Source: an uncultured Verrucomicrobiae bacterium
Lineage (GTDB): Bacteria; Verrucomicrobiota; Verrucomicrobiia; Limisphaerales; Palsa-1400
Assembly: GCA_963702845.1 (NCBI GenBank)
Contig: OY969763.1
Coordinates: forward strand, 1,632,001-1,696,000
Direction: 5' to 3'
Length of the DNA stretch: 64,000 bases
The notes below the pieces were generated by a model. It was not told the origin of the DNA, ran no database searches, and worked only from the letters and a program-made list of their open reading frames with translations. A program made the translations under genes and the position numbers. Of this stretch, positions 1 through 64,000 are shown in pieces (position 1 is the stretch's first letter; each line of letters starts with the position of its first letter).

Positions 1-762
1 ATGTCTCGCTGATTTTGCCCGAAACGTCCGATGTCGATGCGGCATTGGAGGCTGCTATTCCGATCGCCTGCGGGTTAAAAGAGCGCATTCGAAACGAACG
101 CAACCTTTCCGCCACTGTTGGCATCGGTTCAAATAAGTTGCTGGCGAAGATTGCGAGTGACTTCAAGAAGCCGGATGGACTGACGCTCATACCCGAGCGA
201 GATAAGGCCGCATTCTTGCGGCCGATTTCAGTTCGAGCGATTCCAGGAGTCGGCCGCGTCACCGAAGAGATTCTTAATGGTGTAAACATTAGAACGATCG
301 CCGACGTGCAGGATTACGCTGGCGATTTGCGTGCCTTGGTGGGCTCGTACGGGCCCGTCCTGAAAAAAGGCCGCGTTCGGAGAAGATGAACGCATTTTAG
401 ACCTGGGTGATGAGATCAAGAGCGTCAGTAGCGAGGAAACGTTTGGCCGCGACACGGACGATCGCCGCATCCTAAGGCAATCGTTGCGGGCGCAAGCGGA
501 AGATGTCGCGACACGACTAAAGAAAAGGCATCTTGGCGCACGCACGGTGCAGGTCAAAATTCGCTATGGCGACTTCACTACATTGACCCGTCAATTCTCT
601 GTGGAAGAGCCGATCAGCGAGCCGGGCGACATCTATCGATTGGGTTGCTTTTTGCTCGCGCGAGAGCGGTTGGTCAATCGTCCACTGCGCTTGATTGGAT
701 TAGGCGTGAGCGGATTGACTGAATCTGTTAATACGCAACTGACGTTAAAAGAAATGTTATGA
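1..762 (+). pseudogene. dinB: DNA polymerase IV (DinB), 5'-truncated by the window, with an apparent 1-nt insertion frameshift at the A6 run 363-368
   Basis: ORF 15-389 has the Y-family motif GIGSNKLLAKIASDFKKPDG; the downstream frame continues AAFGEDER...KSVSSEETF...TVQVKIRYGDFTTLTR...RLIGLGVS (little-finger domain). Could be a sequencing error. Confidence 0.85.
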
Positions 763-1343
763 GCGAATCGTATTGGGAAGAACGTTACCGAACAGCCGAT
801 ATGCCATGGGAAAAGGGCGAGCCCTCACCCGGGTTGGTCGATTTCATTACGCAACATCCTGAACTGAAACGCGGGAGCGTTTTGGTTCCCGGTTGTGGGA
901 CGGGTCATGACGTTCGGGTTTGGGCGAAAGGCGGATTTGCTGCGACCGGCATGGACCTCGCGCCGAGCGCAATTGATTTAGCGCGCGAAAAAACCTCCGC
1001 TGCTCATTTGAGCGCGGAGTTCGTCCAACGTGATTTCCTGCGAGATCAACCGGATCAATTGTTTGATTGGTTGTTCGAACACACGTTGTTTTGTGCAATC
1101 CAGTTAATCGATAGGGATCTTTACGTTGAAGCGGTGCGGCGCTGGCTGAAGCCTGGTGGAAATTATTTGGCGGTATTTTACATGATCGATGAGGAGGATG
1201 GACCTCCGTTCGGGACGAAACGTGAGGAATTGGTGAAACGGTTTTCACCACACTTTAACTTGCTGAAGGACTGGGTTCCACGGTCGTATCCCAATCGCAC
1301 GGGGCTGGAACTGATGATGTGGTGGCAAAAGAAACAACCGTAA
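759..1343 (+). CDS. Thiopurine S-methyltransferase-like SAM methyltransferase
   Basis: YWEERY...PWE, VLVPGCGTGHD, FEHTLFCAI, GPPF motifs. Confidence 0.85.
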   Translation: MSESYWEERYRTADMPWEKGEPSPGLVDFITQHPELKRGSVLVPGCGTGHDVRVWAKGGFAATGMDLAPSAIDLAREKTSAAHLSAEFVQRDFLRDQPDQLFDWLFEHTLFCAIQLIDRDLYVEAVRRWLKPGGNYLAVFYMIDEEDGPPFGTKREELVKRFSPHFNLLKDWVPRSYPNRTGLELMMWWQKKQP

Positions 1344-1353
1344 TCGCAGTCGA

Positions 1354-2250
1354 TCAATCGAGGCGGACAGGTTTGAGTCGGGCAACACGAATGTCGGATT
1401 TGCGGTGGCGATAGACCGCAATCGCGGCGACCACCATCACAACGCTGATGAGTTGCGATAACGTAAGGCCTGCATAGGCCGCTGGATTATCGGCGCGGAA
1501 AAATTCCAGGCAAAAGCGAATCACGCCGTATCCAAGTACGAATTGCCAAATGATTTCGCCTTCCCATTCACGTCGTTTGAATGCGCGGTGCAAATACACG
1601 CACAGCAGTAACGCAAAAGCTGTTTCGTAAAGCTGCACCGGATGAACCGGCAGCGACTGCGTAGCGTCTTTTGGAATCAGTCCGAGTTCACGCTGTTGTT
1701 CGGCTGCGCTGGCTTCTGCAGGAAAGCGCACCGCGAATGGATATGTGCCCGGCGACAACAATGCAAATGTGCGCACTTGCCGAAGCGCGCCAGGATCATG
1801 AATTGCCGATGCCTGCGCGTCGTTGATGCAAACGTCGCCCCAGCAACACCCAGCCATAAAGCACCCGATGCGGCCAATCGCCAATCCCAGCGCGAGCCCG
1901 GGTGCGCACGCGTCCGCGAGCGTGCCTAAAGATAAACATGTGCAGGCGGCGTAGGCGATCAGGGCGAGCACGCCAAAAATCATTCCGCCATAAAACACCA
2001 TGCCACCACTGGCAGTAGTCAGCGCGCTCCAAAGACTGACACCTTCCGGAAATTCGAACCACCAACTGAAGATGCGCGCACCAAACAAACTGCTGATGGC
2101 GATCAGCAAGGTCAGGTTATCGATGTGCGCGCCCTCGATACCGGTGCGAACGGCACGCCAGCGGCTGATTACATATCCTCCAATGAGCGCAAGAAGAAGG
2201 AACGCGGAGTACGACGCAATGTGTGGCTCCGATATAAGAACTTTGTGCAT
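1354..2250 (-). CDS. lgt: Prolipoprotein diacylglyceryl transferase family protein
   Basis: GGMVFYGG, GRIGCFMAGCCWG, HPVQLYE, RFCLEFFR motifs; multiple TM helices. Confidence 0.85.
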   Translation of the reverse strand: MHKVLISEPHIASYSAFLLLALIGGYVISRWRAVRTGIEGAHIDNLTLLIAISSLFGARIFSWWFEFPEGVSLWSALTTASGGMVFYGGMIFGVLALIAYAACTCLSLGTLADACAPGLALGLAIGRIGCFMAGCCWGDVCINDAQASAIHDPGALRQVRTFALLSPGTYPFAVRFPAEASAAEQQRELGLIPKDATQSLPVHPVQLYETAFALLLCVYLHRAFKRREWEGEIIWQFVLGYGVIRFCLEFFRADNPAAYAGLTLSQLISVVMVVAAIAVYRHRKSDIRVARLKPVRLD

Positions 2251-2279
2251 ACCCGATTGCGAATATTACTTAGGAGGAA

Positions 2280-2312
2280 GAAGAAGAGTAGGTAGGGAAT
2301 CTGCTCTTCTTC
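2280..2312. other. Hairpin between the small peptide gene and lgt (possible terminator or attenuator)
   Basis: gaagaagagtaggt ... atctgctcttcttc imperfect inverted repeat. Confidence 0.4.
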
Positions 2313-2342
2313 GCACCGGTCGTTTGGCTAATCAGTTGTCGA

Positions 2343-2510
2343 TCACGACGGCGTTTTTGCTTTGCATTCGCAGCTATCGGAATGCGGCACCAGTTGCGGA
2401 GCCGCTGCCTTAGCTTTGCATTCGCACGTATCTGCGCGAGGCGTGAAGCCAGGCGAGAGGACTCCCAGTGCGATCGCCGCACCGGCCAGTAGTTTTATTA
2501 TTGTGATCAT
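2343..2510 (-). CDS. 55-aa putative secreted peptide with duplicated D[T/S]CECKAK motif (not in ORF track)
   Basis: Manual translation MITIIKLLAGAAIALGVLSPGFTPRADTCECKAKAAAPQLVPHSDSCECKAKTPS; signal-peptide-like N-terminus. Confidence 0.65.
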   Translation of the reverse strand: MITIIKLLAGAAIALGVLSPGFTPRADTCECKAKAAAPQLVPHSDSCECKAKTPS

Positions 2511-2862
2511 ACCCAATCCGAGGACTCAGTGTGGACGGTCGCCGTACTCCGACAACCTATCCACCACCTGCAGTCGTCCGCGCTGCGGCTACTTTAAAAT
2601 AACTTGTCAATCGCATGACGCAATGGATGGCGACGCTTGATGATTAATTAGGGCTTTCGCTGAGAGAGCAATACGCGATGAGCTTTTGGCAACTTACGTG
2701 TAGTCAATGCTCGTAGAAGCGACGGTAGATCATAAGGCCCCGGAAAGTGTCGGGCCTCCAAGGGCGACCCTTTCGAGACCGGTGAGAAATGCGTTATGGA
2801 TGTCTGTACCCAATTGGATCAGAAAAAGCCCCCAAACGACGCGGAGCAAAGCAACACGCAGA

Positions 2863-4947
2863 TCAGTGGGCGGCGTGTGCTTCTGCTTTCTTCTTCTTCA
2901 CATCTTCGATGACTTTCGTTTCCATGTCTCGCGGCATCTCTTCGTAATGATCGAAACTCTCCGTGTGAATTCCGCGGCCGCCCGTCAGTGAGCGCAAGTT
3001 GCTCGAGTATCTGTGCAACTCACGCGCCGGGACCTGCGCTTTGATGACTTGGAATTGTCCTTCGACTTCGATGCCGACGATTCGACCCCGGCGGCTCGAA
3101 ATGTCGCCCATGACTTTGCCCAGGCAATCTTCGGGGATGTGCACTTCGATATTATGAATCGGTTCGAGCAGGCAAGGCTTCGCTTTCAGGAACGCCTCTT
3201 TGAATGCAAAGTAACCGGCGATTTGGAACGCAATGTCCTTTGAATCGACCGGGTGCATTTTGCCGTCGTAGAAATCAATCTTTACATCCATGACGCGGTA
3301 GCCCGCGAGGATACCTTCTTTACACGCTTGATTAACGCCGTCTTCGACCGATGGGACGAACACGCGATCAACGTTTTGCCCGCTGAGCGATTCCGTAAAT
3401 TCCACACCGGTCTCACGCGGCAAAGGTTCAATTTTCATCCAGACTTCCGCGAATTGACCTGCACCACCGGTTTGCTTCTTGTGACGGTATTTGGAATCGC
3501 TGCTCGTGCGAATTGTTTCGCGGAATGGAATGCGCGGTTCGCCAAGCTCGACGTGTGTGTTGAAACGGCGGCGCAGCCGATCAACGATCACTTCGAGGTG
3601 CAACTCGCCTTGCGCAGAAATGATTGTCTGGTGTAGTTCGGAATCTACCCGGTGAACAAACGTCGGATCTTCTTCGTGCAACGCAGCTAGTCCGGCCGCG
3701 ACTTTGTCTTCTTCTCCTTTGACGGCGATATTCAGGGACGCGTGGATGGTCGGTTTCGGGTAAGTGACTTTCGCGAGTCTCACCGGACGTGAGGGGGAAC
3801 AGAGTGTATTCCCGGTGTGGGTGTCTTTAAGTTTTACAACAGCTCCGATCTCCCCGGGGCCAAGCTCAGGGATGGGTTTGCGATCGTGCCCGTTCAGGAC
3901 GTAAATCTGGCCGACGCGTTCGGTAATGCTGCGGTCGCTGTTATATAGCTCCGAGCCGCTCTTCACAGTGCCGGAGTAGACGCGGAAAAAGGAAAGTTCA
4001 CCGAAATGCGCTTCGGCCATTGTTTTGAAAACAAATGCCGATGTCTCTGGATCGGTAAGGCGAACTTCGGTGGGTTGTCCATTTGCGTCGAGGGCTGCGT
4101 AACGTTTTCGATCGACCGGAGAAGAACCATATTTGGCGATGAAGTCCATCAGTCGGGCGACGCCGACATTTGTTTCGGCGGAGGTGCAGAACAGCGGAAT
4201 GAAGTGCTGCTTCTGCACCGCTTCGTGTATGCCCGCCCGGAACTCCTCTTCCGACAAGCCGCCCTGGTCGAAATATTTCGACAACAACGTGTCATCGGAC
4301 TCGGCTATGTGCTCGATCATCTCGGTGTGGAGTTGTTTGACTTTGGCTTCCCAGAAACCGGTCGCCGGAACTTCTTTGTATTGGCCGCGACCACCTTCGT
4401 AGGTGCAGATATCATTGCGTAAAACGTCGAGGATCTGGTTGAAACCCGTTCCCGGGTTGATCGGGACGTTCATTGGAAATACGCCCGCGCCGTAACTTTT
4501 TCGGATTTCATCGAGAATTTCGTCAAAGTGCGTGTTCGGTTTATCAAATTCATTCATCACAAGGATTTTAGGGATGTTCAATTCAGTGGCGTAGTTCCAG
4601 ACGCGTTGCGTGCCCACGCCCACGCCATGCTGCGCGTTGACCACGACAACGGCGAAATCCGAAACGCGCAGAGCGCTGAAGGCTTCGCTGATGAAATCCA
4701 CGTAACCGGGAGTGTCGAGAATGTTGAACCGTTTGCCTTGCCATTCGGCGCGGAGCAATGATGCGTGAATAGAAATCTGCCGCTGCTGTTCGCTGGCGTG
4801 ATAGTCGGACACGGTCGTGCCGTGGGCAATTTTCCCCATTCGATTAATGGCACCGCTGCACGCGAGCATAGCTTCGCTCAACATGGTTTTGCCACTCGAG
4901 GCATGGCCGACAATGGAAAAATTACGGATGTCTGCTGGTGTTTGCAT
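2863..4947 (-). CDS. fusA: Elongation factor G-like protein (EF-G paralog)
   Basis: IRNFSIVGHASSGKT, DTPGY, GELHLE, KKQTGGAGQFA; not in an rpsL-rpsG-fusA-tuf context, so likely a paralog. Confidence 0.9.
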   Translation of the reverse strand: MQTPADIRNFSIVGHASSGKTMLSEAMLACSGAINRMGKIAHGTTVSDYHASEQQRQISIHASLLRAEWQGKRFNILDTPGYVDFISEAFSALRVSDFAVVVVNAQHGVGVGTQRVWNYATELNIPKILVMNEFDKPNTHFDEILDEIRKSYGAGVFPMNVPINPGTGFNQILDVLRNDICTYEGGRGQYKEVPATGFWEAKVKQLHTEMIEHIAESDDTLLSKYFDQGGLSEEEFRAGIHEAVQKQHFIPLFCTSAETNVGVARLMDFIAKYGSSPVDRKRYAALDANGQPTEVRLTDPETSAFVFKTMAEAHFGELSFFRVYSGTVKSGSELYNSDRSITERVGQIYVLNGHDRKPIPELGPGEIGAVVKLKDTHTGNTLCSPSRPVRLAKVTYPKPTIHASLNIAVKGEEDKVAAGLAALHEEDPTFVHRVDSELHQTIISAQGELHLEVIVDRLRRRFNTHVELGEPRIPFRETIRTSSDSKYRHKKQTGGAGQFAEVWMKIEPLPRETGVEFTESLSGQNVDRVFVPSVEDGVNQACKEGILAGYRVMDVKIDFYDGKMHPVDSKDIAFQIAGYFAFKEAFLKAKPCLLEPIHNIEVHIPEDCLGKVMGDISSRRGRIVGIEVEGQFQVIKAQVPARELHRYSSNLRSLTGGRGIHTESFDHYEEMPRDMETKVIEDVKKKKAEAHAAH

Positions 4948-5296
4948 ACGTGTGTAGAAGGTTTGCGCTTTTCATAATTGAAACTCGCTGCGGTCACCGG
5001 TGTGGGGAGGCGCCGGTATACCGCCTGTGAAGAGTTAAACACAGAGTGAATTGATTGCCAATAGGGGGAAGAAGGAAGTTTTGACGTGTGTCAACTATGC
5101 GTCAGGTTGAAGTCTCCCTGCCGTCGATTCTTGCGAATTTGTCAGGGAAGGAACGACCTGCCTAGTCCCGTGGGAAAACGTCACATAAAACTAGTGCGTG
5201 CGATGATGACGGGGATTTACGGGGAATTGCTGACTTGCTGCAAACAGCAATCGCGCGAAGGTTGCGAGCCTGGAGAATGGTTTTTCGGGATTTATT

Positions 5297-5563
5297 ATGA
5301 CCTATACGGAATTTAAAAGGCACGTGGCAAGAATCTCAAGGCAGGAGTTCTTGAGCAGCCAATTCAACCCCCTTCAATACGGCATCGAACGCACCCGTTT
5401 TGAGGAGCGCAAGCTCAGACAATTGATCGCGCTGGCAAAGCGCACGCAGTTCCTGACCGCCCAACGCAAGGTCGCTGGATGGGAACGCAAATTGCAACGC
5501 ATGCAAGAGAAGCGCGCGCGCTTTGAGCAGACGACGCGAGCGGCTGCGGTAGTTAGCGCCTAG
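5297..5563 (+). CDS. Hypothetical basic, coiled-coil-like protein
   Basis: 88-aa ORF with ATG start filling an intergenic gap. Confidence 0.5.
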   Translation: MTYTEFKRHVARISRQEFLSSQFNPLQYGIERTRFEERKLRQLIALAKRTQFLTAQRKVAGWERKLQRMQEKRARFEQTTRAAAVVSA

Positions 5564-5640
5564 CAACACCTTTCCCGCCATCGAAAGACACCTTTGCACG
5601 AATCGAGGCATTCGCGCCTGGTCGTGCGAGGGTCTATAGT

Positions 5641-6783
5641 ATGAACGTGCCAACCAACGGGAACGGGCATGTAACGGTCGAGCAAATGAACGGGCACGAC
5701 CATCGCCCGATTCTTATTACGGGCGGCGCCGGTTTTATCGGCACGAACGTAGCCCACCGATTTTTGCAGTCGGGTCAGCGCGTGATTATTTACGATAACT
5801 TGTCGCGTGATGGGGTGGAACGAAATCTGGCGTGGCTGGAATGTAATTACGGCGACTTGGTTCAGGTAGAAATCGGTGACGTTCGAAATGAGAATGCGTT
5901 ACGCAAGTTGGTGCGTGGTGTGTCAAAAGTGTTCCATTTCGCAGCGCAGGTTGATGTCCCTGCCAGTCTGGAAAACCCAATTGAAGACTTCGAGGTCAAT
6001 GCGCGTGGGACTCTTAATCTACTGGAGGCCATCCGCACACTGCCCGCACCGCCACAATTGATCTACACATCGAGCAACAAGGTTTACGGGGACCTCTCGA
6101 ATGTGAAAACGGTTGATGAAGGCATGCGTTACGCAGCGGTGAATCAGCGTATTCGCTCCTTTGGCTTCAGCGAAGCGCGGCCCTTGAGCTTTCATAGTCC
6201 ATATGACTGTTCGAAAGGGTCGGCTGCCCAATTCGTGCTCGGCTACGCACGCACGTTCCGGATTCCTGCGGTGGTGTTCCACATGAGTTGCATTTATGGA
6301 CCTCACCAGTTCGGCAATGAAGACCAGGGATGGGTTACGCACTTTCTCATTCGTTCCATTTCTGATCTACCGCTGACCATCTACGGCGATGGAAAACAAG
6401 TTCGCGACATTCTGCTTGTTGAAGATCTGGTCGACGCATCCCTGCTCGCGCATCAAAACATGCGTCGACTTTCCGGCCAGGCGTTTAATATCGGCGGCGG
6501 TCCGGCTAACACGATTAGCCCTTTGGAATTGCTAAAATTCATCGAAGAAATTCAGGGCAAGTGTCCCGAGATTCGTTTTGCGGATTGGCGTTTTGACGAC
6601 CAGAAATATTACGTGTCCGACATTCGCAAATTCAGAAAGGCCACGGGTTGGATTCCGAAGACCACCAGTCGCGACGGCATCCGCCAGCTTTACCAATGGC
6701 TGATTGAAAACGCGGTCGCGGTGCCCCGCGTTGAAACAAACGTTGCTCGCCACCGTCATCCCGCAATGGCTCAATCTGTCTGA
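5641..6783 (+). CDS. NAD-dependent epimerase/dehydratase (CDP-paratose 2-epimerase-like)
   Basis: ITGGAGFIG, YxxxK (YDCSK), CIYGPHQFGNEDQGWV. Confidence 0.9.
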   Translation: MNVPTNGNGHVTVEQMNGHDHRPILITGGAGFIGTNVAHRFLQSGQRVIIYDNLSRDGVERNLAWLECNYGDLVQVEIGDVRNENALRKLVRGVSKVFHFAAQVDVPASLENPIEDFEVNARGTLNLLEAIRTLPAPPQLIYTSSNKVYGDLSNVKTVDEGMRYAAVNQRIRSFGFSEARPLSFHSPYDCSKGSAAQFVLGYARTFRIPAVVFHMSCIYGPHQFGNEDQGWVTHFLIRSISDLPLTIYGDGKQVRDILLVEDLVDASLLAHQNMRRLSGQAFNIGGGPANTISPLELLKFIEEIQGKCPEIRFADWRFDDQKYYVSDIRKFRKATGWIPKTTSRDGIRQLYQWLIENAVAVPRVETNVARHRHPAMAQSV

Positions 6784-6851
6784 GACCACTCCGATGCGCT
6801 AGTGTCTAATTTGAGACTCGTCTCAGCAACTCCTACGCATATTGTTTTCCT

Positions 6852-7442
6852 GTGACAACCTTTTACCTCGTGCGTCACGGCACGAACGATTTCATCGGCA
6901 AAGCCATCGCTGGTCGCACGCCGGGCGTCCACTTGAACTCCGCAGGCCGCGAACAAGCCCAGCGCATCGCTGATCGCCTTTGCACCGAGGGTATCCAACG
7001 CATCATTTGCAGCCCTATGGAACGCTGCCGCGAAACAGCCATGCCGCTTTCCTCGCGCATCAACACCCCGATCGAAACGTCCGACGCCGTCATCGAAATC
7101 AACTTTGGCGATTACAACGGCAAACTGTTGAAAGAACTCGAACCTTTGCCCGAGTGGAAAAAGTGGAACACCAACCGCACGCTCATGCATCTTCCCAACG
7201 GCGAAAACATCCATGAAGTGCAGGCTCGCATGATTCGCGAAGTCCTTCGTCTGCGTCATGAATCTGCCGAACAAAAAATTGCGATCTTCAGCCACGGTGA
7301 CCCGCTGCGCTCCATCGTCTGCTATTTCCTCGGCATCTCGCTCGACATCATGTCGCGCGTCGAAATAAATCCCGGTTCTCTCAGCATCGTCACGCTGTTC
7401 GAGAACGATGTCCGAATCAATCTCCTCAACAGCATGCCGTAA
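6852..7442 (+). CDS. Histidine phosphatase family protein
   Basis: LVRHG, SPMERCRETA, SHG motifs; GTG start. Confidence 0.9.
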   Translation: MTTFYLVRHGTNDFIGKAIAGRTPGVHLNSAGREQAQRIADRLCTEGIQRIICSPMERCRETAMPLSSRINTPIETSDAVIEINFGDYNGKLLKELEPLPEWKKWNTNRTLMHLPNGENIHEVQARMIREVLRLRHESAEQKIAIFSHGDPLRSIVCYFLGISLDIMSRVEINPGSLSIVTLFENDVRINLLNSMP

Positions 7443-7468
7443 CGGTCCTCTGCCGGCCCAATCAAGCT

Positions 7469-8524
7469 CTATTGCGTCACCCGATAAAACCTCGTCGCCG
7501 TCCCCACCACGTCGCTGTAAGTTCCCAGTCCCGCCTTCGGCGTCACCACCGCTACATCCGTCCACGAATCCGCAAGATCCTGTTTCCGTTGGATGTGATA
7601 CGAATGGCCCGGTACCGCATTCCACGAAAAACTCACACTCCCGCTGCTCGCTGCATTCAACTGAATGATCGTCGGAGAAACCGTGAAGATCGTGTTCAAC
7701 AAATCTGCCAAGCGATGTCCGCCCTGCGCCAGCCGACTTTCCGCTGTCTGTTGTGCGCTGCTAATATAACTGCTCGAAGGCGTGTCCCCCTGATTTATCC
7801 CAATGTATGCAACCGTCCGCGCGAGATTCCATCCCTCAATTGCCCAGTCCGTCGGATTGGGAAATCCGCCGGGGCCCGCAGTATAAGGATAATCCGCTTC
7901 GATCACTGCCACCTTATTGCTCAACGTCGTTTTGCTGGAGGCACTCAATGGCCGGCCCAACGACGCCCCCACAAATCCACCGCCCGAATCCCATAGCGAA
8001 TGCAAATTACCCCCGTTACCCGTGATTACAAAGCCGTTGCCCCCTCCGTCGCCAGCGCTCGACCCGCCGGAAAGTTCCGTCGCGGCATGCAACGGCTGAT
8101 GGATGTCGCCGACAAAATGGAGCAAGTACCGCAAATAAATCGCCTGATTACTTTGCGTAGTCGACGGACTTGCCAGCTGCTGCACGCACAAATTAATCGC
8201 CTTCACCACATCAAACGAAGCCGGCGAAAATCCATTCGTCGGGGTGCCATCGAAACTGAATGGAATATCGATGTAGTGCCAAATTGCCGTGCCTAAATTC
8301 GCTTTGAAGTCATCTGCCCAACAGGCCGCCGTAATAAAATTCGTCGTGCCCGTATTTGTGTAACTTATCGGCACCGCAATCAACGCATCGCAGTTCGACT
8401 TCACCGAATCCGTCAGGTGACTATAAGCAATCTGCGCGACGACCATATGCCCCTCCGCATTCCAGGCACGAGAGCAGGGGACTAGGGCAAAAGCGGCAAA
8501 GATGACGGCACAAAAGTTTTTCAT
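7469..8524 (-). CDS. Secreted S1/P1 nuclease with C-terminal RFYRV-ending domain
   Basis: Signal peptide, WNAEGH, WADD, HFVGDIHQPLH, NLHSLWD. Confidence 0.9.
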   Translation of the reverse strand: MKNFCAVIFAAFALVPCSRAWNAEGHMVVAQIAYSHLTDSVKSNCDALIAVPISYTNTGTTNFITAACWADDFKANLGTAIWHYIDIPFSFDGTPTNGFSPASFDVVKAINLCVQQLASPSTTQSNQAIYLRYLLHFVGDIHQPLHAATELSGGSSAGDGGGNGFVITGNGGNLHSLWDSGGGFVGASLGRPLSASSKTTLSNKVAVIEADYPYTAGPGGFPNPTDWAIEGWNLARTVAYIGINQGDTPSSSYISSAQQTAESRLAQGGHRLADLLNTIFTVSPTIIQLNAASSGSVSFSWNAVPGHSYHIQRKQDLADSWTDVAVVTPKAGLGTYSDVVGTATRFYRVTQ

Positions 8525-8897
8525 TAATCAACGGGACCACCCAGGACGCAATCCCACTCTTTCTTATAGCAGCCTCCCGCCCTGCAATCAATTGACTAAC
8601 GTCATGTAAATGACAGCCGCCGGTATATCCGCTGGCTGGAAAACCAAGCAAATGTCGTCCTCCGGCACGCCGTGAATCAAAAATATCATCGGAATGTTTC
8701 TACTTCTGGCAACTTTCTTCTACTTCCGGCAATTAGTTGCCAAACGGAGAAAGTTAGTAGAAGGAAATGTTTCTACTTTTATCAAAGATCATCTCCGGTT
8801 TGCACTGCACCGGAAACCGGTAAGGACCGGCGGCTGAAGAGATTATACAGTGAAGCTGCGGCGTGTCAATATTATGTAGCAAACGCGTCACGAAACG

Positions 8898-9653
8898 TTA
8901 TCGCGCTGGTTGCTGGAGCGATTCCGCGAGACTTTCGAGGTTCACGGGCCTGACTTCGATAAGCCCTCGCCGTGGGCTGTCAATGTCCGCAATGAGAAAG
9001 AGGGCTATGGAAAGGACCGTGGGCAGAATCAGCAAAAGATAGGGGCTTCTTCCCTGCGCCGCATAACCCAACATCAGGTTGCAAAACATGGCGATCACCG
9101 CCATTAGAACCCAGGCTTCAGTTGGGACGCGATTCCGCCACGCGGCCTGGGTGTATCCTTGCGAGTTCAAGACATCGTTCATCCCGGATAGAACGAGCGC
9201 TCTGACAGGGTTCGGTTGTGCGATAGCAGGTGCAATGACGGCGGACCACATCTGCGTCTGCAAGGTGGCGGTTTGGACGTCAATATGGTGAAGCACTTTA
9301 CTGTCTCGCGATCCGTAATCGCTTATACGTTTCGCTAGATAGTCCTTCAGCAGTTTGCGAACATTCGCCGCGTCGGCAGCAGGCAACGCGTCCGCACGGA
9401 CATATTCGGTCCCGATGGCATTGGCTTCTTCTTCCTCGTAATTCTTACGTTGATCGTATCTCGCAACAGCCATCGAGAAGGTGAATCCGATGATTAAGCC
9501 CAGTAATGTCAGGGTCCCGCCGAGGAGGAATTTGAAATCTTCGCGGCTTTCGTCTTCCAGCATGCGCATTCTTGTCCTAAGTCGGTAGCCAATCAGTGAG
9601 GAAAGCCAAAAGGCGGCCAGCGCGACCACAAAAATGACAACTGGTTGTTTCAC
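8898..9653 (-). CDS. Membrane protein (DUF4239/bestrophin-like)
   Basis: LLGLIIGFTFSMAVARYDQRK...EEANAIGT, IADIDSPRRGLI. Confidence 0.7.
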   Translation of the reverse strand: MKQPVVIFVVALAAFWLSSLIGYRLRTRMRMLEDESREDFKFLLGGTLTLLGLIIGFTFSMAVARYDQRKNYEEEEANAIGTEYVRADALPAADAANVRKLLKDYLAKRISDYGSRDSKVLHHIDVQTATLQTQMWSAVIAPAIAQPNPVRALVLSGMNDVLNSQGYTQAAWRNRVPTEAWVLMAVIAMFCNLMLGYAAQGRSPYLLLILPTVLSIALFLIADIDSPRRGLIEVRPVNLESLAESLQQPAR

Positions 9654-9804
9654 TGAGTCAACAAGAGTGCGAATAAAACTAGGTCACGGTTTGACGTTTG
9701 GCAAACCGCTCGCCGAACCGGGAGACTGCTGCAAACAGTGCGCAAACAACGGGATTGAAAACGTCCGCTGCTCATATAATAATTACCGTTAATAGCCCCA
9801 ATCA

Positions 9805-10533
9805 ATGAACATCGAGGACTCGCGACTGGTGAAGATGGCCGCTACCGCCGGCTCAAGAACAGATTTCTGGATCCAATGGCTGCCCGACGCAAACGTTCGG
9901 GTCATGCTTGAAATCGGCGTATGGAAGGGAGACTACGCTAAAGAAATCCTCCAACGCTGTGAATTTATTGATCGTTATTACATGATTGACCCATGGGCCA
10001 ATCTTGCGGACTGGAACAAACCCCTTAACGTGAAACAGCAGGTGTTCGATGACGTTCATGCCGAGGCAATGGAGAAAACGGCGTTCGCGGCCCAAAAGCG
10101 TCTGGTGCTGCGAGGCAGAACCAAGGATGTGATCGACGAAATTCCCGACGGATCGCTGGACTTTGCCTATATTGATGGCGATCACACCTTGCGCGGGATA
10201 ACGATCGATTTAATTCAAGTCCTGCCCAAAATAAAGGTGGGCGGCTTCATCGGCGGCGACGACTTCTGCAGTTCCCCATGGCAGCACGATGTGCGGTTCG
10301 AGCCAACATTGGTGTGTCCGTTCAGTATTTATTTCGCGGAGGCCATGGCGTTGCCCATCGTGGCTTTGCCGTTTGATCAGTTTCTCATCCAAAAACGAAG
10401 CGACGTCTCCTTTTCGTTCACGGACCCAACTGCAAAGTATGCCGACCTTTCTCTCAATAGACTGGCCATTCCGGAGGAAAAGAATGGCATGATCCACCGG
10501 GCAAAACGGAAGATAGCAAAGCTTGTCGGATAG
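9805..10533 (+). CDS. Class I SAM-dependent methyltransferase (Methyltransf_24-like)
   Basis: LEIGVWKG, DFAYIDGDH, GGFIGGDD. Confidence 0.85.
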   Translation: MNIEDSRLVKMAATAGSRTDFWIQWLPDANVRVMLEIGVWKGDYAKEILQRCEFIDRYYMIDPWANLADWNKPLNVKQQVFDDVHAEAMEKTAFAAQKRLVLRGRTKDVIDEIPDGSLDFAYIDGDHTLRGITIDLIQVLPKIKVGGFIGGDDFCSSPWQHDVRFEPTLVCPFSIYFAEAMALPIVALPFDQFLIQKRSDVSFSFTDPTAKYADLSLNRLAIPEEKNGMIHRAKRKIAKLVG

Positions 10534-10554
10534 TCGCTGATTTCGGTCCACCGA

Positions 10555-11454
10555 TTAAGAACGTATCCTTACGTAGGTAAGGTAGGAGTAGGAGAATGCG
10601 CCGTAGCGGGTTGGCCCGGAAACATCGGGGAATATTTCGTGTTGTTGAATGACTTTTCGCGCCGCTTCGGCTTCAGCGCGGTCAAACTTATAGCTCATTT
10701 CCTTCTTGTGCCAACGCCACTTAATTTCGGGTAGATCGAGCCCGATGCCGCTGTTGAGCATGTTAGCGGTGGGAAAGCCGGGCATGCCATAGGAGTAAAG
10801 TTTATGAACGGCGGGATTGTCGTCGAAAATAACGTGTTTAAAGCCCTTGGCTTTTGCTTCGAGAAGGCGGCGCGCGTGGTTGAAGTGACAATCAAAATAG
10901 ACGAACGATTTGTCCGGGTTGATTTTTCCAAGATCAAAACTCGACCAATCGTGCTCATGAAATTCCGCCCGGCCGCCTTTGTATTCGAGACATGCGAGAC
11001 TGATGTCAAAGCCGTGAATCTTCGCAGTGGGACAGATTTGTCCGAGCATGTGCGTGGTGTGACCTTTCCAGACGCCGCTCTCGACGATTAATTCGGGCTG
11101 GAGCGCTTTGGTGAAAAGATAAATCCAAAAGGTGTTGTGAAAGCCGCTGCCGCCGACGTTGTTTTCGTGATCGCGAGCGGAATACATCGTCAGGAACGAT
11201 TCGGCTTCGCGTTGAAAATTGAAGTCCTTCGGGGCGATGTTCGCCAGGTGTTGCGAAAAAAAGGTGCGCGCAATTTCCGCGAGTTCGTCCGTCAGCATTT
11301 TTCGCAGGGCCGGATTATCCATGTAGCAGGTCGAAGGATCGCGACGTTCTGAATTGGCGACCGACGGTGCAGGAAAATTGCCGAGTCTTGTGATCTGCGC
11401 GCCAAAAGGGCGAAGGAGCGAATTAGCAGTGTGAACAAGGGTGCGCTTGAACAT
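10555..11454 (-). CDS. Methyltransferase-fold hypothetical protein
   Basis: IVESGVWKGHTT, FDCH, IFDDN. Confidence 0.65.
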   Translation of the reverse strand: MFKRTLVHTANSLLRPFGAQITRLGNFPAPSVANSERRDPSTCYMDNPALRKMLTDELAEIARTFFSQHLANIAPKDFNFQREAESFLTMYSARDHENNVGGSGFHNTFWIYLFTKALQPELIVESGVWKGHTTHMLGQICPTAKIHGFDISLACLEYKGGRAEFHEHDWSSFDLGKINPDKSFVYFDCHFNHARRLLEAKAKGFKHVIFDDNPAVHKLYSYGMPGFPTANMLNSGIGLDLPEIKWRWHKKEMSYKFDRAEAEAARKVIQQHEIFPDVSGPTRYGAFSYSYLTYVRIRS

Positions 11455-11576
11455 AGATTTGATGATTAACGCTGGTTGCGGTGCGAATGGCGGACAGTTT
11501 CGTTTGCGCGAAGTCTCTAGTCAACTTTGAATGTCAAAACTGGGTTCCATGAGCGTTTGCTCGACCCGGCCCGCCG

Positions 11577-12362
11577 CTAAATATAACCAAGGCGCTTCAT
11601 GGCCGCGCCTTGCGCCTTCATGAACTGCCCGCTCAGTTCTTTATCAAAATATTCGTCGTAATTCGTTCCGCCCTCACGCACGAACAACTGATTTTTCTCC
11701 TTTGGTTGAATGCCGCGCCGCGGTTGTTCAACGTCCAGTTTCGACATGCTTTCGAATTTTGAAGCGTCCACCGCAAATTTTATCCGGGCCAGATCGACTT
11801 CAATTTTTGCGAACACACAAATCTTGATCAACTCGCCCACCGGATTCGTTTTCAGATCCTCGTAGCGCACAAAAAGAAAACGTGCCGGCCCCTTATCCAG
11901 CCACGAATCGACGTGCGTTCCCCATTTGCCGAACTCCACCTCACCACCATTGAATTTGCGCAGGAATTCACCAAACGTGCACGACTCCGGGATCAGCTTC
12001 ATGCGACGGTGGAAATGAAAATAGGAAACCGCGACATCCTTTCCGTTGCGCACCAGGCAGATGACATTTTTAAATTCCGGACAAAATGGTAGATGGCTTT
12101 TAATGATGCGCGGGCGCGACGTGATCTTCCCGATTTCCTCCGCCTGATAGTGCATATCCGGCATGAACGAAGAGACGTTTAGAAAATCGATTTTTCCGCC
12201 GCTCAAATAATTCCCGATCAGAAAACGCATCCACGTGTTCCCGGATCGCGGATACGAAACCAGAAAAATATCGTCTTCCAGCATCGCGAACGGAACTTTT
12301 GCCCCTTTTGCCGTAATGGGCTGTTCAGATCCTTTAAATAATTTCGACACGGCAAGTTTCAT
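11577..12362 (-). CDS. Sulfotransferase domain protein
   Basis: 5'-PSB SYPRSGNTW, 3'-PB RNGKDVAVSYFHF, RYEDL. Confidence 0.9.
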   Translation of the reverse strand: MKLAVSKLFKGSEQPITAKGAKVPFAMLEDDIFLVSYPRSGNTWMRFLIGNYLSGGKIDFLNVSSFMPDMHYQAEEIGKITSRPRIIKSHLPFCPEFKNVICLVRNGKDVAVSYFHFHRRMKLIPESCTFGEFLRKFNGGEVEFGKWGTHVDSWLDKGPARFLFVRYEDLKTNPVGELIKICVFAKIEVDLARIKFAVDASKFESMSKLDVEQPRRGIQPKEKNQLFVREGGTNYDEYFDKELSGQFMKAQGAAMKRLGYI

Positions 12363-12693
12363 AATTCGGTGTGACGGCGTCTGCGCTGGCTATAATTTGT
12401 ATATATTCACATCGACGTATCCGCAGGAAAAGTTTTTTCTGTTTGGCCTCCGCAACTCTGTGGTTTCCGATCCGATCCCTAAAGTTCGCCCTCCATCACG
12501 GCGGATTCTTTGTGGACGTCCAGGCCATTGTGGTCGACGGTTTTCTTAAGGCGCGACAAGTGCCTCACATATTGCGGACGGGCCGGCACACGCCGAAAAC
12601 CCACGCTAAACCGGGATCAAATACCTTTTGATTTTTTCGTTCGGCCACAGGGCTTGGGCGTAGCTCACGTCTCGAACTAATTCTGACCAAATC

Positions 12694-13179
12694 ATGAATG
12701 ACTGGGATATTCTCGAAACGATTCGCAGCGAAATACACGCTGAACACAACTTTCTCTCCCATCGGATGGCGTGGTATGCCGCCTCGCAGTCCTTTCTGAT
12801 GACTGCATACGCTATTGCCTGGGGCACGGACCATGCAATAGCTTGGCCGCTATTCTTTCAACACGGCATTCCACTTCTTGGGGTCTTACTCAGCATCGGG
12901 ACTTGGCTAGGGATATTCTCCGCTGTTCGAGTCCAGAACAATGTGATTGGCGAGCAGGCTGATTTTATCGAGGAGATGGGAAAGTGTTTTGAGGACGCAA
13001 AGGACACGGCCGCCATCAAGAGACTGGAGCGATACCAGAAGTTTACCTGCTCAGGCCGGGAGGGCGGAAGCGCTTATCATTGGATGGCTATGGTTCCGCC
13101 ATGCGTCATCCCATTTATCTTTGTTGCCACCTGGTTGACTGCGTGGCTCATCAGCATCCTCCACCGGGGACCTGTTTGA
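12694..13179 (+). CDS. Hypothetical small membrane protein (about 3 TM)
   Basis: 161-aa ORF, RMAWYAASQSFL motif, hydrophobic segments. Confidence 0.65.
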   Translation: MNDWDILETIRSEIHAEHNFLSHRMAWYAASQSFLMTAYAIAWGTDHAIAWPLFFQHGIPLLGVLLSIGTWLGIFSAVRVQNNVIGEQADFIEEMGKCFEDAKDTAAIKRLERYQKFTCSGREGGSAYHWMAMVPPCVIPFIFVATWLTAWLISILHRGPV

Positions 13180-13366
13180 AATTATGAATTAAAAACGAAG
13201 CGAGATAATGAGCATAATCCAAAAAGCGGGGGGAGTCGCTCAGTCAAGGAATGCAGAGGGCAGCGCGGTGCTTCCCGGGGTTAAAAAGGAAAACAAAGTT
13301 TCACATTCTGTTCCCCGTAGCTTTAGTGAAGGTGAAATCACGAAGCGGCGACGAAGGAGTTAAATG

Positions 13367-13654
13367 TTAGATGTCAGAGATTTCCGCTCTTTCCGTTATC
13401 TCCAATAAAATCTCGAGCTCAGCGGAACCTATCGGATGTTCCTTTAGAAGGCCCTGAACGCCGTTTCGCTGCAGCGTGGCGGGCGGTACGCTAACCCGCA
13501 AATTTTGGACAGTCATAAATGAAAAGCGCATGGTTTCTTTTCGCCGCCGGTTTTCGATGATGACGAACATGCACGCTTGACTGTTGGGTTTTCTCTGAAG
13601 TTTGGTGTGCGAGCTCGACGTTCGGGTTGAAATTTGAATTTTCTCCACCTGCAT
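13367..13654 (-). CDS. Hypothetical protein (start uncertain)
   Basis: ORF in intergenic gap, no recognisable motif. Confidence 0.3.
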   Translation of the reverse strand: MQVEKIQISTRTSSSHTKLQRKPNSQACMFVIIENRRRKETMRFSFMTVQNLRVSVPPATLQRNGVQGLLKEHPIGSAELEILLEITERAEISDI

Positions 13655-13810
13655 CCAAGCCTCATTGCAGGTGTATTTTAATCGTGCCGGAAATACGTTG
13701 AACTACGCCGAAATACACCTAACTACACCTTTAACAAAAAAGATAATTCGGGGCAGCGACCGCTTGAAATTTCTCGCGCAAACCCCCTCACATCCGTTAA
13801 ACGAATACTC

Positions 13811-15226
13811 ATGCACCGCCTGTTCAAGACAGCTCGAAACCTCGTTTGCGCGATCTTACTGCTGCTGCCGCTGCTCGCGACCGCCGCCGAGCGCCCGAAC
13901 ATTCTCTATTGCCTGGCTGATGATTGGTCGTATCCGCATGCAGGTGTTTACGGTGACAAAGTCATTCACACACCGAATTTCGACCGCATCGCACACGAAG
14001 GCGCGCTCTTCACCCACGCGTTTTCCTCCGCGCCAAGCTGCACGCCATCGCGCGCCGCCATGCTGACTGGCCGGCCGGTCCACCAACTTCGCGAAGGCGC
14101 GAACCTCTATGGCTTTCTGCCCAAACAGTTCCAGGTCTATCCCAACATCCTCGAACGGGCCGGTTACGTCGTCGGTTTCACTGGCAAAGGCTGGGCGCCG
14201 GGCAACAATGAAGCCTCAAATCGGACACGCAATCCGGCCGGGCCGCACTTTGGCAACTTCGAGGGCTTCCTGAAAACCGTTCCAAAAGACAAACCATTCT
14301 GCTTTTGGTTCGGCAGCCATTACCCGCATCGCCCGTACAAAAAAGGCCAGGGCCTCGCCGCGGGACTAAAACTTGAAGATGTCAAAGTCCCGCCGTTCTG
14401 GCCTGACACAAAGGAAACCCGCAGCGACATTCTCGATTACTACGAAGCGTCCCAGCAATTCGACCGTCAGGTTGGCGAATGTTTGGCGCTCTTGGAAAAA
14501 AATGGCTTCGCGAAAAACACCGTCATCGTTATCAGCGGCGACAACGGCTGGCCCTTTCCACGCGGCAAAGCAAATCTTCACGATGCCGGCACGCGTCAAC
14601 CGCTCGCTGTGCGCTGGCCCGGCGTCGTCAAACCCGGCCAAACCATCGATGCACTCGTCAACCTCTACGATCTCGCGCCGACATTTGTGGACATCGCCGG
14701 CATACAACCGTTCTCCTTCATGACTGGCCAAAGCTGGGTGCCGTTGCTCAAAGGTCAACCACAGACCGGACGTACCTACGTTTATCTCGAGCGCGAACGC
14801 CACGCGAACTGCCGCAAAGGCGATCTCAGCTATCCCGCTCGCGCCATTCGCAATGATTCTTACCTCTACATCCAAAACCTGCGTCCTGAACGCTGGCCCG
14901 CTGGTGATCCGGAAAAGTATGTTGCCGTCGGTCCATACGGCGATTGTGATGACGGCCCAACCAAGCACGAAATCATCGACAATCACACCGAACCATTCTT
15001 CCAGTTGGCTTTTGCTAAACGACCCGGTGAAGAACTCTACGATTTAAAGAAGGATCCCGATCAACTCACGAACGTTGCCGATCGCGCTGAATACGCCAAA
15101 GCGAAAAAAGAAATGCGCGTGAACCTGATAAACTGGATGAGCAAGACCGATGACCCGCGTTACGATCACGACGACGATCATTGGGATAAATACGAATATT
15201 TCGGTGGCGGGCCCAAGTCGAAGTAG
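13811..15226 (+). CDS. Formylglycine-dependent sulfatase (sulfamidase-like)
   Basis: Signal peptide, PNIL..LADD, CTPSRAAMLTG, ELYDLKKDP. Confidence 0.92.
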   Translation: MHRLFKTARNLVCAILLLLPLLATAAERPNILYCLADDWSYPHAGVYGDKVIHTPNFDRIAHEGALFTHAFSSAPSCTPSRAAMLTGRPVHQLREGANLYGFLPKQFQVYPNILERAGYVVGFTGKGWAPGNNEASNRTRNPAGPHFGNFEGFLKTVPKDKPFCFWFGSHYPHRPYKKGQGLAAGLKLEDVKVPPFWPDTKETRSDILDYYEASQQFDRQVGECLALLEKNGFAKNTVIVISGDNGWPFPRGKANLHDAGTRQPLAVRWPGVVKPGQTIDALVNLYDLAPTFVDIAGIQPFSFMTGQSWVPLLKGQPQTGRTYVYLERERHANCRKGDLSYPARAIRNDSYLYIQNLRPERWPAGDPEKYVAVGPYGDCDDGPTKHEIIDNHTEPFFQLAFAKRPGEELYDLKKDPDQLTNVADRAEYAKAKKEMRVNLINWMSKTDDPRYDHDDDHWDKYEYFGGGPKSK

Positions 15227-15229
15227 CGT

Positions 15230-16522
15230 TTATTCGCCCTTCGCCAGTTCCGGCAGGAACCACGAAACGACCGCAGCCACGGCGAACAATCCGCCGATGG
15301 CGAGCAGCGCGATTCGGAAATCACCAACGGGCGAATAAAGCCCGAACACTACGGTTCCGATACCGGCAGCAATGCGGCCGATGTTGTAGCAAAACCCGGC
15401 TCCAGTCGTGCGCAGCAGAGTAGGGAAGAGCGGTGGCATGTACATTGTAAACAGCCCGAACATGCCCGAGCAGAATCCGATGATTGGTAGATAAATTTGC
15501 AGTTCCTCCGGCCCGCGCGGAATCCGAAACGCCTGCCAGAACGCGAACACAAACGCGATGCACGATAAAAAAATCGTTCGTCGATAACCGATAAATGTCG
15601 CGATCCACGACGAAAAATAATTTCCAAATATCGAGATCCCAACGACGAGGAAGAATATCTTCGAAATAAACTGCTGCTTCTCCAGCGCGCTCCAGTTCGC
15701 CAGTTGCGGCAGATTGCGCAGGTGTTGCGGATGCCAAAACATGAACGCCCACCAACCGGTCAACGTGAACGAGCACACCGCGATCGTCAGCAACGTCGTC
15801 TTGAGAATCTCTCCTTTGAACAGCTCGCGCACTTTTGGCTTATGCTGTGCCTTCAGATTCGCTTCACGCCATTCATCGGGTTCCGGAACATTGCGGCGAA
15901 TCCAAAACACGATCAGCGCGGGCAACACGCCAATCAGAAATACATAACGCTCTGGCTGGCCCGCGAGTTTATAGACCACATAACACGCGCATAGAATGCC
16001 AACATTCACACCGGTCTGCAAAACCGCTGCAATCCAAGGGCGCCACTGTTTCGGCCACGTTTCAGAAAGCAAGCTCGCGCCGACCGCCCATTCACCGCCG
16101 ATACCGAGAGCCGACACAAAACGGAAAATCAACAACTGCCACCAGGTGTGCGCAAAAAACGAGACGCCCGTAAAGACCGCATAAGTTAATATCGTGAGAC
16201 TCAGCGCACGGCTGCGTCCCAGTTTATCTCCGAGTCGTCCAAAGAATCCGCCACCGAGGGCCCATCCAATCAAAAATGCCGCCTGAATCCAGGCGCTATA
16301 TTTCTTCACCAACGGATCGGCTGTGCTCTCCACATTGATTAAGTGCGCCACAAACGGGGCCGCAACCAACGTGTAGAGATGCATGTCCAGGCCATCGAAG
16401 AACCATCCCAGCCAAGCCGCGATTCCCGATTTCCATTGTCGTGACGAAAGCCCTCCAACACCTGTTGGCGCGATCGCGATATCGCGAGACGTCACCGCAG
16501 CGGGTTGTTCGGATGAGGGCAT
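15230..16522 (-). CDS. MFS transporter
   Basis: GRLGDKLGR motif A, GIGGEW, about 12 TM. Confidence 0.9.
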   Translation of the reverse strand: MPSSEQPAAVTSRDIAIAPTGVGGLSSRQWKSGIAAWLGWFFDGLDMHLYTLVAAPFVAHLINVESTADPLVKKYSAWIQAAFLIGWALGGGFFGRLGDKLGRSRALSLTILTYAVFTGVSFFAHTWWQLLIFRFVSALGIGGEWAVGASLLSETWPKQWRPWIAAVLQTGVNVGILCACYVVYKLAGQPERYVFLIGVLPALIVFWIRRNVPEPDEWREANLKAQHKPKVRELFKGEILKTTLLTIAVCSFTLTGWWAFMFWHPQHLRNLPQLANWSALEKQQFISKIFFLVVGISIFGNYFSSWIATFIGYRRTIFLSCIAFVFAFWQAFRIPRGPEELQIYLPIIGFCSGMFGLFTMYMPPLFPTLLRTTGAGFCYNIGRIAAGIGTVVFGLYSPVGDFRIALLAIGGLFAVAAVVSWFLPELAKGE

Positions 16523-16560
16523 GCGCGCGCAGTTTAAACAGGCAATCGCCGCAGCGGAAT

Positions 16561-16590
16561 AAAAAAGAGCCCCGGACTAAGCCGGGGCTT
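16561..16590 (-). terminator. Rho-independent terminator
   Basis: Stem agccccgg/ccggggct followed by a T run on the minus strand, downstream of 16618-16956. Confidence 0.8.
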
Positions 16591-16617
16591 GTTTCACAAC
16601 TCAACTATGCAACCAAC

Positions 16618-16956
16618 TTACCTGCGGTAGTAGCCGTGTTCGTATCCATGACCGTAATAACCGCGGCCGGCATACGCATACCGATGGGGATAGTAGTATT
16701 GCGGCGCGACATACACGCGGGCGGGAGGGCATGTCGGAGCCACGACCACCGACGGGTAGGCGGGCTGATAAACCACTTGGGGGGCTGGTGCGCAATAGTC
16801 AGACTGCGCGTAGACCACCGGCGCTGGATGGGACACGACCACCGTTGGCACTGGGATCGGCAAGGGAAGACCGAACCCAAAACCGACGTGCACTCCTGCA
16901 TGCGCGGCGGAAGCGGCTCCGATTAGAATTGCTGACAGTAAGAATAATTTTTTCAT
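16618..16956 (-). CDS. Small secreted Pro/Tyr-rich protein
   Basis: MKKLFLLSAILIGAASAAHA signal peptide, then GVHVGFGFGLP and PVVY repeats. Confidence 0.75.
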   Translation of the reverse strand: MKKLFLLSAILIGAASAAHAGVHVGFGFGLPLPIPVPTVVVSHPAPVVYAQSDYCAPAPQVVYQPAYPSVVVAPTCPPARVYVAPQYYYPHRYAYAGRGYYGHGYEHGYYRR

Positions 16957-17193
16957 ACAACCTTTCGACGACAGTATAGGCGATTTATTGAGCAAAAATG
17001 CGATTTTTTGAGCGTTTTTCTTTGAATAAATCGGAGGCTAAAGAGTCTGACATCGCCGCAGATACTTAAGGCAGGCTTATGGGTGTTTGTATCTTAGACT
17101 CCGGGTCGCAACCCAAATTAGACGGACGAAAATGGATTGGTGTTAATTGGCATTTGTAACTTTCTGCGCATCTGAGGTATCTATCAGCGCGAA

Positions 17194-20100
17194 ATGAACC
17201 TCGTTTCCCCCGCGATGCGTCGCCCGATCACCACATTGGTGATCATTCTGGGGGTCTGCCTGGGAGGTGTGCTGGCCTGGCGACAAATGGCGCGGGATAT
17301 TTTTCCGCCGCTCGGGGTTCCAACAATTTACGTGGCGCAGCCCTACGGAGGAATGGACCCGGCGCAGATGGAGGGGTATCTCACGTATTATTACGAGTAC
17401 CACTTTCTTTACATCACGGGCATCGAACACGTTGAATCGAAGTCCATTCAGGGTGCGGCGATCATCAAACTGCAATTTCACCCCGACATGGATATGTCGC
17501 AGGCGATGGCGGAAACGATTTCGTATGTGAATCGCGCCCGTGCGTTCATGCCGCCTGGAACGGTGCCGCCGTTCGTAATGCGCTTCGATGCTGGAAGCGT
17601 GCCGGTTGGACAACTCGTGTTTTCGAGCGAAACGAAGACTGTTGGACAAATGCAGGACGCAGCGTTGAATTTGGTGCGTCCGTTGTTTGCGACTTTGCCT
17701 GGTGTCTCGGCGCCGCCGCCTTTTGGTGGCAGTGCTCGTTCGATCGTCGTCAATCTGAAGCCGGATCGGTTGCGTGCATATAATATGTCGCCCGACGAAG
17801 TCGTCGGAGCCATCTCAACGGCTAACACGATCAGCCCGTCCGGCAACATGCGTTTGCAGGACAAATATCCAATGGTTCCTGCCAATGCGGTTGCGAAAAA
17901 TTTTAAAGATCTCGAAACTGTCCCGATTCGCACGGGGACGTTCCCAACTGTTTTCGTTCGCGACGTCGGTGAAGTGATCGATGGGTCTGACATCGTCACG
18001 AGTATCGCTCTGGTGAACGGGCGTCGCACGGTTTACATCCCGGTGACGAAGCGTTCGGATGCGTCCACGTTGTCGGTTGTCGAGCTGGTTAAAAAGAACC
18101 TGCCTAAGTTTCAGAGCGTTTTGCCGGACGACGTGAAGGTCAGCTATGAGTTCGATCAATCGCCGTATGTGACGCGCGCGATTGATTCGCTGCTGCGCGA
18201 AGGTTTGCTCGGCGCAATTCTGACAGGGGTGATGGTGTTGTTGTTTTTGCGTGATTGGCGAAGCGCATTGATTGTTGTGCTCAACATTCCGATTTCGCTG
18301 ATTGCAGCGTTGTGCGCGCTTTCGATTACGAAACAGAACATCAACCTGATGACGCTGGGTGGTTTGGCGCTAGCGGTCGGCATCCTTGTTGACGAAGCGA
18401 CTGTCACAATTGAGAACATCCACACGCACAGGGCGAACGGAGAACCGCTCGCGCACGCTGCTTTCAACGCAACCAACGAAACGGCCATTCCGCGCTTTCT
18501 TGCGATGCTCTGCGTGCTCGCCGTTTTCATCCCGGCATTTTTCATGGTGGGTGCGGCGAAGGCGTTGTTTGTTCCATTATCGCTCGCGGTCGGGTTCTCG
18601 ATGATTGCGTCGTTTTTGCTCTCCAGTTCGCTCGTGCCGATTTTGTCGGTGTGGGTTGGGAACAAATCGAGCGGCGAACACAAGCCAGGTGCGTTTGCGA
18701 GATTCCAAAGTGGTTATGCCCGCGTTGCGCGAGGTCTTGTGCGCGTGCGTTGGATTATTATGTTGGTCTATTTGTTGGTCGCGGCCGCGGTAATTTATTT
18801 TGTTGGTGGCGGGCTCGGCACTGAAATCTTTCCTCGAGTCGAAGCCGGCCAATTACAGCTAAGACTGCGCGGGCCAACCGGAACGCTGGTCGAAAAAACT
18901 GAAACCACAGCGCTGGCGGTGCTAAACAGCATCAAGGAGGAAGTCGGGGCCACGAATATCGAAACGACGATCGGCCTGCTTGGCGTTCACAGTTCAGCTT
19001 ATCCGGTCAATTTCATCCACCTTTGGAATAGCGGTCCCGAAGAAGGCGTGCTCCAGGTGCAATTCAACCGCGGTTCAGGAATTCAAAGCGAACAATTAAA
19101 AGAAAATCTTCGCGCAAAATTTGCGAGGGAATTTCCTGATGTTACGTTTTCCTTTGAACCCGCCGACATCGTCAGTCGCGTGATGAGCATGGGCGCGAGC
19201 ACCCCGATTGAAGTCGCGGTGAGTGGTCCAAACCTCGTCGCCAGCCGAGAATACGCGGAGAAAATCAGGGAGCAACTGGTGAAAATCCCGGCGTTGCGCG
19301 ATATCCGTTTCGCTCAGGCGCTCGATTATCCGACGGTGGAAGTTGCGATCGATCGGGAACGTGCCGGGCTGATTGGTGTGAAGACGGCCGATGCGACTCG
19401 CTCGCTTGTGGAGGCTACTACTTCAAGTCGTTTCACCGTGCCGAATTATTGGGCGGATCCGAACACCGGTGTCAGTTACCTGCTTCAAGTGCAAATTCCG
19501 CAGGACAAGATGACGTCGATCGAGGATTTGAAGAACGTTCCGGTCATCGGCAAGAACGGCCAGCCGGTGCTCTTGCGGTCAGTAGCAAATATCACCAGCG
19601 GCACGGCTGTTGGTGAATACGACCGCTACAACATGCAACGGATGATTACACTGACCGCAAACCTGCATGACTCGGATCTCGGAACGGTGGCGCGCCAGAT
19701 CAATGCTGCGTTGCAAAAAGTCGGTAATCCACCCCCGAAATCGCGCGTCGATGTGCGCGGTCAAACTGTTCCGTTGGAACAAATGTTGAGCGGATTGCAA
19801 ACCGGATTGCTGCTCGCAATCGTCGTTATTTTTCTACTGCTTGCGGCGTATTTCGAATCGGTGTTGCTGGCTCTGATTGTTATTTCGACAATTCCCGCAG
19901 TGGTCGCCGGAGTGGCGCTGAGCCTTTGGCTGACGGGCACGACGATCAATATCCAATCATTTATGGGCGCAATTATGGCGGTGGGCGTTGCCGTCGCTAA
20001 CGCAATCCTGCTTGTGACATTCGCTGAACGTGCTCGCGTGGGTGGCGCTGATTCGAATGCAGCCGCTGTTGAAGGCGCCAGCAGTCGTTTGCGGCCGATT

Positions 20101-20340
20101 CTCATGACGAGTCTGGCGATGATTGCGGGTATGTTGCCGATGGCGCTTGGGATTGGCGAAGGATCCGAACAAACAGCGCCGCTGGGTCGCGCGGTTATTG
20201 GCGGGTTGATTGCCGGGACGATTGCGACCTTGCTCGTATTGTCGTCGGTATTCAGCATCATGCGCGCGCGGAGCAGTCGAAAATCAAATTCTTTGGATCC
20301 GAATGATCCGCAAAGCGGTTATGCCGCAGTTCGATCATGA
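17194..20340 (+). CDS. RND efflux transporter permease subunit (AcrB/CusA family)
   Basis: 1048 aa, GILVDEATV.IENI, RLRPILMT. Confidence 0.95.
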   Translation: MNLVSPAMRRPITTLVIILGVCLGGVLAWRQMARDIFPPLGVPTIYVAQPYGGMDPAQMEGYLTYYYEYHFLYITGIEHVESKSIQGAAIIKLQFHPDMDMSQAMAETISYVNRARAFMPPGTVPPFVMRFDAGSVPVGQLVFSSETKTVGQMQDAALNLVRPLFATLPGVSAPPPFGGSARSIVVNLKPDRLRAYNMSPDEVVGAISTANTISPSGNMRLQDKYPMVPANAVAKNFKDLETVPIRTGTFPTVFVRDVGEVIDGSDIVTSIALVNGRRTVYIPVTKRSDASTLSVVELVKKNLPKFQSVLPDDVKVSYEFDQSPYVTRAIDSLLREGLLGAILTGVMVLLFLRDWRSALIVVLNIPISLIAALCALSITKQNINLMTLGGLALAVGILVDEATVTIENIHTHRANGEPLAHAAFNATNETAIPRFLAMLCVLAVFIPAFFMVGAAKALFVPLSLAVGFSMIASFLLSSSLVPILSVWVGNKSSGEHKPGAFARFQSGYARVARGLVRVRWIIMLVYLLVAAAVIYFVGGGLGTEIFPRVEAGQLQLRLRGPTGTLVEKTETTALAVLNSIKEEVGATNIETTIGLLGVHSSAYPVNFIHLWNSGPEEGVLQVQFNRGSGIQSEQLKENLRAKFAREFPDVTFSFEPADIVSRVMSMGASTPIEVAVSGPNLVASREYAEKIREQLVKIPALRDIRFAQALDYPTVEVAIDRERAGLIGVKTADATRSLVEATTSSRFTVPNYWADPNTGVSYLLQVQIPQDKMTSIEDLKNVPVIGKNGQPVLLRSVANITSGTAVGEYDRYNMQRMITLTANLHDSDLGTVARQINAALQKVGNPPPKSRVDVRGQTVPLEQMLSGLQTGLLLAIVVIFLLLAAYFESVLLALIVISTIPAVVAGVALSLWLTGTTINIQSFMGAIMAVGVAVANAILLVTFAERARVGGADSNAAAVEGASSRLRPILMTSLAMIAGMLPMALGIGEGSEQTAPLGRAVIGGLIAGTIATLLVLSSVFSIMRARSSRKSNSLDPNDPQSGYAAVRS

Positions 20341-21419
20341 AACTTGAACGTTCACTAATCAAAATCACGCTACGAATTGTTGCGGTGTTATACGTAGCGG
20401 CTGTGTTTGGCTGCAAACCCGAGGCGCCCGTTACAACCAAAAAGGCTGAGCCACCCGTCACAGTAAAACTCGTTAAAACCAGCAAAGGCGATATCGCTCG
20501 TTCTGTGTCGCTGCCCGCTCTTATCGTCGCGAATCAGCACGCAATCCTTTATTCCAAAGCCACTGGATACGTGAAAAGAATTGCAGTCGACAAGGGAGAT
20601 CAGGTCAAAGAAGGCGATGTTCTTGCCGAATTGGAAGTGCCCGAACTGACTGCTGATGCGGCGCGATACAAAGCCGATGCTCAAATTGCGAATCTTGATT
20701 TTCAACGCGCATCTGACGCGCAGAAAAAGGCGCCAGACTTGATTCCAGCGCAAACAATCGACACTGCCAAAGCGAAATCAGAAAGCGCGAAAGCAAATCT
20801 CGAACGCGCGGAGACGTTGTTAAGCTATACGAAAATCACTGCTCCGTTCGCTGGAACTGTTACCCGACGATTCGTCGATCCGGGAGCGTTTGTGCCTGCG
20901 GCGACCGGCAGCAGCCCTGCGTCGAGCGCGGCGGTGGTGACTCTGGATGACTTCAATGTCGTTCGCGTGCAAATCCACGTTCCTGAAGCTGAAGTTCCTT
21001 TGATCCGGACCGGGTTGCCGGTGAAGACGTCGTTCGATGAATTGCCCAACAAAGTTTTTCCGGGAGAAATTACGCGTTCGTCGCAAGCTCTGGACGAATC
21101 AACACGGACGATGCTCGTGGAAGTGGATTTGAAAAACGACAACGGCCCGCTGCGTCCTGGAATGTTTGCTGCGGCGAAGATTGCAATTGAAAAGCATACG
21201 AACACTTCGCTCGCACCGATTGAAGCAGTGATGGTTGAAAAATCCGGATCGTCCATTTTTGTCGTGGCTGATGGTGTCGCGAAAAAGATTCCGGTGAAGA
21301 CCGGGTTTAACGACGGGCAGAATGTTGAAATCTTAGACCCGCCTTCGCCGCCCGCAGAGATCATCGCTGTTGGTAAAACGGTTTTGGCAACTGGTCAGGC
21401 GGTCACTGTTACTCAATGA
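20337..21419 (+). CDS. RND efflux periplasmic adaptor (membrane fusion protein)
   Basis: Lipobox-like FGC, VDKGDQVKEGDVLAEL, ITAPFAG, LRPGMF. Confidence 0.92.
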   Translation: MKLERSLIKITLRIVAVLYVAAVFGCKPEAPVTTKKAEPPVTVKLVKTSKGDIARSVSLPALIVANQHAILYSKATGYVKRIAVDKGDQVKEGDVLAELEVPELTADAARYKADAQIANLDFQRASDAQKKAPDLIPAQTIDTAKAKSESAKANLERAETLLSYTKITAPFAGTVTRRFVDPGAFVPAATGSSPASSAAVVTLDDFNVVRVQIHVPEAEVPLIRTGLPVKTSFDELPNKVFPGEITRSSQALDESTRTMLVEVDLKNDNGPLRPGMFAAAKIAIEKHTNTSLAPIEAVMVEKSGSSIFVVADGVAKKIPVKTGFNDGQNVEILDPPSPPAEIIAVGKTVLATGQAVTVTQ

Positions 21420-22777
21420 AAGCTTTTCAACGAAGAGACGCAAAGAGCGCAGAGACTCGCAGAGCGGAGTTTGGATTTGTTTCATTTCTGTGCGTCTCCT
21501 TTTTTGTATGGTTATTCATCGGATTTACCGCTGAAGCTCAAACTAACGCCATCAATCTCGAAGCCGTTCTGCGCCTCGCGAAAGCGCGGAACCTTGATGT
21601 CCAAATCGCTCGTGCCCGACTGGCTGAAGCCAAGGCAATCCACGAGTCGGCTCGCGCACAATTCTTTCCGTGGCTTTCGCCCGGCATCAGTTATCGCCGG
21701 CACGACAACCTGATTCAGGACGTTTCCGGAACCATTATCGACGTTCACAAACAATCCTACTCACCGGGAGCGACGCTTGGTCTACAGCTCGATATTGGGG
21801 ATGCGCTTTTCAAATCGCTCGTGACGAAACAGCAGGCCGAAGCCGCCGCGCATTTCACGGAGGGTCAACGTCAGGCCATAGTTTTCATCGCCGCCCAGAA
21901 CTATTTTGATTTGCTCTTTGCTCAAGCCGCCGTTCACGTCGCCGAGCAGGCGAGTAATATTTCGACCAATTACGTATCGCAAATCACCCGAGCGGTCGAA
22001 GCGGGCCTTGCGTTCAAGGGCGACCAACTTCGGGTGCGTGTGCAGTCTGAAAATGATCAGGTTGCGCTCCGTCGCGCCCGCGAAGGGCAACGCCTCGCCG
22101 CCGCGCAACTTGCCCAAACTCTCCACCTCGACGCCACTGTCGAATTGTTTGGCGACGAAAGTGAATTAGTCCCTGTCGTGATCACTGAAACCAACGCCGC
22201 TCTGGGGTCACTGGTTCAGCAAGCGCTTGCCGCTCGTCCGGAAATCAAACAGAGCAAAGCCACCATTGCCGCGGCAACCCAGGAGAAAAAAGGTGCGACT
22301 TTCGGCCCGCTCATTCCTTCATTGGGCGCACAAGTGTTTGGAGGCGCGCTCGGTGGCGACAGCGACGCCGGCCCGTCCCGTTTCGGTGGGCAGGAAGATG
22401 TCTTTGCCAGCTTGAGCTGGAAGATTGGTCCCGGTGGCCTGTTTGATTTCAGCCGAGAACGCACCGCGCAAGCGCGCCTCGACACCGCAAAACTTTCCTC
22501 TGCCAAAACCGCCGATCAAGTTGCGCGCGAAGTTGTAGATGCCGCTGTTCGCGTGCAATCGCTGAACGAGCAGCTTGGTTCGGCTCAACGCGCCGTCGAA
22601 GCGTCTGAAGAAGGTTTGCGCCTCACGCAGCTCCGCAAAGAATTTGCCGTCGGTATCGTTCTCGAAAATATTCAGGCCGAACAGGACCTGACGCGCGCCC
22701 GCGCCGATTATCTCAGGACAATCGCCAATCTCGACAAAGCGCAATACGCCTTGCGATACGCTCTCGGTAAGTTGTAG
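21416..22777 (+). CDS. TolC family outer membrane efflux protein
   Basis: OEP helical repeats, ALAARPEI; third gene of the RND operon. Confidence 0.88.
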   Translation: MKAFQRRDAKSAETRRAEFGFVSFLCVSFFVWLFIGFTAEAQTNAINLEAVLRLAKARNLDVQIARARLAEAKAIHESARAQFFPWLSPGISYRRHDNLIQDVSGTIIDVHKQSYSPGATLGLQLDIGDALFKSLVTKQQAEAAAHFTEGQRQAIVFIAAQNYFDLLFAQAAVHVAEQASNISTNYVSQITRAVEAGLAFKGDQLRVRVQSENDQVALRRAREGQRLAAAQLAQTLHLDATVELFGDESELVPVVITETNAALGSLVQQALAARPEIKQSKATIAAATQEKKGATFGPLIPSLGAQVFGGALGGDSDAGPSRFGGQEDVFASLSWKIGPGGLFDFSRERTAQARLDTAKLSSAKTADQVAREVVDAAVRVQSLNEQLGSAQRAVEASEEGLRLTQLRKEFAVGIVLENIQAEQDLTRARADYLRTIANLDKAQYALRYALGKL

Positions 22778-22787
22778 GTTGCGCGAT

Positions 22788-23927
22788 ATGTTGAAGCGCA
22801 CACCACTTTACAGCGCGCACCAAAAACTCGGCGCGCGGCTCATCGAATTCGGCGGTTGGGAAATGCCGGTGCAATACACCAGCATCATCGATGAACATCA
22901 GGCTGTGCGCGCGGCTGCGGGCATTTTCGATATCGCACACATGGGCGAAGTTCTCGTGAATGGCCCGGGCGCAGCGGAGTTTCTCAATGGCATCCTGACG
23001 AACGATATTCGCAAGCTCGAACCAGGTCTCGGCCAATACACAATTTTGTGCAACGAGCAGGGTGGGGCGGTGGACGACCTGTATGCTTATCGTTTGTCCG
23101 AAAACGAATATCTCCTCATCATTAACGCGTCGCGAATCGACAATGACGTGCCGTGGATGCAGCAGCAACTCGCGAAATTTGCAAACAGCTCGAATGTGAA
23201 ACTGGAAAACGTTTGCGACATTACCGCTGCGATCGCGGTGCAGGGGCCGCGCGTGAAAGAGTTTATTGACCAATGCTTCCCAGGTAATTCGCTCGGTGGC
23301 ACGAAGGTTTCGAAAGCAAGCGAATTGAAAAAGAATCAGATCGCAAAGTATTCATGGGGTGCCGAAAAAAGCAGCGTTTGGGTTGCTCGCACCGGCTACA
23401 CCGGCGAAGACGGTTTTGAAATCGTTGCGCCGTCCAATATTATTGAATCGATTTGGGATCGAATCCTCGAAGCCGGCAAAACGGTCGGAATCAAACCCGC
23501 CGGTCTCGGCGCGCGCGACACGTTGCGCACTGAAGTTTGTTATCCACTTTACGGTCACGAACTCGACGAGTATACAACGCCAATTGATGCGGGCGTCGGC
23601 TTTTTCGTCGCGCTCGAAAAGGGCAACTTCGTTGGCCGCTCCGTTCTTGCTCAACAAAAAGCTGAGGGTGCAAAGAAGAAACTCGTCGCATTCAAAATGT
23701 CCGATAAGAGCGCGCCGCCGCGTCCGCATTATCCTATTTGGAATGGGGACATGAAAATTGGTGAAGTCACCAGCGGGACGCAGAGCCCGTCACTGGGACT
23801 CGGTATCGGTTTAGGCTACGTCACTCCTGAATTCGCAAAAGTTGGCACGGCAATTGAAATTGAAATCCGGGGTCGTCGTTTTCCGGCGCAGGTCGTGCAG
23901 AAACCTATTTATCGCAAACCGGCCTAA
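22788..23927 (+). CDS. gcvT: Glycine cleavage system aminomethyltransferase T
   Basis: LKRTPLY, FGGWEMPVQY, RTGYTGEDGFEI, GLGARDTLR. Confidence 0.96.
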   Translation: MLKRTPLYSAHQKLGARLIEFGGWEMPVQYTSIIDEHQAVRAAAGIFDIAHMGEVLVNGPGAAEFLNGILTNDIRKLEPGLGQYTILCNEQGGAVDDLYAYRLSENEYLLIINASRIDNDVPWMQQQLAKFANSSNVKLENVCDITAAIAVQGPRVKEFIDQCFPGNSLGGTKVSKASELKKNQIAKYSWGAEKSSVWVARTGYTGEDGFEIVAPSNIIESIWDRILEAGKTVGIKPAGLGARDTLRTEVCYPLYGHELDEYTTPIDAGVGFFVALEKGNFVGRSVLAQQKAEGAKKKLVAFKMSDKSAPPRPHYPIWNGDMKIGEVTSGTQSPSLGLGIGLGYVTPEFAKVGTAIEIEIRGRRFPAQVVQKPIYRKPA

Positions 23928-25546
23928 GTTTTTGAAAACTGTTCCGTTGCCAATCGTCGAAAGTTGCGGGTCAAGTTGGCTGACGCCCACAGGAAAACGA
24001 TGGCATCGAACAAAAGTGTTCCGAGGGTGACGAATTGAACACGCATACGTTCGACACTCGCGTAAGGGGCACCGCCGCCCACCATCACCCCAAAGCCAGT
24101 CGTCCAGAGGCCGACAAACTGCGCAGTCACGAAGTCGACGAGGACGGGGACGAATAATACCAGGGCTAAGGCTGTAATCATGACGCGAATGCGTCCTCTG
24201 AATTTCAGTCCAAGCCACATTCCGACTCCAATCAACGCCAGCGAATCTGCTATCAAGAAGAGCGGGGTTCGGGTCCCGATGAAGTGCGTTCCTTCAAACC
24301 GCGAAACCATTCGCTGTGTGATTAACCACTCGCTCATTGCGACGGCGAGCACTGGCCATCCGAACAGGTTCCACAACGCCTTTGATTGACCACGCAGCAC
24401 GTCGCGCTGAGTCAGCGGGGTGGAGAGAAGGAATTCGAGAGCGTTGGTTTGCCTGTCTTCGATAAATCTGCGCGTTGCTTCACCCACGATCCAAATCTTC
24501 AAGAACGTGTTGATAATGACGATCGTTGGAATGAGCACATCGGGATCCAACATGTAATTGCCGTATTTCATAACGGCAACACCCCAGATGGCGAACATCG
24601 CAATTGTGAATCCCCAAACGGCGCGCGGTGTCGTTTCGCCCCGCATCGCGAGCCAGTGGTAAGGATTGAAATCCAACAACGCACGTGCGGGTTTCCATTT
24701 GCGAAAACGCACTTTCAGCGGCGCAGAGAAGATGGTTGGCGAGCGTTCGACTTGTTGCCATGAAACGGGCGCTTTGCGCGATGCGCGGATGAGAAGCCAT
24801 GCAATGAGCAGCCAGAGCCAACCTAATGTAATCAAAACGTGACACTGCCAGAACACTCCCGAAAACCCCATCCCCGACATCCTGGGTAGCACGAACACGA
24901 ATGCCATCGAAACGACCGGACTGAAGTTGCCGATCTTCATCGCGGCTTCTTCCGCGAGCATGTCTTGATTCTCCAAAACGGCTGCCGCGAAAATCGGCAG
25001 AAAGCAAATGCCCAACATAGCGAGGACCGCGAAAACCATCGCCTTCCGGTCGTTGTAACTGTGAGTTGAAATAAAAATTCCCAGCGAACACGACAAAGCG
25101 AGCACTGTCAGCAACAGCAATACCACTTTAACAAATTCCATCGGGCCAACACCGCCCATCAAAATCGGCAGGCTTAGAATGGGCACGCTCGCGACCAGTC
25201 CGTAAATGACGGAAACTGAATTGGCGGCTAACTTGCCACAAATGACGTCGTAGCCTTTTAAGTCGGTAAGAAACAACAACCCCAAAGTGCCTTCACGTTT
25301 TTCAGAGCTCATGCAATCAGCGGTTCCGATCAAACCAACGAGTGCTGCGAATGCGAATGCCAGCCATGAGAAGATTTGGAAGAGCAATCGTCCTTGTTCG
25401 GCGGCGCTCGGATTTCGGCTGAGGAATTCAATTTCTGCAAAACCAAACCCGGCAAGCATCAGGACCACGGCAATCAGGCGAGTGCGGTAGGTCGAACGTC
25501 GGCGCGACGCAACGCGCAACTCTCGCTCAACTACGGGAAGAACCAT
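23924..25546 (-). CDS. ABC-2-type transporter permease-like membrane protein
   Basis: EKREGTLGLLFLT..GKL and a second copy EDRQTNALEFLLSTPL. Confidence 0.75.
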   Translation of the reverse strand: MVLPVVERELRVASRRRSTYRTRLIAVVLMLAGFGFAEIEFLSRNPSAAEQGRLLFQIFSWLAFAFAALVGLIGTADCMSSEKREGTLGLLFLTDLKGYDVICGKLAANSVSVIYGLVASVPILSLPILMGGVGPMEFVKVVLLLLTVLALSCSLGIFISTHSYNDRKAMVFAVLAMLGICFLPIFAAAVLENQDMLAEEAAMKIGNFSPVVSMAFVFVLPRMSGMGFSGVFWQCHVLITLGWLWLLIAWLLIRASRKAPVSWQQVERSPTIFSAPLKVRFRKWKPARALLDFNPYHWLAMRGETTPRAVWGFTIAMFAIWGVAVMKYGNYMLDPDVLIPTIVIINTFLKIWIVGEATRRFIEDRQTNALEFLLSTPLTQRDVLRGQSKALWNLFGWPVLAVAMSEWLITQRMVSRFEGTHFIGTRTPLFLIADSLALIGVGMWLGLKFRGRIRVMITALALVLFVPVLVDFVTAQFVGLWTTGFGVMVGGGAPYASVERMRVQFVTLGTLLFDAIVFLWASANLTRNFRRLATEQFSKT

Positions 25547-25606
25547 GGCAAAGCCAGTTTAGCTCTCTGGCTAATGGTGTGACAAGGGAACTTTAGCAGG
25601 TGTCGA

Positions 25607-26395
25607 TTATGCAATGACCGTGCTAGCGACGACCACTTGCACTCCCTTTTGTTGGAGAGCGCAGACGAGTTCTGTCGGAGCGCCCGCATCGGTCACGATG
25701 GTGTCGATGCAATCGAGGTCGCACAAAAACGAAACGGATTTACGACCGATTTTCGTGCTGTCGAAACAGAAGATGACGCGTTGCGCGGCGCGAATCATGG
25801 CGAGTTGGATTTCGATGAGCAGGCCGTGAGAGTTGGTAATGCCTTCCAACGTGATTCCACCGGCGCTCATGATCGCAACATCGGCGTGAATTTTTGAAAA
25901 CGCTTCAACGGCGAGTGGGCCGACCAGGACACCAAGACGAGGATAGATCACGCCACCGGAGACAACTAACTCCACCCGGTTTGCGGCGGCGAAGTGGTTT
26001 GCGATCGGCAAAGAGTTCGTGATGATCTGCGGCGTTTTCGGTTCAAGATGTCGCGCGACGTGATAAGTCGTTGTGCCAGCGTCGAGGATGACCGTTTCGT
26101 TTGGCTTGATCAGTTCGGCGCAGGCTTTGCCAATCGCTTCTTTTTCGGCGAGTTGACGGGTGTCGCGAAATGAGAAGGTAAATTCTTCCGAAGCAGGATT
26201 CGCTACGCGCGCGCCGCCGTGGGTGCGACGAATTTGGCCGGTGCCTTCCAAGGAATCAAGGTCACGTCGAACGGTCGAAACCGAGGCTTCGACATGTTTT
26301 GCAAGCTCTTCCAGGGACGCGAACTCCACCTTGTGCAGGTAGTCACTTATCCGTTTATGGCGTGCTTCTGCTTGCATTTGACTATGTTTTGGCAT
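25607..26395 (-). CDS. DeoR/GlpR family regulator of the microcompartment locus (PvmR-like; alternative start 26377)
   Basis: HTH SVSTVRRDL..LE...RTHGGA, LDAGTTT; divergent from the BMC operon. Confidence 0.92.
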   Translation of the reverse strand: MPKHSQMQAEARHKRISDYLHKVEFASLEELAKHVEASVSTVRRDLDSLEGTGQIRRTHGGARVANPASEEFTFSFRDTRQLAEKEAIGKACAELIKPNETVILDAGTTTYHVARHLEPKTPQIITNSLPIANHFAAANRVELVVSGGVIYPRLGVLVGPLAVEAFSKIHADVAIMSAGGITLEGITNSHGLLIEIQLAMIRAAQRVIFCFDSTKIGRKSVSFLCDLDCIDTIVTDAGAPTELVCALQQKGVQVVVASTVIA

Positions 26396-26422
26396 GTTTT
26401 GATAGATTTTGCAACATTTATG

Positions 26423-26451
26423 TTGACGTTATGTCAAAAAGTTTCTAAAAC
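26423..26451 (+). promoter_or_regulatory. Putative sigma70 promoter of the BMC operon inside a palindromic operator region
   Basis: TTGACG-17 bp-TAAAAC; overlapping dyads caacat-tt-atgttg and ttgac-gttat-gtcaa. Confidence 0.5.
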
Positions 26452-26463
26452 ATGCCAAGTTAT

Positions 26464-27141
26464 ATGGTTGCCCCAAATAACACACTTCATCGAGCAGTGG
26501 TGGAACACCACGTTAGACAGGCCGTTTATCAACGGCTTGGCAAGCCCATGCCGCGCACCGCGTCGGCGCCGAACGCTTTAATTGTCAATGTCAGTGCGCG
26601 TCACTGTCATCTTACACAAGAGGTCGTCGAAATTCTTTTTGGCAAAGGTCATAAGCTGACTCCATTCAAGTGGCTTTATCAGGAAGGGCAGTTTGCCGCG
26701 AAAGAGACGCTAACTTTGATCGGGCCACGCAGTCGCGTGATTTCGAATCTTCGTATCCTCGGCCCGTGCCGAAATATCAACCAGGTTGAATTGGCATATA
26801 CCGATGCAATCGCGCTCGGCTTCGATATTCCCTTGCGCAGTTCCGGCGACATTAAAGGAACGATCGGCGGGATGTTGATGGGCCCTGCAGGATTTTTTGA
26901 AATGCCGGACGGCGTTATCCGTGCGATGCGCCATGTTCATATGCATCCGGATGATACGGCGTTCTATGGAGTCAAAGCAGGCGAGCACATGAAATTGAAA
27001 ATCGGCGGCCCGTGCGGGCTGACGCTCGACAAGATGCTCGTGCGTGTTGATCCGTCGTTCAAGTTGGAGGTGCATATCGATACCGATGAAGGTAACGCGT
27101 GCAATCTTCAGCCGAACACTCCATGCGAGCTAATTAAGTAA
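26464..27141 (+). CDS. pduL: Phosphate propanoyltransferase (PduL); alternative start 26452
   Basis: VSARHCHL, RILGPCR..QVEL, RHVHM, LEVHIDTDEGNA. Confidence 0.93.
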   Translation: MVAPNNTLHRAVVEHHVRQAVYQRLGKPMPRTASAPNALIVNVSARHCHLTQEVVEILFGKGHKLTPFKWLYQEGQFAAKETLTLIGPRSRVISNLRILGPCRNINQVELAYTDAIALGFDIPLRSSGDIKGTIGGMLMGPAGFFEMPDGVIRAMRHVHMHPDDTAFYGVKAGEHMKLKIGGPCGLTLDKMLVRVDPSFKLEVHIDTDEGNACNLQPNTPCELIK

Positions 27142-27178
27142 TTTAACAATCACCAACCCCTAAAACAGGAGATATAAA

Positions 27179-27463
27179 ATGCAAGAAGCACTAGGCATGA
27201 TCGAAACGAAGGGTTACGTCGGCAGCGTCGAAGCAAGCGACGCCATGGTTAAAGCCGCCAATGTAACGCTCGTCAAAACAATCCCCATCGGCGGCGGTTT
27301 GATTACCGTTCTCTGCTGCGGCGACGTCGGCAGCGTCAAAGCTGCGGTAGACGCTGGATCCAAGGCAGCCGGAAAAATCGGCGAACTGATCAGTTCCCAC
27401 ATCATCGCGCGTCCGCACGAAGATTTGGTCAAAGGGTTCCTCGATAACGGCGCCAAGAAATAA
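27179..27463 (+). CDS. BMC-H shell hexamer protein
   Basis: [24 protein letters not shown]. Confidence 0.95.
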
Positions 27464-27489
27464 CTTTCAACAATCAACTTTCAAAAATT

Positions 27490-27768
27490 ATGGCCTTACA
27501 AGCATTAGGAATGATCGAAACAAAAGGTCTGTGCGCTTTGCTCGAAGCGATCGACAGCGCCCTGAAGTCCGCCAACGTCCAATTCACGGGTTGGGAAAAA
27601 ATCGGCAGCGGCTATTGCACTGCATTCTTCCGCGGCGACGTCGCAGCGGTGAAAGCGGCAACTGACGCCGGCACAGCAGCAGCTGCGCAAGTCGGCAGCG
27701 TCGTGAGCGTGCAAGTGATTCCGCGCCCGCATGAAGGATTGGTGGCGTTGGGTAAGTGGCTGCAATAA
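27490..27768 (+). CDS. BMC-H shell hexamer protein
   Basis: [25 protein letters not shown]. Confidence 0.95.
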
Positions 27769-27790
27769 ACCTGCGGCTCGTAAACCGCCA

Positions 27791-28978
27791 ATGAAGATTC
27801 TTGTCGCCAATCTCGGTTCTACTTCGCTGAAATATCGGCTCTTCGATTTTTCAGGCGGCAAGGAAGAACTGTTGACGCGCGGCGGTTATGAGCGCGTGGC
27901 GGATTACGCGCAAACGATTGACGGTTGTCTCGCAGACCTGAAGAACGGCGGGTTCATTAAGGACGACAGCGACCTCGCTGCCGTCGGTTTCAAAACGATC
28001 ATGGCGCACGACGTCAATGGTTGTGTGCGGCTCGATGAAAAAACCGTCCAGGCGATGGAGTTCTACAACAACGTCGCCCCTGCGCACAATCCGCCTTACA
28101 TCACTGGCATTCGCCTGTTTGCCAAACGCATGCCGAAGATGCCGCTCGTCGGCTTGTTTGAAACAGCGTTTTACCAATGGGCGCCCGAAGCCGCAATGCG
28201 CTACGCCGTGCCCGATGCATGGCACAAAGCGGGCGTGCGACGCTGGGGCTTCCACGGCGCGAGTCACAAATTCATTGCTGAACGCAGTGCCGAAATGCTC
28301 TGCCGCGACGACGTTGCGGAACGCGCGCGGCAACTCTATGTGGACGGCGGAACGAGCCCAGTGCGCAAACCAAATTTGCGCGTCATCTCCTGTCACCTGG
28401 GCGGAAGTTCTTCCATCACTGGAATTCTCAACGGCGTCGCGATCGGCAACAGCATGGGTTTGAGCCCGCAATCCGGTTTGCCGCACAACAATCGGGTCGG
28501 TGATCTCGATTCCTTCGCGCTTCCATTTTTAATGCGTTCCACCGGGCTGACACTCGATGAGGCTGAACGTCTCATGTGCAAAGAGTCAGGCCTGAAAGCC
28601 TTGTCCGGTGGCGCAAATGATCTTCGCGATATTTCCGCGAAAGCAGAGCAGGGGGACGCGCGAGCTCAACTCGCTCTTGATGTGTTGGTGCATCAAGCGC
28701 GGCATTGGATTGGCGCGTATTACCTGCAATTGAACGGGCTCGACGCTTTGGTTTTCACAGCGGGAATCGGCGAAAATCAGCCGGGTTTGCGCGATGCCGT
28801 CTGCAAAGATCTCGATCAACTCGGAATCGTTCTTGATCCGAAGCTCAGCAGAGAAGCCGGCGCGCAAGAGAGCGTTATCAGCGCCGCAGATTCACGTGTG
28901 AAAGTGATGATCATTCCGACAAACGAGGAATTGGTCGTAGCGCGTGAAGTAAAACGATTTTTAGATAAACAGAATTAG
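27791..28978 (+). CDS. ackA: Acetate/propionate kinase
   Basis: ILVANLGSTSLKY, GFHGASH, CHLGG, FTAGIGEN, PTNEE. Confidence 0.93.
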   Translation: MKILVANLGSTSLKYRLFDFSGGKEELLTRGGYERVADYAQTIDGCLADLKNGGFIKDDSDLAAVGFKTIMAHDVNGCVRLDEKTVQAMEFYNNVAPAHNPPYITGIRLFAKRMPKMPLVGLFETAFYQWAPEAAMRYAVPDAWHKAGVRRWGFHGASHKFIAERSAEMLCRDDVAERARQLYVDGGTSPVRKPNLRVISCHLGGSSSITGILNGVAIGNSMGLSPQSGLPHNNRVGDLDSFALPFLMRSTGLTLDEAERLMCKESGLKALSGGANDLRDISAKAEQGDARAQLALDVLVHQARHWIGAYYLQLNGLDALVFTAGIGENQPGLRDAVCKDLDQLGIVLDPKLSREAGAQESVISAADSRVKVMIIPTNEELVVAREVKRFLDKQN

Positions 28979-28998
28979 CAATTAACGAAAGAAAACAT

Positions 28999-29292
28999 AT
29001 GCCACCACAAGCAATCGGTATGATCGAAACCCGCGGTCTCGTCTCGCTCGTCGAAGCGACCGACGCCATGCTCAAAGCCGCCAATGTCGAATTGGCCGGC
29101 CCCATGCAATCAGTCGGCAACGCGCTCGTCACGGCCGTGGTCGTTGGCGATGTCGCTGCTGTTAAAGCTGCGACTGATGCCGGCGCACAAGCTATCAAAG
29201 CCAACAAAGGCGAATTGGTTAGCGTGCACGTGATCGCGCGTCCGCATGGCGACGTTGAAGCCGTCTTGCCGCGCAAACCTCAAGCTAAGTAA
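28999..29292 (+). CDS. BMC-H shell hexamer protein
   Basis: [25 protein letters not shown]. Confidence 0.95.
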   Translation: MPPQAIGMIETRGLVSLVEATDAMLKAANVELAGPMQSVGNALVTAVVVGDVAAVKAATDAGAQAIKANKGELVSVHVIARPHGDVEAVLPRKPQAK

Positions 29293-29293
29293 T

Positions 29294-29605
29294 ATGTTCC
29301 TCGCACGCGTCGAGGGCTCAGTCGTCGCGACAAAGAAGGATCCTTCGATGTCGGGACGCAAGCTGTTGGTTTTGCGACCGCAGCTCGTTGACGAAAAGGA
29401 CCCGAGCAAATTCCGTCCGGGATCGAACACGATAATCGCCGTCGACAGTGTTGGCGCAGGTATCGGCGAACTCGTTTTGTTTTGCCAGGGCAGTTCCGCA
29501 CGCCTCGCGGCGAATTTGAAAGAAGCACCAGTCGACGCCGTCATCATCGGAATCGTTGATGCTGTTGATGTGCTCGGAAAAGAAATTTACAACGCACGAA
29601 CTTAA
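29294..29605 (+). CDS. BMC-P vertex protein (EutN/CcmL family)
   Basis: MFLARVEGSVVATKK, AVDSVGAGIGE, DAVIIGIVD. Confidence 0.93.
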   Translation: MFLARVEGSVVATKKDPSMSGRKLLVLRPQLVDEKDPSKFRPGSNTIIAVDSVGAGIGELVLFCQGSSARLAANLKEAPVDAVIIGIVDAVDVLGKEIYNART

Positions 29606-29612
29606 TTGAGTT

Positions 29613-31115
29613 ATGGCAGCGACAATGAATGAACAATTAATCCGCGACGTCGTTGCGGATGTGCTGAGCCGAATCGGCGCCCCTGCGCCTGTCGTGGCAC
29701 CCGTGCCTGCGCCAGCCGCGAAAGCGGATTGCGGATGTCACAATAAGAACAACGGCAACGGTGCCGCCATTTCGCGCGGTGGACAACATGGAGTTTTCCA
29801 AACCGCCGCCGAAGCATGCGAAGCCGCCGCGGCATCATTTGTGAAATTGCAACAAGGCGGTGTTGCCGCACGCCGCAAGGTTATCGACGTCGTCAAAACG
29901 ATGTGCGACGCCAATGCCGCGGAGTGGGGCCGCATCGAACTTGAAGAAACCAAGATCGGACGTCTCGATCATAAGATCGAAAAGCTGCAGGGCATCAAGA
30001 ACGTTCCGGGTATCGAATGGTTACAGCCGAGAGGATTTAGCGGCGATCACGGCATTAGTCTGGAAGAATTTACTCCGTTTGGCGTGGTGGGAGCCGTGAC
30101 GCCATCAACGCACTCCATTCCTACGCTCGCGTGCAATGTCGTCAACATGGTTGCTGCGGGTAACTCCGTCGTATTCAATGCGCATCCGAACGCTTCAAAA
30201 TGCGCCGCGATGGCGGTTCGCGAATTCAATAAAGCAATTCAGCGTGAAACCGGAATCGACAACGTTTTTTGCATCATCGAGCAGCCTACTTTTGATTCAT
30301 TCAAAGAGATGTGCGCGCACGAAGCCGTCCGCTTGCTATGCGTCACCGGCGGTCCTGCTGTGGTGAAAGCTGCCATGCAAACCGGTAAGCGCGCGATTTG
30401 CGCCGGCCCTGGTAATCCTCCTGTATTCGTTGACGACACGCCGTGCATGAAGCGCGCAGCGACCTCGATCATCAAAGGAGCAGCTTACGACAACAACTTG
30501 CTGTGCATCGGCGAAAAAGAAGTCTTCGCGCTCGACAAGATCGCGGACGAACTCATGGGGCAGATGGAGAAGAATGGCGCTGTTCGCCTGAACGCGTCGC
30601 AACTCGATGCGCTCACCAAAGCAGCATTCACATTCAAACCCGGTCACGGTGGCGGCTGCGCTGAACCGAGCGTGAATAGAGATTTCATCGGCAAAGATCC
30701 ATCGGTGTTAGCGAAAGCCGCTGGAATTAATTTGCCGGCTGGCACTCAACTCTTGTTCGCAGAAACCGACGCAAAACATCCGTTTGTCGTCGAAGAGCAA
30801 ATGATGCCGTTCATTCCAGTCGTTCGCGTCAAGAGCGTCGAAGATGGAATCGAAGCTTCGAAAGCTGCTGAACACAATTACAAGCACACCGCGATCATCC
30901 ACTCGCACGATATTGAAAATATCACCGCGATGGGACGCGCGTTGGACACGACTTTATACGTCAAAAATGGCCCATGCATGGCTGGTCTGGGCGCAGGTGG
31001 CGAAGGTTACCTGAGCTTCTCCATCGCCACGCCAACCGGTGAAGGCGTGACGAACCCCGGAACATTCACCCGCGTCCGCCGCTGCATCATGGTCGACAAT
31101 TTGAGGATTTACTAA
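29613..31115 (+). CDS. BMC acylating aldehyde dehydrogenase (EutE/PduP family)
   Basis: PFGVVGAVTPSTH, TGGPAVV, GPGNPP, NNLLCIGEK, EQMMP; N-terminal amphipathic helix. Confidence 0.93.
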   Translation: MAATMNEQLIRDVVADVLSRIGAPAPVVAPVPAPAAKADCGCHNKNNGNGAAISRGGQHGVFQTAAEACEAAAASFVKLQQGGVAARRKVIDVVKTMCDANAAEWGRIELEETKIGRLDHKIEKLQGIKNVPGIEWLQPRGFSGDHGISLEEFTPFGVVGAVTPSTHSIPTLACNVVNMVAAGNSVVFNAHPNASKCAAMAVREFNKAIQRETGIDNVFCIIEQPTFDSFKEMCAHEAVRLLCVTGGPAVVKAAMQTGKRAICAGPGNPPVFVDDTPCMKRAATSIIKGAAYDNNLLCIGEKEVFALDKIADELMGQMEKNGAVRLNASQLDALTKAAFTFKPGHGGGCAEPSVNRDFIGKDPSVLAKAAGINLPAGTQLLFAETDAKHPFVVEEQMMPFIPVVRVKSVEDGIEASKAAEHNYKHTAIIHSHDIENITAMGRALDTTLYVKNGPCMAGLGAGGEGYLSFSIATPTGEGVTNPGTFTRVRRCIMVDNLRIY

Positions 31116-31394
31116 ATGTTACTCGCTCGCGTCGAAGGCAATTTGATTGCGACTCGGAAACATCCGAGCTTCGAAGGCTGGCGTTTAGTCATTTGTCAGC
31201 CCATCGATCTGACCGGCAAGCCCGAAGGCGTGCCGCAAATTGCTATCGACGCACACGGTGCGGGCATGCATCAGCAGGTGGTGATTTCGTCTGACGGTTC
31301 GGCAGCGCGCAATGCTGTCGGCGACCCCAAAAGCCCAGTCCGCTGGATGGTAGTCGGAATCGTCGACGAAAAAGAACCGGGGGTGGCCGTATGA
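31116..31394 (+). CDS. BMC-P vertex protein (EutN/CcmL family)
   Basis: MLLARVEGNLIATRKH, AIDAHGAG, VGIVD. Confidence 0.92.
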   Translation: MLLARVEGNLIATRKHPSFEGWRLVICQPIDLTGKPEGVPQIAIDAHGAGMHQQVVISSDGSAARNAVGDPKSPVRWMVVGIVDEKEPGVAV

Positions 31395-31651
31395 CCCTCG
31401 CAAGCGGCTTTCTTAATATGAACCCGATTTCGCTAAGAAGCGTTTCCATTTGCTCCTCCTTAAACTGCGGCGTGATGAAGTATAGAGCTTTATTGAACAA
31501 CTTGGGAAAAATGGCGAGTGCGACCCACTGCGACTGGGGTGCGACTACAATTGAATTTGTCGCACCCAGTAACACCCAGTCGCACCTAGTCGCGCCCAGT
31601 CGCAGTAGTTTTTTTTCGCTTTTTTTCGCGGCAATTGGAGGTGCGTCATGA
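31391..31651 (+). repeat. Intervening element with inverted and 10-bp tandem repeats spanning an 86-codon ORF
   Basis: cgcacccagt aacacccagt cgcacctagt cgcgcccagt cgcagt (31561-31606) with complementary units at about 31514-31546; ATGA overlaps at both ends. Confidence 0.6.
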
Positions 31652-31950
31652 GACTCGGTGCTGTCATAGGTCGCGTAACTTTAAGCAAGACCGTGGACGA
31701 ACTCCGCGGCGCTCGCTGGCTCATCGTCAGCCCATTCACGCACGAACATTTTCAACAGGGCGAAAACACGCCAGTCGGCTTGAGCAAGGATCCAAGCCTG
31801 GTCATTTACGATGACCTCGGCGGCGGTGTGGGCCAGACCGTGGGTTTCGTGGAAGGCCGCGAAGCTGCCCAACCATTCGATAAACCAACTCCTATCGACG
31901 CGATCAATGCCGCGTTGGTGGACAACATTTTCTACTCACCGTTTAAATGA
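31648..31950 (+). CDS. BMC-P vertex protein (EutN/CcmL family)
   Basis: MRLGAVIGRVTLS, YDDLGGGVG, EGREAAQPF, IDAINAALVD. Confidence 0.9.
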   Translation: MRLGAVIGRVTLSKTVDELRGARWLIVSPFTHEHFQQGENTPVGLSKDPSLVIYDDLGGGVGQTVGFVEGREAAQPFDKPTPIDAINAALVDNIFYSPFK

Positions 31951-32999
31951 AACAAATTATCAGCGTTAAGGACTTAGAAGAGATGTCGCGCAACGGAGGT
32001 ATATCCCTTCCGAGCGACGCCATTCTCACTCCGTCGGCTCGCGATTACATGCGCGAAATCGAGAACGGCAACGAACCTGCGCGTCCAACTTCTCGCAACG
32101 GCAATAGCGAATCGTCGTCCAAGCCTGCGAAACCAGTGACGTCAAAAAGTTCACCGAAGGAGATTGAAGCATTTTTCAATTCGCCGGAAATTCACGCGCT
32201 TAAGCTCCAAATTTGCGACGTCGGCCGCCGGCTCTGGCAACGCGCCTACGTCGATGGTAACGGTGGCAACATCGCCATCCGGGTCGGCGAAGATATCGCG
32301 CTCTGCACGCCGACCCTCGTCTCCAAAGGTTTCATGAAACCCGAGGACTTGTGCCTGGTTGATCTGGAAGGAAAGCAACTCGCGGGAACCAAGAAGCGGA
32401 CGAGCGAGATCCTCATGCATTTAGAGATCATGAAGCGGCAGCCGAAGGCTCTTGCGACTGCGCATTGCCATCCGCCGCACGCCACGGCGTTTGCTGTGGC
32501 TGGTGTTGAGCCGCCGACCTGCATGATTCCTGAAATCGAAGTATTCATCGGCAAGGTCCCGCTCGCTCCATATCGCACGCCCGGCACTCCGGAAATGGGC
32601 AAGCTCGTCGCCGATCTCGTGGACAAACACAACACGGTTTTGATGGGTAATCACGGGGCTGTTTCCTGGAGCCACGTCAGCGTTGAAGACGCCTATTTCA
32701 AAATGGAAATTTTGGAGGCGTATTGTCGCACGGTTTGGGTCGCATCACAACTCGGTCAGCCGCTCAAAACGTTTACCGCGGAACAACTCAAAGATCTTTT
32801 GCGCATTAAACAAGGCCTCGGTATTCCCGACCCGCGTATCGGTCTCAAAGAGTGCGAACTTTGCGATAACAATGAATGGCGCCCAGGCGTTAGTTGCGCA
32901 GTGCAAAACGCCGAAGCACAAAACGGTGCTGCAGCTGACGCTGAAGCCGAGGCCTTGGTGCAGACAATCACCGACCAGATTTTGCAGCGCGCCAAATAG
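31947..32999 (+). CDS. Class II aldolase (fuculose/rhamnulose-1-phosphate aldolase-like)
   Basis: GNGGNI, TSEILMH, HCHPPHAT, LMGNHG; C-terminal amphipathic helix. Confidence 0.92.
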   Translation: MKQIISVKDLEEMSRNGGISLPSDAILTPSARDYMREIENGNEPARPTSRNGNSESSSKPAKPVTSKSSPKEIEAFFNSPEIHALKLQICDVGRRLWQRAYVDGNGGNIAIRVGEDIALCTPTLVSKGFMKPEDLCLVDLEGKQLAGTKKRTSEILMHLEIMKRQPKALATAHCHPPHATAFAVAGVEPPTCMIPEIEVFIGKVPLAPYRTPGTPEMGKLVADLVDKHNTVLMGNHGAVSWSHVSVEDAYFKMEILEAYCRTVWVASQLGQPLKTFTAEQLKDLLRIKQGLGIPDPRIGLKECELCDNNEWRPGVSCAVQNAEAQNGAAADAEAEALVQTITDQILQRAK

Positions 33000-33002
33000 C
33001 GT

Positions 33003-33653
33003 ATGCCCCTGAGACATCTTTTCGAAAACAACCGCCAATGGTCACAGCAGATCACTGCTGAGGATCCCAGGTTTTTTGAAAAGCTCTCTAAACAACAATC
33101 GCCCGGATACTTGTGGATCGGATGCGCCGATAGCCGAGTGCCGGCGAACGAAATCGTCGGCCTGCTTCCTGGCGAGTTATTCGTCCACCGCAACGTGGCA
33201 AACGTTGTTGTCCATTCCGATTTGAATTGTTTGTCAGTCATGCAATACGCCGTTGACGTGTTGAAAGTGAAACACATCATCGTATGTGGTCACTACGGCT
33301 GCGGCGGTGTCCAGGCCGCCCTCCGCGACCAACGTCTCGGCCTTATCGACAATTGGCTTCGCCACGTTCAAGACGTCATTCTCAAATATCCAACGTTTAT
33401 CAGTTCCTGCGGAACCGAAACTGACGCTGTAAATCGCGCGTGCGAACTCAACGTCATTAGCCAAGTCCTTAACGTCGCACAAACAACCATCGTTCAAGCT
33501 GCCTGGGACCGCGGCCAAAACGTGACGATTCACGGATGGGTCTACGGCCTCAAAGATGGGCTGCTCAAAGATTTGAAAGCAACGGTCAATGATCCGAACA
33601 AACTCAAAGAGGCACAGGGTTGCGCGTTGGAAGGCCTGATCGAACCAAAGTAA
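33003..33653 (+). CDS. can: Beta-class carbonic anhydrase
   Basis: WIGCADSRV, HRNVAN, GHYGCGG. Confidence 0.95.
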   Translation: MPLRHLFENNRQWSQQITAEDPRFFEKLSKQQSPGYLWIGCADSRVPANEIVGLLPGELFVHRNVANVVVHSDLNCLSVMQYAVDVLKVKHIIVCGHYGCGGVQAALRDQRLGLIDNWLRHVQDVILKYPTFISSCGTETDAVNRACELNVISQVLNVAQTTIVQAAWDRGQNVTIHGWVYGLKDGLLKDLKATVNDPNKLKEAQGCALEGLIEPK

Positions 33654-33657
33654 GTAA

Positions 33658-34929
33658 ATGAAGTCGCTCGATAAAAAATTAGCGGAAGTAAAAGCGAACC
33701 GAGCCTCGCGGGCTTTCGTGATTGCTGATGCCAAAGACGCGGACATGGCGTTTGGTGTGCGTGCCCCCGGCCCGCGCAGTTACTTGTCAAAACACGGGGT
33801 GCGACATGCCGCTTTCTCGCCCGAAATCTGGAGTCGCGAAGAATACGGCTACCGCAACTTGCCTGAATTCCTGGACATCATCCGCGAAGTCACCCACCAG
33901 GGGCTAATCGACATCATGCTTATGTCGGCTTACGTGAATGAACAACTAACGATCAAAGAAGGTCTGTTCAAAAACTCCCACGTTACTCCTGCTGCGCGAG
34001 CTAATGATACGACAGACGTCTGGGCAGTTCGTCACGGCTGTTACACACGCGAGCCAGTCCAAACCTTTCGCTCGGCGTCCATCGACCACATTCAATGCGG
34101 AAAACTCGAATGTGAACTGGAGGGCGATGAAGTCCCTGGTGCAAACCTCGGATTATATTCCGTCACGTTCATTAACGATCTCGATCAAGACCGTGCTACG
34201 GTCCAGGCTTTTAAAGAATTTCGCGAAGAAGCGGAACGTAAAAAGTTCCGTTACTTCCTCGAGGTGTTCGATCCGAATGTCGACAGCGGAATTCCGGCAG
34301 AAAAATTGGGTGAGTTTATTAACGACAATATTATCCGCACGCTCGCCGGCGTTCCTGAATCCGGCAGACCTGTGTTTTTGAAGATTGTTTATCACGGTCC
34401 GCGCGCGATGGAAGAGTTGGCGCAATACGATCCCAACCTCGTCGTTGGCATTCTTGGAGGCAGCGCGGGCACAACCTACGACGCTTTCAAGCTAATCCAC
34501 GACGCGCAAAAGTACGGCGCTCGCGTCGCGCTTTTTGGTCGTAAAATTAATAACGCCGAGCACCAACTCGCATTCATCGAAATGCTGCGATTAATTACGG
34601 ACGGCAAAATCTCTCCTGAAGAAGCCGTGCATGCGTACCACGGTGTTCTTCAAGGCAAAGGCATCAAGCCTCGCTTGCCCTTGGAGAAGGACCTGGTGTT
34701 AACTGACCAGGCAATGAGCTACGGCGGCGGATCCTCGGGTCGAACAGTCGTTAATGTTCAAAACAATCCGTTGCGCACTGCGACTGCCAGCAACGGCGCA
34801 AGCAAGCCATCAAGCAACGGTCACGTTGACTGGCCGATAGGTTCCAACGGAAGACCGGATTTTGGTCGGATGAATTCAGAGCAACGCCGCGCCTACGACA
34901 ATCATCGACTCACGCGGAAGTTCGGCTGA
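33658..34929 (+). CDS. Hypothetical protein, probable TIM-barrel class I aldolase-like fold
   Basis: YFLEVF, FLKI, GILGGS, ALFGRKI resemble class I aldolase strands; inference only. Confidence 0.6.
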   Translation: MKSLDKKLAEVKANRASRAFVIADAKDADMAFGVRAPGPRSYLSKHGVRHAAFSPEIWSREEYGYRNLPEFLDIIREVTHQGLIDIMLMSAYVNEQLTIKEGLFKNSHVTPAARANDTTDVWAVRHGCYTREPVQTFRSASIDHIQCGKLECELEGDEVPGANLGLYSVTFINDLDQDRATVQAFKEFREEAERKKFRYFLEVFDPNVDSGIPAEKLGEFINDNIIRTLAGVPESGRPVFLKIVYHGPRAMEELAQYDPNLVVGILGGSAGTTYDAFKLIHDAQKYGARVALFGRKINNAEHQLAFIEMLRLITDGKISPEEAVHAYHGVLQGKGIKPRLPLEKDLVLTDQAMSYGGGSSGRTVVNVQNNPLRTATASNGASKPSSNGHVDWPIGSNGRPDFGRMNSEQRRAYDNHRLTRKFG

Positions 34930-35965
34930 TCCGATCGGCGATCTGCCGGTGCGCACTGCTAAACGCAAGTTTCTGCAATTCGGTTTTGGAAACCCATTTG
35001 CCAACCAAACCGGTTTTTGGAGTGGCATTGTATACATCCATCTGAATGCGGTAGCGCGTTATCGAATGCCTGATCGTGAACGCTGGCTTTCCGTCTGCTG
35101 AAAACGGCACCACCGGTGCGTTTGCAGCAACGGGGATTTCAACATTAGGGAACTCCCACAAGTGCGCATTAACGACTCCTGCAGGACGTTGCTGCACCAA
35201 CCAGCGCTGATTCTTTTCGACGATAAATGCCGCGAATTTTCGCTGAGTCGCTGCCTGACGCTTTTCAATTGCGGGCAATTCATCAACGCGCTTGGTGCGA
35301 AAGGCGACGCAATTCCGTTGCAATGGACAAATCGTGCACTGAGGCATGCGCGGCGTGCAGGTCAGCGCTCCCAGCTCCATTAGCGACTGATTGAAATGAC
35401 TGACGGCATTGGTGCCGGAAGACTTGGCCGACAATTGCACCAACTCTTCGGCTAGTTTCCACAGCTGAACGCTAACTGTCTTATCCTTGGGATTGCCTTC
35501 GATGCTGAAGACTCGCGCGAGAACTCGAATCACGTTGCCGTCCACAATGGGGGTCGGTTGATTGAACGCGATGCTACAGATTGCGCCTGCGGTGTATCGT
35601 CCGATTCCCGGCAATTCCAGCACGGCTTCGTGCGTTGTTGGGAATTGTCCTTTGTAATCCGTCACAACGACCTGTGCCGCTTTGTGCGCATTGTGAACTC
35701 GCGTGTAGTAACCAAGTCCTTCCCACAATTTGAGAAAACGTTCCGGCCTGGCTGTGGCAAAAGTTTCGATGGTTGGCAGCGTGCGCATCCAACGTTCCCA
35801 ATACGGAATCACCGTTTTCACCTGCGTCTGCTGCAGCATGATTTCGGAAATCCAAATTGCATAAGGATCGCGGGTGCGACGCCAGGGCAGGTCACGAGCG
35901 TTCTTGTCGAACCAGCGGAGCAGGGCGGTGACGATTGGGCGATTGGACTTTGAAGTATTCTTCAC
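34910..35965 (-). CDS. mutY: A/G-specific adenine glycosylase
   Basis: SEIMLQQTQV, WEGLGYY, LPGIGRYTAGA, Cx6Cx2Cx5C Fe-S motif. Confidence 0.95.
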   Translation of the reverse strand: MKNTSKSNRPIVTALLRWFDKNARDLPWRRTRDPYAIWISEIMLQQTQVKTVIPYWERWMRTLPTIETFATARPERFLKLWEGLGYYTRVHNAHKAAQVVVTDYKGQFPTTHEAVLELPGIGRYTAGAICSIAFNQPTPIVDGNVIRVLARVFSIEGNPKDKTVSVQLWKLAEELVQLSAKSSGTNAVSHFNQSLMELGALTCTPRMPQCTICPLQRNCVAFRTKRVDELPAIEKRQAATQRKFAAFIVEKNQRWLVQQRPAGVVNAHLWEFPNVEIPVAANAPVVPFSADGKPAFTIRHSITRYRIQMDVYNATPKTGLVGKWVSKTELQKLAFSSAHRQIADRISRTSA

Positions 35966-36016
35966 GAACGTTATTTATTGCTGCAAAAATACGCCCAAAG
36001 CGCAAACCTATAACGA

Positions 36017-37000
36017 GTGAAACCGCTGACGATTTACACGACCAAGTTGACCGATGCGCAAGCGACCGCATTGGAGAATTATGTGCGCGAAGAGGATTTC
36101 ACATTCCGGGAAGTTCCTTACGCGAAATTCGCCGCGGAGAAGAACAAGACCAACGTCGTGTTTTACCAAAGCGGCAAGCTCGTGGTGCAAGGGAAAGGGA
36201 CGCAGGAGTTTGTTGAATTCGTGCTCGAGCCGCAAATCCTTCAAGAAGTAAAACTTGGCTACGAAACGATACTCAATCCGGAGTTGCTCGCTCCGCGAAT
36301 CGGGGTGGACGAAAGTGGCAAGGGCGATTTCTTTGGGCCGATGTGCATCGCTGGCGTTTACGTCAATGAATCCGTAATCGCAGCATGGAAAGAGGTGGGC
36401 ATTCGGGATTCTAAAAATATTTCCAGTGATCGACGGATGGCAGAACTGGCGGATGTCATTCGCAAAACACCCGGATGCGTTTACAGCGTCGTGCCGATTG
36501 GCAACGAAGCTTACAACCGGCTTTACCACACGATGGGCAGCGTCAATCTGGTGCTGGCGTGGGGTCATGCACGTGTCATTGAAAATTTAATGGGAAATGT
36601 TGCCCGAATGAATCCGCCGCCAGTTCGCGCTATCAGTGACCAATTTGCTTATGACAAAGCCACGGTTGGGAAAGCGCTGATGAAACTCGGTCGTGGGATT
36701 GAATTGGTGCAGCGTCATAAAGCTGAAGAAGACATTGCCGTCGCCGCTGCTTCCATTCTGGCGCGCAACGAATTTGTTACCCGCCTCGCCATGCTTTCGA
36801 AGCAATACGAGATGGTCTTGCCGAAAGGTGCATCGGCAGCCGTTGATGCGGCAGCGAAAGAATTCATCGCCAAGCACGGAGTCGATAACCTTGCGAAAGT
36901 CGCCAAAATGCATTTCCGGACGGCGTTGCGCGCCCAAGGTTTGCCTGAACCACCGAAAACGGAGTGGAAACGGCCAGCGAGAAAACCGGTCGACAATTAA
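36017..37000 (+). CDS. rnhC: Ribonuclease HIII
   Basis: N-terminal TBP-like YQSGKLVVQG, IGVDESGKGDFFGP, DSK, VAAASILAR. Confidence 0.92.
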   Translation: MKPLTIYTTKLTDAQATALENYVREEDFTFREVPYAKFAAEKNKTNVVFYQSGKLVVQGKGTQEFVEFVLEPQILQEVKLGYETILNPELLAPRIGVDESGKGDFFGPMCIAGVYVNESVIAAWKEVGIRDSKNISSDRRMAELADVIRKTPGCVYSVVPIGNEAYNRLYHTMGSVNLVLAWGHARVIENLMGNVARMNPPPVRAISDQFAYDKATVGKALMKLGRGIELVQRHKAEEDIAVAAASILARNEFVTRLAMLSKQYEMVLPKGASAAVDAAAKEFIAKHGVDNLAKVAKMHFRTALRAQGLPEPPKTEWKRPARKPVDN

Positions 37001-37044
37001 TTGTTCCCCTTTATTTCGCGGGAGTCTGCTGTTAGATATTCAAG

Positions 37045-38427
37045 GTGATCTCTGTCCTGGAATACCTCGAAAAGAACAACAAACGGTTAATCGGCGAATT
37101 GTGCGACTACATTCGCTTTCCCAGCGTCTCGGCTCAGCCGCAACACGCAAAAGATCTAGCGGCTTGTGCCGACTGGGTCGTTGCTCATTGCAAAAAAATC
37201 GGCCTTGAGGCGCGACTGTGCAAAACAGCCGGCAATCCAATCGTGCTCGCCAAGACTCCTCGGAAGGCCGGCTCAAAAAAGCCGCATTACGTCGTGTATG
37301 GTCATTACGACGTTCAGCCACCGGAGCCATTTGAACTTTGGAAAACGCCGCCGTTTGAGCCGCGGATTGAAGGCGACTCGTTGTTCGCGCGCGGTTCCAG
37401 TGACAACAAAGGACAAAATTTTGCCCACCTTAGCGCGGTCGAAGCCTACCTGAAAACCGGCACTGAATTGCCATGTGACATTACTTTTTTGATCGAAGGA
37501 GAAGAAGAAGTTGGGAGTAAAAGTCTGGCAGCGTTCCTCAAAGATAATCGCAAGGAACTTCAGTGCGAAGCGTTCGTGATTTCCGACACTGGAATGCCGA
37601 GCTTGCGTCACCCCGCGCTGACGTATGCGTTGCGTGGAATTATTTCCGCGGAAGTTATTTTGCATGGACCATCGCGCGATCTGCATTCCGGGATCTATGG
37701 TGGAACGGTAGATAATCCGGCAATGGCTTTGAGCCAGATGCTCGCGCAGCTTCGTGATAAAAATGGCAAGATTGCGGTCCCGGGTTTCTACGACGACGTC
37801 GCGCCGCTTTCCGCCTATGAGCGCAAAGAAATGGCGAAGATGCCAATGACGGAGAAGCAGTATCAACAGTTTCTCGGGGTGCCCAAGTTGTTTGGGGAAA
37901 AAGGTTATACGTTTGTCGAACAACGCAGCGCCCGCCCGACAATTGAAATCAACGGTTTAACGAGCGGCTATCAAGGCGAAGGAAGCAAAACGATTGTGCC
38001 GGCCTGGGCTCGTGCAAAACTGACTTTCCGGTTGGTGCCAAATCAGAAGCCGGATAAGATCCGCAAGGCGGTTGTGAAGCGATTAGAAGAGCTTTGCCCG
38101 CCTACTTGCCGCATGGAATTGAAAGTTGGCCACGGTGGCGAGCCCTATATCGTCTCGCCGAAGAGCGAAATCGCTCAAGCGGCGTTGCGAACGTTGAAAG
38201 CTGCTTTCGGTTGTGAGCCGATGTTGATGCGCGAAGGTGGTTCGATTCCGATCGTGACTCAGTTCAAGAACGTGATTGGCGCGGACTCGCTGCTGCTTGG
38301 GCTGGCGTTGCCGGATGACAACGCACATTCACCGAACGAAAAATTTAGCCTCGACGCATTTGCAAAAGGGATGCGGATGGGGGCACTGCTTTGGCCGGAG
38401 TTGGCGAAGCTCAAAGGTGGGAAATAA
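37045..38427 (+). CDS. M20 family dipeptidase
   Basis: YGHYDVQP, RGSSDNKG, EGEEE, GGSIP, HSPNE. Confidence 0.92.
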   Translation: MISVLEYLEKNNKRLIGELCDYIRFPSVSAQPQHAKDLAACADWVVAHCKKIGLEARLCKTAGNPIVLAKTPRKAGSKKPHYVVYGHYDVQPPEPFELWKTPPFEPRIEGDSLFARGSSDNKGQNFAHLSAVEAYLKTGTELPCDITFLIEGEEEVGSKSLAAFLKDNRKELQCEAFVISDTGMPSLRHPALTYALRGIISAEVILHGPSRDLHSGIYGGTVDNPAMALSQMLAQLRDKNGKIAVPGFYDDVAPLSAYERKEMAKMPMTEKQYQQFLGVPKLFGEKGYTFVEQRSARPTIEINGLTSGYQGEGSKTIVPAWARAKLTFRLVPNQKPDKIRKAVVKRLEELCPPTCRMELKVGHGGEPYIVSPKSEIAQAALRTLKAAFGCEPMLMREGGSIPIVTQFKNVIGADSLLLGLALPDDNAHSPNEKFSLDAFAKGMRMGALLWPELAKLKGGK

Positions 38428-38555
38428 GCGGCTGGAGTAGGCATACCCATACCCAGGGGTAAATAGCCGTCAGGGTGTCAATAATGTTTACGGTAAGGCA
38501 CTTACGTCCAAAATAAGCCGTCAGGCTGACGGTAACCAAACGTCAGGCGCTGATT

Positions 38556-39161
38556 TTAGCGGTCCGGAACTGCCTGCAAATCCTGCGCCGTCCAAGGTTG
38601 CGTGCGGGCTTTCTCTTTAGCACGAATCGCTTTGACCTGTTCTTCCGTGACTGCCGGAGCCTTGTTGTCCCAGTTATTGCGAATATAGGTCAGGACTGCG
38701 GCGATTTGATAGTCGTTGAACGAGGCTTTCCAGGAAGCCATGGCAAGATTCCATTCTGTGCCTTTGACGCTCACTGGTCCTTGAAAACCATCGAGGACGA
38801 CCCGAATAATGCGGTCGGGTTTGGGCGCAAGCACCCATTCGGAACCGGCGAGTGGCGGAGCCTTGCCTATTTCACCCATGCCGTGAGGTTGATGGCAAAG
38901 TGAGCAGGTGGAGTCGAAAACTTTTTTGCCATCTCTGGCAAGCATTGCGTTTGCGTCTTTAGGCTGCGCTTCGTCTACAGCGTAGAAGTTATCCCAGCCG
39001 TGGTAGACTTTCGGATTAAACCCGCCTGCGTTGCGATCGAGATAAACCATGCCCCAGTAGAAAAACAGACCCAGCAGCAAAATGAGCCACATCGGAACGC
39101 TGGAATAACCGGCGCTCGGTTCGTTATCGCGGCGAAGATTTTGTTTGTCGTTCGGGCTCAT
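38556..39161 (-). CDS. Membrane-anchored monoheme cytochrome c (CcoP-like position)
   Basis: CSLCH, PPLAGSEWV, distal Met. Confidence 0.85.
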   Translation of the reverse strand: MSPNDKQNLRRDNEPSAGYSSVPMWLILLLGLFFYWGMVYLDRNAGGFNPKVYHGWDNFYAVDEAQPKDANAMLARDGKKVFDSTCSLCHQPHGMGEIGKAPPLAGSEWVLAPKPDRIIRVVLDGFQGPVSVKGTEWNLAMASWKASFNDYQIAAVLTYIRNNWDNKAPAVTEEQVKAIRAKEKARTQPWTAQDLQAVPDR

Positions 39162-39841
39162 TTGGCGGGCATGGGGGTGGCCGGGCTATTGGTTGCACGA
39201 CGCATCGTAATCGGCTTGTCCGCTGGTGGCGGCGGGACTTCAAAGATGTAAGAGGTTTGTTTCAGGCCGGCGACATACGTGGCTAATGCTTTGCCGTCGT
39301 CTGTCGGAATGATCTCGTATCCGTCATCGGTAGCAACGGGCAAGGCATCGGGTGACGGAGCGCGGTCGATCTTCTGCTTCTTGAATAAATATGGAAATGG
39401 CGGCATGACCGTTCCAGGCACACGAAGGCGTGGGTCGCGCGGATTGTAGAGATGCAGCAGAATCGTTTGTAGATCCAATCGGGTGCCGGCATTTGCTAAA
39501 TCCGGACCGACCCGCTGCGTTCCAAGCATCACCGGATAGTCGTACATGTAATCTTGCGCAACGCTGTAACGTTGGCGCATTCCCCAGCCACGCATCAAAT
39601 CCGGGCCGAGACCAGCGGGGCGAACCTGTTGGGTGTGACATGCCACGCAGTTGTTGGCGCGATAAACCTCCATGCCGCGCTTTTCAGCGCCTGTCCGATA
39701 GGAAGGATAATTATCGCCGTTAGGAATGGTGAGCGCTGGCTGGATGCCGCCGAGTTGCACTTGCGGGCCGAAAACGAAAGTCGCCCACGAAATGATCATC
39801 GTGCAAAAAACGCCAATGAATACGAATGGACCGAAGTTCAT
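39158..39841 (-). CDS. cbb3-type oxidase subunit II-like cytochrome (CcoO-like)
   Basis: CVACHTQQVRP, GTQRVGPDL, MPPF. Confidence 0.88.
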   Translation of the reverse strand: MNFGPFVFIGVFCTMIISWATFVFGPQVQLGGIQPALTIPNGDNYPSYRTGAEKRGMEVYRANNCVACHTQQVRPAGLGPDLMRGWGMRQRYSVAQDYMYDYPVMLGTQRVGPDLANAGTRLDLQTILLHLYNPRDPRLRVPGTVMPPFPYLFKKQKIDRAPSPDALPVATDDGYEIIPTDDGKALATYVAGLKQTSYIFEVPPPPADKPITMRRATNSPATPMPAK

Positions 39842-41250
39842 GATTTAGTCATTCTGAGTTCACGTCCCGCCGCGCGAACCACGAGCAGCAAGAGATTCAA
39901 TAAACCTGCAATCTGGCCGACAACCAGCAACAGATCCCCAAGCGTGCTGACGCGAACAGCGGCCAAAGTTGTTTTCAGGACCACGAGAAAAGAATTTTGC
40001 GGATTCGTCAGCAGGTAACCTTCAGCAATGCCGCCAACCAACAATGCGATATAGCTCAGCACCACGCCAATGAACGTCAGCCAGAAATGGGCACTGATCA
40101 TTTTGGCTGATGGAAATTCGATACCCATCACGCGCGGAAGCAGGTGATACATCGCACCGAACATCGTGAGAGCAAAGAAGCCGTAGACCCAAAGATTTTT
40201 CTGCGCGACCGTGAACCAGGTAAAGTCGGTCAGAGAGCTGACGGCCGGGACTGCACCGACAATCAATTGAACGCTGGCGATCGCCCAGAACATGAGACCG
40301 ACATAAGTGAATTTGAGCGGCCAACTGCTGTCCAAGCGTTCGTGACTGCCGCGGACGGTTTGCCACATGTTCAATACGATTGCGATCACCGGAATTGCAG
40401 TAAGCACAATGCCGACGGTGCTCATCGCTGAAATCCAAGCGGGAAGTGGAGCACCGTTGGGAACCGCGCCCCACGAGCCAAATAGCGCGAGAGTCCAGAA
40501 CGCGAAGAGCGCGAGTTGGCGGCTGAATAAGGTCCGGCCAAGCAGTTTTGGAATGAAGTAGAAAATCGCGGCCAATCCAGTGAAGCCGAGCACAATGGTG
40601 TGCAGGTTGTGAACGTACCACCAATTGATTGAGCTTTGTACAACGCCGCGAACGGGGCGTTCGAGCAGGAGCAACAGTGCGGTGGCACAAATCCACGCGA
40701 ACCAGAACAAAGATGTTAAACCAAACCACTGCGAAGGATAGGTCTGTTGCTCGTCGCGATTTGAGTAAGTCAGCACGGCGATAACGCCCATCACGATGTA
40801 AGAAATCCACATCGGCCAGGCAGCATAGGCAGGGAACTCGAAGTTTTGGAATCCAGTGCTGTCGACGGCGAGAACGCCGATGACGCCAATTGTCACGGCG
40901 AAGTTATAGAACGACGCCGCAATCGTCATCATAATCGGGCTCGCCGCGGGCGTGCGGCCCAAGCGGACAAACAACCAAAGCACGAAGGCCATGCCTGCCT
41001 GAAGTGCGAAGCCGTATAACGCGCAATCCGCTTGCAACGCGACCACGCGTCCGTAGGTCAGACTTGGGATAGCCGCCAAAAAATGCGGCATGTGAAATTT
41101 GAGCGATGCGATTAGGCCGAATACAGTCGCTAACAGCAGCCAGCTGAGAGCACTGACGAACAGGGCCAACAACGGCAGCCGGCACGATGATTCCACGCCC
41201 GCGACGACGTCACTGCGCGGGTTGGAAGGATGTGTTGTGGTTGCGTTCAT
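39838..41250 (-). CDS. CcoN-like membrane protein lacking most heme/CuB histidines
   Basis: LTYGR, WWYVHN, YFIPK, HFW retained; the HH and HxH ligand motifs are absent. Confidence 0.8.
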   Translation of the reverse strand: MNATTTHPSNPRSDVVAGVESSCRLPLLALFVSALSWLLLATVFGLIASLKFHMPHFLAAIPSLTYGRVVALQADCALYGFALQAGMAFVLWLFVRLGRTPAASPIMMTIAASFYNFAVTIGVIGVLAVDSTGFQNFEFPAYAAWPMWISYIVMGVIAVLTYSNRDEQQTYPSQWFGLTSLFWFAWICATALLLLLERPVRGVVQSSINWWYVHNLHTIVLGFTGLAAIFYFIPKLLGRTLFSRQLALFAFWTLALFGSWGAVPNGAPLPAWISAMSTVGIVLTAIPVIAIVLNMWQTVRGSHERLDSSWPLKFTYVGLMFWAIASVQLIVGAVPAVSSLTDFTWFTVAQKNLWVYGFFALTMFGAMYHLLPRVMGIEFPSAKMISAHFWLTFIGVVLSYIALLVGGIAEGYLLTNPQNSFLVVLKTTLAAVRVSTLGDLLLVVGQIAGLLNLLLLVVRAAGRELRMTKS

Positions 41251-41253
41251 CGT

Positions 41254-41628
41254 CTATTCGTATTGGCTCGGCTTCGCAGGCTGTGTCGGCGGAGGTGTAA
41301 AGGCTTTGGCGGCGCGCGCGAGCATCTCCTTGCGGGCTGCGGCCGGGTTCTGCCATTCCTGCGCGGTCAATTCTTTGGCGCGATCGATCGGAATGCGCAC
41401 GATTCCCTGATCTTTGTTGCGCCAGTCGTATTTCTCCAAAGTCGCAGCACCCGTAGCCTGGACCTCGGCCAGAGCCTTCGCGCGTTCGTCCGCGCGCACG
41501 TAACCAATCGGCTGCCCGTGAGTTTTGTGGCGCTCGCGATAGATCAGCCACGGCATTGCCAGGAATGCCGCCGTGATGCAAATCACGAAAACGACTGTGC
41601 GAAAATCTATGGGTCGATTGTCGTTCAT
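41254..41628 (-). CDS. Small membrane protein of the ACIII cluster (ActG-like)
   Basis: One TM, YDW..K..G.VRIPIDRA motif. Confidence 0.7.
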   Translation of the reverse strand: MNDNRPIDFRTVVFVICITAAFLAMPWLIYRERHKTHGQPIGYVRADERAKALAEVQATGAATLEKYDWRNKDQGIVRIPIDRAKELTAQEWQNPAAARKEMLARAAKAFTPPPTQPAKPSQYE

Positions 41629-42878
41629 TTAGCGCGGTCTGGTGCGGTTGAAATAAAGCTGGTGGGCGGGACGTAAATGTCCAGACCTTCGGCGATGCGC
41701 GGATCCTTTTGCGGATACGGTGCGTGTTTGGTGTATGCGCGGACGAAATAGAGCGCGACGACGCCACCGATGAAAGCCATGCAGCCTACATCAAGAATTA
41801 AACCCAAGGGCGACATGCCATTTTTGTGCAGTGACGGCATGATTTGGAACTGCAGATCGAAGAAGTGCATGATCCAGGCCCAAACAGCCAAGCAGATCAT
41901 GTAGCCGGATTTGAGCTTCACATCGATACGCAGCAAAGCCAGGAACGGGACAAAGAAGTGGCCGAAGATGATGACGAAACGCCCGACGTATTTCCAGCCA
42001 CCCACTTCGCGCAGATTATACCAGAACACTTCTTCAGGCATATTCGCGTTCCAGATGATGAAATATTGCGCGAAGGTAATGTAGGCGTAGAACACCGTGA
42101 ACGCGAACAAAAGGGAACCGAGAAAATAATATTGTTTTTCGTGCATCACATAGCGCAATGGACCCGCGCGCTGTAGAAGCAAGCATATGACATAGAGCGT
42201 CGCGAGGGTTACCCAGACGCTACCGGCGAAATACCAGACGCCATACATGGTCGAGAACCATTCGTGCATCAACGCTTTGATCCACATGATGGCGGCGATC
42301 GTGAGAGTCGGAGCGAATAGGAAAATTCCAGTGCCGGTCAAGACGCGCATGCGATAGGTGCAACGAGCCGAGCCAGTTTCATCCTGAAGCAACGACCAAC
42401 GACGCAACTGCCAGGTCCAGACAATCCAGACAAGGAAGCAAAGGGCGGCAACGATGTAAAATCCAGGAATCGTCAACAACGGAAATTTTGAACTTAACGC
42501 GTGGTCGGGATTTTTTTGCAGTTCCGGTCCCATCCACGGGTAAATTTTGGTGGCAAGCAGACCAATGGGAATCCACAGGACGAGCATCCACGGCGCGACA
42601 GAGGCCAAAGTTTCCGTGACACGACGGATCGGCACCGACCACGAAGCATCGAACATATGATGGGCCAACGTCAGAAAGAACGACCCGAGGCACAGGCTCA
42701 AAAAGAACATGAAGGCCAGCAGCCAGGAATAGCCGAATTGGAGCACGCCCTTGTCGCCAGAGGCAAAAAAGCCCAGGACCATCAGGATCACGCCAACCAC
42801 TATCGCAACAATCGGTAGATTGCGATATGGCTTCAAATCCAGCGGCTCGACGTGTGCTGTGTCAGGATGAGAACTCAT
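41625..42878 (-). CDS. actF: Alternative complex III subunit F
   Basis: ASWSVPIRR, WFSTMYG, QYFIIWNANMPEE. Confidence 0.88.
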   Translation of the reverse strand: MSSHPDTAHVEPLDLKPYRNLPIVAIVVGVILMVLGFFASGDKGVLQFGYSWLLAFMFFLSLCLGSFFLTLAHHMFDASWSVPIRRVTETLASVAPWMLVLWIPIGLLATKIYPWMGPELQKNPDHALSSKFPLLTIPGFYIVAALCFLVWIVWTWQLRRWSLLQDETGSARCTYRMRVLTGTGIFLFAPTLTIAAIMWIKALMHEWFSTMYGVWYFAGSVWVTLATLYVICLLLQRAGPLRYVMHEKQYYFLGSLLFAFTVFYAYITFAQYFIIWNANMPEEVFWYNLREVGGWKYVGRFVIIFGHFFVPFLALLRIDVKLKSGYMICLAVWAWIMHFFDLQFQIMPSLHKNGMSPLGLILDVGCMAFIGGVVALYFVRAYTKHAPYPQKDPRIAEGLDIYVPPTSFISTAPDRAK

Positions 42879-42879
42879 A

Positions 42880-43551
42880 CTATTTATTCAGTGCGGCGCG
42901 GTCTGCTTCGGGCACGTCGGTTATTGTGGCCAACTGGCTGCGTTCCAGCGCGCGGACGTAAGACACGATTGCCCAACGATCTTCGACCGGGATCATTGGC
43001 CCATACGGCCCCATCAGTCCCGCTGGTGAGCCGTGAGTAATCGTGTAGAAAATCTGGCCGTCGGTCATTTCGACTACGCGACGCGAATGCAAATCGGCAA
43101 TGCCGCCAACGCCAAATTTAGACGTGACTCCTTGACCGTTGCCGGTCGGACTATGACAAGGTTGGCAATAGATGTTGTAACGTTCCTGCCCGCGATTGAG
43201 CAGCTTCACGGAGACCGGAACTGGAGACAATTCGATGAAGTTCGTCGTGCCAGTAATGCGACCGGTGGTCAGCGGTGTGTCTTCATACGGGAACACAGAC
43301 TTACCGTTAATTTTCACCGGTTCGCCGTCGATTACATACGGCTTGGTATTCGCCACTGTTCCGGAAGGATGCGGACGGGAACTCCAGCCATCTTGATAAA
43401 ACTCGCTGGGGGCTTGCGGACGTAATTTAGGCTGACGAACCATGTCAGGGAAAATTTCGAAGGGTGGCTTGCGCGATTTGGCTCCGCGAAATCCGAGCAA
43501 CCCGACGACTGTCACCACAGTGAGAATAAAGCCTAGATAGAAATAGCGCAT
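42880..43551 (-). CDS. actE: Alternative complex III monoheme cytochrome subunit E
   Basis: PDMVRQPK, CQPCH, DRWAIVSYVRAL. Confidence 0.88.
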   Translation of the reverse strand: MRYFYLGFILTVVTVVGLLGFRGAKSRKPPFEIFPDMVRQPKLRPQAPSEFYQDGWSSRPHPSGTVANTKPYVIDGEPVKINGKSVFPYEDTPLTTGRITGTTNFIELSPVPVSVKLLNRGQERYNIYCQPCHSPTGNGQGVTSKFGVGGIADLHSRRVVEMTDGQIFYTITHGSPAGLMGPYGPMIPVEDRWAIVSYVRALERSQLATITDVPEADRAALNK

Positions 43552-44090
43552 TATTCCTCCACCAGTTCGATGTGCCGGCTGCCGAGCGTCTCGAGCAGCT
43601 TGCGGGTTTCGGTTTCTGAATAGTTCGCGTCGTCCGCTTCGATCACGAGGAAGTAGCGGTCGTGTGTTGCCAGGGCGAACCGTTTATTTTTGAGGAGAGG
43701 ATGATGCAAACGTGGCAAGCGATTGAGGAACAGCATTCCGAGCAGCGCGCCGAACGAACCGAACAAAATCGTTAGTTCATAAGACGGGGGGAATGCCGCG
43801 AATGGGCTGAACATCGGTTTACCACCAATGATGATCGGATAGTCAATCGCGTTCATCCACCAGATGATCAACATGCCGGTAGTATAACCAGTCACGCCAC
43901 CGATGAATGAGAACCAGCCGACTTTCGAATTGCGTATTCCCATTGCACGATCCATTCCGTGAATCGGGAATGGCGTGAAGACATCCCAATGTCGGAATCC
44001 CTGATTATTAACCTTCTCTGCCGCATGCAGAATATCTGCGGGCGTTTCAAATTCTGCCATGATGGCGTATGGACGTCGCGAGCCGTTCAT
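43551..44090 (-). CDS. actD: Alternative complex III subunit D (DUF3341)
   Basis: FTPFPIHG, IGGKP, ELTILF. Confidence 0.88.
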   Translation of the reverse strand: MNGSRRPYAIMAEFETPADILHAAEKVNNQGFRHWDVFTPFPIHGMDRAMGIRNSKVGWFSFIGGVTGYTTGMLIIWWMNAIDYPIIIGGKPMFSPFAAFPPSYELTILFGSFGALLGMLFLNRLPRLHHPLLKNKRFALATHDRYFLVIEADDANYSETETRKLLETLGSRHIELVEE

Positions 44091-45556
44091 CAGTGATGAC
44101 CTCCATGTTTGGCTCCGCCCAGCGGATGGTGCGGATCAGCTTGCGGCGTAACGCCTTTAACTTCCGCAATCGCAATCAGCGGGATGTAGCGTAGGAACAA
44201 CAGGAAGAAGGTGAAGAACAAACCAAACGTTCCGAGATATTGCAAAATGTCGACAATCGTTGGGCTGTAATAACCCCAGTTCGACGGAATGAAGTCGCGA
44301 TGCAGCGAGGTCACCACGATGACGAAGCGTTCAAACCACATGCCGATGTTCACGAAAATCGATAGAATGAATACGATAAACATACTCGTGCGGATTTTCT
44401 TGAACCAGAAAAGCTGCGGCACAATGCAGTTACACGTAATCATGATCCAGTAAGCCCACCAATAAGGTGCTGGGTTGCAATGGAACATTTTAGAAAGGAT
44501 GAACGGGTCTGCTGCACGGTTTTCCAGGAACAGGAATTTTTCGTAAGGGTTGCCGCTATACCAGGCGATGAAGAATTCCATGGCATAGGCGTAAGCGACA
44601 ATCGAACCAGTCGCCAAAGTGACTTTGCACATCAGTTCGACGTGGCGGATCGTGACGATTTCTTCCAGGCGCAGCAACTTGCGCAACGGAATCATCAAGG
44701 TGAGCACCATGCCGAAGCCGGAGAACACCGCGCCCGCGACAAAGTAAGGAGGGAAGATGGTCGTGTGCCAACCGGGGAGTTGAGACACGGCGAAGTCCAA
44801 AGACACGATTGAGTGCACGGACAGCACCAGCGGCGTTGAGAGGCCGGCCAGGATCAAATAAGCCTTTTCGTAATTGCTCCAGTGACGGTTCGAACCCGTC
44901 CAACCGAGCGAGAACAATCCATAACCAAATTTACGAATGGTTGATTTCGCACGATCGCGCATGACCGCGAGGTCGGGTATCAATCCCATGTACCAGAACA
45001 ACACCGACACAGTGAAGTAGGTCGACACCGCAAACACGTCCCACATCAGCGGAGAACGGAACTGCGGCCAGATGCTGTAGGTGTTCGGAATCGGGAACAA
45101 CCACCAACCGAGCCAGATACGGCCAATGTGAATCAGCGGGTAAATACCGGCGCACATAACCGCGAAAATCGTCATCGCTTCCGCGGTGCGATTGATCGAG
45201 GTGCGCCAGCGTTGGCGGAGCAAAAATAGAATCGCGGAAATCAGCGTGCCGGCGTGACCGATACCGATCCACCACACGAAGTTGATAATGGCCCATCCCC
45301 ACATGACGGGGTGTCCCAGACCCCAGACGCCAACGCCTGTCGACATCAGATAAACAATCATGGAGAAGCAAAGCGTCATGAACGTGACACTGATTACGAA
45401 CGAGACTTTCCACCACAACGGGGTCTTGCCTTCGGCCACGCCAGCGATGCGGTCAGAAAGCCAACCGATGCCGCGGTTGTTTAAAACCAATGGCTCACGC
45501 TGCAACTCCGGCGGGGGAGCGTGCAAAGAGACTGATTTATCCAGCGGTGCGCTCAT
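44090..45556 (-). CDS. actC: Alternative complex III subunit C (NrfD/PsrC family)
   Basis: [39 protein letters not shown]. Confidence 0.92.
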
Positions 45557-48500
45557 TAATGCGCTCCTGTCTCACCGCCGCCGGGCGGTTGTGCGAACGT
45601 GTTCATTTTATGGCTTTCGGCGCCTTCACGTTCTCCAGCCTTCTTCAAGTAATCCTCAGTTGAGTACGGCTTCGCGTGCTCTTTGTAATCGGGCATTTCG
45701 GGATTTGGATTGCGCACCTTCGCGAGATAGGTCAGGCGAGGACGCGTATTCAAAAATTCCAACACTGTGTAATTGCGATCTTGCTTCTTCAGCTTCGAAA
45801 CGGTGCTTTCCTCGTCGCGTATATCGCCAAACACGATCGCTCCAGCAGGGCAGGCTTGCTGACACGCCGTCTTCGGCATCGTGCCGTCCTTCTCGGACAA
45901 GCGCACATATTCGGTGTCGCGCGCTTTGACCTTTTGCGCAATTTTCGCGCCTTCGAGACGTTGCACGCAGAAGCTGCACTTTTCCATGACGCCGCGCATA
46001 CGCACGGTGACGTCCGGATTCTTCACCATCTTGACCAAACGCCATTCGTCTTCCGGGAGATAACCGCGGTCCGGATTTTTGAGCCAGCGCGCGAAATCCC
46101 ATTCGCCGTCAGTTTGCGTGACGAGCGGGCTCGTGTAGAAGCTCTTGTGATCAAGCGTGTGCTTGTTGTAATCGAAGAAATTAAAGCGACGGACCTTATA
46201 CGGGCAGTTGTTCGAACAATAACGAGTGCCGACGCAACGGTTGTAAACCATCACGTTCAAGCCCTCTTCATCGTGCGTAGTTGCATTCACCGGGCAAACG
46301 CTTTCACACGGTGCAGCCTCGCAGTGCTGACAAAGCATCGGTTGCGTAACGGCCTGCGGATTTTCCGGCGGGCCCGCATAATAACGATCGATTCGCAGCC
46401 AGTGCATTTCACGGCTCTTGCCGACCATTTCTTTGCCGACAATCGGGACGTTGTTTTCGCTCTGGCAAGCGACCATGCAGGTCGAACAACCGACGCATGA
46501 ATTCAAATCAATGGACATGCCCCAGGCATGGAGCGCCTTGTTGTTGCGAACGGCATCTGCCTTTGCGACATCAAGAGGGTTCGTGTAATGAGATTGGCCG
46601 TCTGGCGGCATTTCCTCATCGAACCGTTTTACGAACGACGGGTTCTTTTGATACTCGTCGTAGTTCGCTTCGCGCACGACCGGACGGCCTTCCATTTGCC
46701 AGTGGCTCTGAGTCGTCGCTAAAACGTATGTGTCGGTCGTTGCTTTGACTTTCGCATTCGCGGCGTAGTAAAGGTTGTCGCTGGTGCGAATTGTGTAGGC
46801 GCTGAAACCGGTGTTGCGACCAATACGACCAGTGCGCGTGCGTCCATAACCCAGAGCAAGTGCCACTGTATAATCAGCCATGCCGGGCTGAACCCAAACT
46901 GGCCCGCGCAATTTGCGACCGTTCAATTCAATTTCAAGAACCGGGTTTGGATATTGCTGGGTCTGGTTGCCGCGTTCACGGACGACCCCAAGTTTTTCCG
47001 CCGTCAGCGGACTGACTAAAATCGCATTATCCCAAGTAAGCTTTGTAATGGGATCAGGTAATTCCTGCAACCAGCCGTTGTTGTTGTAGCGGCCATCGTC
47101 CATCTTGGAATCGCGATGGAACACAACATCCATAGAGAACGGTGAAACAGTCCATTTTGCGTCTGAAGGTTGCGACGCCCGCCGCACGGCAATGGGATCA
47201 ACTTGAACCGATGCCGGCTCGGAAGCGCTGTTCGCTAAAAATCCGTCGTGCAGGAACTTCTTCCAGTTTTCGGGATTGTTTCCCGCGATGCCACCGAACG
47301 TGGAGCGAACAATTTCGTAAGGAGAAGTTTGTGTTTCGCCAGCGATGGCTGCCAATACTTCCAATTCGGTCACACCATTGAACAGCGGCTCGATCAACGG
47401 CTGAACTGGAACCATCGTTCCATCCGCGGTACGCGCATCACCCCAAGATTCCAGGTAGTGCGCCATCGGCAGATCCCAATAGCTTACGTAATTGTATTGA
47501 TGCGTCTTGATCGCTTCTTCAGAAAGTGCTCCTGCCCAGCTCGACTCGTCTTCGTAATAACCGAGGCGGACGACATTCTTGGCCTTCGCTTGGGCAGCCG
47601 GCCAATTGAGTTCGGCGGGCGCATTGTAAACCGGGTTACCACCGAGAATAACTAAGGTTTCGATTTCGCCGGCGTTGAGTGCTTTCGCGAGATCTTGAAT
47701 CGTGCCTTCTTTGGCATCTTGCGCTGAACGATATTCAACGATCGGGCCATTGGCTCCAAGCGCTTCATTGATTGCGATTACCAACACTTGCGCGGAAACC
47801 GGCAATCGATGGCCTGCCATTACAAGAGCTTTGCCCTTGTTCGCCTTCAAATCCTGAATGCAGGGCGCGAGCCATTCTTCGATTTCTTTTGGCAGCGGGG
47901 CGGTTTCGCCAGCAGATCCTAAAACTTCCTTTGCCACGCGAGCGACAACCGCCGTCATCAAACTCGGAGCCACGCGCATGCGATGATCCGAATTCATGCC
48001 AGTCAACGTGAACAAGCTTTCCACCGTATACAGGCGGTTCATCTTGTCTTCTGGTCCGTTGATTTTGCGGTTCTTCGTGAACTTCCGAATGTTGCTGTAA
48101 GCGTTTTCTTCGTTGCCGATGAAATCGCAATCGAGCGACAAAATTGTCGTGGCCTGATCGAGCTTGTAATACGGGTCGTAAGCGCGACCCAACGCCGAAG
48201 TGGCTGCTTCGCGTCCGCTCAAGTCAACCGCTTCGTAGCTGAACCAGCGCGCTTCGGAAAGTTTCTCCGCGATGATCTGCTGCATGCGCGCCCGTGAAGG
48301 CGAGCTGCTGTGCTCGAGCAAAAATGCAATTCCTTTACCGCCATTACCGGCGATCTTGCGGATAGCCGCAAACGCCTGCTCACGAGAACGAACCAAGCCG
48401 TTCTCTTTGAAATCCATCGAGCGGTCAGGATCGTAAAGGTGCAACAGTGACGCTTGCGCAATCAGGTCTGTGCCGCCATTGCTGTCGGGATGGTCTGCAT

Positions 48501-48873
48501 TGCCCTCGATTTTGGTCGGGCGTCCATCGGTCGATTTTACAACGAGGGGAAGAGCGCTACGCCGACGCGGCATCGCGGTCGCGAAATACTGCGGAACACC
48601 GTGGATGTAATCTTCAGGCTGCTTCGCAAACGGATAAATCTTTTCAACCGGCCGACGGCAACCCGTCAACCCGAGGCCCGCCAACAAAAACGAGGCGGAC
48701 ATGATGCGCACGAAATTGCGTCGTGACACCGGATCACTGAACTCGCTGGCGCCAGATGGGAATTCACGTTCCACCCATTGGCGGAACTCCGGGTTATCGG
48801 CCAGTTGATCTAAACTGGACCAATATTTCCGGCCTGATTCCGGCTCTGGACAAACTGGTGGAATAGTTTTCAT
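45556..48873 (-). CDS. actB: Alternative complex III subunit B (molybdopterin-oxidoreductase-like plus Fe-S)
   Basis: Tat motif [52 protein letters not shown]; start at ATG overlapping the actA stop. Confidence 0.92.
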
Positions 48874-49544
48874 CGATGACACGCCGAACAATTCTGCAGC
48901 GACTGCACCTTCCAATGATCAACCAATTCGGTGCCGATCTTACGGCGCTCTTCGGCAATCTTTTTTGGCTTGTTGCTGTCGGTTGGATTCCAACCTAAAT
49001 CGGTGATCTTGGAAAGTGGACGAACCTTGGCAGATGGGTCGCGGTGGCAATCCAAACAGAAGGTCATGCTCAACGGTTGCGCCTGATAAACTTCGTCCAT
49101 CTTGTCGACGCGGCCATGACACTCAACGCAGCTAACACCGCGGTTCACGTGGACTGAGTGATTAAAATAAGCGTAGTCAGGGAGCTTATGGATCTGCACC
49201 CACTTGATGGGAGTGTTGTTTGTAAAACTCTCACGCACCGGTGCCAAACGAGGGTCGTCCTTCAACACCTGGTTGTGGCAATTCATACAGGTGCCGGATG
49301 CTGGGATATTTGAATACCAGGATTTCTCCACACCATTATGACAATAGCGGCAATCCACGCCAAGTTGGCCCGCGTGGATGTTATGGGAAAACTGAATCGG
49401 CTGGGCCGGCTCATATCCAACACGCGAATACTTCGGCGTAAGATAATACGTCGAGCCGAGCACAACGCCCGTTCCTACCAACACAGCCCCGATAATCAGG
49501 TTGCGCGGTAAGTGGTTTGTCCACTTTGGAAAAATGTCAGACAT
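48870..49544 (-). CDS. actA: Alternative complex III pentaheme cytochrome subunit A
   Basis: Five CxxCH motifs (CRYCH, CMNCH, CVECH, CLDCH, CSACH). Confidence 0.92.
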   Translation of the reverse strand: MSDIFPKWTNHLPRNLIIGAVLVGTGVVLGSTYYLTPKYSRVGYEPAQPIQFSHNIHAGQLGVDCRYCHNGVEKSWYSNIPASGTCMNCHNQVLKDDPRLAPVRESFTNNTPIKWVQIHKLPDYAYFNHSVHVNRGVSCVECHGRVDKMDEVYQAQPLSMTFCLDCHRDPSAKVRPLSKITDLGWNPTDSNKPKKIAEERRKIGTELVDHWKVQSLQNCSACHR

Positions 49545-49791
49545 CTAAAAACACTCTGCAAAAGCAGAGAAGCGGTGATTCTTTACATCCGCTTCAATCA
49601 GTCAATAATAATCCGGCGCTCGGCAACGACTCCGAAATACCGGCAAATCTGCGACAGCCCGTTGTCCCCGCCGAAAAACTTTCCTGTGACGCGACTTCAG
49701 TCGAAACACGACACCGCTTACTGCGGCATTGGCGGAAAACCGTAACTGCGAGAGTGTGTTTATGATAGAATATGACGCGCATCAAGAGACT

Positions 49792-49809
49792 TTGTGAAAT
49801 TTTTCACGA
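49792..49809. promoter_or_regulatory. Rex-like (or CRP-family) operator upstream of the ACIII operon
   Basis: TTGTGAA-ATTT-TTCACGA, one mismatch to TTGTGAA-N4-TTCACAA. Confidence 0.6.
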
Positions 49810-49970
49810 ATTAGGTCTGTTTAATCATGTCTATTAGTTGTGCTTGCGGAAGTGGTAAACGCGTCAAATGGTATTCCTTGACTGTTGATGCGTCTTCGTT
49901 GAAACGCGCACTGGTATAAAACAGGTGTGCGTTGGCTTGTGCGTGGAATGGCGGTCGCTAATATAAATCC

Positions 49971-51377
49971 GTGATTCGACCCCTGTTCTTTGCTCTAACT
50001 TTGATCTCAGTTTTTGCAGCGAATGCCGCACAAAAGAAACCGAACGTCCTGATTATTGTCGCCGACCAGTGGCGAGCGCAGGCCTTTGGTTATGCTGGCG
50101 ACCCAAACGTCCACACCCCGAATCTCGACAAGCTCGCGCGCGCAAGCCTGAACGTGACCAACGCCATCTCAGGCTGTCCCGTGTGCAGTCCGTTTCGCGC
50201 GTCGTTATTGACCGGTCAACGCCCGCTCACTCACGGCGTCTTCGTCAACGACGTGCCGCTGCGCACGAACGCAATCACGATCGCAAAGGTTTTAAAGGAC
50301 GCCGGCTACGACACCGGCTGTATCGGAAAATGGCACGTGGACGGTCACGGGCGCGATTCATTTATTCCACGTGAACGGCGGCAAGGGTTCGATTATTGGA
50401 AAGTCCGCGAATGTTCGCACGATTACAATAATTCCACCTACTTCGCCGATACGCCGGATAAACTTACCTGGAACGGCTATGATGCGATTGCCCAGACGGA
50501 AGACGCGAAAAGTTATATTGAACAACACGCGCAAAACACGAAGCCATTCTTCCTCCTGCTCGCGTGGGGACCGCCGCACAACCCATATAACACTGCCCCC
50601 GAGGAATACAAACGTCTCTACCGTGATGAAGAAATCAAATTGCGCTCCAATGTTCCTTCGTCCGTTGCCGAAAAAACGCGCAATGATCTCGCCGGTTATT
50701 ACGCGCATTGCACTGCGCTCGATCGCTGCATCGGCGAACTTTGGCAAACGTTGAAAGACTCCGGGTTGGAGCAGGACACGATCGTTCTCTTCACCTCAGA
50801 CCATGGCGATATGCAGGGATCGCAGGGGAACATCCGGAAGCAACGGCCCTGGGATGAATCAATTCGTATTCCGTTGCTGATTCATTACCCGGCGGCATTC
50901 GGTGAAACCGGCAAACAATCTGGAGCATTGATAAACGCGCAGGACTTGATGCCGACATTACTTGGACTCAGCAGGGTGAAGATCCCCAAAACGGTGGAAG
51001 GCTTTGACTATAGTAACTTCCTTTTGCACTCGCGCGGAAATATACCCGATAGCGCTCTATTAACCTGCGTCGTTCCTTTCGGCGAATACACGAAACGAGT
51101 TGGTGGCCGCGAGTATCGAGGAATCCGAACCGACCGTTACACCTACGTTCGTGATCTTAAGGGGCCATGGCTTTTGTTCGACAACCAAACCGACCCATAT
51201 CAGATGACAAATTTATGCGGACGCACTGGCTCAACTGAAATCCAGGAAAACCTCGACCGAAAGTTAAACGGGCAGCTTCGAAAAAGCGGCGATCAATTTT
51301 TACCTGCGCAAGCGTATCTTGATAAGTGGAGCTACGTTATGAGCGAAAAGGGAAGCACGAAAGTGCGAGGTGAATAA
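49971..51377 (+). CDS. Formylglycine-dependent sulfatase
   Basis: Signal peptide, PNVLIIVADQ, CSPFRASLLTG, GKWH, SDHG. Confidence 0.92.
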   Translation: MIRPLFFALTLISVFAANAAQKKPNVLIIVADQWRAQAFGYAGDPNVHTPNLDKLARASLNVTNAISGCPVCSPFRASLLTGQRPLTHGVFVNDVPLRTNAITIAKVLKDAGYDTGCIGKWHVDGHGRDSFIPRERRQGFDYWKVRECSHDYNNSTYFADTPDKLTWNGYDAIAQTEDAKSYIEQHAQNTKPFFLLLAWGPPHNPYNTAPEEYKRLYRDEEIKLRSNVPSSVAEKTRNDLAGYYAHCTALDRCIGELWQTLKDSGLEQDTIVLFTSDHGDMQGSQGNIRKQRPWDESIRIPLLIHYPAAFGETGKQSGALINAQDLMPTLLGLSRVKIPKTVEGFDYSNFLLHSRGNIPDSALLTCVVPFGEYTKRVGGREYRGIRTDRYTYVRDLKGPWLLFDNQTDPYQMTNLCGRTGSTEIQENLDRKLNGQLRKSGDQFLPAQAYLDKWSYVMSEKGSTKVRGE

Positions 51378-51461
51378 TTGCTTTGATAGCAGCCGACGTC
51401 AGGAGACGCAAACTTCTCAGCGACGACGCGAAGACTAACCTCCGGGCGTCGGCTGCTACAA

Positions 51462-51668
51462 TTAAAACGCGCGGCGCCGATTAAGCCTGCGGTTGCTGGT
51501 AACGGGCTTCGTCTGATCACCGATCCAGTCGCCGAGCTTAATGTATTCTCTAATCTTACGGCGTTCGTATCGGTTCTTTTTGGGTTTTGCGGGATTATCT
51601 TCGACTTTGCGGAAGGGATGTTTGGTGTTGCGTATCGTCTCGGTAATCAAGGCTAACGTTTTGGTCAT
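51462..51668 (-). CDS. Small basic hypothetical protein (68 aa)
   Basis: MTKTLALITETIRNTKHPFRK...KNRYERRKIREY; AAGGA Shine-Dalgarno upstream. Confidence 0.6.
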   Translation of the reverse strand: MTKTLALITETIRNTKHPFRKVEDNPAKPKKNRYERRKIREYIKLGDWIGDQTKPVTSNRRLNRRRAF

Positions 51669-51808
51669 ATTTGATTTCCTTTCTGCAGCCGTTTGGGAGA
51701 CAAACGTGCTGTTGTCACTGATGTGACATTCGCCGGAACGCTGTTGTTCAATCGTTCTCATGCGCTTTCGCAAAAACCTCTGATAACTCTGATGCTCCCT
51801 GCGGAGCT

Positions 51809-52663
51809 TCAGTCGGTCATCGACCCTGAGTGCCACTCATTATGCATTTTACTGTGCACCAGATTCAAGCCAAATCGTTCATAAGCCCGGCGAACTTGAG
51901 GGAATTGTTCGCGCAATATTCCGGCCAAAACCAATTTCCCGCCCGGCTTTAACCACGAGCAAATCCGTTTCGCCTCTTGCACGAGCATATCAAAAATGAG
52001 ATTCGCGCATATCAGGTCGCATTGTGGAAAATGGCGGATTTTCAGTTGCGTTAAGTCCCGATGTTCAAACCTGATTTTGTGCTCCACGCGATTTCGTTTT
52101 GCGTTTGCCCGCGCAATCCGAACCGCATCGGCATCATAGTCGATCGCGAAAATCGGCGAGTAACCCATTTTGGCGGCCGCAATTGCCAGAATTCCCGAAC
52201 CGGTGCCGATATCCAGAAAATGCTGCTCACGCTCACCATTGCGCAACCGAACAACCTCATTGAGGCAATAAGAAGTCGTCGCATGCTGCCCCGTGCCGAA
52301 ACTAAGTCCCGGATCCAGCACGATAACTTTTTGATTTTTGCGCGGCTGTCGCTTGCTCCAACTTGGTTTGATGAGCAGAGCATGACCGATGTCCATCGGT
52401 TTGAAATGCCGCTTCCATGATTCCTTCCAATTCGGATCAAGCTTGCGGACTCGGACCCTACCCGCTGGCGACGTCAAGCCCTCTGGACGGGCAGGGGAGT
52501 AAATCGTGATGGTGCGACGCCCCGTCCGTACATCAATGTAAACCGATGGGATTTGCTGGAAGGTCTGTTCAAACCAATTCGCCGCGCTGTCTTCGTCCTG
52601 TTCAGACGTGACGACAGAAATTTCCCAGAGTTGTTTATTTGAACCTGAAGGTCGGGTTTGCAA
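51809..52663 (-). CDS. prmA: Ribosomal protein L11 methyltransferase
   Basis: LDPGLSFGTGQHATT, LDIGTGSGILAIAA, ANL. Confidence 0.92.
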   Translation of the reverse strand: MQTRPSGSNKQLWEISVVTSEQDEDSAANWFEQTFQQIPSVYIDVRTGRRTITIYSPARPEGLTSPAGRVRVRKLDPNWKESWKRHFKPMDIGHALLIKPSWSKRQPRKNQKVIVLDPGLSFGTGQHATTSYCLNEVVRLRNGEREQHFLDIGTGSGILAIAAAKMGYSPIFAIDYDADAVRIARANAKRNRVEHKIRFEHRDLTQLKIRHFPQCDLICANLIFDMLVQEAKRICSWLKPGGKLVLAGILREQFPQVRRAYERFGLNLVHSKMHNEWHSGSMTD

Positions 52664-53143
52664 TTAACCCAGCTTCTTCAAGGTTTCCTTCACCGCATTG
52701 AAATTCGGCAAATCTTTTGGCGTAGGCGTTTGTTCAGCGTATTGAACGACACCGTTCTTATCGATGACGAACGCGGCGCGAGCGGAAGTGTCGCCGACTC
52801 CGGCAAGCATCGGGAAGAGCACGTCATATTTTTTGGTGACTTCCTTATTCAGGTCGCTCGCGAGCTTGAGCGTAATTTTTTCCTTCTGCGCCCAGGCTTC
52901 CTGTGAAAATGGGGTATCAACGCTGATCGCGACGACATCTGCATTCAAATCGGCATACGCGCTCAAACCCGAGCTAATGTCGCACATTTCCTGAGTGCAA
53001 ACGCCGGTGAAAGCAGCGGGGAAAAACAACAGCACCGTGTTTTTCTTTCCGAAATTCTCGCTCAACTTCACATCCACCAGGCCGGTGGCAGTTTTGGATT
53101 TGAGAGTAAAATCGGGCGCTTGGGAGCCAACTTTAATAGGCAT
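52664..53143 (-). CDS. Peroxiredoxin (AhpC/TSA family)
   Basis: FFPAAFTGVCTQEMC, RAAFVID. Confidence 0.9.
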   Translation of the reverse strand: MPIKVGSQAPDFTLKSKTATGLVDVKLSENFGKKNTVLLFFPAAFTGVCTQEMCDISSGLSAYADLNADVVAISVDTPFSQEAWAQKEKITLKLASDLNKEVTKKYDVLFPMLAGVGDTSARAAFVIDKNGVVQYAEQTPTPKDLPNFNAVKETLKKLG

Positions 53144-53380
53144 AAAAATAATTAGTAAGTGTTAGAACAGTGCGCGTTGTTATATGGACAGCTTCGACTT
53201 GTGTCAACCGTAGGAAGCGGCACATCCGGTAAAGTATCACTATGATTCAGTGTTTAGGTGATAGGGACAGGCGCGTGCGGATGCTGTATACCCGTCAGTG
53301 AGAATCTTGAACGCATTCCAGCGCTGAAGATCTAAAGAAGAGCTCGAACCAAGAATTCAGGAACCCGCCTTCACTCGGAA

Positions 53381-53640
53381 AACGTCACGGCAACAAACAT
53401 CGTGCCTCTAACGCGTCAGCAATTATTAAACGACGGTTCGGTTCCTGATTAATTTTCTGTCAGTGGCCAACCTGTACGTATTACGTCCAATACTCCAGCG
53501 ACTTGACGACCTGGATCACCTCGACCATTGCGCTCAACGGCAACGGGACGTAAATGCAATGGATCGACATCGGTCCTTACACCACCGAATCCAAGCCCAC
53601 ACTGTCCCAAACCGCTCCTGCCGAGTCAGTCTCCCCATAG
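53381..53640 (+). pseudogene. Decayed C-terminal fragment of a secreted-protein gene
   Basis: Joining frames gives LLNDGS/FLINFLSVAN/TYYVQYSSDLTTW...GNGT*MQWIDIGPYTTESKP, with frameshifts and an internal stop. Confidence 0.55.
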
Positions 53641-53694
53641 GGCGCTGAAGGGTCGGGCATTCATGCTGTTGGTTTCAAAACACTTCGGCACTGC

Positions 53695-53723
53695 TTGACG
53701 CAGCCCCTCCGGTCGGCGATACT
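53695..53723 (+). promoter_or_regulatory. Putative sigma70 promoter of ssrA
   Basis: TTGACG-17 bp-GATACT just upstream of the tmRNA 5' end. Confidence 0.55.
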
Positions 53724-53737
53724 TTCTGTGCTTCCTT

Positions 53738-54089
53738 GGGGGCGTACTGGTTTCGACCTGAAAGTTACGCCAGAGGCGGCATGCCGAGGATGGTACGTTG
53801 GCCTCGTTAATCATCGAACCAAAAAATAGCTAACGAACAATTAGCACTCGCGGCCTAAATGTGCTGCGACGTTCGCCCTTGGACACCTGCTACGAGGGAC
53901 GAACGCCATAGCAGGTTAGGTGGAACACGGAGTCTGCGCGTGGTTCATCGAAGTAATTCCATGCGGGCTAAGCAGTCGGAATCGCGTTCGATCGTTATCC
54001 GGCAGTCTACAATATCTTTCGAACTAAGCATGTAGTCGCGGCTGGTTGATCAGTCAGGGACGCGGGTTCAACTCCCGCCGCCTCCACCA
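53738..54089 (+). ncRNA. ssrA: tmRNA
   Basis: 5' GGGGGCGTACTGGTTTCGAC, 3' T-arm GGGTTCAACTCCC and acceptor GCCTCCACCA; tag frame (A)NEQLALAA* at 53829-53858. Confidence 0.96.
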
Positions 54090-54152
54090 TATTTAACAGG
54101 GGTTTGGTGGATTTGTCTTGAGTCCTAACGGTTTTCCTAACAGAATGCCGTT

Positions 54153-55529
54153 ATGACAGCCGAGACGCGTACTCCAACTCCGCAAGTGTCAGCGCAAACC
54201 GATGCTGCGCCCTCTTTTCCGCTTCTGATTCAGACCGGCTCCGTTGTGGTGAAGATTTATAAGGTCACCAATAAGGGGCGGGATTCTTACACGATTTCTT
54301 ACATCACCCACGGCAAGCGGAAGCTCAAAATGTTTGCTGATTTGGAGAAGGCTATCGCCGCAGCGGAAGGCGTTGGCGACGCAATGGGTCGCGGCGAATT
54401 GGAGGTGCTCAATCTCCGCAGCAAGGAGCTGCTGAATTACCGGCTGGCGATGGATGCGCTCAAGCCGACCGGCGTTTCTCTTGAAGTTGCGGCGACGCAA
54501 TTCGCCCAGGCATTTGCAAAGCTGAACGGCAAAGCGACGCTGCTGGAGGCCGCTGAGTTTTATGTGAAGCGGAACCCGAACCAATCTCCAAAGTTGGTTT
54601 CGAAAGTGATAACGGATTTGCTGGAGGCCAAAGAAGCTGACGGAATGAGCGACGTTTATACCAAAGACCTGCGCAGCCGTTTGAAACGCGTTGGCAACTA
54701 TTTCAAGATGCCGATCGGGATGCTCACGGCGGCTGAGATTGAAAAGTTTTTGCGCGGACTGAAAACCGAGGGTGAATCGCCAAAGCCACTCACGGGCCGT
54801 TCACGAAACAATTACCGCCGCGCGATCGCGACGCTGCTCTATTTTGCTGAGAGTCGCGGGGACATCGTTAAGGGCACTGTTGATGTGGAGTCTATCGCAG
54901 TCGCGAAGCAGAATGACGGTGACATTGAGATTTTTACAGCGGATGAGCTCACGCGCATCTTTGCTACGGCTAGGCCGGTGCTGATCCCGTTCCTCGCCAT
55001 TGGCGCGTTTGCCGGACTACGCAGTGCGGAGATTGAGCGGCTGGATTGGTCCGAGGTTCGCATCGACGACGGGTTTATCGAGGTGAAGGCGAGCAAGGCG
55101 AAAACTGCGAGCCGACGTTTGGTGCCGATTTCCGAAAATTTGAAGTTGTGGCTTACGGATCACAAGAAGCCAAATGGCGCGGTCGTTCCATTTGCAAATA
55201 TGTCGAAACAACTTCTCTGGCTGGCGGAGGACGTGCACAAGGCCTGGCAAACGGAAAAGCCGGCGGGCGAGTTCAAGTGGAAGCATAATGCCCTACGGCA
55301 TTCGTTTATCAGCTACCGTGTGGCAACGGTGCAGAACGTGGCGCAGGTGGCGCTGGAAGCTGGTAACTCGCCAAAGATGGTGTTCTCGAACTACCGCGAG
55401 ATTGTCCGCCCCATAGATGCCGAGCGGTGGTTTGCGATCACGCCGGAAAGCGTCAGCGGCTTCAAAGTGAAAGTGGAACGTGAGCGAGCGGCGAAGATTG
55501 TGGCGCATCCGGTGGCGATGGCAGCGTAA
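54153..55529 (+). CDS. Tyrosine recombinase/integrase
   Basis: AFAGLRSAEI (R), KAKT (K), HNALRHSF, GNS, SNYRE (Y). Confidence 0.93.
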   Translation: MTAETRTPTPQVSAQTDAAPSFPLLIQTGSVVVKIYKVTNKGRDSYTISYITHGKRKLKMFADLEKAIAAAEGVGDAMGRGELEVLNLRSKELLNYRLAMDALKPTGVSLEVAATQFAQAFAKLNGKATLLEAAEFYVKRNPNQSPKLVSKVITDLLEAKEADGMSDVYTKDLRSRLKRVGNYFKMPIGMLTAAEIEKFLRGLKTEGESPKPLTGRSRNNYRRAIATLLYFAESRGDIVKGTVDVESIAVAKQNDGDIEIFTADELTRIFATARPVLIPFLAIGAFAGLRSAEIERLDWSEVRIDDGFIEVKASKAKTASRRLVPISENLKLWLTDHKKPNGAVVPFANMSKQLLWLAEDVHKAWQTEKPAGEFKWKHNALRHSFISYRVATVQNVAQVALEAGNSPKMVFSNYREIVRPIDAERWFAITPESVSGFKVKVERERAAKIVAHPVAMAA

Positions 55530-55624
55530 AGGGTGCGGAGGTGTGTTTACTGACGGCCGCTGACACGTGCGCCTTGTAGTCGGTGCTACGCTTCGACTTG
55601 AAACCCGAGGGGCAGCGCGGCAGG

Positions 55625-55677
55625 TGCGCTGCCGGCGCTGAAGGCTGGGTGCACGAAAAGGTAATACCCTAGCTGCG
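55625..55677 (+). repeat. 53-bp island repeat, copy 1
   Basis: tgcgctgccggcgctgaaggctgggtgcacgaaaaggtaataccctagctgcg. Confidence 0.9.
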
Positions 55678-55724
55678 CGTTTTTTCACGGCCGCTGTATT
55701 CGCGCTGGACGCATTTAAACCGGG

Positions 55725-55865
55725 TTAGCCGAATGAAATGGGCATGCCCATGCGCGCGGCGGCATAGGCGGCTAAGACTGCGAGGCCAAGCAGGAGAAAG
55801 AGGCCGATTAAGCCAATGATAAACGCCCATGTTTCGGTCCAAAGGCTGAAGTCGTCGGAGTTCAT
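55725..55865 (-). CDS. 46-aa single-TM hydrophobic peptide (not in ORF track)
   Basis: MNSDDFSLWTETWAFIIGLIGLFLLLGLAVLAAYAAARMGMPISFG; AAGGAGG Shine-Dalgarno just upstream. Confidence 0.7.
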   Translation of the reverse strand: MNSDDFSLWTETWAFIIGLIGLFLLLGLAVLAAYAAARMGMPISFG

Positions 55866-55958
55866 ACTACCTCCTTACTGGTACAATAAGGCAGAGAGGC
55901 GCCAATTCAAAATAAACGGCGGCATAAATGGTATCAATCGCAAGGACGCCAATGTCAT

Positions 55959-56011
55959 TGCGCTGCCGGCGCTGGAGGCTAGAGGCACGAAAAGGTAAAA
56001 CTCTAGGTGTT
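55959..56011 (+). repeat. 53-bp island repeat, copy 2
   Basis: tgcgctgccggcgctggaggctagaggcacgaaaaggtaaaactctaggtgtt. Confidence 0.88.
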
Positions 56012-56024
56012 GCCTTTCGGCTGT

Positions 56025-56285
56025 TCACATAGCAAAGGTTTGTCTAGAAATGCCGAAAGGCGCACTCGCGTGCGCCTTTCGTGTTAAAGGTTGAGGAGTT
56101 AGGTTTAAGCAGCCCAAGCCAGAATCATGAGAGGCTTTTTGAGCAGCACGAATGCGCTCTTTCCGTTCATTTTCAATGGCTTGTAGGAAGGCTTCTTTAT
56201 CCTTTAGGAATCTTTGGAACGATCCTGCTTCCTGTTCACAGAACGCGTCCATAGTGATGCGATTCATTGTTTTCTCGTTTTTCAT
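56025..56285 (-). CDS. Small hypothetical protein downstream of the zeta-like gene
   Basis: 86 aa, starts 2 bp after the upstream stop. Confidence 0.55.
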   Translation of the reverse strand: MKNEKTMNRITMDAFCEQEAGSFQRFLKDKEAFLQAIENERKERIRAAQKASHDSGLGCLNLTPQPLTRKAHASAPFGISRQTFAM

Positions 56286-56287
56286 AA

Positions 56288-57257
56288 TTATGCCTTTCTG
56301 GGCATAAATTGTGCCGAATTAAATATCTCTGCATTCAGCACCTCAAGTATATTCCCACTCTTTTTATTTGCAACTAATTCGATGTCGTTCGGAAGTCCCA
56401 TATTAGCAAACACTAAAACGGTGTCAAAGTAGTCAAAATACCCTCTGAGATGCTCAATGAAACCACTATGTGACTCAGGAAGCGCCTTAAAATGCGGGAA
56501 TCGGCGTGACTGCTTGGCACGTTCCATGGCTTGCCGGATAGCTTTATCCAACGGTGTCAGTATAGCGACCATCGTGAGTTCATAGCCGTGTCTCTTTGCC
56601 AGGTCGATGCGCTGCATAGTCTCGCCGTGGCTGGACATCGACGAATCCAAGATGAATGATTTTTCCGCCTCGATCAGGTCAGACACGACCTCTCTGGTAA
56701 GCTCGACGCACTCTTTCTGAACGGTCCAACTGGCACGACCGTCGGCGACCGCTTTAATTAAGCTGAATTCCGGGATCCAGCTGTTTAAAGATATCGGCGC
56801 CCACCATATTCTTTTTTTCGAGCGGTAGCTTTTCATTCTTTGCAAGGTAGTTGACTGCAGTTGTTTTTCCACTCCCATAGCCGCCGCCAGTGAACACGAG
56901 TTGTGGCTTGCCTGGGAGTTTTATTGCCGGGTTGCTTGCGATGCCCTTAATTGTTTTGCGAAAGCTGTCGCGAGTAATGGATGTTTGCCCAGGAATCAGG
57001 CCAGCTTCAATCAAGTTGAATAACTGTGAATCGAATAGGTGACTATAGGAACATAAGTCTACCGTCGGCTTGTAGCGAGTTTCCGTGAGGATCGGATCTT
57101 CGGGCGAGATGATTTCTGGACGCGAGATTTTGCCTGGTTCGTATTTTGTATCCCACCACCAATCCCAAAATTCGTACGTTTGATCAATATTGTCGACTAA
57201 TGTTGCAAAGTCGAATTTCTCACCATCTTTTAATTTCGATAAAATTGGCAGATTCAT
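56288..57257 (-). pseudogene. Zeta-toxin-like P-loop kinase split by a 1-nt insertion near 56777-56778
   Basis: LVFTGGGYGSGKTT and GADIFKQL in one frame continue as IPEF...FILDSSMS...AMERA in the next; the join gives about 322 aa. Confidence 0.8.
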
Positions 57258-57426
57258 CCCGTTAGTTGGTTGACCGATTAGCGGGCACCTTGCAGCGTCG
57301 GGTGACAGTTTTCAAGCCGTAATTACCGCGTTCACTGACGATGCTCCGGCGGCGCTGCCTCTAATTGTTTTCCGTTGGACTTGCGGCTGAAGCAGTTGCA
57401 GTATCGGATTTGGCTCCCAAACAACC

Positions 57427-58134
57427 ATGGATATTTTGGTCGACTTTGACAACATCGATAATGCAATGAGATCGAAGGGACTGCAGATGGTTTGCACCCG
57501 GATGGTTCATGCGATTGCTAATAAAAAAGCTACGATGCCCGCCATGCTACGGTTTCGACTATATGGTGGTTGGTTTGAAAATGAGTCGCTTACCCGGCGC
57601 GCCCAAAACTTGAGTTCGGAGATTCAGCGTGACTTTCCAAGTACAATTCGGTGGAGCGGGGGAACCAGAACGGGAACGTGCGTTGCGCAGGTCGAAATGG
57701 CCTACGCCTTGGAGATTGAACCCGCAAGGAAGTTAACTCATACGTTTCGCGTGCGACCATTCGATGCGAAGATTCGCTGTCGGCTGAATTTAATATCGAA
57801 ATGCACACAATCGCCCTGTCCGACTGCCGCGATTGCAGCGTTTTTCAATGACAAGAAGTGCATTACCCAACGCTGCTACATGACCCCGGGCGACTTCCTG
57901 GAAAAGGAAGATCAAAAACTGGCTGATACTATGCTGACGGCGGATTTAATTTATCTGGCCACCCACGGAAAAAGTGATTTGGCCGTCGTTTCTTCAGACG
58001 ATGACCTTTGGCCTGGCATCCAGACTGCGCTGTTATCTGGTGCGAGGGTAATGCACTTACACACGCACAAGGAGCGCCAAACGCGACAATCATACTCCAA
58101 CGGTCTGCTGCAATATAAGGAGACTGCCCTCTAA
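57427..58134 (+). CDS. NYN/LabA (PIN-like) domain nuclease with Cys-rich insertion
   Basis: ILVDFDN, QKLADTML..D, VVSSDDDLWP acidic motifs; CTQSPC and CITQRC. Confidence 0.8.
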   Translation: MDILVDFDNIDNAMRSKGLQMVCTRMVHAIANKKATMPAMLRFRLYGGWFENESLTRRAQNLSSEIQRDFPSTIRWSGGTRTGTCVAQVEMAYALEIEPARKLTHTFRVRPFDAKIRCRLNLISKCTQSPCPTAAIAAFFNDKKCITQRCYMTPGDFLEKEDQKLADTMLTADLIYLATHGKSDLAVVSSDDDLWPGIQTALLSGARVMHLHTHKERQTRQSYSNGLLQYKETAL

Positions 58135-58138
58135 CCAT

Positions 58139-60412
58139 ATGGACAACACCACATTTAAACGAGTGCTGACGAGTTTTGCTGACACCCCGGGAAGCGTCGA
58201 TTTTTCGAAAGGCAAACTGGTATGCGAAATTCAAGACAAGATGATTGAAGCAACGCTTCAGTCTCGTGACGGAGAGCTTTGGGTTAATGAGCATGGGGAA
58301 GAGATGGCGGCGCATAAGTGGATTTTGCAACGTGTCGCACGTTTACCGATTCTGGCCGAGCGAATTTCTTCCGCATTTGAAGAGCCTGAAAATTTTATAA
58401 CGCCGAAAGCTGATTCCATGAGCAATTTGGATGAGCTTAGTGCCGGCAAATTCGAGCAATACGGGGATGCGACGACCCTGACGTTGGAACTTCTGGATCG
58501 TCGTCCTGGAGGATGTTCGAGTGTTGTGTATTTAACATCGGATGCAGGCGAAGGTAAAACGACGCTGATGCGTCATTTGGCCAGGCTACAGGCGGAGAGG
58601 TTTAAGGCCAAGCAGAGTGATTGGCTGCTAGTACCTATCGAGCTCGCCGGCAAGCCACTGCTGAGCTTTGATGATCTAGTGATCGGTTTTCTGAGCAATC
58701 GGCTCCGGTTCCCGCTGTTTTATTTCGATGCGTTCATGGAAATGGTGAAACTGGGGGTAATTGTTCCGGCCTTTGACGGGTTCGAAGAAATGTGGGTGCA
58801 AACGCCGCAAGGCGATGCTCTCTCCGCGATTGGAAGTCTGATGGGGACGATGGATTCAGCCGGAACAGTTTTGATTGCCGCCCGAAAAGCTTATTTCGAG
58901 TATCAAGACGTCAGGGCACAAGCCAGGTTGTTTGACTCAATCGGCAATAGTGCTGTGGTATTTTCCCGAGTCGCCATCCAGCGCTGGAACGAACCGCAGT
59001 TCCTACAATATTGTGAGAAACGCGGGATTAGTAATGGAAGAGAGATATTTAGCCGTGTAGCAGAGCGGCTAAAACCAGACCATCCCTTGCTCACGCGTGC
59101 TGTATTGATCAAGAGATTGCTGGACGTAGCGCAGGAATCCGGAAGTCTAGCCCAACTGCTGCAGGAAATTGGTAACTCGCCAGTAAATTACTTTGCGGTC
59201 TTTGTAAAAGCGATCGTCGAACGCGAGGCGCGGGAAAAATGGATAAATACGAAGCGAGACCCCCATGTCCCGCTATTAACAGTAGATGAGCATTTCGAGT
59301 TACTCGCTACGGTCGCACAGGAGATGTGGACGCTCTCGACGGACAACCTGAAAGGGGATGTCTTGGATTTGCTAACTGATCTGTTCTGCGAGGCTCGAAA
59401 GCTAGACGCGGACGTCACCTTCCAGATCAGAGAGCGAACGAAACAGCACGCCCTGATAGTGGGAGCCCCTGGCGCACGAAAGACGTTTTCGTTCGACCAC
59501 GAGGAGTTCAAAAACTTTTTCCTCGGAGAATCAGTAGGACAGATCTGCAGGAAGGCGGACCCTACCAAGAAGTTGGAACTTTTGGGCATATTGCGCAAAG
59601 CTACGCTGCCGAGCCAGGCGGTTGATGCGGCGCTCGCCACAATCCGAAAAAGTAAGAGCTTCAATAGCACTAAGGTCACCGCATTCCTGCAAGAGGTGGC
59701 GGGGTTGGATGGTCCAACGTCCTTCACCCGGGAGAATGTAGCGCGTTTGTTATTGAGGGTTCTGCATAGAAGCGCTTCGGATGGGATCACGTTCGTCGAC
59801 ATGTCTTTTGGAGTCGATGCGTTGCGCCACCTCGAACTCGATAACGTCACGTTCAATCAATGTTTATTCGCTCCAACTTCATTAGAAGATTCAATATTGA
59901 AGAACTGTAAATTTTCCAAGTGCCACTTCGACCAACTGATATTGCATTCATCCATGAAAATATTGAAGAGTGTGCTTGACTCCGACGAAGGAGAAATCGG
60001 AAGCATTTTACCAAGTGGTGCCCAAGATCCGGTGTACGATCCTTCGCGGTTTGGCCCACTGTTACAGAGGGCTGGCTTTGAAATTCCTAAAGTCGCCGGT
60101 CCAGTGACGACAAAGGTTGACGAGGATCAGTCCATGAAGATGTTCCGGCGGCTAATTCGACAATTCCAATACGGATCGCGTATTACCGAACCCGCCCTAG
60201 TCAAGCGACTGGGGCCCTTGGGAGGTTGTTTTGTGAAAGAAGTTGTGCCCCAGCTAGTGAAGGCCGGCGTTCTCGCTTTGGAATGGAGCACGGCTATAAA
60301 GCAGGAGCAGTATCGTCTTAACATTTCGATGGAGCGTATCTACGAAGCACTAAGAATCAGCTGGCCGTCAGTTGATCATTTAGTTGCCGAGATTACGCGC
60401 CCAACGGATTAG
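58139..60412 (+). CDS. NACHT/STAND-like P-loop NTPase with pentapeptide-like C-terminal repeats
   Basis: Walker A SDAGEGKTT, Walker B VPAFDGFEE, FSFDHEEFKNFFLG, LDNVTFNQCLF...LKNCKFSKCHF. Confidence 0.8.
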   Translation: MDNTTFKRVLTSFADTPGSVDFSKGKLVCEIQDKMIEATLQSRDGELWVNEHGEEMAAHKWILQRVARLPILAERISSAFEEPENFITPKADSMSNLDELSAGKFEQYGDATTLTLELLDRRPGGCSSVVYLTSDAGEGKTTLMRHLARLQAERFKAKQSDWLLVPIELAGKPLLSFDDLVIGFLSNRLRFPLFYFDAFMEMVKLGVIVPAFDGFEEMWVQTPQGDALSAIGSLMGTMDSAGTVLIAARKAYFEYQDVRAQARLFDSIGNSAVVFSRVAIQRWNEPQFLQYCEKRGISNGREIFSRVAERLKPDHPLLTRAVLIKRLLDVAQESGSLAQLLQEIGNSPVNYFAVFVKAIVEREAREKWINTKRDPHVPLLTVDEHFELLATVAQEMWTLSTDNLKGDVLDLLTDLFCEARKLDADVTFQIRERTKQHALIVGAPGARKTFSFDHEEFKNFFLGESVGQICRKADPTKKLELLGILRKATLPSQAVDAALATIRKSKSFNSTKVTAFLQEVAGLDGPTSFTRENVARLLLRVLHRSASDGITFVDMSFGVDALRHLELDNVTFNQCLFAPTSLEDSILKNCKFSKCHFDQLILHSSMKILKSVLDSDEGEIGSILPSGAQDPVYDPSRFGPLLQRAGFEIPKVAGPVTTKVDEDQSMKMFRRLIRQFQYGSRITEPALVKRLGPLGGCFVKEVVPQLVKAGVLALEWSTAIKQEQYRLNISMERIYEALRISWPSVDHLVAEITRPTD

Positions 60413-60430
60413 CCCGGGAAAGATTGCAGT

Positions 60431-60483
60431 TGCGCTGCCGGCGCTGGAGGCCAGGTGCACGAAAAGGTAATACCCTAGCTGCG
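60431..60483 (+). repeat. 53-bp island repeat, copy 3
   Basis: tgcgctgccggcgctggaggccaggtgcacgaaaaggtaataccctagctgcg. Confidence 0.9.
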
Positions 60484-60606
60484 GTCCCCTGCGGTTGGCG
60501 TTCAGAGTTGCTTGACTGCGCTGTTACACTTCCGAGCTGGGTGGGTGCGGGCAGATGAACGCTTGAAACGACTCACCAGTGCAGAAGTATCAGCTGAACA
60601 GTAAAT

Positions 60607-62166
60607 ATGGAATTGACCCACATCCTCACATTCTTGTGGGACATAATCAACAACTGGGCTGGCTACGCAACCGGCGGATTGATCATGGCCCTTGTTTTTC
60701 TTGGGCAAACCTTGAGCAAAAAGTGGCAACCGTCGAGAGGGTTATTAAAGTTTCTATGCATCACGTTTTTGGCGCTCGCGATTTTCAAATCGTGGGACGA
60801 TCAGTATACATCTACCCTCACAATTCAAAAGTTGCTGAACGATAAATCACCCAAGTTAGACGGATTCATCCACAGGACTCTCATCGCCGATGAGCCAGGC
60901 ACGACAAACTCACTGATCCTAGCGGAAGTTAGCATATGCAACGCCGGGGCAATTCCAAGCATTGCAGAAGAATTCAGAGTGACTGCCTTGTTGCCACAAA
61001 CCAAATCCACGAACGCCCAAGATATTAATTTTTCGGATAAATATATCCTGAATTTTATTCACAAAGAAAAACCGTGGTTGCTCGATTTGAAAAGACCGCA
61101 ATTGATTGCTGAAAAAACGATCAAAGCGATACCCGTAGGTGAATCTCGACGAGGCTGGGTAGCCTTCAGGCTTCTTGGGGTGCCTACAAGCCGTCTCCAG
61201 CAGACCAATGTGGTGGTGTCATTTCTGGACATCGCCGGCACACGAATCCACGTGACGAATGGATTTTGGAAAGGAAAGCCGGGTAATCCGCAACCGCTCG
61301 ACGACCTAACGGCGACTATCCCTGAAGCGGAAAACATTTTCTATCTGGTTGAACCACCGGCGCGAACCAATTGGCTTCCGCCTGAGTTGCCAGCGGGCTG
61401 TAGCAACGTAGTAGTATTCCTTGGTGCTCAAGTGCTCGAACTTCCCGTTAAAATGGCGGAGATCTCGAGTGTCGGGAAAAAGTTTTCAATTTCAGAACTA
61501 CCAGATTTCCTATCGAAAGATTTGGATAAATCCCCGGACTATTCACCCCGCCGTCGGACGGTGTGGTTTCGGTCAAGTCCTCCTAAGACTTCCATTGGCG
61601 GAAAATCGATCGACTATCCTATTCAGCCGGCGGTCATCAGTAATCGCCTCTATGTTGAAGTAGAAATTCCTTTCTCCAACGAACGACGCGAGCTTGTTAT
61701 GAGTGATGATTTCGGCTCTCAACTTCCAATCCCGCAGAATTGGGACATTAATTTTAGTACGAACTACGATGCGTATGGAAATGGAATCTATGCGTATGAG
61801 GTTGTGAACGAATTAACCAATCCGGTACTGCAAGTGGTTTATACCGCACCTAACGAAGTTCACGTTAACGGAATTTTTCAAGTTGATACAAACAGCATAC
61901 TGGCCGCATTTGGTGAACCTCCAGTACTTGGCACATTTTCGTACACAAATCTTTCCACAAATGAAGGCTTAATGAAAGCGGCGCTGCAGATAGAGACTTT
62001 TCACGAAAGTTTGGTCATTCGCTCAAACGAATCTATCGCATCATTTGGGCAACGATTTACAAACGAGTTTTTTAGACCCATTTTCAAGTATCAAAGACCC
62101 ATATTTAAGTACCCATCGAATAGAAATCTCGGTGTCTTTGCAAATCCTGCGGGAACCAAACCTTAG
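60607..62166 (+). CDS. Hypothetical protein with two N-terminal TM segments
   Basis: 519-aa ORF, hydrophobic N-terminus, no recognisable motif. Confidence 0.7.
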   Translation: MELTHILTFLWDIINNWAGYATGGLIMALVFLGQTLSKKWQPSRGLLKFLCITFLALAIFKSWDDQYTSTLTIQKLLNDKSPKLDGFIHRTLIADEPGTTNSLILAEVSICNAGAIPSIAEEFRVTALLPQTKSTNAQDINFSDKYILNFIHKEKPWLLDLKRPQLIAEKTIKAIPVGESRRGWVAFRLLGVPTSRLQQTNVVVSFLDIAGTRIHVTNGFWKGKPGNPQPLDDLTATIPEAENIFYLVEPPARTNWLPPELPAGCSNVVVFLGAQVLELPVKMAEISSVGKKFSISELPDFLSKDLDKSPDYSPRRRTVWFRSSPPKTSIGGKSIDYPIQPAVISNRLYVEVEIPFSNERRELVMSDDFGSQLPIPQNWDINFSTNYDAYGNGIYAYEVVNELTNPVLQVVYTAPNEVHVNGIFQVDTNSILAAFGEPPVLGTFSYTNLSTNEGLMKAALQIETFHESLVIRSNESIASFGQRFTNEFFRPIFKYQRPIFKYPSNRNLGVFANPAGTKP

Positions 62167-62308
62167 CCCCTGTATTCTCGTTGAAAAACCGCTATGAACC
62201 GTCGGCGGCGCCGGCCCCGGCCCCTGGAGCGACCCGGACACCAAGATGGTGCCCGTATGGCACGCTTTTTATTTACAACGGGCTAAGCGGAGACTAGTTT
62301 TCGTAACC

Positions 62309-62551
62309 ATGAAAAATATATCACGGTGGGGAGGCTACTTTGCTTCGATCTTCGCTATCATATACTTTATCTCGGTTATTCTGTTTCGCGTACAGGTTAA
62401 CACCGTGCCTAGTTCGTTGTTAGCCTATACCAGATTTTGCTCCTTGGTGCTTGGAGCATTCTCCGGACTTGTTTGCATAGTATCAGCCATTTTATCAGCC
62501 ATTTTGCCGCCTGCCCTTCGTGCCGATCAAAAAGGCTTCGCCAATCAATAA
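62309..62551 (+). CDS. Small 2-TM membrane protein
   Basis: MKNISRWGGYFASIFAIIYFISVILF...; GGAG upstream. Confidence 0.5.
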   Translation: MKNISRWGGYFASIFAIIYFISVILFRVQVNTVPSSLLAYTRFCSLVLGAFSGLVCIVSAILSAILPPALRADQKGFANQ

Positions 62552-62672
62552 TCATCTCACGCCGAGCATCGCATCAATCCAACTGAACGAGGCGAAAGAT
62601 CCGGAATATGGGTGCGCTGCTAGCGCTATCAGAAATTCGAAACCCTCGATGCGCTTTTATTTGTCTTCGCAT

Positions 62673-63395
62673 TCAAATGGTCACTCCGGAGCTAACGGTT
62701 ATGGGTGAACCGTCCGCCACAAATGCTGAGTCCGGAGTTGCGCTTAATGGACTTGAGAACTGCGCGCCGTAAATCGACGCGATGTCGCAGCGCAGAACTG
62801 CGTTTCGTACCTGCCAAACGTACCAAGGATCGTGCGCCACGTGGTATTCCTTGCACGTGCCATTTGGTTGGGTGGTGTAACCCCAGTGGTGCTTAGTGAT
62901 GAATTCTTCTTTGGAACTTTCAATCACCGGCTGCAGGGCGCCAACGGTCGTGGCGGAGATTGTGTTCCAGTTACCTCGATAACACCACGCGTACTCTACG
63001 GACCCGCCGCTGGGCAACTTGTCGTTCACCGTCTCAATGGAGTGGGTCATTGGCATCACGGTGTAGGGTTCGTTGTAGTAGGTTCGTGCGACGGTCGCGA
63101 TTAGACGGCGAGGTACGATTTCTTTGATAAAAACGACGCCACGTCGCCAGCCGTCCGCAGCCCGGTGTCGCACATAGAAACGAAGATTCACCTCTTCGAA
63201 ATTGGAGTGCAGCGGCACGGAAACACCAAACACTTTGGTGCGCAGGAACAGAAAGCCAACAACGCTGAGGTAATTCTCGCCGTTCCATGTATCGAGTTCG
63301 ACGCCAGGTGGAATGTTGGGGCGGAGTAGTTCTGGATCGACAGCATAGTTGAGCATCAATAAATACTGCCAGTTGGCTGTGAGGAAGGTGCGCAT
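62673..63395 (-). CDS. YqjF/DUF2071 family protein
   Basis: FLTANW..L.MLNY, FEEVNLRFYV, RGVVFIKEIVP. Confidence 0.85.
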   Translation of the reverse strand: MRTFLTANWQYLLMLNYAVDPELLRPNIPPGVELDTWNGENYLSVVGFLFLRTKVFGVSVPLHSNFEEVNLRFYVRHRAADGWRRGVVFIKEIVPRRLIATVARTYYNEPYTVMPMTHSIETVNDKLPSGGSVEYAWCYRGNWNTISATTVGALQPVIESSKEEFITKHHWGYTTQPNGTCKEYHVAHDPWYVWQVRNAVLRCDIASIYGAQFSSPLSATPDSAFVADGSPITVSSGVTI

Positions 63396-63402
63396 CGAAC
63401 AT

Positions 63403-63816
63403 TCAAGATTTCTGCAACCCGCATTTACCTGAGATGCAATAACGGTTGTTTGCGAATGTGCGGTACCCTACATCGAATAGTTGCCTGAACACCGGGGTGA
63501 CGGAAAAAATATAAACTGGAAAGGCCCACCAGATCCGCCTCGTCACGTAACGATACACGTCCGCGCCCTGGATTTGCCGGCCGTCGCGGAGCAGCAAGCG
63601 TAAGTCTTTCAGAAGGTCTTCGCTGGACACGCTCAATTTTTCTTGAACCCAAGGGGCTTGCAGAGGCGCGATGTCGAAGCCTCGTTTGTGAAGCGTCATT
63701 CGCCAGAACGGAACCCAACGCCGACAAAACCCGCACGAAGCGTCGTAAAGAACCCATCCGTGGATTGTGCAGTCGTCAAACATCGAATCGACCGCAGTTG
63801 TTTGATGTTCGTGCAT
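63403..63816 (-). CDS. DCC1-like thiol-disulfide oxidoreductase (DUF393); start uncertain
   Basis: LYDASCGFC (DxxCxxC), YRTFANNRY. Confidence 0.85.
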   Translation of the reverse strand: MHEHQTTAVDSMFDDCTIHGWVLYDASCGFCRRWVPFWRMTLHKRGFDIAPLQAPWVQEKLSVSSEDLLKDLRLLLRDGRQIQGADVYRYVTRRIWWAFPVYIFSVTPVFRQLFDVGYRTFANNRYCISGKCGLQKS

Positions 63817-64000
63817 CTGCTTGTTCTCTTCCATATACCCCAGCGGTTTTGTGAGCACCATCCGCGAATGACCGCATGCGGGTGCGTTTTTTATCTGTGT
63901 GGTTATCATGGGATAAGCAATTGTATTGGAAAAGTGGAACGGGAAAAGTAACGTCGGTAAACCAAATGTACGTCAAACTATCGCTCCCAATTTTGATTTG

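Follow-up and report, generated by a model that had tools for sequence, protein, structure and literature searches.

A direct repeat of about 59 bases, here called R, recurs in the window (the whole 64,000-nt stretch of DNA that was analyzed, from whose start coordinates are counted unless given as genome positions). Judged from its sequence context, R marks the joints between accessory modules in the recombinase-proximal, variable part of integrated elements. What is conserved in this double-stranded DNA is the sequence and not the structure. Our tentatively favored reading makes R a portable double-stranded junction for the joining and exchange of cargo. Here modules, many of them a gene or operon followed by R on the 3' side, would be linked together, swapped between elements, duplicated, or lost; the agent could be a site-specific recombinase or general homologous recombination on the near-identity of the ~59 bp. 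In favor of this reading are the distribution and arrays of R, the paralogous elements, the accessory nature of the cargo, and the conservation, position, and decay of the copies; against it count a shared block whose far boundary lacks R, MAG copies on contigs where no scanned ORF is a recombinase or beside ordinary-looking operons, and a weak positional bias. The repeat family, its distribution and island setting, the lack of a fold, the element boundaries, and the shared R-plus-DUF2071 module are shown by the sequence data, whereas any recombination taking place at R is something that we infer.

Organization of the window

The window holds three full copies of R and a fourth, decayed one, together with the following features.

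53738..54089, + strand: tmRNA gene (ARAGORN; Rfam RF00023, 156.6 bits)
about 54067-54090: left attachment-site copy, the last ~24 nt of the tmRNA gene and the left end of a ~55-kb integrated element
54153..55529, + strand: tyrosine integrase, 458 aa (PF00589, E 2e-5)
55620-55677, + strand: R1, repeat copy (model score 67.3 bits)
55725..55865, - strand: 46-aa hydrophobic ORF, sole ORF in the R1-R2 unit; no Pfam match
55954-56012, + strand: R2, repeat copy (62.3 bits)
56025..56285, - strand: 86-aa ORF, no family match; its stop and the right end of R2 are 12 nt apart
56288..57257, - strand: zeta-toxin-like kinase gene (PF06414)
57427..58134, + strand: 235-aa protein, NYN-nuclease-like as a lead only
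58139..60412, + strand: 757-aa P-loop NTPase with a pentapeptide-repeat region
60425-60485, + strand: R3, repeat copy (72.3 bits, the top-scoring copy)
60607..62551, + strand: third module, 519-aa and 101-aa ORFs with no assigned function
~62612-62654, + strand: R4, decayed copy, recognized by aligning it to the intact R of the tRNA-Asp element
62673..63395, - strand: DUF2071 gene (PF09844)

From the integrase onward, the order is integrase, R, 46 aa, R, 86 aa/zeta/235 aa/757 aa, R, 519 aa/101 aa, decayed R, DUF2071. The original prediction had described three direct copies at these positions, start-to-start spacings of 334 and 4472 nt (R1-R2 and R2-R3), copies 1 and 3 differing at 3 of 53 named positions, and a location downstream of a tmRNA integrase. 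All of these proved correct; a tmRNA gene and a tyrosine integrase just upstream were identified by ARAGORN, Rfam, and Pfam, and R1 and R3 are 93% identical over 58 nt. The three copies do not reflect chance: in a genome-wide search with a model derived from the copies, they score at E 1e-14 to 1e-19. R4, which is matched by nhmmer at E 36 only, keeps both ends, with a 12-nt deletion and substitutions in the middle, and adjoins the 3' end of the DUF2071 gene.

In the R1-R2 unit, described in the prediction as 281 bp with one 46-aa gene, the 46-aa ORF is the sole ORF; a promoter-like site lies at 55937-55909. For the next unit, the description of defense-like gene pairs held in part. Zeta-toxin-like and NYN-like leads were found; however, none of the 7 scanned window cargo ORFs, the 757-aa protein included, matched in PADLOC, the zeta gene is split, and NYN is no more than a lead. 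The zeta-toxin-like gene lies in two overlapping frames (56288-56878 and 56754-57257), one ORF covering positions 54-170 of the PF06414 profile and the other 13-56. The 235-aa protein has an ESM Atlas score of 0.95 to clusters in which ~30% of the members carry NYN, and no match in Pfam, PADLOC, or NCBIfam. The 757-aa protein, with weak AAA_16, Pentapeptide_4, and nSTAND matches, all below cut-off, and a partial HalA match (E 9.5e-6) far below cut-off, is a possible defense protein.

The tmRNA element and its tRNA-Asp paralogue

The window integrase is of the ordinary tRNA/tmRNA-island type and has a 44%-identical paralogue beside tRNA-Asp; among 301 genomes of the order, 130 contain homologues. 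At genome positions 1741451-1741474, 55 kb downstream and outside the window, the tmRNA 3' end recurs as an exact 24-nt copy. We infer that the substrate of the integrase is the tmRNA 3' end. The 24-nt repeats bound the 55-kb element, which contains a primase-polymerase and helicase module in addition to cargo. Since the sites of the integrase are tmRNA-end repeats 55 kb apart, the R copies are internal to the element; R is not a substrate of the neighboring tmRNA integrase.

The 55-kb tmRNA element has a collinear paralogue in a 47-kb tRNA-Asp element, and direct repeats of the tRNA type bound both (the tRNA-Asp-end copy lies at genome position 4277393). In both, R divides differing cargo between the conserved integrase and a shared block of R plus DUF2071. 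The DUF2071 gene and the repeat at its 3' end share 89% nucleotide identity with the tRNA-Asp element (BLASTn, 824 nt). The homology of this block stops abruptly at window position 63465, and there is no R at that far boundary, so R is not required for every exchange.

Distribution of R in the host genome and its relatives

The host genome contains 10 full copies of R in 4 clusters, a few partial copies, 10 tyrosine recombinase genes, and a single integrase remnant. For every cluster of full copies (4/4), a tyrosine integrase gene or the remnant is found within ~9 kb, a distance that takes in ~4% of the genome; a REP-like scatter, named beforehand as the finding that would speak against the prediction, is therefore not what is seen. 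In contrast, the expectation that R would occur solely beside this integrase clade failed: the copies of cluster A are near a tyrosine integrase unrelated to that of the window, one copy lies 8 nt past the stop of a third tyrosine integrase, and one is 1.8 kb from a large serine recombinase gene, in the island carrying that gene. Cluster C includes a decayed integrase remnant. Within each cluster, the copies share one orientation and divide accessory cargo. A second decayed copy is found at genome position 96336, and no lone right half of a split R was found near the partial copy at 4.816 Mb.

Outside the host genome, one metagenome-assembled genome (MAG) from the same genus has ~10 further copies, and a metagenome contig of a close relative has one. 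R was not found in 58 other relatives, and a scan of a genome collection matched the same-genus MAG only; among viral contigs, two R patterns had 0 matches, and plasmid and phage collections gave just chance-level partial matches (E 0.2-0.6). R was accordingly found only in one Verrucomicrobiales genus, and comparative power is low because only three genomes carry it. Identity of R across the three species is ~85-93%, against 72-84% (MAG) and 86% (metagenome relative) for conserved genes. Comparison of the host genome with the MAG gave no clean site with and without R, synteny being too broken (~77% identity, short contigs). One MAG contig, L051, packs 3 full and 2 decayed copies into 4.5 kb; each copy is separated from the next by one to three ORFs. 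Some MAG copies flank ordinary-looking operons, for example Znu transport or sigma/anti-sigma genes, and on 6 of the 7 R-bearing MAG contigs no integrase or recombinase was detected among the 39 ORFs scanned.

By its gene content, the cargo flanked by R is accessory. One RmuC gene next to R is an additional paralogue with 31% identity to its counterparts in relatives, and just 1 of 13 MAG genes flanking R has a match of at least 60% in the host genome. The 334-bp R1-R2 unit and a 336-bp unit of L051 share no homology outside the repeats, nor do the 235- plus 757-aa pair and the 250- plus 718-aa pair of cluster A.

Alternative explanations

Selfish spread or a regulatory role would account for the same distribution of R. 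The former, for which we see a real but minor chance, would make R a miniature non-autonomous element or passively copied intergenic DNA that has no role in cargo exchange and accumulates in horizontally acquired, weakly constrained DNA. The low copy number, the limitation to one genus, the decayed copies with internal deletions, the placement beside unrelated recombinase types (with none seen beside the MAG copies), and the presence of other clustered repeat families in the host genome all agree with such an origin. However, inspection of the aligned flanks by eye showed neither terminal inverted repeats nor target-site duplications, R has no hairpin and no candidate mobilizing enzyme adjacent to it, and both the uniform orientation within clusters and a conservation between species exceeding that of coding DNA argue against this reading.

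A cis-acting protein-binding site that travels with the modules, whether an operator, an insulator, or a factor-dependent terminator, is a somewhat less likely candidate. The aligned copies consist of invariant blocks alternating with fixed variable columns, and such block-wise conservation of primary sequence is typical of protein recognition. It counts for the junction reading too, for which it is a weakness that the mosaic of the variable columns among copies could stem from recurrent mutation. The position of R relative to genes bears on both readings. The prediction that copies lie just beyond gene 3' ends was accurate for the window, R1, R2, and R3 being 90, 12, and 12 nt from the nearest stop (ORFs of at least 70 aa). 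At the 19 sites with ORFs of at least 70 aa on both sides (a size limit that leaves the 46-aa gene of the R1-R2 unit uncounted), R has a gene 3' end opposite its right end in 13 cases and is within 13 nt of the stop in 8, a weak bias. R occupies same-strand ORF spacers at ~6 of these sites and convergent ones at ~5, and the next gene, where this can be judged, starts roughly 50-135 nt beyond R, as would suit a regulatory site. Nevertheless, no sigma-70-like promoter or intrinsic terminator was found inside R1, R2, R3, or R4, and the orientation of R relative to neighboring genes varies. No regulator recurs beside R: WYL genes are present in 3 clusters and absent from cluster A, the MAG contigs, and L060. 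The decayed copies (R4, which adjoins a well-kept DUF2071 gene, and that at genome position 96336) show that R is dispensable for the neighboring gene, a point in favor of the junction reading as well.

More ambitious, and in our estimate doubtful, is the suggestion that R could be the crossover site of an undescribed cassette system that is not integron-like. A recombinase encoded by the host genus or by the elements would recognize an asymmetric, double-stranded 59-bp site; modules of a gene plus R, many of them defense-like, would be inserted, excised, and shuffled in cargo bays; and these bays would lie in unrelated tyrosine- and serine-recombinase elements, with the genus sharing a common cassette pool.

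Tests against integrons and other known classes

The original prediction itself, that the tmRNA integrase recombines folded, integron-like repeats or that R is a structured RNA repeated per module, is very improbable and, as far as attC and IntI membership is concerned, largely refuted. It drew on the array beside the integrase, the compact units, and the co-oriented sites, to which can be added that all 10 full copies lie on the leading strand by GC skew (chance 1 in 8 for 4 clusters); the sites of chromosomal integrons are reported to share leading-strand orientation.

Against this stand the structure and the enzyme. An attC site carries R'' and R' boxes and forms a hairpin from an imperfect inverted repeat. 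We aligned R in 21 rows representing 20 distinct sites, one site being entered twice. The ctagag/ctctag helix, for which dyad arms with a compensatory change had been claimed, is paired in just 67.5% of cells, and its covariation score of 0.066 equals that of shuffled alignments (mean 0.064, with 172 of 500 scoring no lower than the real alignment); two-sided changes are lacking in the small GCGCT/GGCGC dyad, which hence is uninformative. Folding of R is no better than that of shuffles (ten folds, z -1.06 to +0.85, covering seven copies, of which three were folded on each strand). The proposed Rfam check, run with Rfam 15 on window positions 53000-64000, matched the tmRNA but none of the R copies (E up to 10). 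R' and R'' box motifs of attC are present in 0 of the 21 rows, in line with the earlier remark that the repeats are not recognizable as attC. Integron integrases form the IntI clade and have an extra domain. With 19.1 bits against TIGR02249 (cut-off 265), the window integrase does not belong to them; the highest score genome-wide, 85.9 bits, belongs to a Xer-like gene, and the genome has no IntI. The integrase has its own sites in the tmRNA-derived repeats, the array follows the 3' end of the integrase gene instead of adjoining the 5' end, and at 20 loci of other genera with integrases 44-67% identical to that of the window no R-like arrays were found. On the fold, covariation, boxes, and TIGR02249 scores together we reject an attC/IntI site, and on the shuffles and covariation a structured RNA or a single-stranded DNA hairpin.

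Other classes fit no better. Comparison of R with the tmRNA and 48 tRNA genes, including 40-nt flanks, gave nothing above chance; the best of the matches listed covers 19 nt of a 5' flank. Given this chance-level similarity among the matches listed, we reject the idea that R is a partial tRNA or tmRNA. Against a REP/BIME or MITE speak the lack of a stable fold, the 10 full copies in 4 clusters, and, by inspection only, the absence of inverted termini or duplications from the aligned flanks.

Implications

Were R a working junction, accessory and defense-like genes would be shuffled through a short, sequence-defined site on the islands of a little-studied phylum. It would represent an exchange site independent of integron machinery and common to elements with different recombinases, offering a way to find cassette pools beyond Proteobacteria and, with its 59 bp, a simple target for bench work. 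Should R be only selfish or regulatory, it would still stand as a lineage-specific repeat that is well documented, and as a warning that direct repeats beside an integrase need not mean an integron-like system.

Comparison with known systems

REP/BIME and MITE elements are palindromic or carry terminal inverted repeats and are numerous and scattered. Like them, R is extragenic, often past gene 3' ends, and lineage-specific; unlike them, it does not fold and clusters near recombinase genes. Xer/dif modules have a 28-bp XerC/XerD site at their borders. A search of the genome with a dif-type consensus returned no convincing dif for comparison, and R, inspected by eye, lacks a XerD-arm-like half.

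Vibrio VCR repeats exemplify the attC arrays of chromosomal integrons. As in such arrays, co-oriented and near-identical repeats of ~60 nt separate small accessory or defense-like units near a tyrosine recombinase, with units down to ~330 bp and the repeat often directly after a stop codon. Chromosomal integron cassette arrays join IntI with attC (see also the IntegronFinder paper, PMC4889954), whereas R has no conserved hairpin or dyad, no R'/R'' boxes, and no IntI. An integron array starts at attI, beside the 5' end of intI; the R array lies 3' of the integrase, with many genes pointing toward it, and its units may hold several genes on both strands with their own promoter-like sites.

The host element itself resembles tycheposons and the products of CIME/ICE accretion, the tandem build-up of integrative elements that target tRNA or tmRNA genes. 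Its tyrosine integrase adjoins a tmRNA or tRNA gene, and it carries cargo together with a module of primase-polymerase and helicase; the islands consist of modules separated by direct repeats, and decayed integrase remnants occur (cluster C). In such systems, tycheposons among them (bioRxiv 10.1101/2020.12.28.424599), the separating repeat is a partial tRNA, the attachment site of the integrase itself. That site corresponds to the 3' part of the tRNA or tmRNA. A tyrosine integrase at a tRNA or tmRNA with bounding direct repeats characterizes the 55-kb host element and not R, which sits inside the element and, among the matches listed, has no tRNA/tmRNA similarity above chance.

Finally, Neisserial intergenic mosaic elements with their dRS3 repeats, and "minimal mobile elements," offer a parallel: intergenic repeats that are short and lineage-specific border gene modules open to exchange, which the repeats are thought to promote. 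The dRS3 units are short and inverted, number in the hundreds, and are targeted by a known recombinase, whereas R is asymmetric, present in ~10 copies, and confined to islands.

A lineage-restricted repeat at module joints

Our analysis shows that R, a direct repeat of ~59 nt, is restricted to one lineage, is constrained in sequence, and occurs solely within the cargo bays of several unrelated integrative elements, at the joints between modules. One gene-plus-R module is common to two of these elements. Sequence comparison confirmed the three direct repeats of the original prediction in their places, with a tmRNA gene and then a tyrosine integrase directly upstream, and R1 and R3 indeed differ at 3 of the 53 positions originally compared. 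A decayed fourth copy, R4, had been overlooked; it retains both repeat ends and carries a 12-nt deletion and substitutions in its middle, and a DUF2071 gene has its 3' end just beyond it.

Features in the window (edges of R1 to R3 from the model match)
53738-54089, tmRNA gene
54153-55529, tyrosine integrase, 458 aa
55620-55677, R1
55954-56012, R2
60425-60485, R3
~62612-62654, R4, decayed copy

Just past R2, at 56040-56085, there is a strong GC-rich hairpin, which is probably a terminator outside R; its weak match to the Rfam sRNA STnc40 is below threshold (25.8 bits vs. 45). Farther on, a zeta-toxin-like kinase gene (56288-57257, - strand) is split into two overlapping reading frames; either the gene is a pseudogene or a homopolymer run was sequenced wrongly. 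The + strand then encodes, at 57427-60412, a 235-aa protein with an NYN-nuclease-like lead (ESM Atlas 0.95) and a 757-aa P-loop NTPase with a pentapeptide-repeat region. The two genes form a candidate two-gene defence system, for which PADLOC gave no match. In genome G016, the NTPase has a homologue that reads as two adjacent pieces.

Distribution across the genome and its relatives

The whole 6.03-Mb genome contains 10 full copies of R in 4 clusters, with decayed or partial copies besides R4 at genome positions 96336, 4816299, 3373803, and possibly 415103.

Clusters of full R copies (genome coordinates)
0.094-0.112 Mb, + strand, cluster A, 4 copies
1.688-1.692 Mb, + strand, window cluster, 3 copies
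3.330 Mb, - strand, cluster C, 1 copy
4.320-4.321 Mb, - strand, cluster D, 2 copies

With the origin at ~4.74 Mb and the terminus at ~2.20 Mb by GC skew, 10 out of 10 full copies are on the same strand as the leading strand, an agreement of the four clusters expected by chance 1 time in 8; the possible divergent copy at 415 kb has the opposite orientation. Relative to genes (ORFs of at least 70 aa), the right end of R faces a gene 3' end in 13 of 19 cases, being at most 13 nt from the stop codon in 8, of which 2 have the stop codon inside R. Of the genes to the left of R, 9 are directed towards it and 11 away from it, and the overall bias relative to gene orientation is modest.

A sequence-only model of R was run on 61 genomes (the source with its 2 congeners, plus 28 further members of the family and 30 of the order) and was positive only in the source genome and in the same-genus MAG G002 (67% complete). 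The latter gave 12 matches at E <=0.01, of which 9 reached E <=1e-4. The other congener (73% complete) yielded zero matches, and the remaining genomes gave chance-level matches alone (E 0.003-0.01). An exact-pattern scan of one genome for each of 185,579 species returned the same MAG, a Verrucomicrobiales bacterium, as its sole match. The corresponding scan of metagenomes recovered one contig (L060), originating from a close relative with core genes 86% identical to those of this genome, whereas viral contigs scanned with two R patterns gave no match.

Two paralogous host elements

The last 24 nt of the tmRNA recur as an exact second copy at genome positions 1741451-1741474, and hence the tmRNA integrase is part of an integrated element of ~55 kb. 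A second element, of ~47 kb, occupies a tRNA-Asp gene and is delimited at 4277393 by a 29-nt copy of the tRNA 3' end.

Integrated elements (genome coordinates)
1686067-1741474, tmRNA element, ~55 kb (window 54067 onward, past the window end)
4277393-4324298, tRNA-Asp element, ~47 kb, containing cluster D

The two are collinear paralogues bounded by 24-29-nt copies of the RNA gene 3' end, which places R inside the elements; the substrate of the integrase is presumably this tRNA-type repeat rather than R. Their backbone comprises a PD-(D/E)XK nuclease, a PIF1-like helicase, a primase-polymerase with DUF5906, and a DnaT-like protein; Pfam recognised neither capsid nor conjugation genes. The integrases share 73% nucleotide and 44% amino-acid identity, compared with 89% identity for the R+DUF2071 block, 96.6% for a WYL-WCX regulator, 75-92% for long blocks, and 99.5% for an IS110 copy.

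In both elements, R partitions the segment in which they differ. In the window, the integrase is followed by R1, a 46-aa gene, R2, a unit of four genes (86 aa, the split zeta-like kinase, 235 aa, and the 757-aa NTPase), R3, two genes (519 and 101 aa), R4, and DUF2071. In the tRNA-Asp element, the order is integrase, two genes (219 and 316 aa), R, a 341-aa gene, R, and DUF2071. The shared R+DUF2071 block starts at the left edge of R and stops sharply ~70 nt upstream of the DUF2071 start, this far boundary being without R.

Two more clustered repeat families, S (~110+55 nt, 49 BLAST hits) and T (~50-80 nt, 32 hits), occur at genome positions 1700010-1732161, 4284651-4319146, 176986-183531, 2185493-2198818, and elsewhere. 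Many copies are inside the two elements amid small-ORF arrays, with one ORF being Imm50-like, and the IS110 copy is placed between S copies.

R in other genomic settings

Cluster C is the wreckage of such an element: the last 55 codons of an integrase (70% identical) are followed by R and then by HEAT and truncated WCX genes. In cluster A, an unrelated tyrosine integrase is accompanied by IS110, genes for a NERD nuclease and an SLFN-STAND NTPase, and an additional RmuC gene with an R copy on each side. Since this R-flanked RmuC is just ~30% identical to those of relatives, it represents an acquired extra copy. The genome has two RmuC genes (110051-111514 and 5233568-5234449), and the second, outside the cluster, looks like the ordinary one. 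A left-half R at 4.816 Mb begins 8 nt past the stop codon of another integrase, a 486-aa tyrosine recombinase of a different clade (4814830-4816340 for the whole locus), and is followed by a second partial left end.

On the metagenomic contig, R separates a type III restriction-modification/HNH/bPH block from two ParB/RepB-like genes, after which comes a large serine recombinase gene. This island (1-12034), which includes a bPH_2 protein and an HNH nuclease, abuts a tRNA-Pro position. In the same-genus MAG, a 4.5-kb stretch of contig L051 contains 3 full copies of R and 2 decayed ones, with 1-3 ORFs between neighbouring copies; two units consist of a single gene, encoding an SRAP peptidase and a collagen-like CBM96 protein, and the neighbours of the array are a restriction-modification methylase and a DUF1828 protein. 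A five-gene Znu-type transporter operon on contig L052 has an R copy on either side. No integrase was found among 39 ORFs scanned on 6 of the 7 R-bearing contigs of this MAG (4-10 kb long). Only 1 out of 13 R-flanking genes has a match of at least 60% in our genome, against 71-82% identity for the clear orthologues that these contigs also encode.

Sequence constraint and relation to the integrase

The original prediction described two dyads in R, including a ctagag/ctctag helix with a compensatory change. Across 21 aligned rows (20 distinct sites, one entered via two overlapping loci), these dyads are paired in 80.4% of cells vs. 79.9% in shuffles, with covariation scores of 0.066 and 0.064, respectively. 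The ctagag/ctctag helix is paired in just 67.5% of cells, and its supposed compensatory pair is GC in 7, AU in 2, GU in 1, and unpaired in 10. The consensus folds weakly (-7.9 kcal/mol, covariation term ~0). Ten folds of 7 copies (three on both strands) give z-scores between -1.06 and +0.85 relative to shuffles, with predicted structures that are not alike from copy to copy. R matches no Rfam family and contains no promoter-like or terminator-like site, and the attC box motifs occur in 0 of 21 aligned rows. The conservation therefore resides in the primary sequence. Invariant blocks are interleaved with a few fixed variable columns, a pattern that fits recognition as double-stranded DNA.

The proposed tie to this integrase clade does not hold generally. 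Of 301 genomes sampled from the order, 130 contain a homologue of the window integrase (E <=1e-40). We compared with itself up to 20 kb around each of 20 of the best matches on longer contigs (44-67% identical); none has an R-like array, and 2 show, as expected, two attachment-type repeats of 24-27 nt separated by 8-10 kb. One locus (L125, in genome G268 of another genus) has a lone pair of 69-nt repeats flanking a small ORF. These direct repeats (3115-3183 and 3484-3552, 98.5% identical) lie ~1.1 kb downstream of the integrase homologue and flank a lysine-rich ORF, a layout resembling that of R1, the 46-aa gene, and R2, with unrelated sequence.

Interpretation and comparison with known systems

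The most economical mechanism, which we favor tentatively, is that R serves as a portable junction: modules would be joined and exchanged at R, either by a site-specific enzyme or by homologous recombination over ~59 bp. A selfish or passively copied repeat would account for the distribution of R almost as well, and we regard it as a rather unlikely but serious alternative. The same explanatory reach belongs to a protein-binding regulatory or insulating site, which we consider slightly more doubtful. An integron-like system using this integrase, or a structured RNA, is largely refuted and appears very improbable.

In its workings, R comes closest to two known arrangements: chromosomal integron arrays, with their uniform repeats, and tRNA/tmRNA islands such as tycheposons, whose modules are separated by repeats. 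It nevertheless fails the tests that define each of them, having neither IntI nor attC in the first case and not being derived from the attachment site in the second, and it likewise fails those for REP or MITE elements. None of the listed papers on Verrucomicrobia integrons and attC has a title or abstract concerning a repeat like R. We place R among island or cassette boundary repeats, a kind already known, of which, judged by these titles and abstracts, it would be a variant not yet described.

Follow-up and report, generated by a model that had tools for sequence, protein, structure and literature searches.

Animal and plant immune receptors are widely considered to have their ancestors or analogues in NLR-like proteins of bacteria. 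To our knowledge, nearly all of those that have been studied carry the effector on their own chain. Avs (AVAST) proteins are STAND sensors that oligomerise upon recognition of a phage protein and activate a nuclease or other effector. In bNACHT proteins, an N-terminal domain is followed by a NACHT module and a C-terminal repeat sensor, pentapeptide repeats being among the sensor types named in the sections of that report drawn on here (Kibby et al., 10.1101/2022.07.19.500537). In CARD-NLR protease-gasdermin operons, as described in the part of the source cited here (PMC10312443), the NLR-like sensor and the executioner are separate genes. The locus described below has the same domain order as the bNACHT proteins, the same Walker A motif, a winged helix, and a Walker B motif in which the Asp is followed by a small residue and then a pair of acidic ones. 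With the CARD-NLR operons, it shares the division of a putative sensor and a putative executioner between two genes. It lies in the window, i.e., the whole 64,000-nucleotide stretch of DNA that was analysed, and comprises the following genes:

57427..58134, forward strand: gene 1, predicted NYN nuclease (235 aa, ATG start)
58139..60412, forward strand: gene 2, NACHT protein as judged from its model and motifs (757 aa, ATG start)

The open reading frames, their coordinates and the 4-bp spacing between them (CCAT) were as described in the initial annotation. We found 1176 relatives of gene 2 and, in an exhaustive profile search, 1371 cluster representatives of gene 1, indicating that both genes are real and conserved rather than chance reading frames. 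In 76 of 80 loci, which come from many phyla, gene 2 was preceded on the same strand, within 30 nt, by a homologue of gene 1, the distance from the end of gene 1 to the start of gene 2 ranging from −20 to +26 nt. The four remaining loci comprised two with divergent genes, one without upstream DNA and one with a truncated gene 2. Moreover, the pairwise identities of the two proteins correlated with an r of 0.90, a value reached in none of 999 permutations. The co-conservation proposed initially as a check is thus borne out by both adjacency and co-divergence. Across loci, no third conserved gene of at least 80 aa accompanied the pair; the next-largest neighbour cluster, spanning seven loci, was restriction-modification. 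As weak evidence, no NYN–NACHT fusion, which would link the two proteins independently, was found among longer proteins, and the best 150 of the 1371 gene 1 profile matches were all 212–341 aa long. The catalytic Asp/Asn residues, the four cysteines of gene 1 and the Walker A and B motifs were kept in 63 to 68 of 68 pairs, and these retained motifs suggest that both proteins are active enzymes.

The family comprises more than 1000 protein clusters from many phyla and occurs in prophages as well, with at least 155 loci of the pair in species-representative genomes. The genome studied here has a single copy, and only 2 of its 60 relatives have the pair, both copies being broken. No match to the family was found in GenBank phages, complete E. 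coli genomes or PLSDB plasmids, which may explain why E. coli-centred screens missed it.

To describe gene 2, we divided it into the following segments:

58139..58504, forward strand: N-terminal alpha/beta domain (aa 1-122), from the secondary structure of the model
58505..59773, forward strand: NACHT NOD module comprising the NBD, helical domain, winged helix and HD2 (aa ~123-545)
58538-58561, forward strand: Walker A (aa 134-141)
58763-58789, forward strand: Walker B, DGFEE (aa 209-217)
59774..60028, forward strand: pentapeptide-repeat beta-helix, the presumed sensor (aa ~546-630)
60131..60412, forward strand: C-terminal domain and stop (aa ~665-757), from the secondary structure of the model

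According to its modelled fold and its motifs, the gene 2 product is a true NACHT-type STAND ATPase. The top Foldseek matches were all NLRC4, NOD2 or NLRP proteins, the best being NLRC4 (4kxf, E 7.2e-13). In VIA-align, the top seven matches were likewise NACHT NLRs, with Z of 12.7 to 15.2 over model residues 57-645; NLRP3 (7vtq) gave Z 15.2 with an rmsd of 9.5 over 363 aligned residues, and NOD2 gave Z 13.6. ORC/Cdc6, Apaf-1, MalT and Avs5 ranked below these (Z ~10 to 12). This VIA-align search effectively covered model residues 67-480, with both end domains outside. The Pfam model PF05729 matched only the P-loop, at E 0.035 and 14.4 bits against a gathering cut-off of 26.7, as the family is too divergent for that model. 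The description of gene 2 as a "NACHT-like" NTPase was therefore right as to class and too cautious as to family. The STAND-type Walker motifs noted at the outset were strictly conserved. In Walker A (GxxGxGK[ST]), G137, G139 and K140 were kept in all 68 sequences and T141 in 67; in Walker B, D213, G214, F215, E216 and E217 were each kept in all 68. This Walker B is of the NACHT type, with Glu in place of Asp as the first acidic residue.

The pentapeptide-like repeats were also substantiated. Region ~545-630 consists of tandem five-residue repeats modelled as a quadrilateral beta-helix, in keeping with the pentapeptide family. The family profile matched MfpA (2bm4, E 1.4e-7) and the modelled helix superimposed on 6uv7 with Z 10.5 and an rmsd of 2.2 over 89 aligned residues; the Pfam pentapeptide model scored the single gene 2 sequence below its cut-off (22.1 versus 38 bits). 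As the initial annotation had it, the N-terminal region of about 120 aa resembles no recognised effector: aa 1-122 matched no family, the best Atlas score (0.83) was at noise level, and a profile built from 29 sequences gave no convincing match in the PDB (best E 0.07) or Pfam. Nevertheless, F13, D15, E51 and W61 of this domain are invariant. Only the model gives the C-terminal domain a winged-helix-like appearance; a 35-sequence profile of it found nothing in the PDB or Pfam.

Gene 1 contains two inserts:

57640-57759, forward strand: beta insert (aa 72-111)
57802-57876, forward strand: Cys4 insert (aa 126-150)

By modelled fold and motifs, the gene 1 product belongs with the NYN/PIN-like metal-dependent nucleases and is predicted to be catalytic. 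This assignment is based on VIA-align and the conserved motifs. The AlphaFold model (pLDDT 94) best matched the NYN domain of MARF1 (5yaa; Z 11.7, rmsd 3.1, 136 of 150 residues aligned), followed by a LabA-like protein (2qip; Z 10.3, rmsd 4.0, 142 aligned). Next after the NYN folds came T4 RNase H and FEN-type 5' nucleases (Z 7 to 8), such that the fold alone is compatible with either RNA or DNA as the substrate. Foldseek returned nothing for the model at E ≤ 0.001, a sequence profile found nothing in the PDB, and the Pfam NYN match was below threshold (E 0.021, 15.8 bits versus a cut-off of 24.2). A precomputed PF01936 match was present in 5 of 48 homologues. The acidic motifs first reported as intact (D6, N9, D167, D173, D191 and D193) were kept in 65 to 68 of 68 sequences, N9 being kept in 65, and fold alignment appears to match the Asp residues to the catalytic Asp residues of MARF1. 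The Cx4C...Cx4C insertion held up as well, with C126, C131, C145 and C150 kept in 63 to 68 of 68 sequences.

The two proteins are predicted to form a physical complex. The initial annotation had called for a multimer prediction, and the result supports binding: the pair scored 0.63, compared with 0.00 for the best of three controls. Of 157 solved complexes, 116 reached this mark, as did 2 of 215 mismatched pairs; these counts apply only roughly, because our own alignments were used. The runs shared at least 86% of contacts, with a pLDDT of at least 82 for the partner; one of the three runs scored only 0.39. More specifically, the nuclease is predicted to dock on the NACHT core (NBD, WHD and HD2), away from the N-terminal region. 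On gene 2, the predicted interface involves residues 172-197, 233, 395-415, 479-482 and 523-529; on gene 1, residues 39-40, 53-73, 84-102 and 180-181. Interface residues were no more conserved than the rest in gene 1 (0.41 versus 0.49) or in gene 2 (0.59 versus 0.54, p 0.10).

The roles could be reversed or shared, with the unassigned N-terminal domain of gene 2 as the effector and the NYN protein as a lock or regulator of the NOD, or as a co-receptor sensing RNA or DNA. Such an arrangement would suit the predicted seating of the nuclease on the NOD rather than the N-terminus, as well as the N-terminal domain, which is conserved and occupies the position of NLR effectors. The NOD also has a MalT-inhibitor complex (8bob, Z 10.8) as a structural neighbour; MalT is a STAND regulator that is kept closed by inhibitory partners, according to the part of the literature cited here (PMC10427625). 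By contrast, the near-invariant catalytic residues of the NYN protein would be superfluous in a pure lock, and nothing in the N-terminal domain can be recognised as enzymatic or pore-forming. We give reversed or shared roles a small chance of being correct.

To assess the genomic context, we compared direct neighbours of the pair that were at least 150 aa long with core proteins of the window, counting PADLOC matches at E ≤ 1e-10 to known or candidate defence models. Such models matched 29 of 97 neighbours and 3 of 40 core proteins, the control being a small one of 40 proteins from one genome (one-sided Fisher p 0.003). The enrichment in defence islands that had been suggested as a check is thus observed. 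The matched neighbours included restriction-modification systems of types I, II, IIG and III as well as GmrSD, DarG, HmaC, GajB, NsnA, QatD, mad3 and PDC candidates. The pair is found within type I restriction operons, between HsdS and HsdR, at two loci, between Dcm and Vsr at a third and adjoining HmaC at a fourth. Gene 2 also occurs on five IMG/VR viral contigs, where tail, baseplate, portal, lysis and integrase genes are neighbours of the pair; the nuclease gene is upstream in four, and the fifth contig is cut. About 70% of neighbours fall outside defence and many are plainly housekeeping. Neighbourhoods differ at almost every locus and no target operon is conserved.

Bacteria have LabA-type NYN proteins and STAND transcription regulators, both of which lend some plausibility to a role outside defence. 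In such a module, gene 2 would be a STAND regulator that binds DNA through its C-terminal winged helix, and a LabA/NYN RNase would tune host transcripts. The winged-helix-like appearance of the modelled C-terminal domain and the housekeeping genes among many neighbours fit this proposal. It is difficult to reconcile with the variation of neighbourhoods from locus to locus, the lack of a conserved target operon, the sporadic distribution over many phyla, with the pair in just 2 of 60 relatives, and the occurrence of the pair inside prophages and restriction operons. We consider a non-defence role highly improbable. Instead, the two genes remain tightly linked in many groups of bacteria and have known anti-virus genes as neighbours, which indicates that the pair is probably a defence system. 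Overall, genes 1 and 2 probably form one operon that constitutes a candidate NLR-like defence system with the nuclease encoded in trans.

Within the window, the pair occupies the integrase-proximal end of a ~55-kb ssrA island, with the following features:

53738..54089, forward strand: tmRNA (ssrA), the integration target of the island (ARAGORN; Rfam RF00023, 156.6 bits)
54153..55529, forward strand: the island's tyrosine recombinase (integrase), whose Pfam Phage_integrase match (E 2e-5) falls just short of the cut-off
55620..55677, forward strand: first copy of the 58-nt direct repeat, 91 nt past the integrase stop
55954..56011, forward strand: second copy of the 58-nt direct repeat, where the 4.4-kb segment with the pair has its left border
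56025-56285: 86-aa open reading frame after the zeta-like kinase
56288..57257, reverse strand: zeta-toxin-like P-loop kinase in two overlapping open reading frames (frameshift; Pfam Zeta_toxin E 3.1e-12 and 2.3e-3)
60426..60483, forward strand: third copy of the 58-nt direct repeat, 13 nt past the gene 2 stop, where the segment has its right border

The 3' 24 nt of the tmRNA (54067-54090) are repeated exactly at window-equivalent positions 109451-109474, ~55 kb downstream and outside the window. The integrase, which also matched an XerA/integron-integrase-like NCBIfam model (E 1.6e-7), has paralogues elsewhere in the genome. Together with the bracketing 58-nt copies, the tmRNA and integrase corroborate the original placement of the pair in an ssrA island between repeats. 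The 58-nt repeat had no match in 100 shuffles, belonged to no Rfam family and folded no better than shuffled sequences (z −1.1 to +0.75). Comparison ruled out that it is a copy of the tmRNA end.

The island context bears on a third interpretation, namely that the pair is an addiction module resembling a toxin–antitoxin system. The NYN protein would be a constitutive toxin restrained through binding to the NACHT protein, the module would chiefly stabilise its carrier islands and prophages, and any phage exclusion would be secondary. The pair is indeed carried by integrative elements and prophages, the predicted stable complex seats the nuclease on the resting NACHT core, and a further gene of toxin–antitoxin type, the zeta-like kinase, shares the repeat-bounded segment; at other loci, this kinase is not conserved with the pair. 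However, a 757-aa ATPase with strict Walker motifs and a repeat sensor far exceeds what an antitoxin requires. Either gene, moreover, can be lost in broken copies: at one locus the nuclease is split and the NACHT protein intact, and at another the NACHT protein is truncated and the nuclease intact, which counts against strict addiction. A type II toxin–antitoxin system of the VapBC kind, in which a PIN toxin adjoins a small DNA-binding antitoxin gene, was rejected: the partner conserved here is the NACHT protein of 757 aa, and among open reading frames of at least 80 aa no third one was conserved. The addiction module appears to be a slim prospect.

We therefore favour, as reasonably likely, the reading that the pair is an NLR-like defence operon of the abortive-infection type, directed against phages or other mobile DNA. 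The gene 2 protein would act as sensor and switch, and the gene 1 protein as an effector nuclease with a Zn-ribbon-like Cys4 insert. Ligand recognition would likely be by the C-terminal pentapeptide-repeat beta-helix and the small C-terminal domain. In the resting state, the nuclease would sit on the closed NACHT core, against surfaces of the NBD, winged helix and HD2. An invader-derived cue at the repeat region would then elicit nucleotide exchange and oligomerisation, remodelling the surface that holds the nuclease, which would be freed or clustered. Cleavage of RNA (or, less likely, DNA) would halt growth of the infected cell and thus the phage. The trigger, the target of the nuclease, its release upon activation and protection itself are what we infer for this mechanism. 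The split sensor–effector arrangement with an RNase in trans, as originally suggested, is favoured by all of the initially proposed checks that lend themselves to computation, through the co-conservation, the defence neighbours, the carriage by prophages and the predicted binding; under this reading, the pair would protect against phage, and the nuclease would be toxic and would target RNA.

This best explanation gives no role to the conserved N-terminal domain of gene 2. A further reading, which we regard as tentative and on the whole unlikely, combines two ideas: that the nuclease is non-covalent cargo on the moving parts of the NACHT switch (NBD, winged-helix and HD2 faces), and that the pair was acquired as a repeat-bounded cassette. 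In the "cargo on the switch" design, the closed-to-open change of the NACHT protein would itself free or assemble the nuclease, without an N-terminal effector or adaptor, and the conserved N-terminal domain would be an additional functional module. We know of no description of this design for NLR-type immune proteins. As for the cassette, its genus-specific repeat of ~50 nt may mark the junctions of several integrase-linked defence-gene clusters in this lineage.

The initial annotation assigned the pair to no named system, and we likewise found no PADLOC or NCBIfam model and no literature description of it. At E ≤ 0.1, no model of PADLOC-DB 2.0.0, Avs included, matched gene 2, and NCBIfam 20.0 yielded just a weak HalA match at the repeat region (25 bits versus a cut-off of 250). 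Neither the NYN–NACHT pair nor six homologue accessions were described in the literature searched, although Table S1 of the bNACHT study may list the NACHT protein. NYN and PIN are absent from the main text of that study, whose Table S1 may contain the NACHT protein alone (10.1101/2022.07.19.500537).

Of the NYN nucleases, MARF1, LabA and YacP have the fold and acidic metal-binding pocket in common with gene 1, which differs from them in its added beta and Cys4 inserts. The aspartates of MARF1 form an RNase active site, according to the portion of the HEC-09 study cited here (Payne et al., 10.1101/2024.01.29.577857). HEC-09, the nearest tested NYN candidate, is likewise MARF1-like with conserved aspartates and is embedded in defence systems; as that portion describes it, it is a single gene embedded in Hma systems, with an N-terminal HTH-like part and without a NACHT partner, and gave no protection against the phages tried (10.1101/2024.01.29.577857). 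We rejected gene 1 as a HEC-09 (PDLC04163) member, the window protein matching at E 0.015, consistent with distant NYN kinship only. The HEC-09 model touched 11 of 38 gene 1 homologues, over ~50 residues and at best with E 2.4e-4.

The repeat region of gene 2 shares its right-handed quadrilateral beta-helix with MfpA, Qnr and the HalA repeat region. MfpA and Qnr are said to mimic DNA. The gene 2 helix differs in being a segment of ~85 residues within a STAND protein. Avs/AVAST proteins are structural neighbours of gene 2 (EfAvs5, 9jap, Z 10.1; AVAST5, 9nc9, Z 9.8). They carry fused effectors and score lower than the NACHT NLRs for this model. The CARD-NLR operons, in the portion of the source available to us, employ a CARD adaptor and a protease cascade (PMC10312443), whereas direct contact of the nuclease with the NOD is predicted here. 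Compared with bNACHT, the sole recognisable effector here is a separate, strictly conserved upstream gene. The pair would offer a clean two-component model of an NLR switch controlling an effector in trans, would bring an RNase-type executioner into the NLR repertoire and would fill a gap in defence catalogues. We consider it a candidate NLR-like defence system of two genes, widespread and so far uncharacterised, in which the nuclease is encoded in trans.

The pair consists of two closely spaced ORFs:

57427-58134, plus strand: gene 1, ATG-started ORF of 235 aa, candidate NYN nuclease
58139-60412, plus strand: gene 2, ATG-started ORF of 757 aa, NACHT protein

The gap between them is 4 nt, as initially annotated, and reads CCAT; AAGGAG lies 15 nt ahead of the gene 2 start. 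Curated libraries barely detect either single sequence. For gene 1, the best E values reached were 0.021 (Pfam NYN) and 0.015 (PADLOC HEC-09). Gene 2 yielded P-loop-length Pfam matches only (to AAA_16, nSTAND and NACHT models), a sub-threshold Pentapeptide_4 match, a weak HalA hit in the repeat region as the sole NCBIfam match, and no match in PADLOC.

In an alignment of 38 gene 1 homologues, D6, N9, Y46, G48, W49, T106, R108, C126, C131, C145, C150, Q163, K164, D167, D173 and D191-D193 were invariant. The initial annotation had described intact PIN/NYN acidic motifs and a Cx4C...Cx4C insertion. Among 68 genome-derived pairs, 65 to 68 retain the acidic residues and N9, and 63 to 68 retain the four cysteines. 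The AlphaFold model of gene 1 (pLDDT 94) returned nothing at E ≤ 0.001 in Foldseek, and the family profile matched no PDB sequence. In an exhaustive VIA-align search, the top match was the NYN domain of MARF1 (Z 11.7, rmsd 3.1, 136 aligned), followed by the LabA-like protein 2qip (Z 10.3) and PIN/FEN-type nucleases (Z 7 to 8). Judged by modelled fold and conserved residues, gene 1 encodes an NYN nuclease, the activity being predicted.

Gene 2 had been noted for STAND-like Walker A and B motifs. Both were kept in 68/68 pairs, and Walker A (GEGKT, K140) and Walker B (D213-G-F-E-E217) were invariant in a 33-sequence alignment. The preprint of Kibby et al. (10.1101/2022.07.19.500537) distinguishes NACHT proteins from other STAND clades by a signature in which the Asp is followed by a small residue and a pair of acidic ones; the Walker B of gene 2 agrees with it. 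The gene 2 model (pLDDT 82, pTM 0.57) matched NLRC4, NOD2, NLRP3, NLRP9 and NAIP5, with Foldseek E values against NLRs down to 7.2e-13. In VIA-align, residues 57-645 matched NLRs with Z of 12.7 to 15.2, ranking above ORC/Cdc6, Apaf-1, MalT and Avs5. By its motifs and model fold, the product is a NACHT protein. The suspected pentapeptide-like repeats correspond to a pentapeptide-repeat β-helix at residues ~545-630 (profile against MfpA, E 1.4e-7; 6uv7, Z 10.5, rmsd 2.2 in VIA-align). The N-terminal 122 residues, in which no effector had been recognized, are conserved and matched nothing. No family match was found for the C-terminal ~95 residues, also conserved, whose winged-helix-like appearance comes from the model only.

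Scanning a single genome for each species identified 155 loci. The best 80, which were retained, belong to Acidobacteriota, Planctomycetota, Gemmatimonadota, Pseudomonadota, Bacteroidota, Cyanobacteria, Spirochaetota, Latescibacterota, Myxococcota and other groups. Conservation of the pair had been proposed as a check, and it held: in 76 of these 80 loci, a same-strand gene 1 homologue ended −20 to +26 nt from the gene 2 start. The exceptions were two Longimicrobiales loci in which the homologue is divergent to gene 2, one locus without upstream DNA, and one that lacks gene 1 and has a truncated gene 2. Across 68 pairs, the pairwise identities of one protein correlated with those of the other (r 0.90, reached by 0/999 label permutations). 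When all neighbouring ORFs of at least 80 aa were clustered, no third gene proved conserved; the next cluster covers 7 loci. Searching 1.84 billion cluster representatives with the gene 1 profile found 1371 relatives at E ≤ 0.001, with 359 at E ≤ 1e-30. All of the best 150 measured 212-341 aa and are therefore stand-alone proteins; neither they nor a longer-protein search included a fused form. The pair forms one unit. A less probable, rival reading of the pair is a TA-like addiction module.

Of 147 ORFs flanking the pair, we scanned the 97 of 150-1300 aa, dropping 48 shorter and 2 giant ones. Enrichment in defence islands had been proposed as a check, and PADLOC models matched 29/97 direct neighbours at E ≤ 1e-10, one of them probably a housekeeping cysteine desulfurase. 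The matches comprise type I R, M and S subunits, type II, IIG and III restriction-modification enzymes, Vsr, GmrSD-type enzymes, DarG, HmaC, GajB, NsnA, QatD, mad3, PDC-S02, PDC-S46 and PDC-M04A. By our reading of Pfam, 24 flanking ORFs were restriction or defence-like and 5 were mobility genes. In a small, single-genome control, the non-island part of the window, 3/40 proteins matched at the same threshold, two being generic methyltransferases (one-sided Fisher p 0.003). HsdS and HsdR flank the pair in two loci of other genomes (L061 and L067), as do Dcm and Vsr in a third (L009). Payne et al. (10.1101/2024.01.29.577857) relied on this 'embedded' position when nominating defence candidates. 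Another rival reading of the pair is a non-defence regulator. Gene 2 also occurred on five IMG/VR contigs. Four of them have the nuclease gene upstream, in one case split, and the remaining contig is cut at gene 2; neighbours there were tail sheath, baseplate, tail-fibre assembly, invertase, portal, spanin, endolysin and integrase genes. In two further loci, a giant ORF of ~2200-2300 aa, outside the family scans due to its size, lies directly upstream of the pair (L001:446-7123, L002:43-6888).

In the window, the pair follows ssrA and a tyrosine integrase, and its segment is bracketed by copies 2 and 3 of a 58-nt direct repeat, in agreement with the reported ssrA island between repeats:

54067 to window-equivalent 109474 (beyond the window): ssrA island, ~55 kb, bounded by an exact copy of the 24-nt tmRNA 3' end
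55620-55677, 55954-56011 and 60426-60483: 58-nt repeat copies 1 to 3
56025-56285: 86-aa ORF, directly after the zeta-toxin-like gene
56288-57257, minus strand: zeta-toxin-like P-loop kinase, two overlapping ORFs (56754-57257 and 56288-56878)
60607-62166, plus strand: 519-aa ORF just past repeat copy 3, without Pfam, PADLOC or NCBIfam match

An exact second copy of the final 24 nt of the tmRNA lies ~55 kb downstream. The interval contains many small uncharacterized genes, a WYL regulator, a PD-(D/E)XK nuclease, a PIF1 helicase, Imm50, an IS110 transposase, a DUF4055 portal-like gene and DnaT_2. The tmRNA-end copy and this content therefore mark the stretch as a mobile island. It is most probably what is left of a decayed prophage, with an integrative element as the other reading. 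All three repeat copies lie within it, and the 4.4-kb repeat-bounded segment holds the 86-aa ORF, the pair and the zeta-toxin-like gene, which is frameshifted because the Pfam profile runs on between its ORFs near 56780-56785. The pair is single-copy in its genome. Matches occurred in 2/60 relatives, one in two pieces, the other a fragment with a stop; both same-genus genomes, only 73% and 67% complete, lacked a match.

The repeat is discrete (~50-58 nt, with unrelated flanks), sits in very short intergenic gaps, and has no Rfam family or significant fold. In the genome, the 21-nt core occurs 11 times and a longer 37-nt pattern 8 times; the longer pattern has 5 copies in one same-genus genome and none in 29 other relatives. 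At three places it follows tyrosine-integrase paralogues in the same orientation. The genome stretch at 93.9-112.1 kb has four copies, which separate an integrase, a NERD nuclease, a Schlafen-STAND-TPR protein, a 718-aa AAA_16 protein, RmuC and an HNH protein. A DUF2071 protein is encoded both in the island (62673-63395, minus strand), adjoining a DCC1-like thiol-disulfide oxidoreductase gene (63403-63909), and at a second integrase locus (L092:3213-4013, plus strand), where it ends 14 nt ahead of a repeat copy. The repeat could be a cassette junction, a recombination site or a MITE-like remnant.

The suggested multimer modelling gave a score of 0.63 for gene 1 with gene 2 (runs 0.63, 0.63 and 0.39; both alignments), the best control scoring 0.00. 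A score of 0.63 was reached by 116/157 solved complexes and 2/215 mismatched pairs, counts that apply only roughly here because the prediction used our own alignments. The runs shared at least 86% of contacts, with partner pLDDT of at least 82. The predicted interface comprises the β insert and neighbouring helix of gene 1 (residues 53-73 and 84-102) and residues 172-197 (NBD), 395-415 (winged helix) and 479-529 (HD2) of gene 2. The predicted contact residues were no more conserved than the rest, and the physical complex therefore stays a prediction.

NLRs and Avs proteins provide the model for cue binding, nucleotide exchange and oligomerization. In the most likely scheme, drawn from this analogy, a cue from an invader would be bound by the repeat region of gene 2, leading to nucleotide exchange and oligomerization of the NACHT core. 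In NLR activation, the NBD and winged helix move relative to each other. Since the predicted docking surface spans both of these moving parts, the switch would release or cluster the nuclease, which would degrade RNA and abort infection. Our data show what the two proteins are, how tightly they are linked and where they occur; their complex is predicted, and trigger, nuclease target and protection are inferred. The N-terminal domain of gene 2 lies outside the predicted interface; a rival scheme makes it the true effector and casts the NYN protein in the role of lock or co-sensor.

Consistent with the earlier failure to assign the pair to a named system, no PADLOC 2.0 model fits it, in a release that contains the Payne et al. 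HEC and PDC candidates, and no NCBIfam model does. Public records name homologues hypothetical, 'pentapeptide repeat-containing' or 'NACHT domain-containing', and a full-text literature search found no account of an NYN + NACHT pair. In the main text of the Kibby et al. preprint (10.1101/2022.07.19.500537), pentapeptide repeats are one NACHT sensor type and NYN is never mentioned. HEC-09, which gave no protection in the tests reported by Payne et al. (10.1101/2024.01.29.577857), is a distant, single-gene NYN relative. We classify the pair as a candidate NLR-like STAND defence system with its nuclease in trans.
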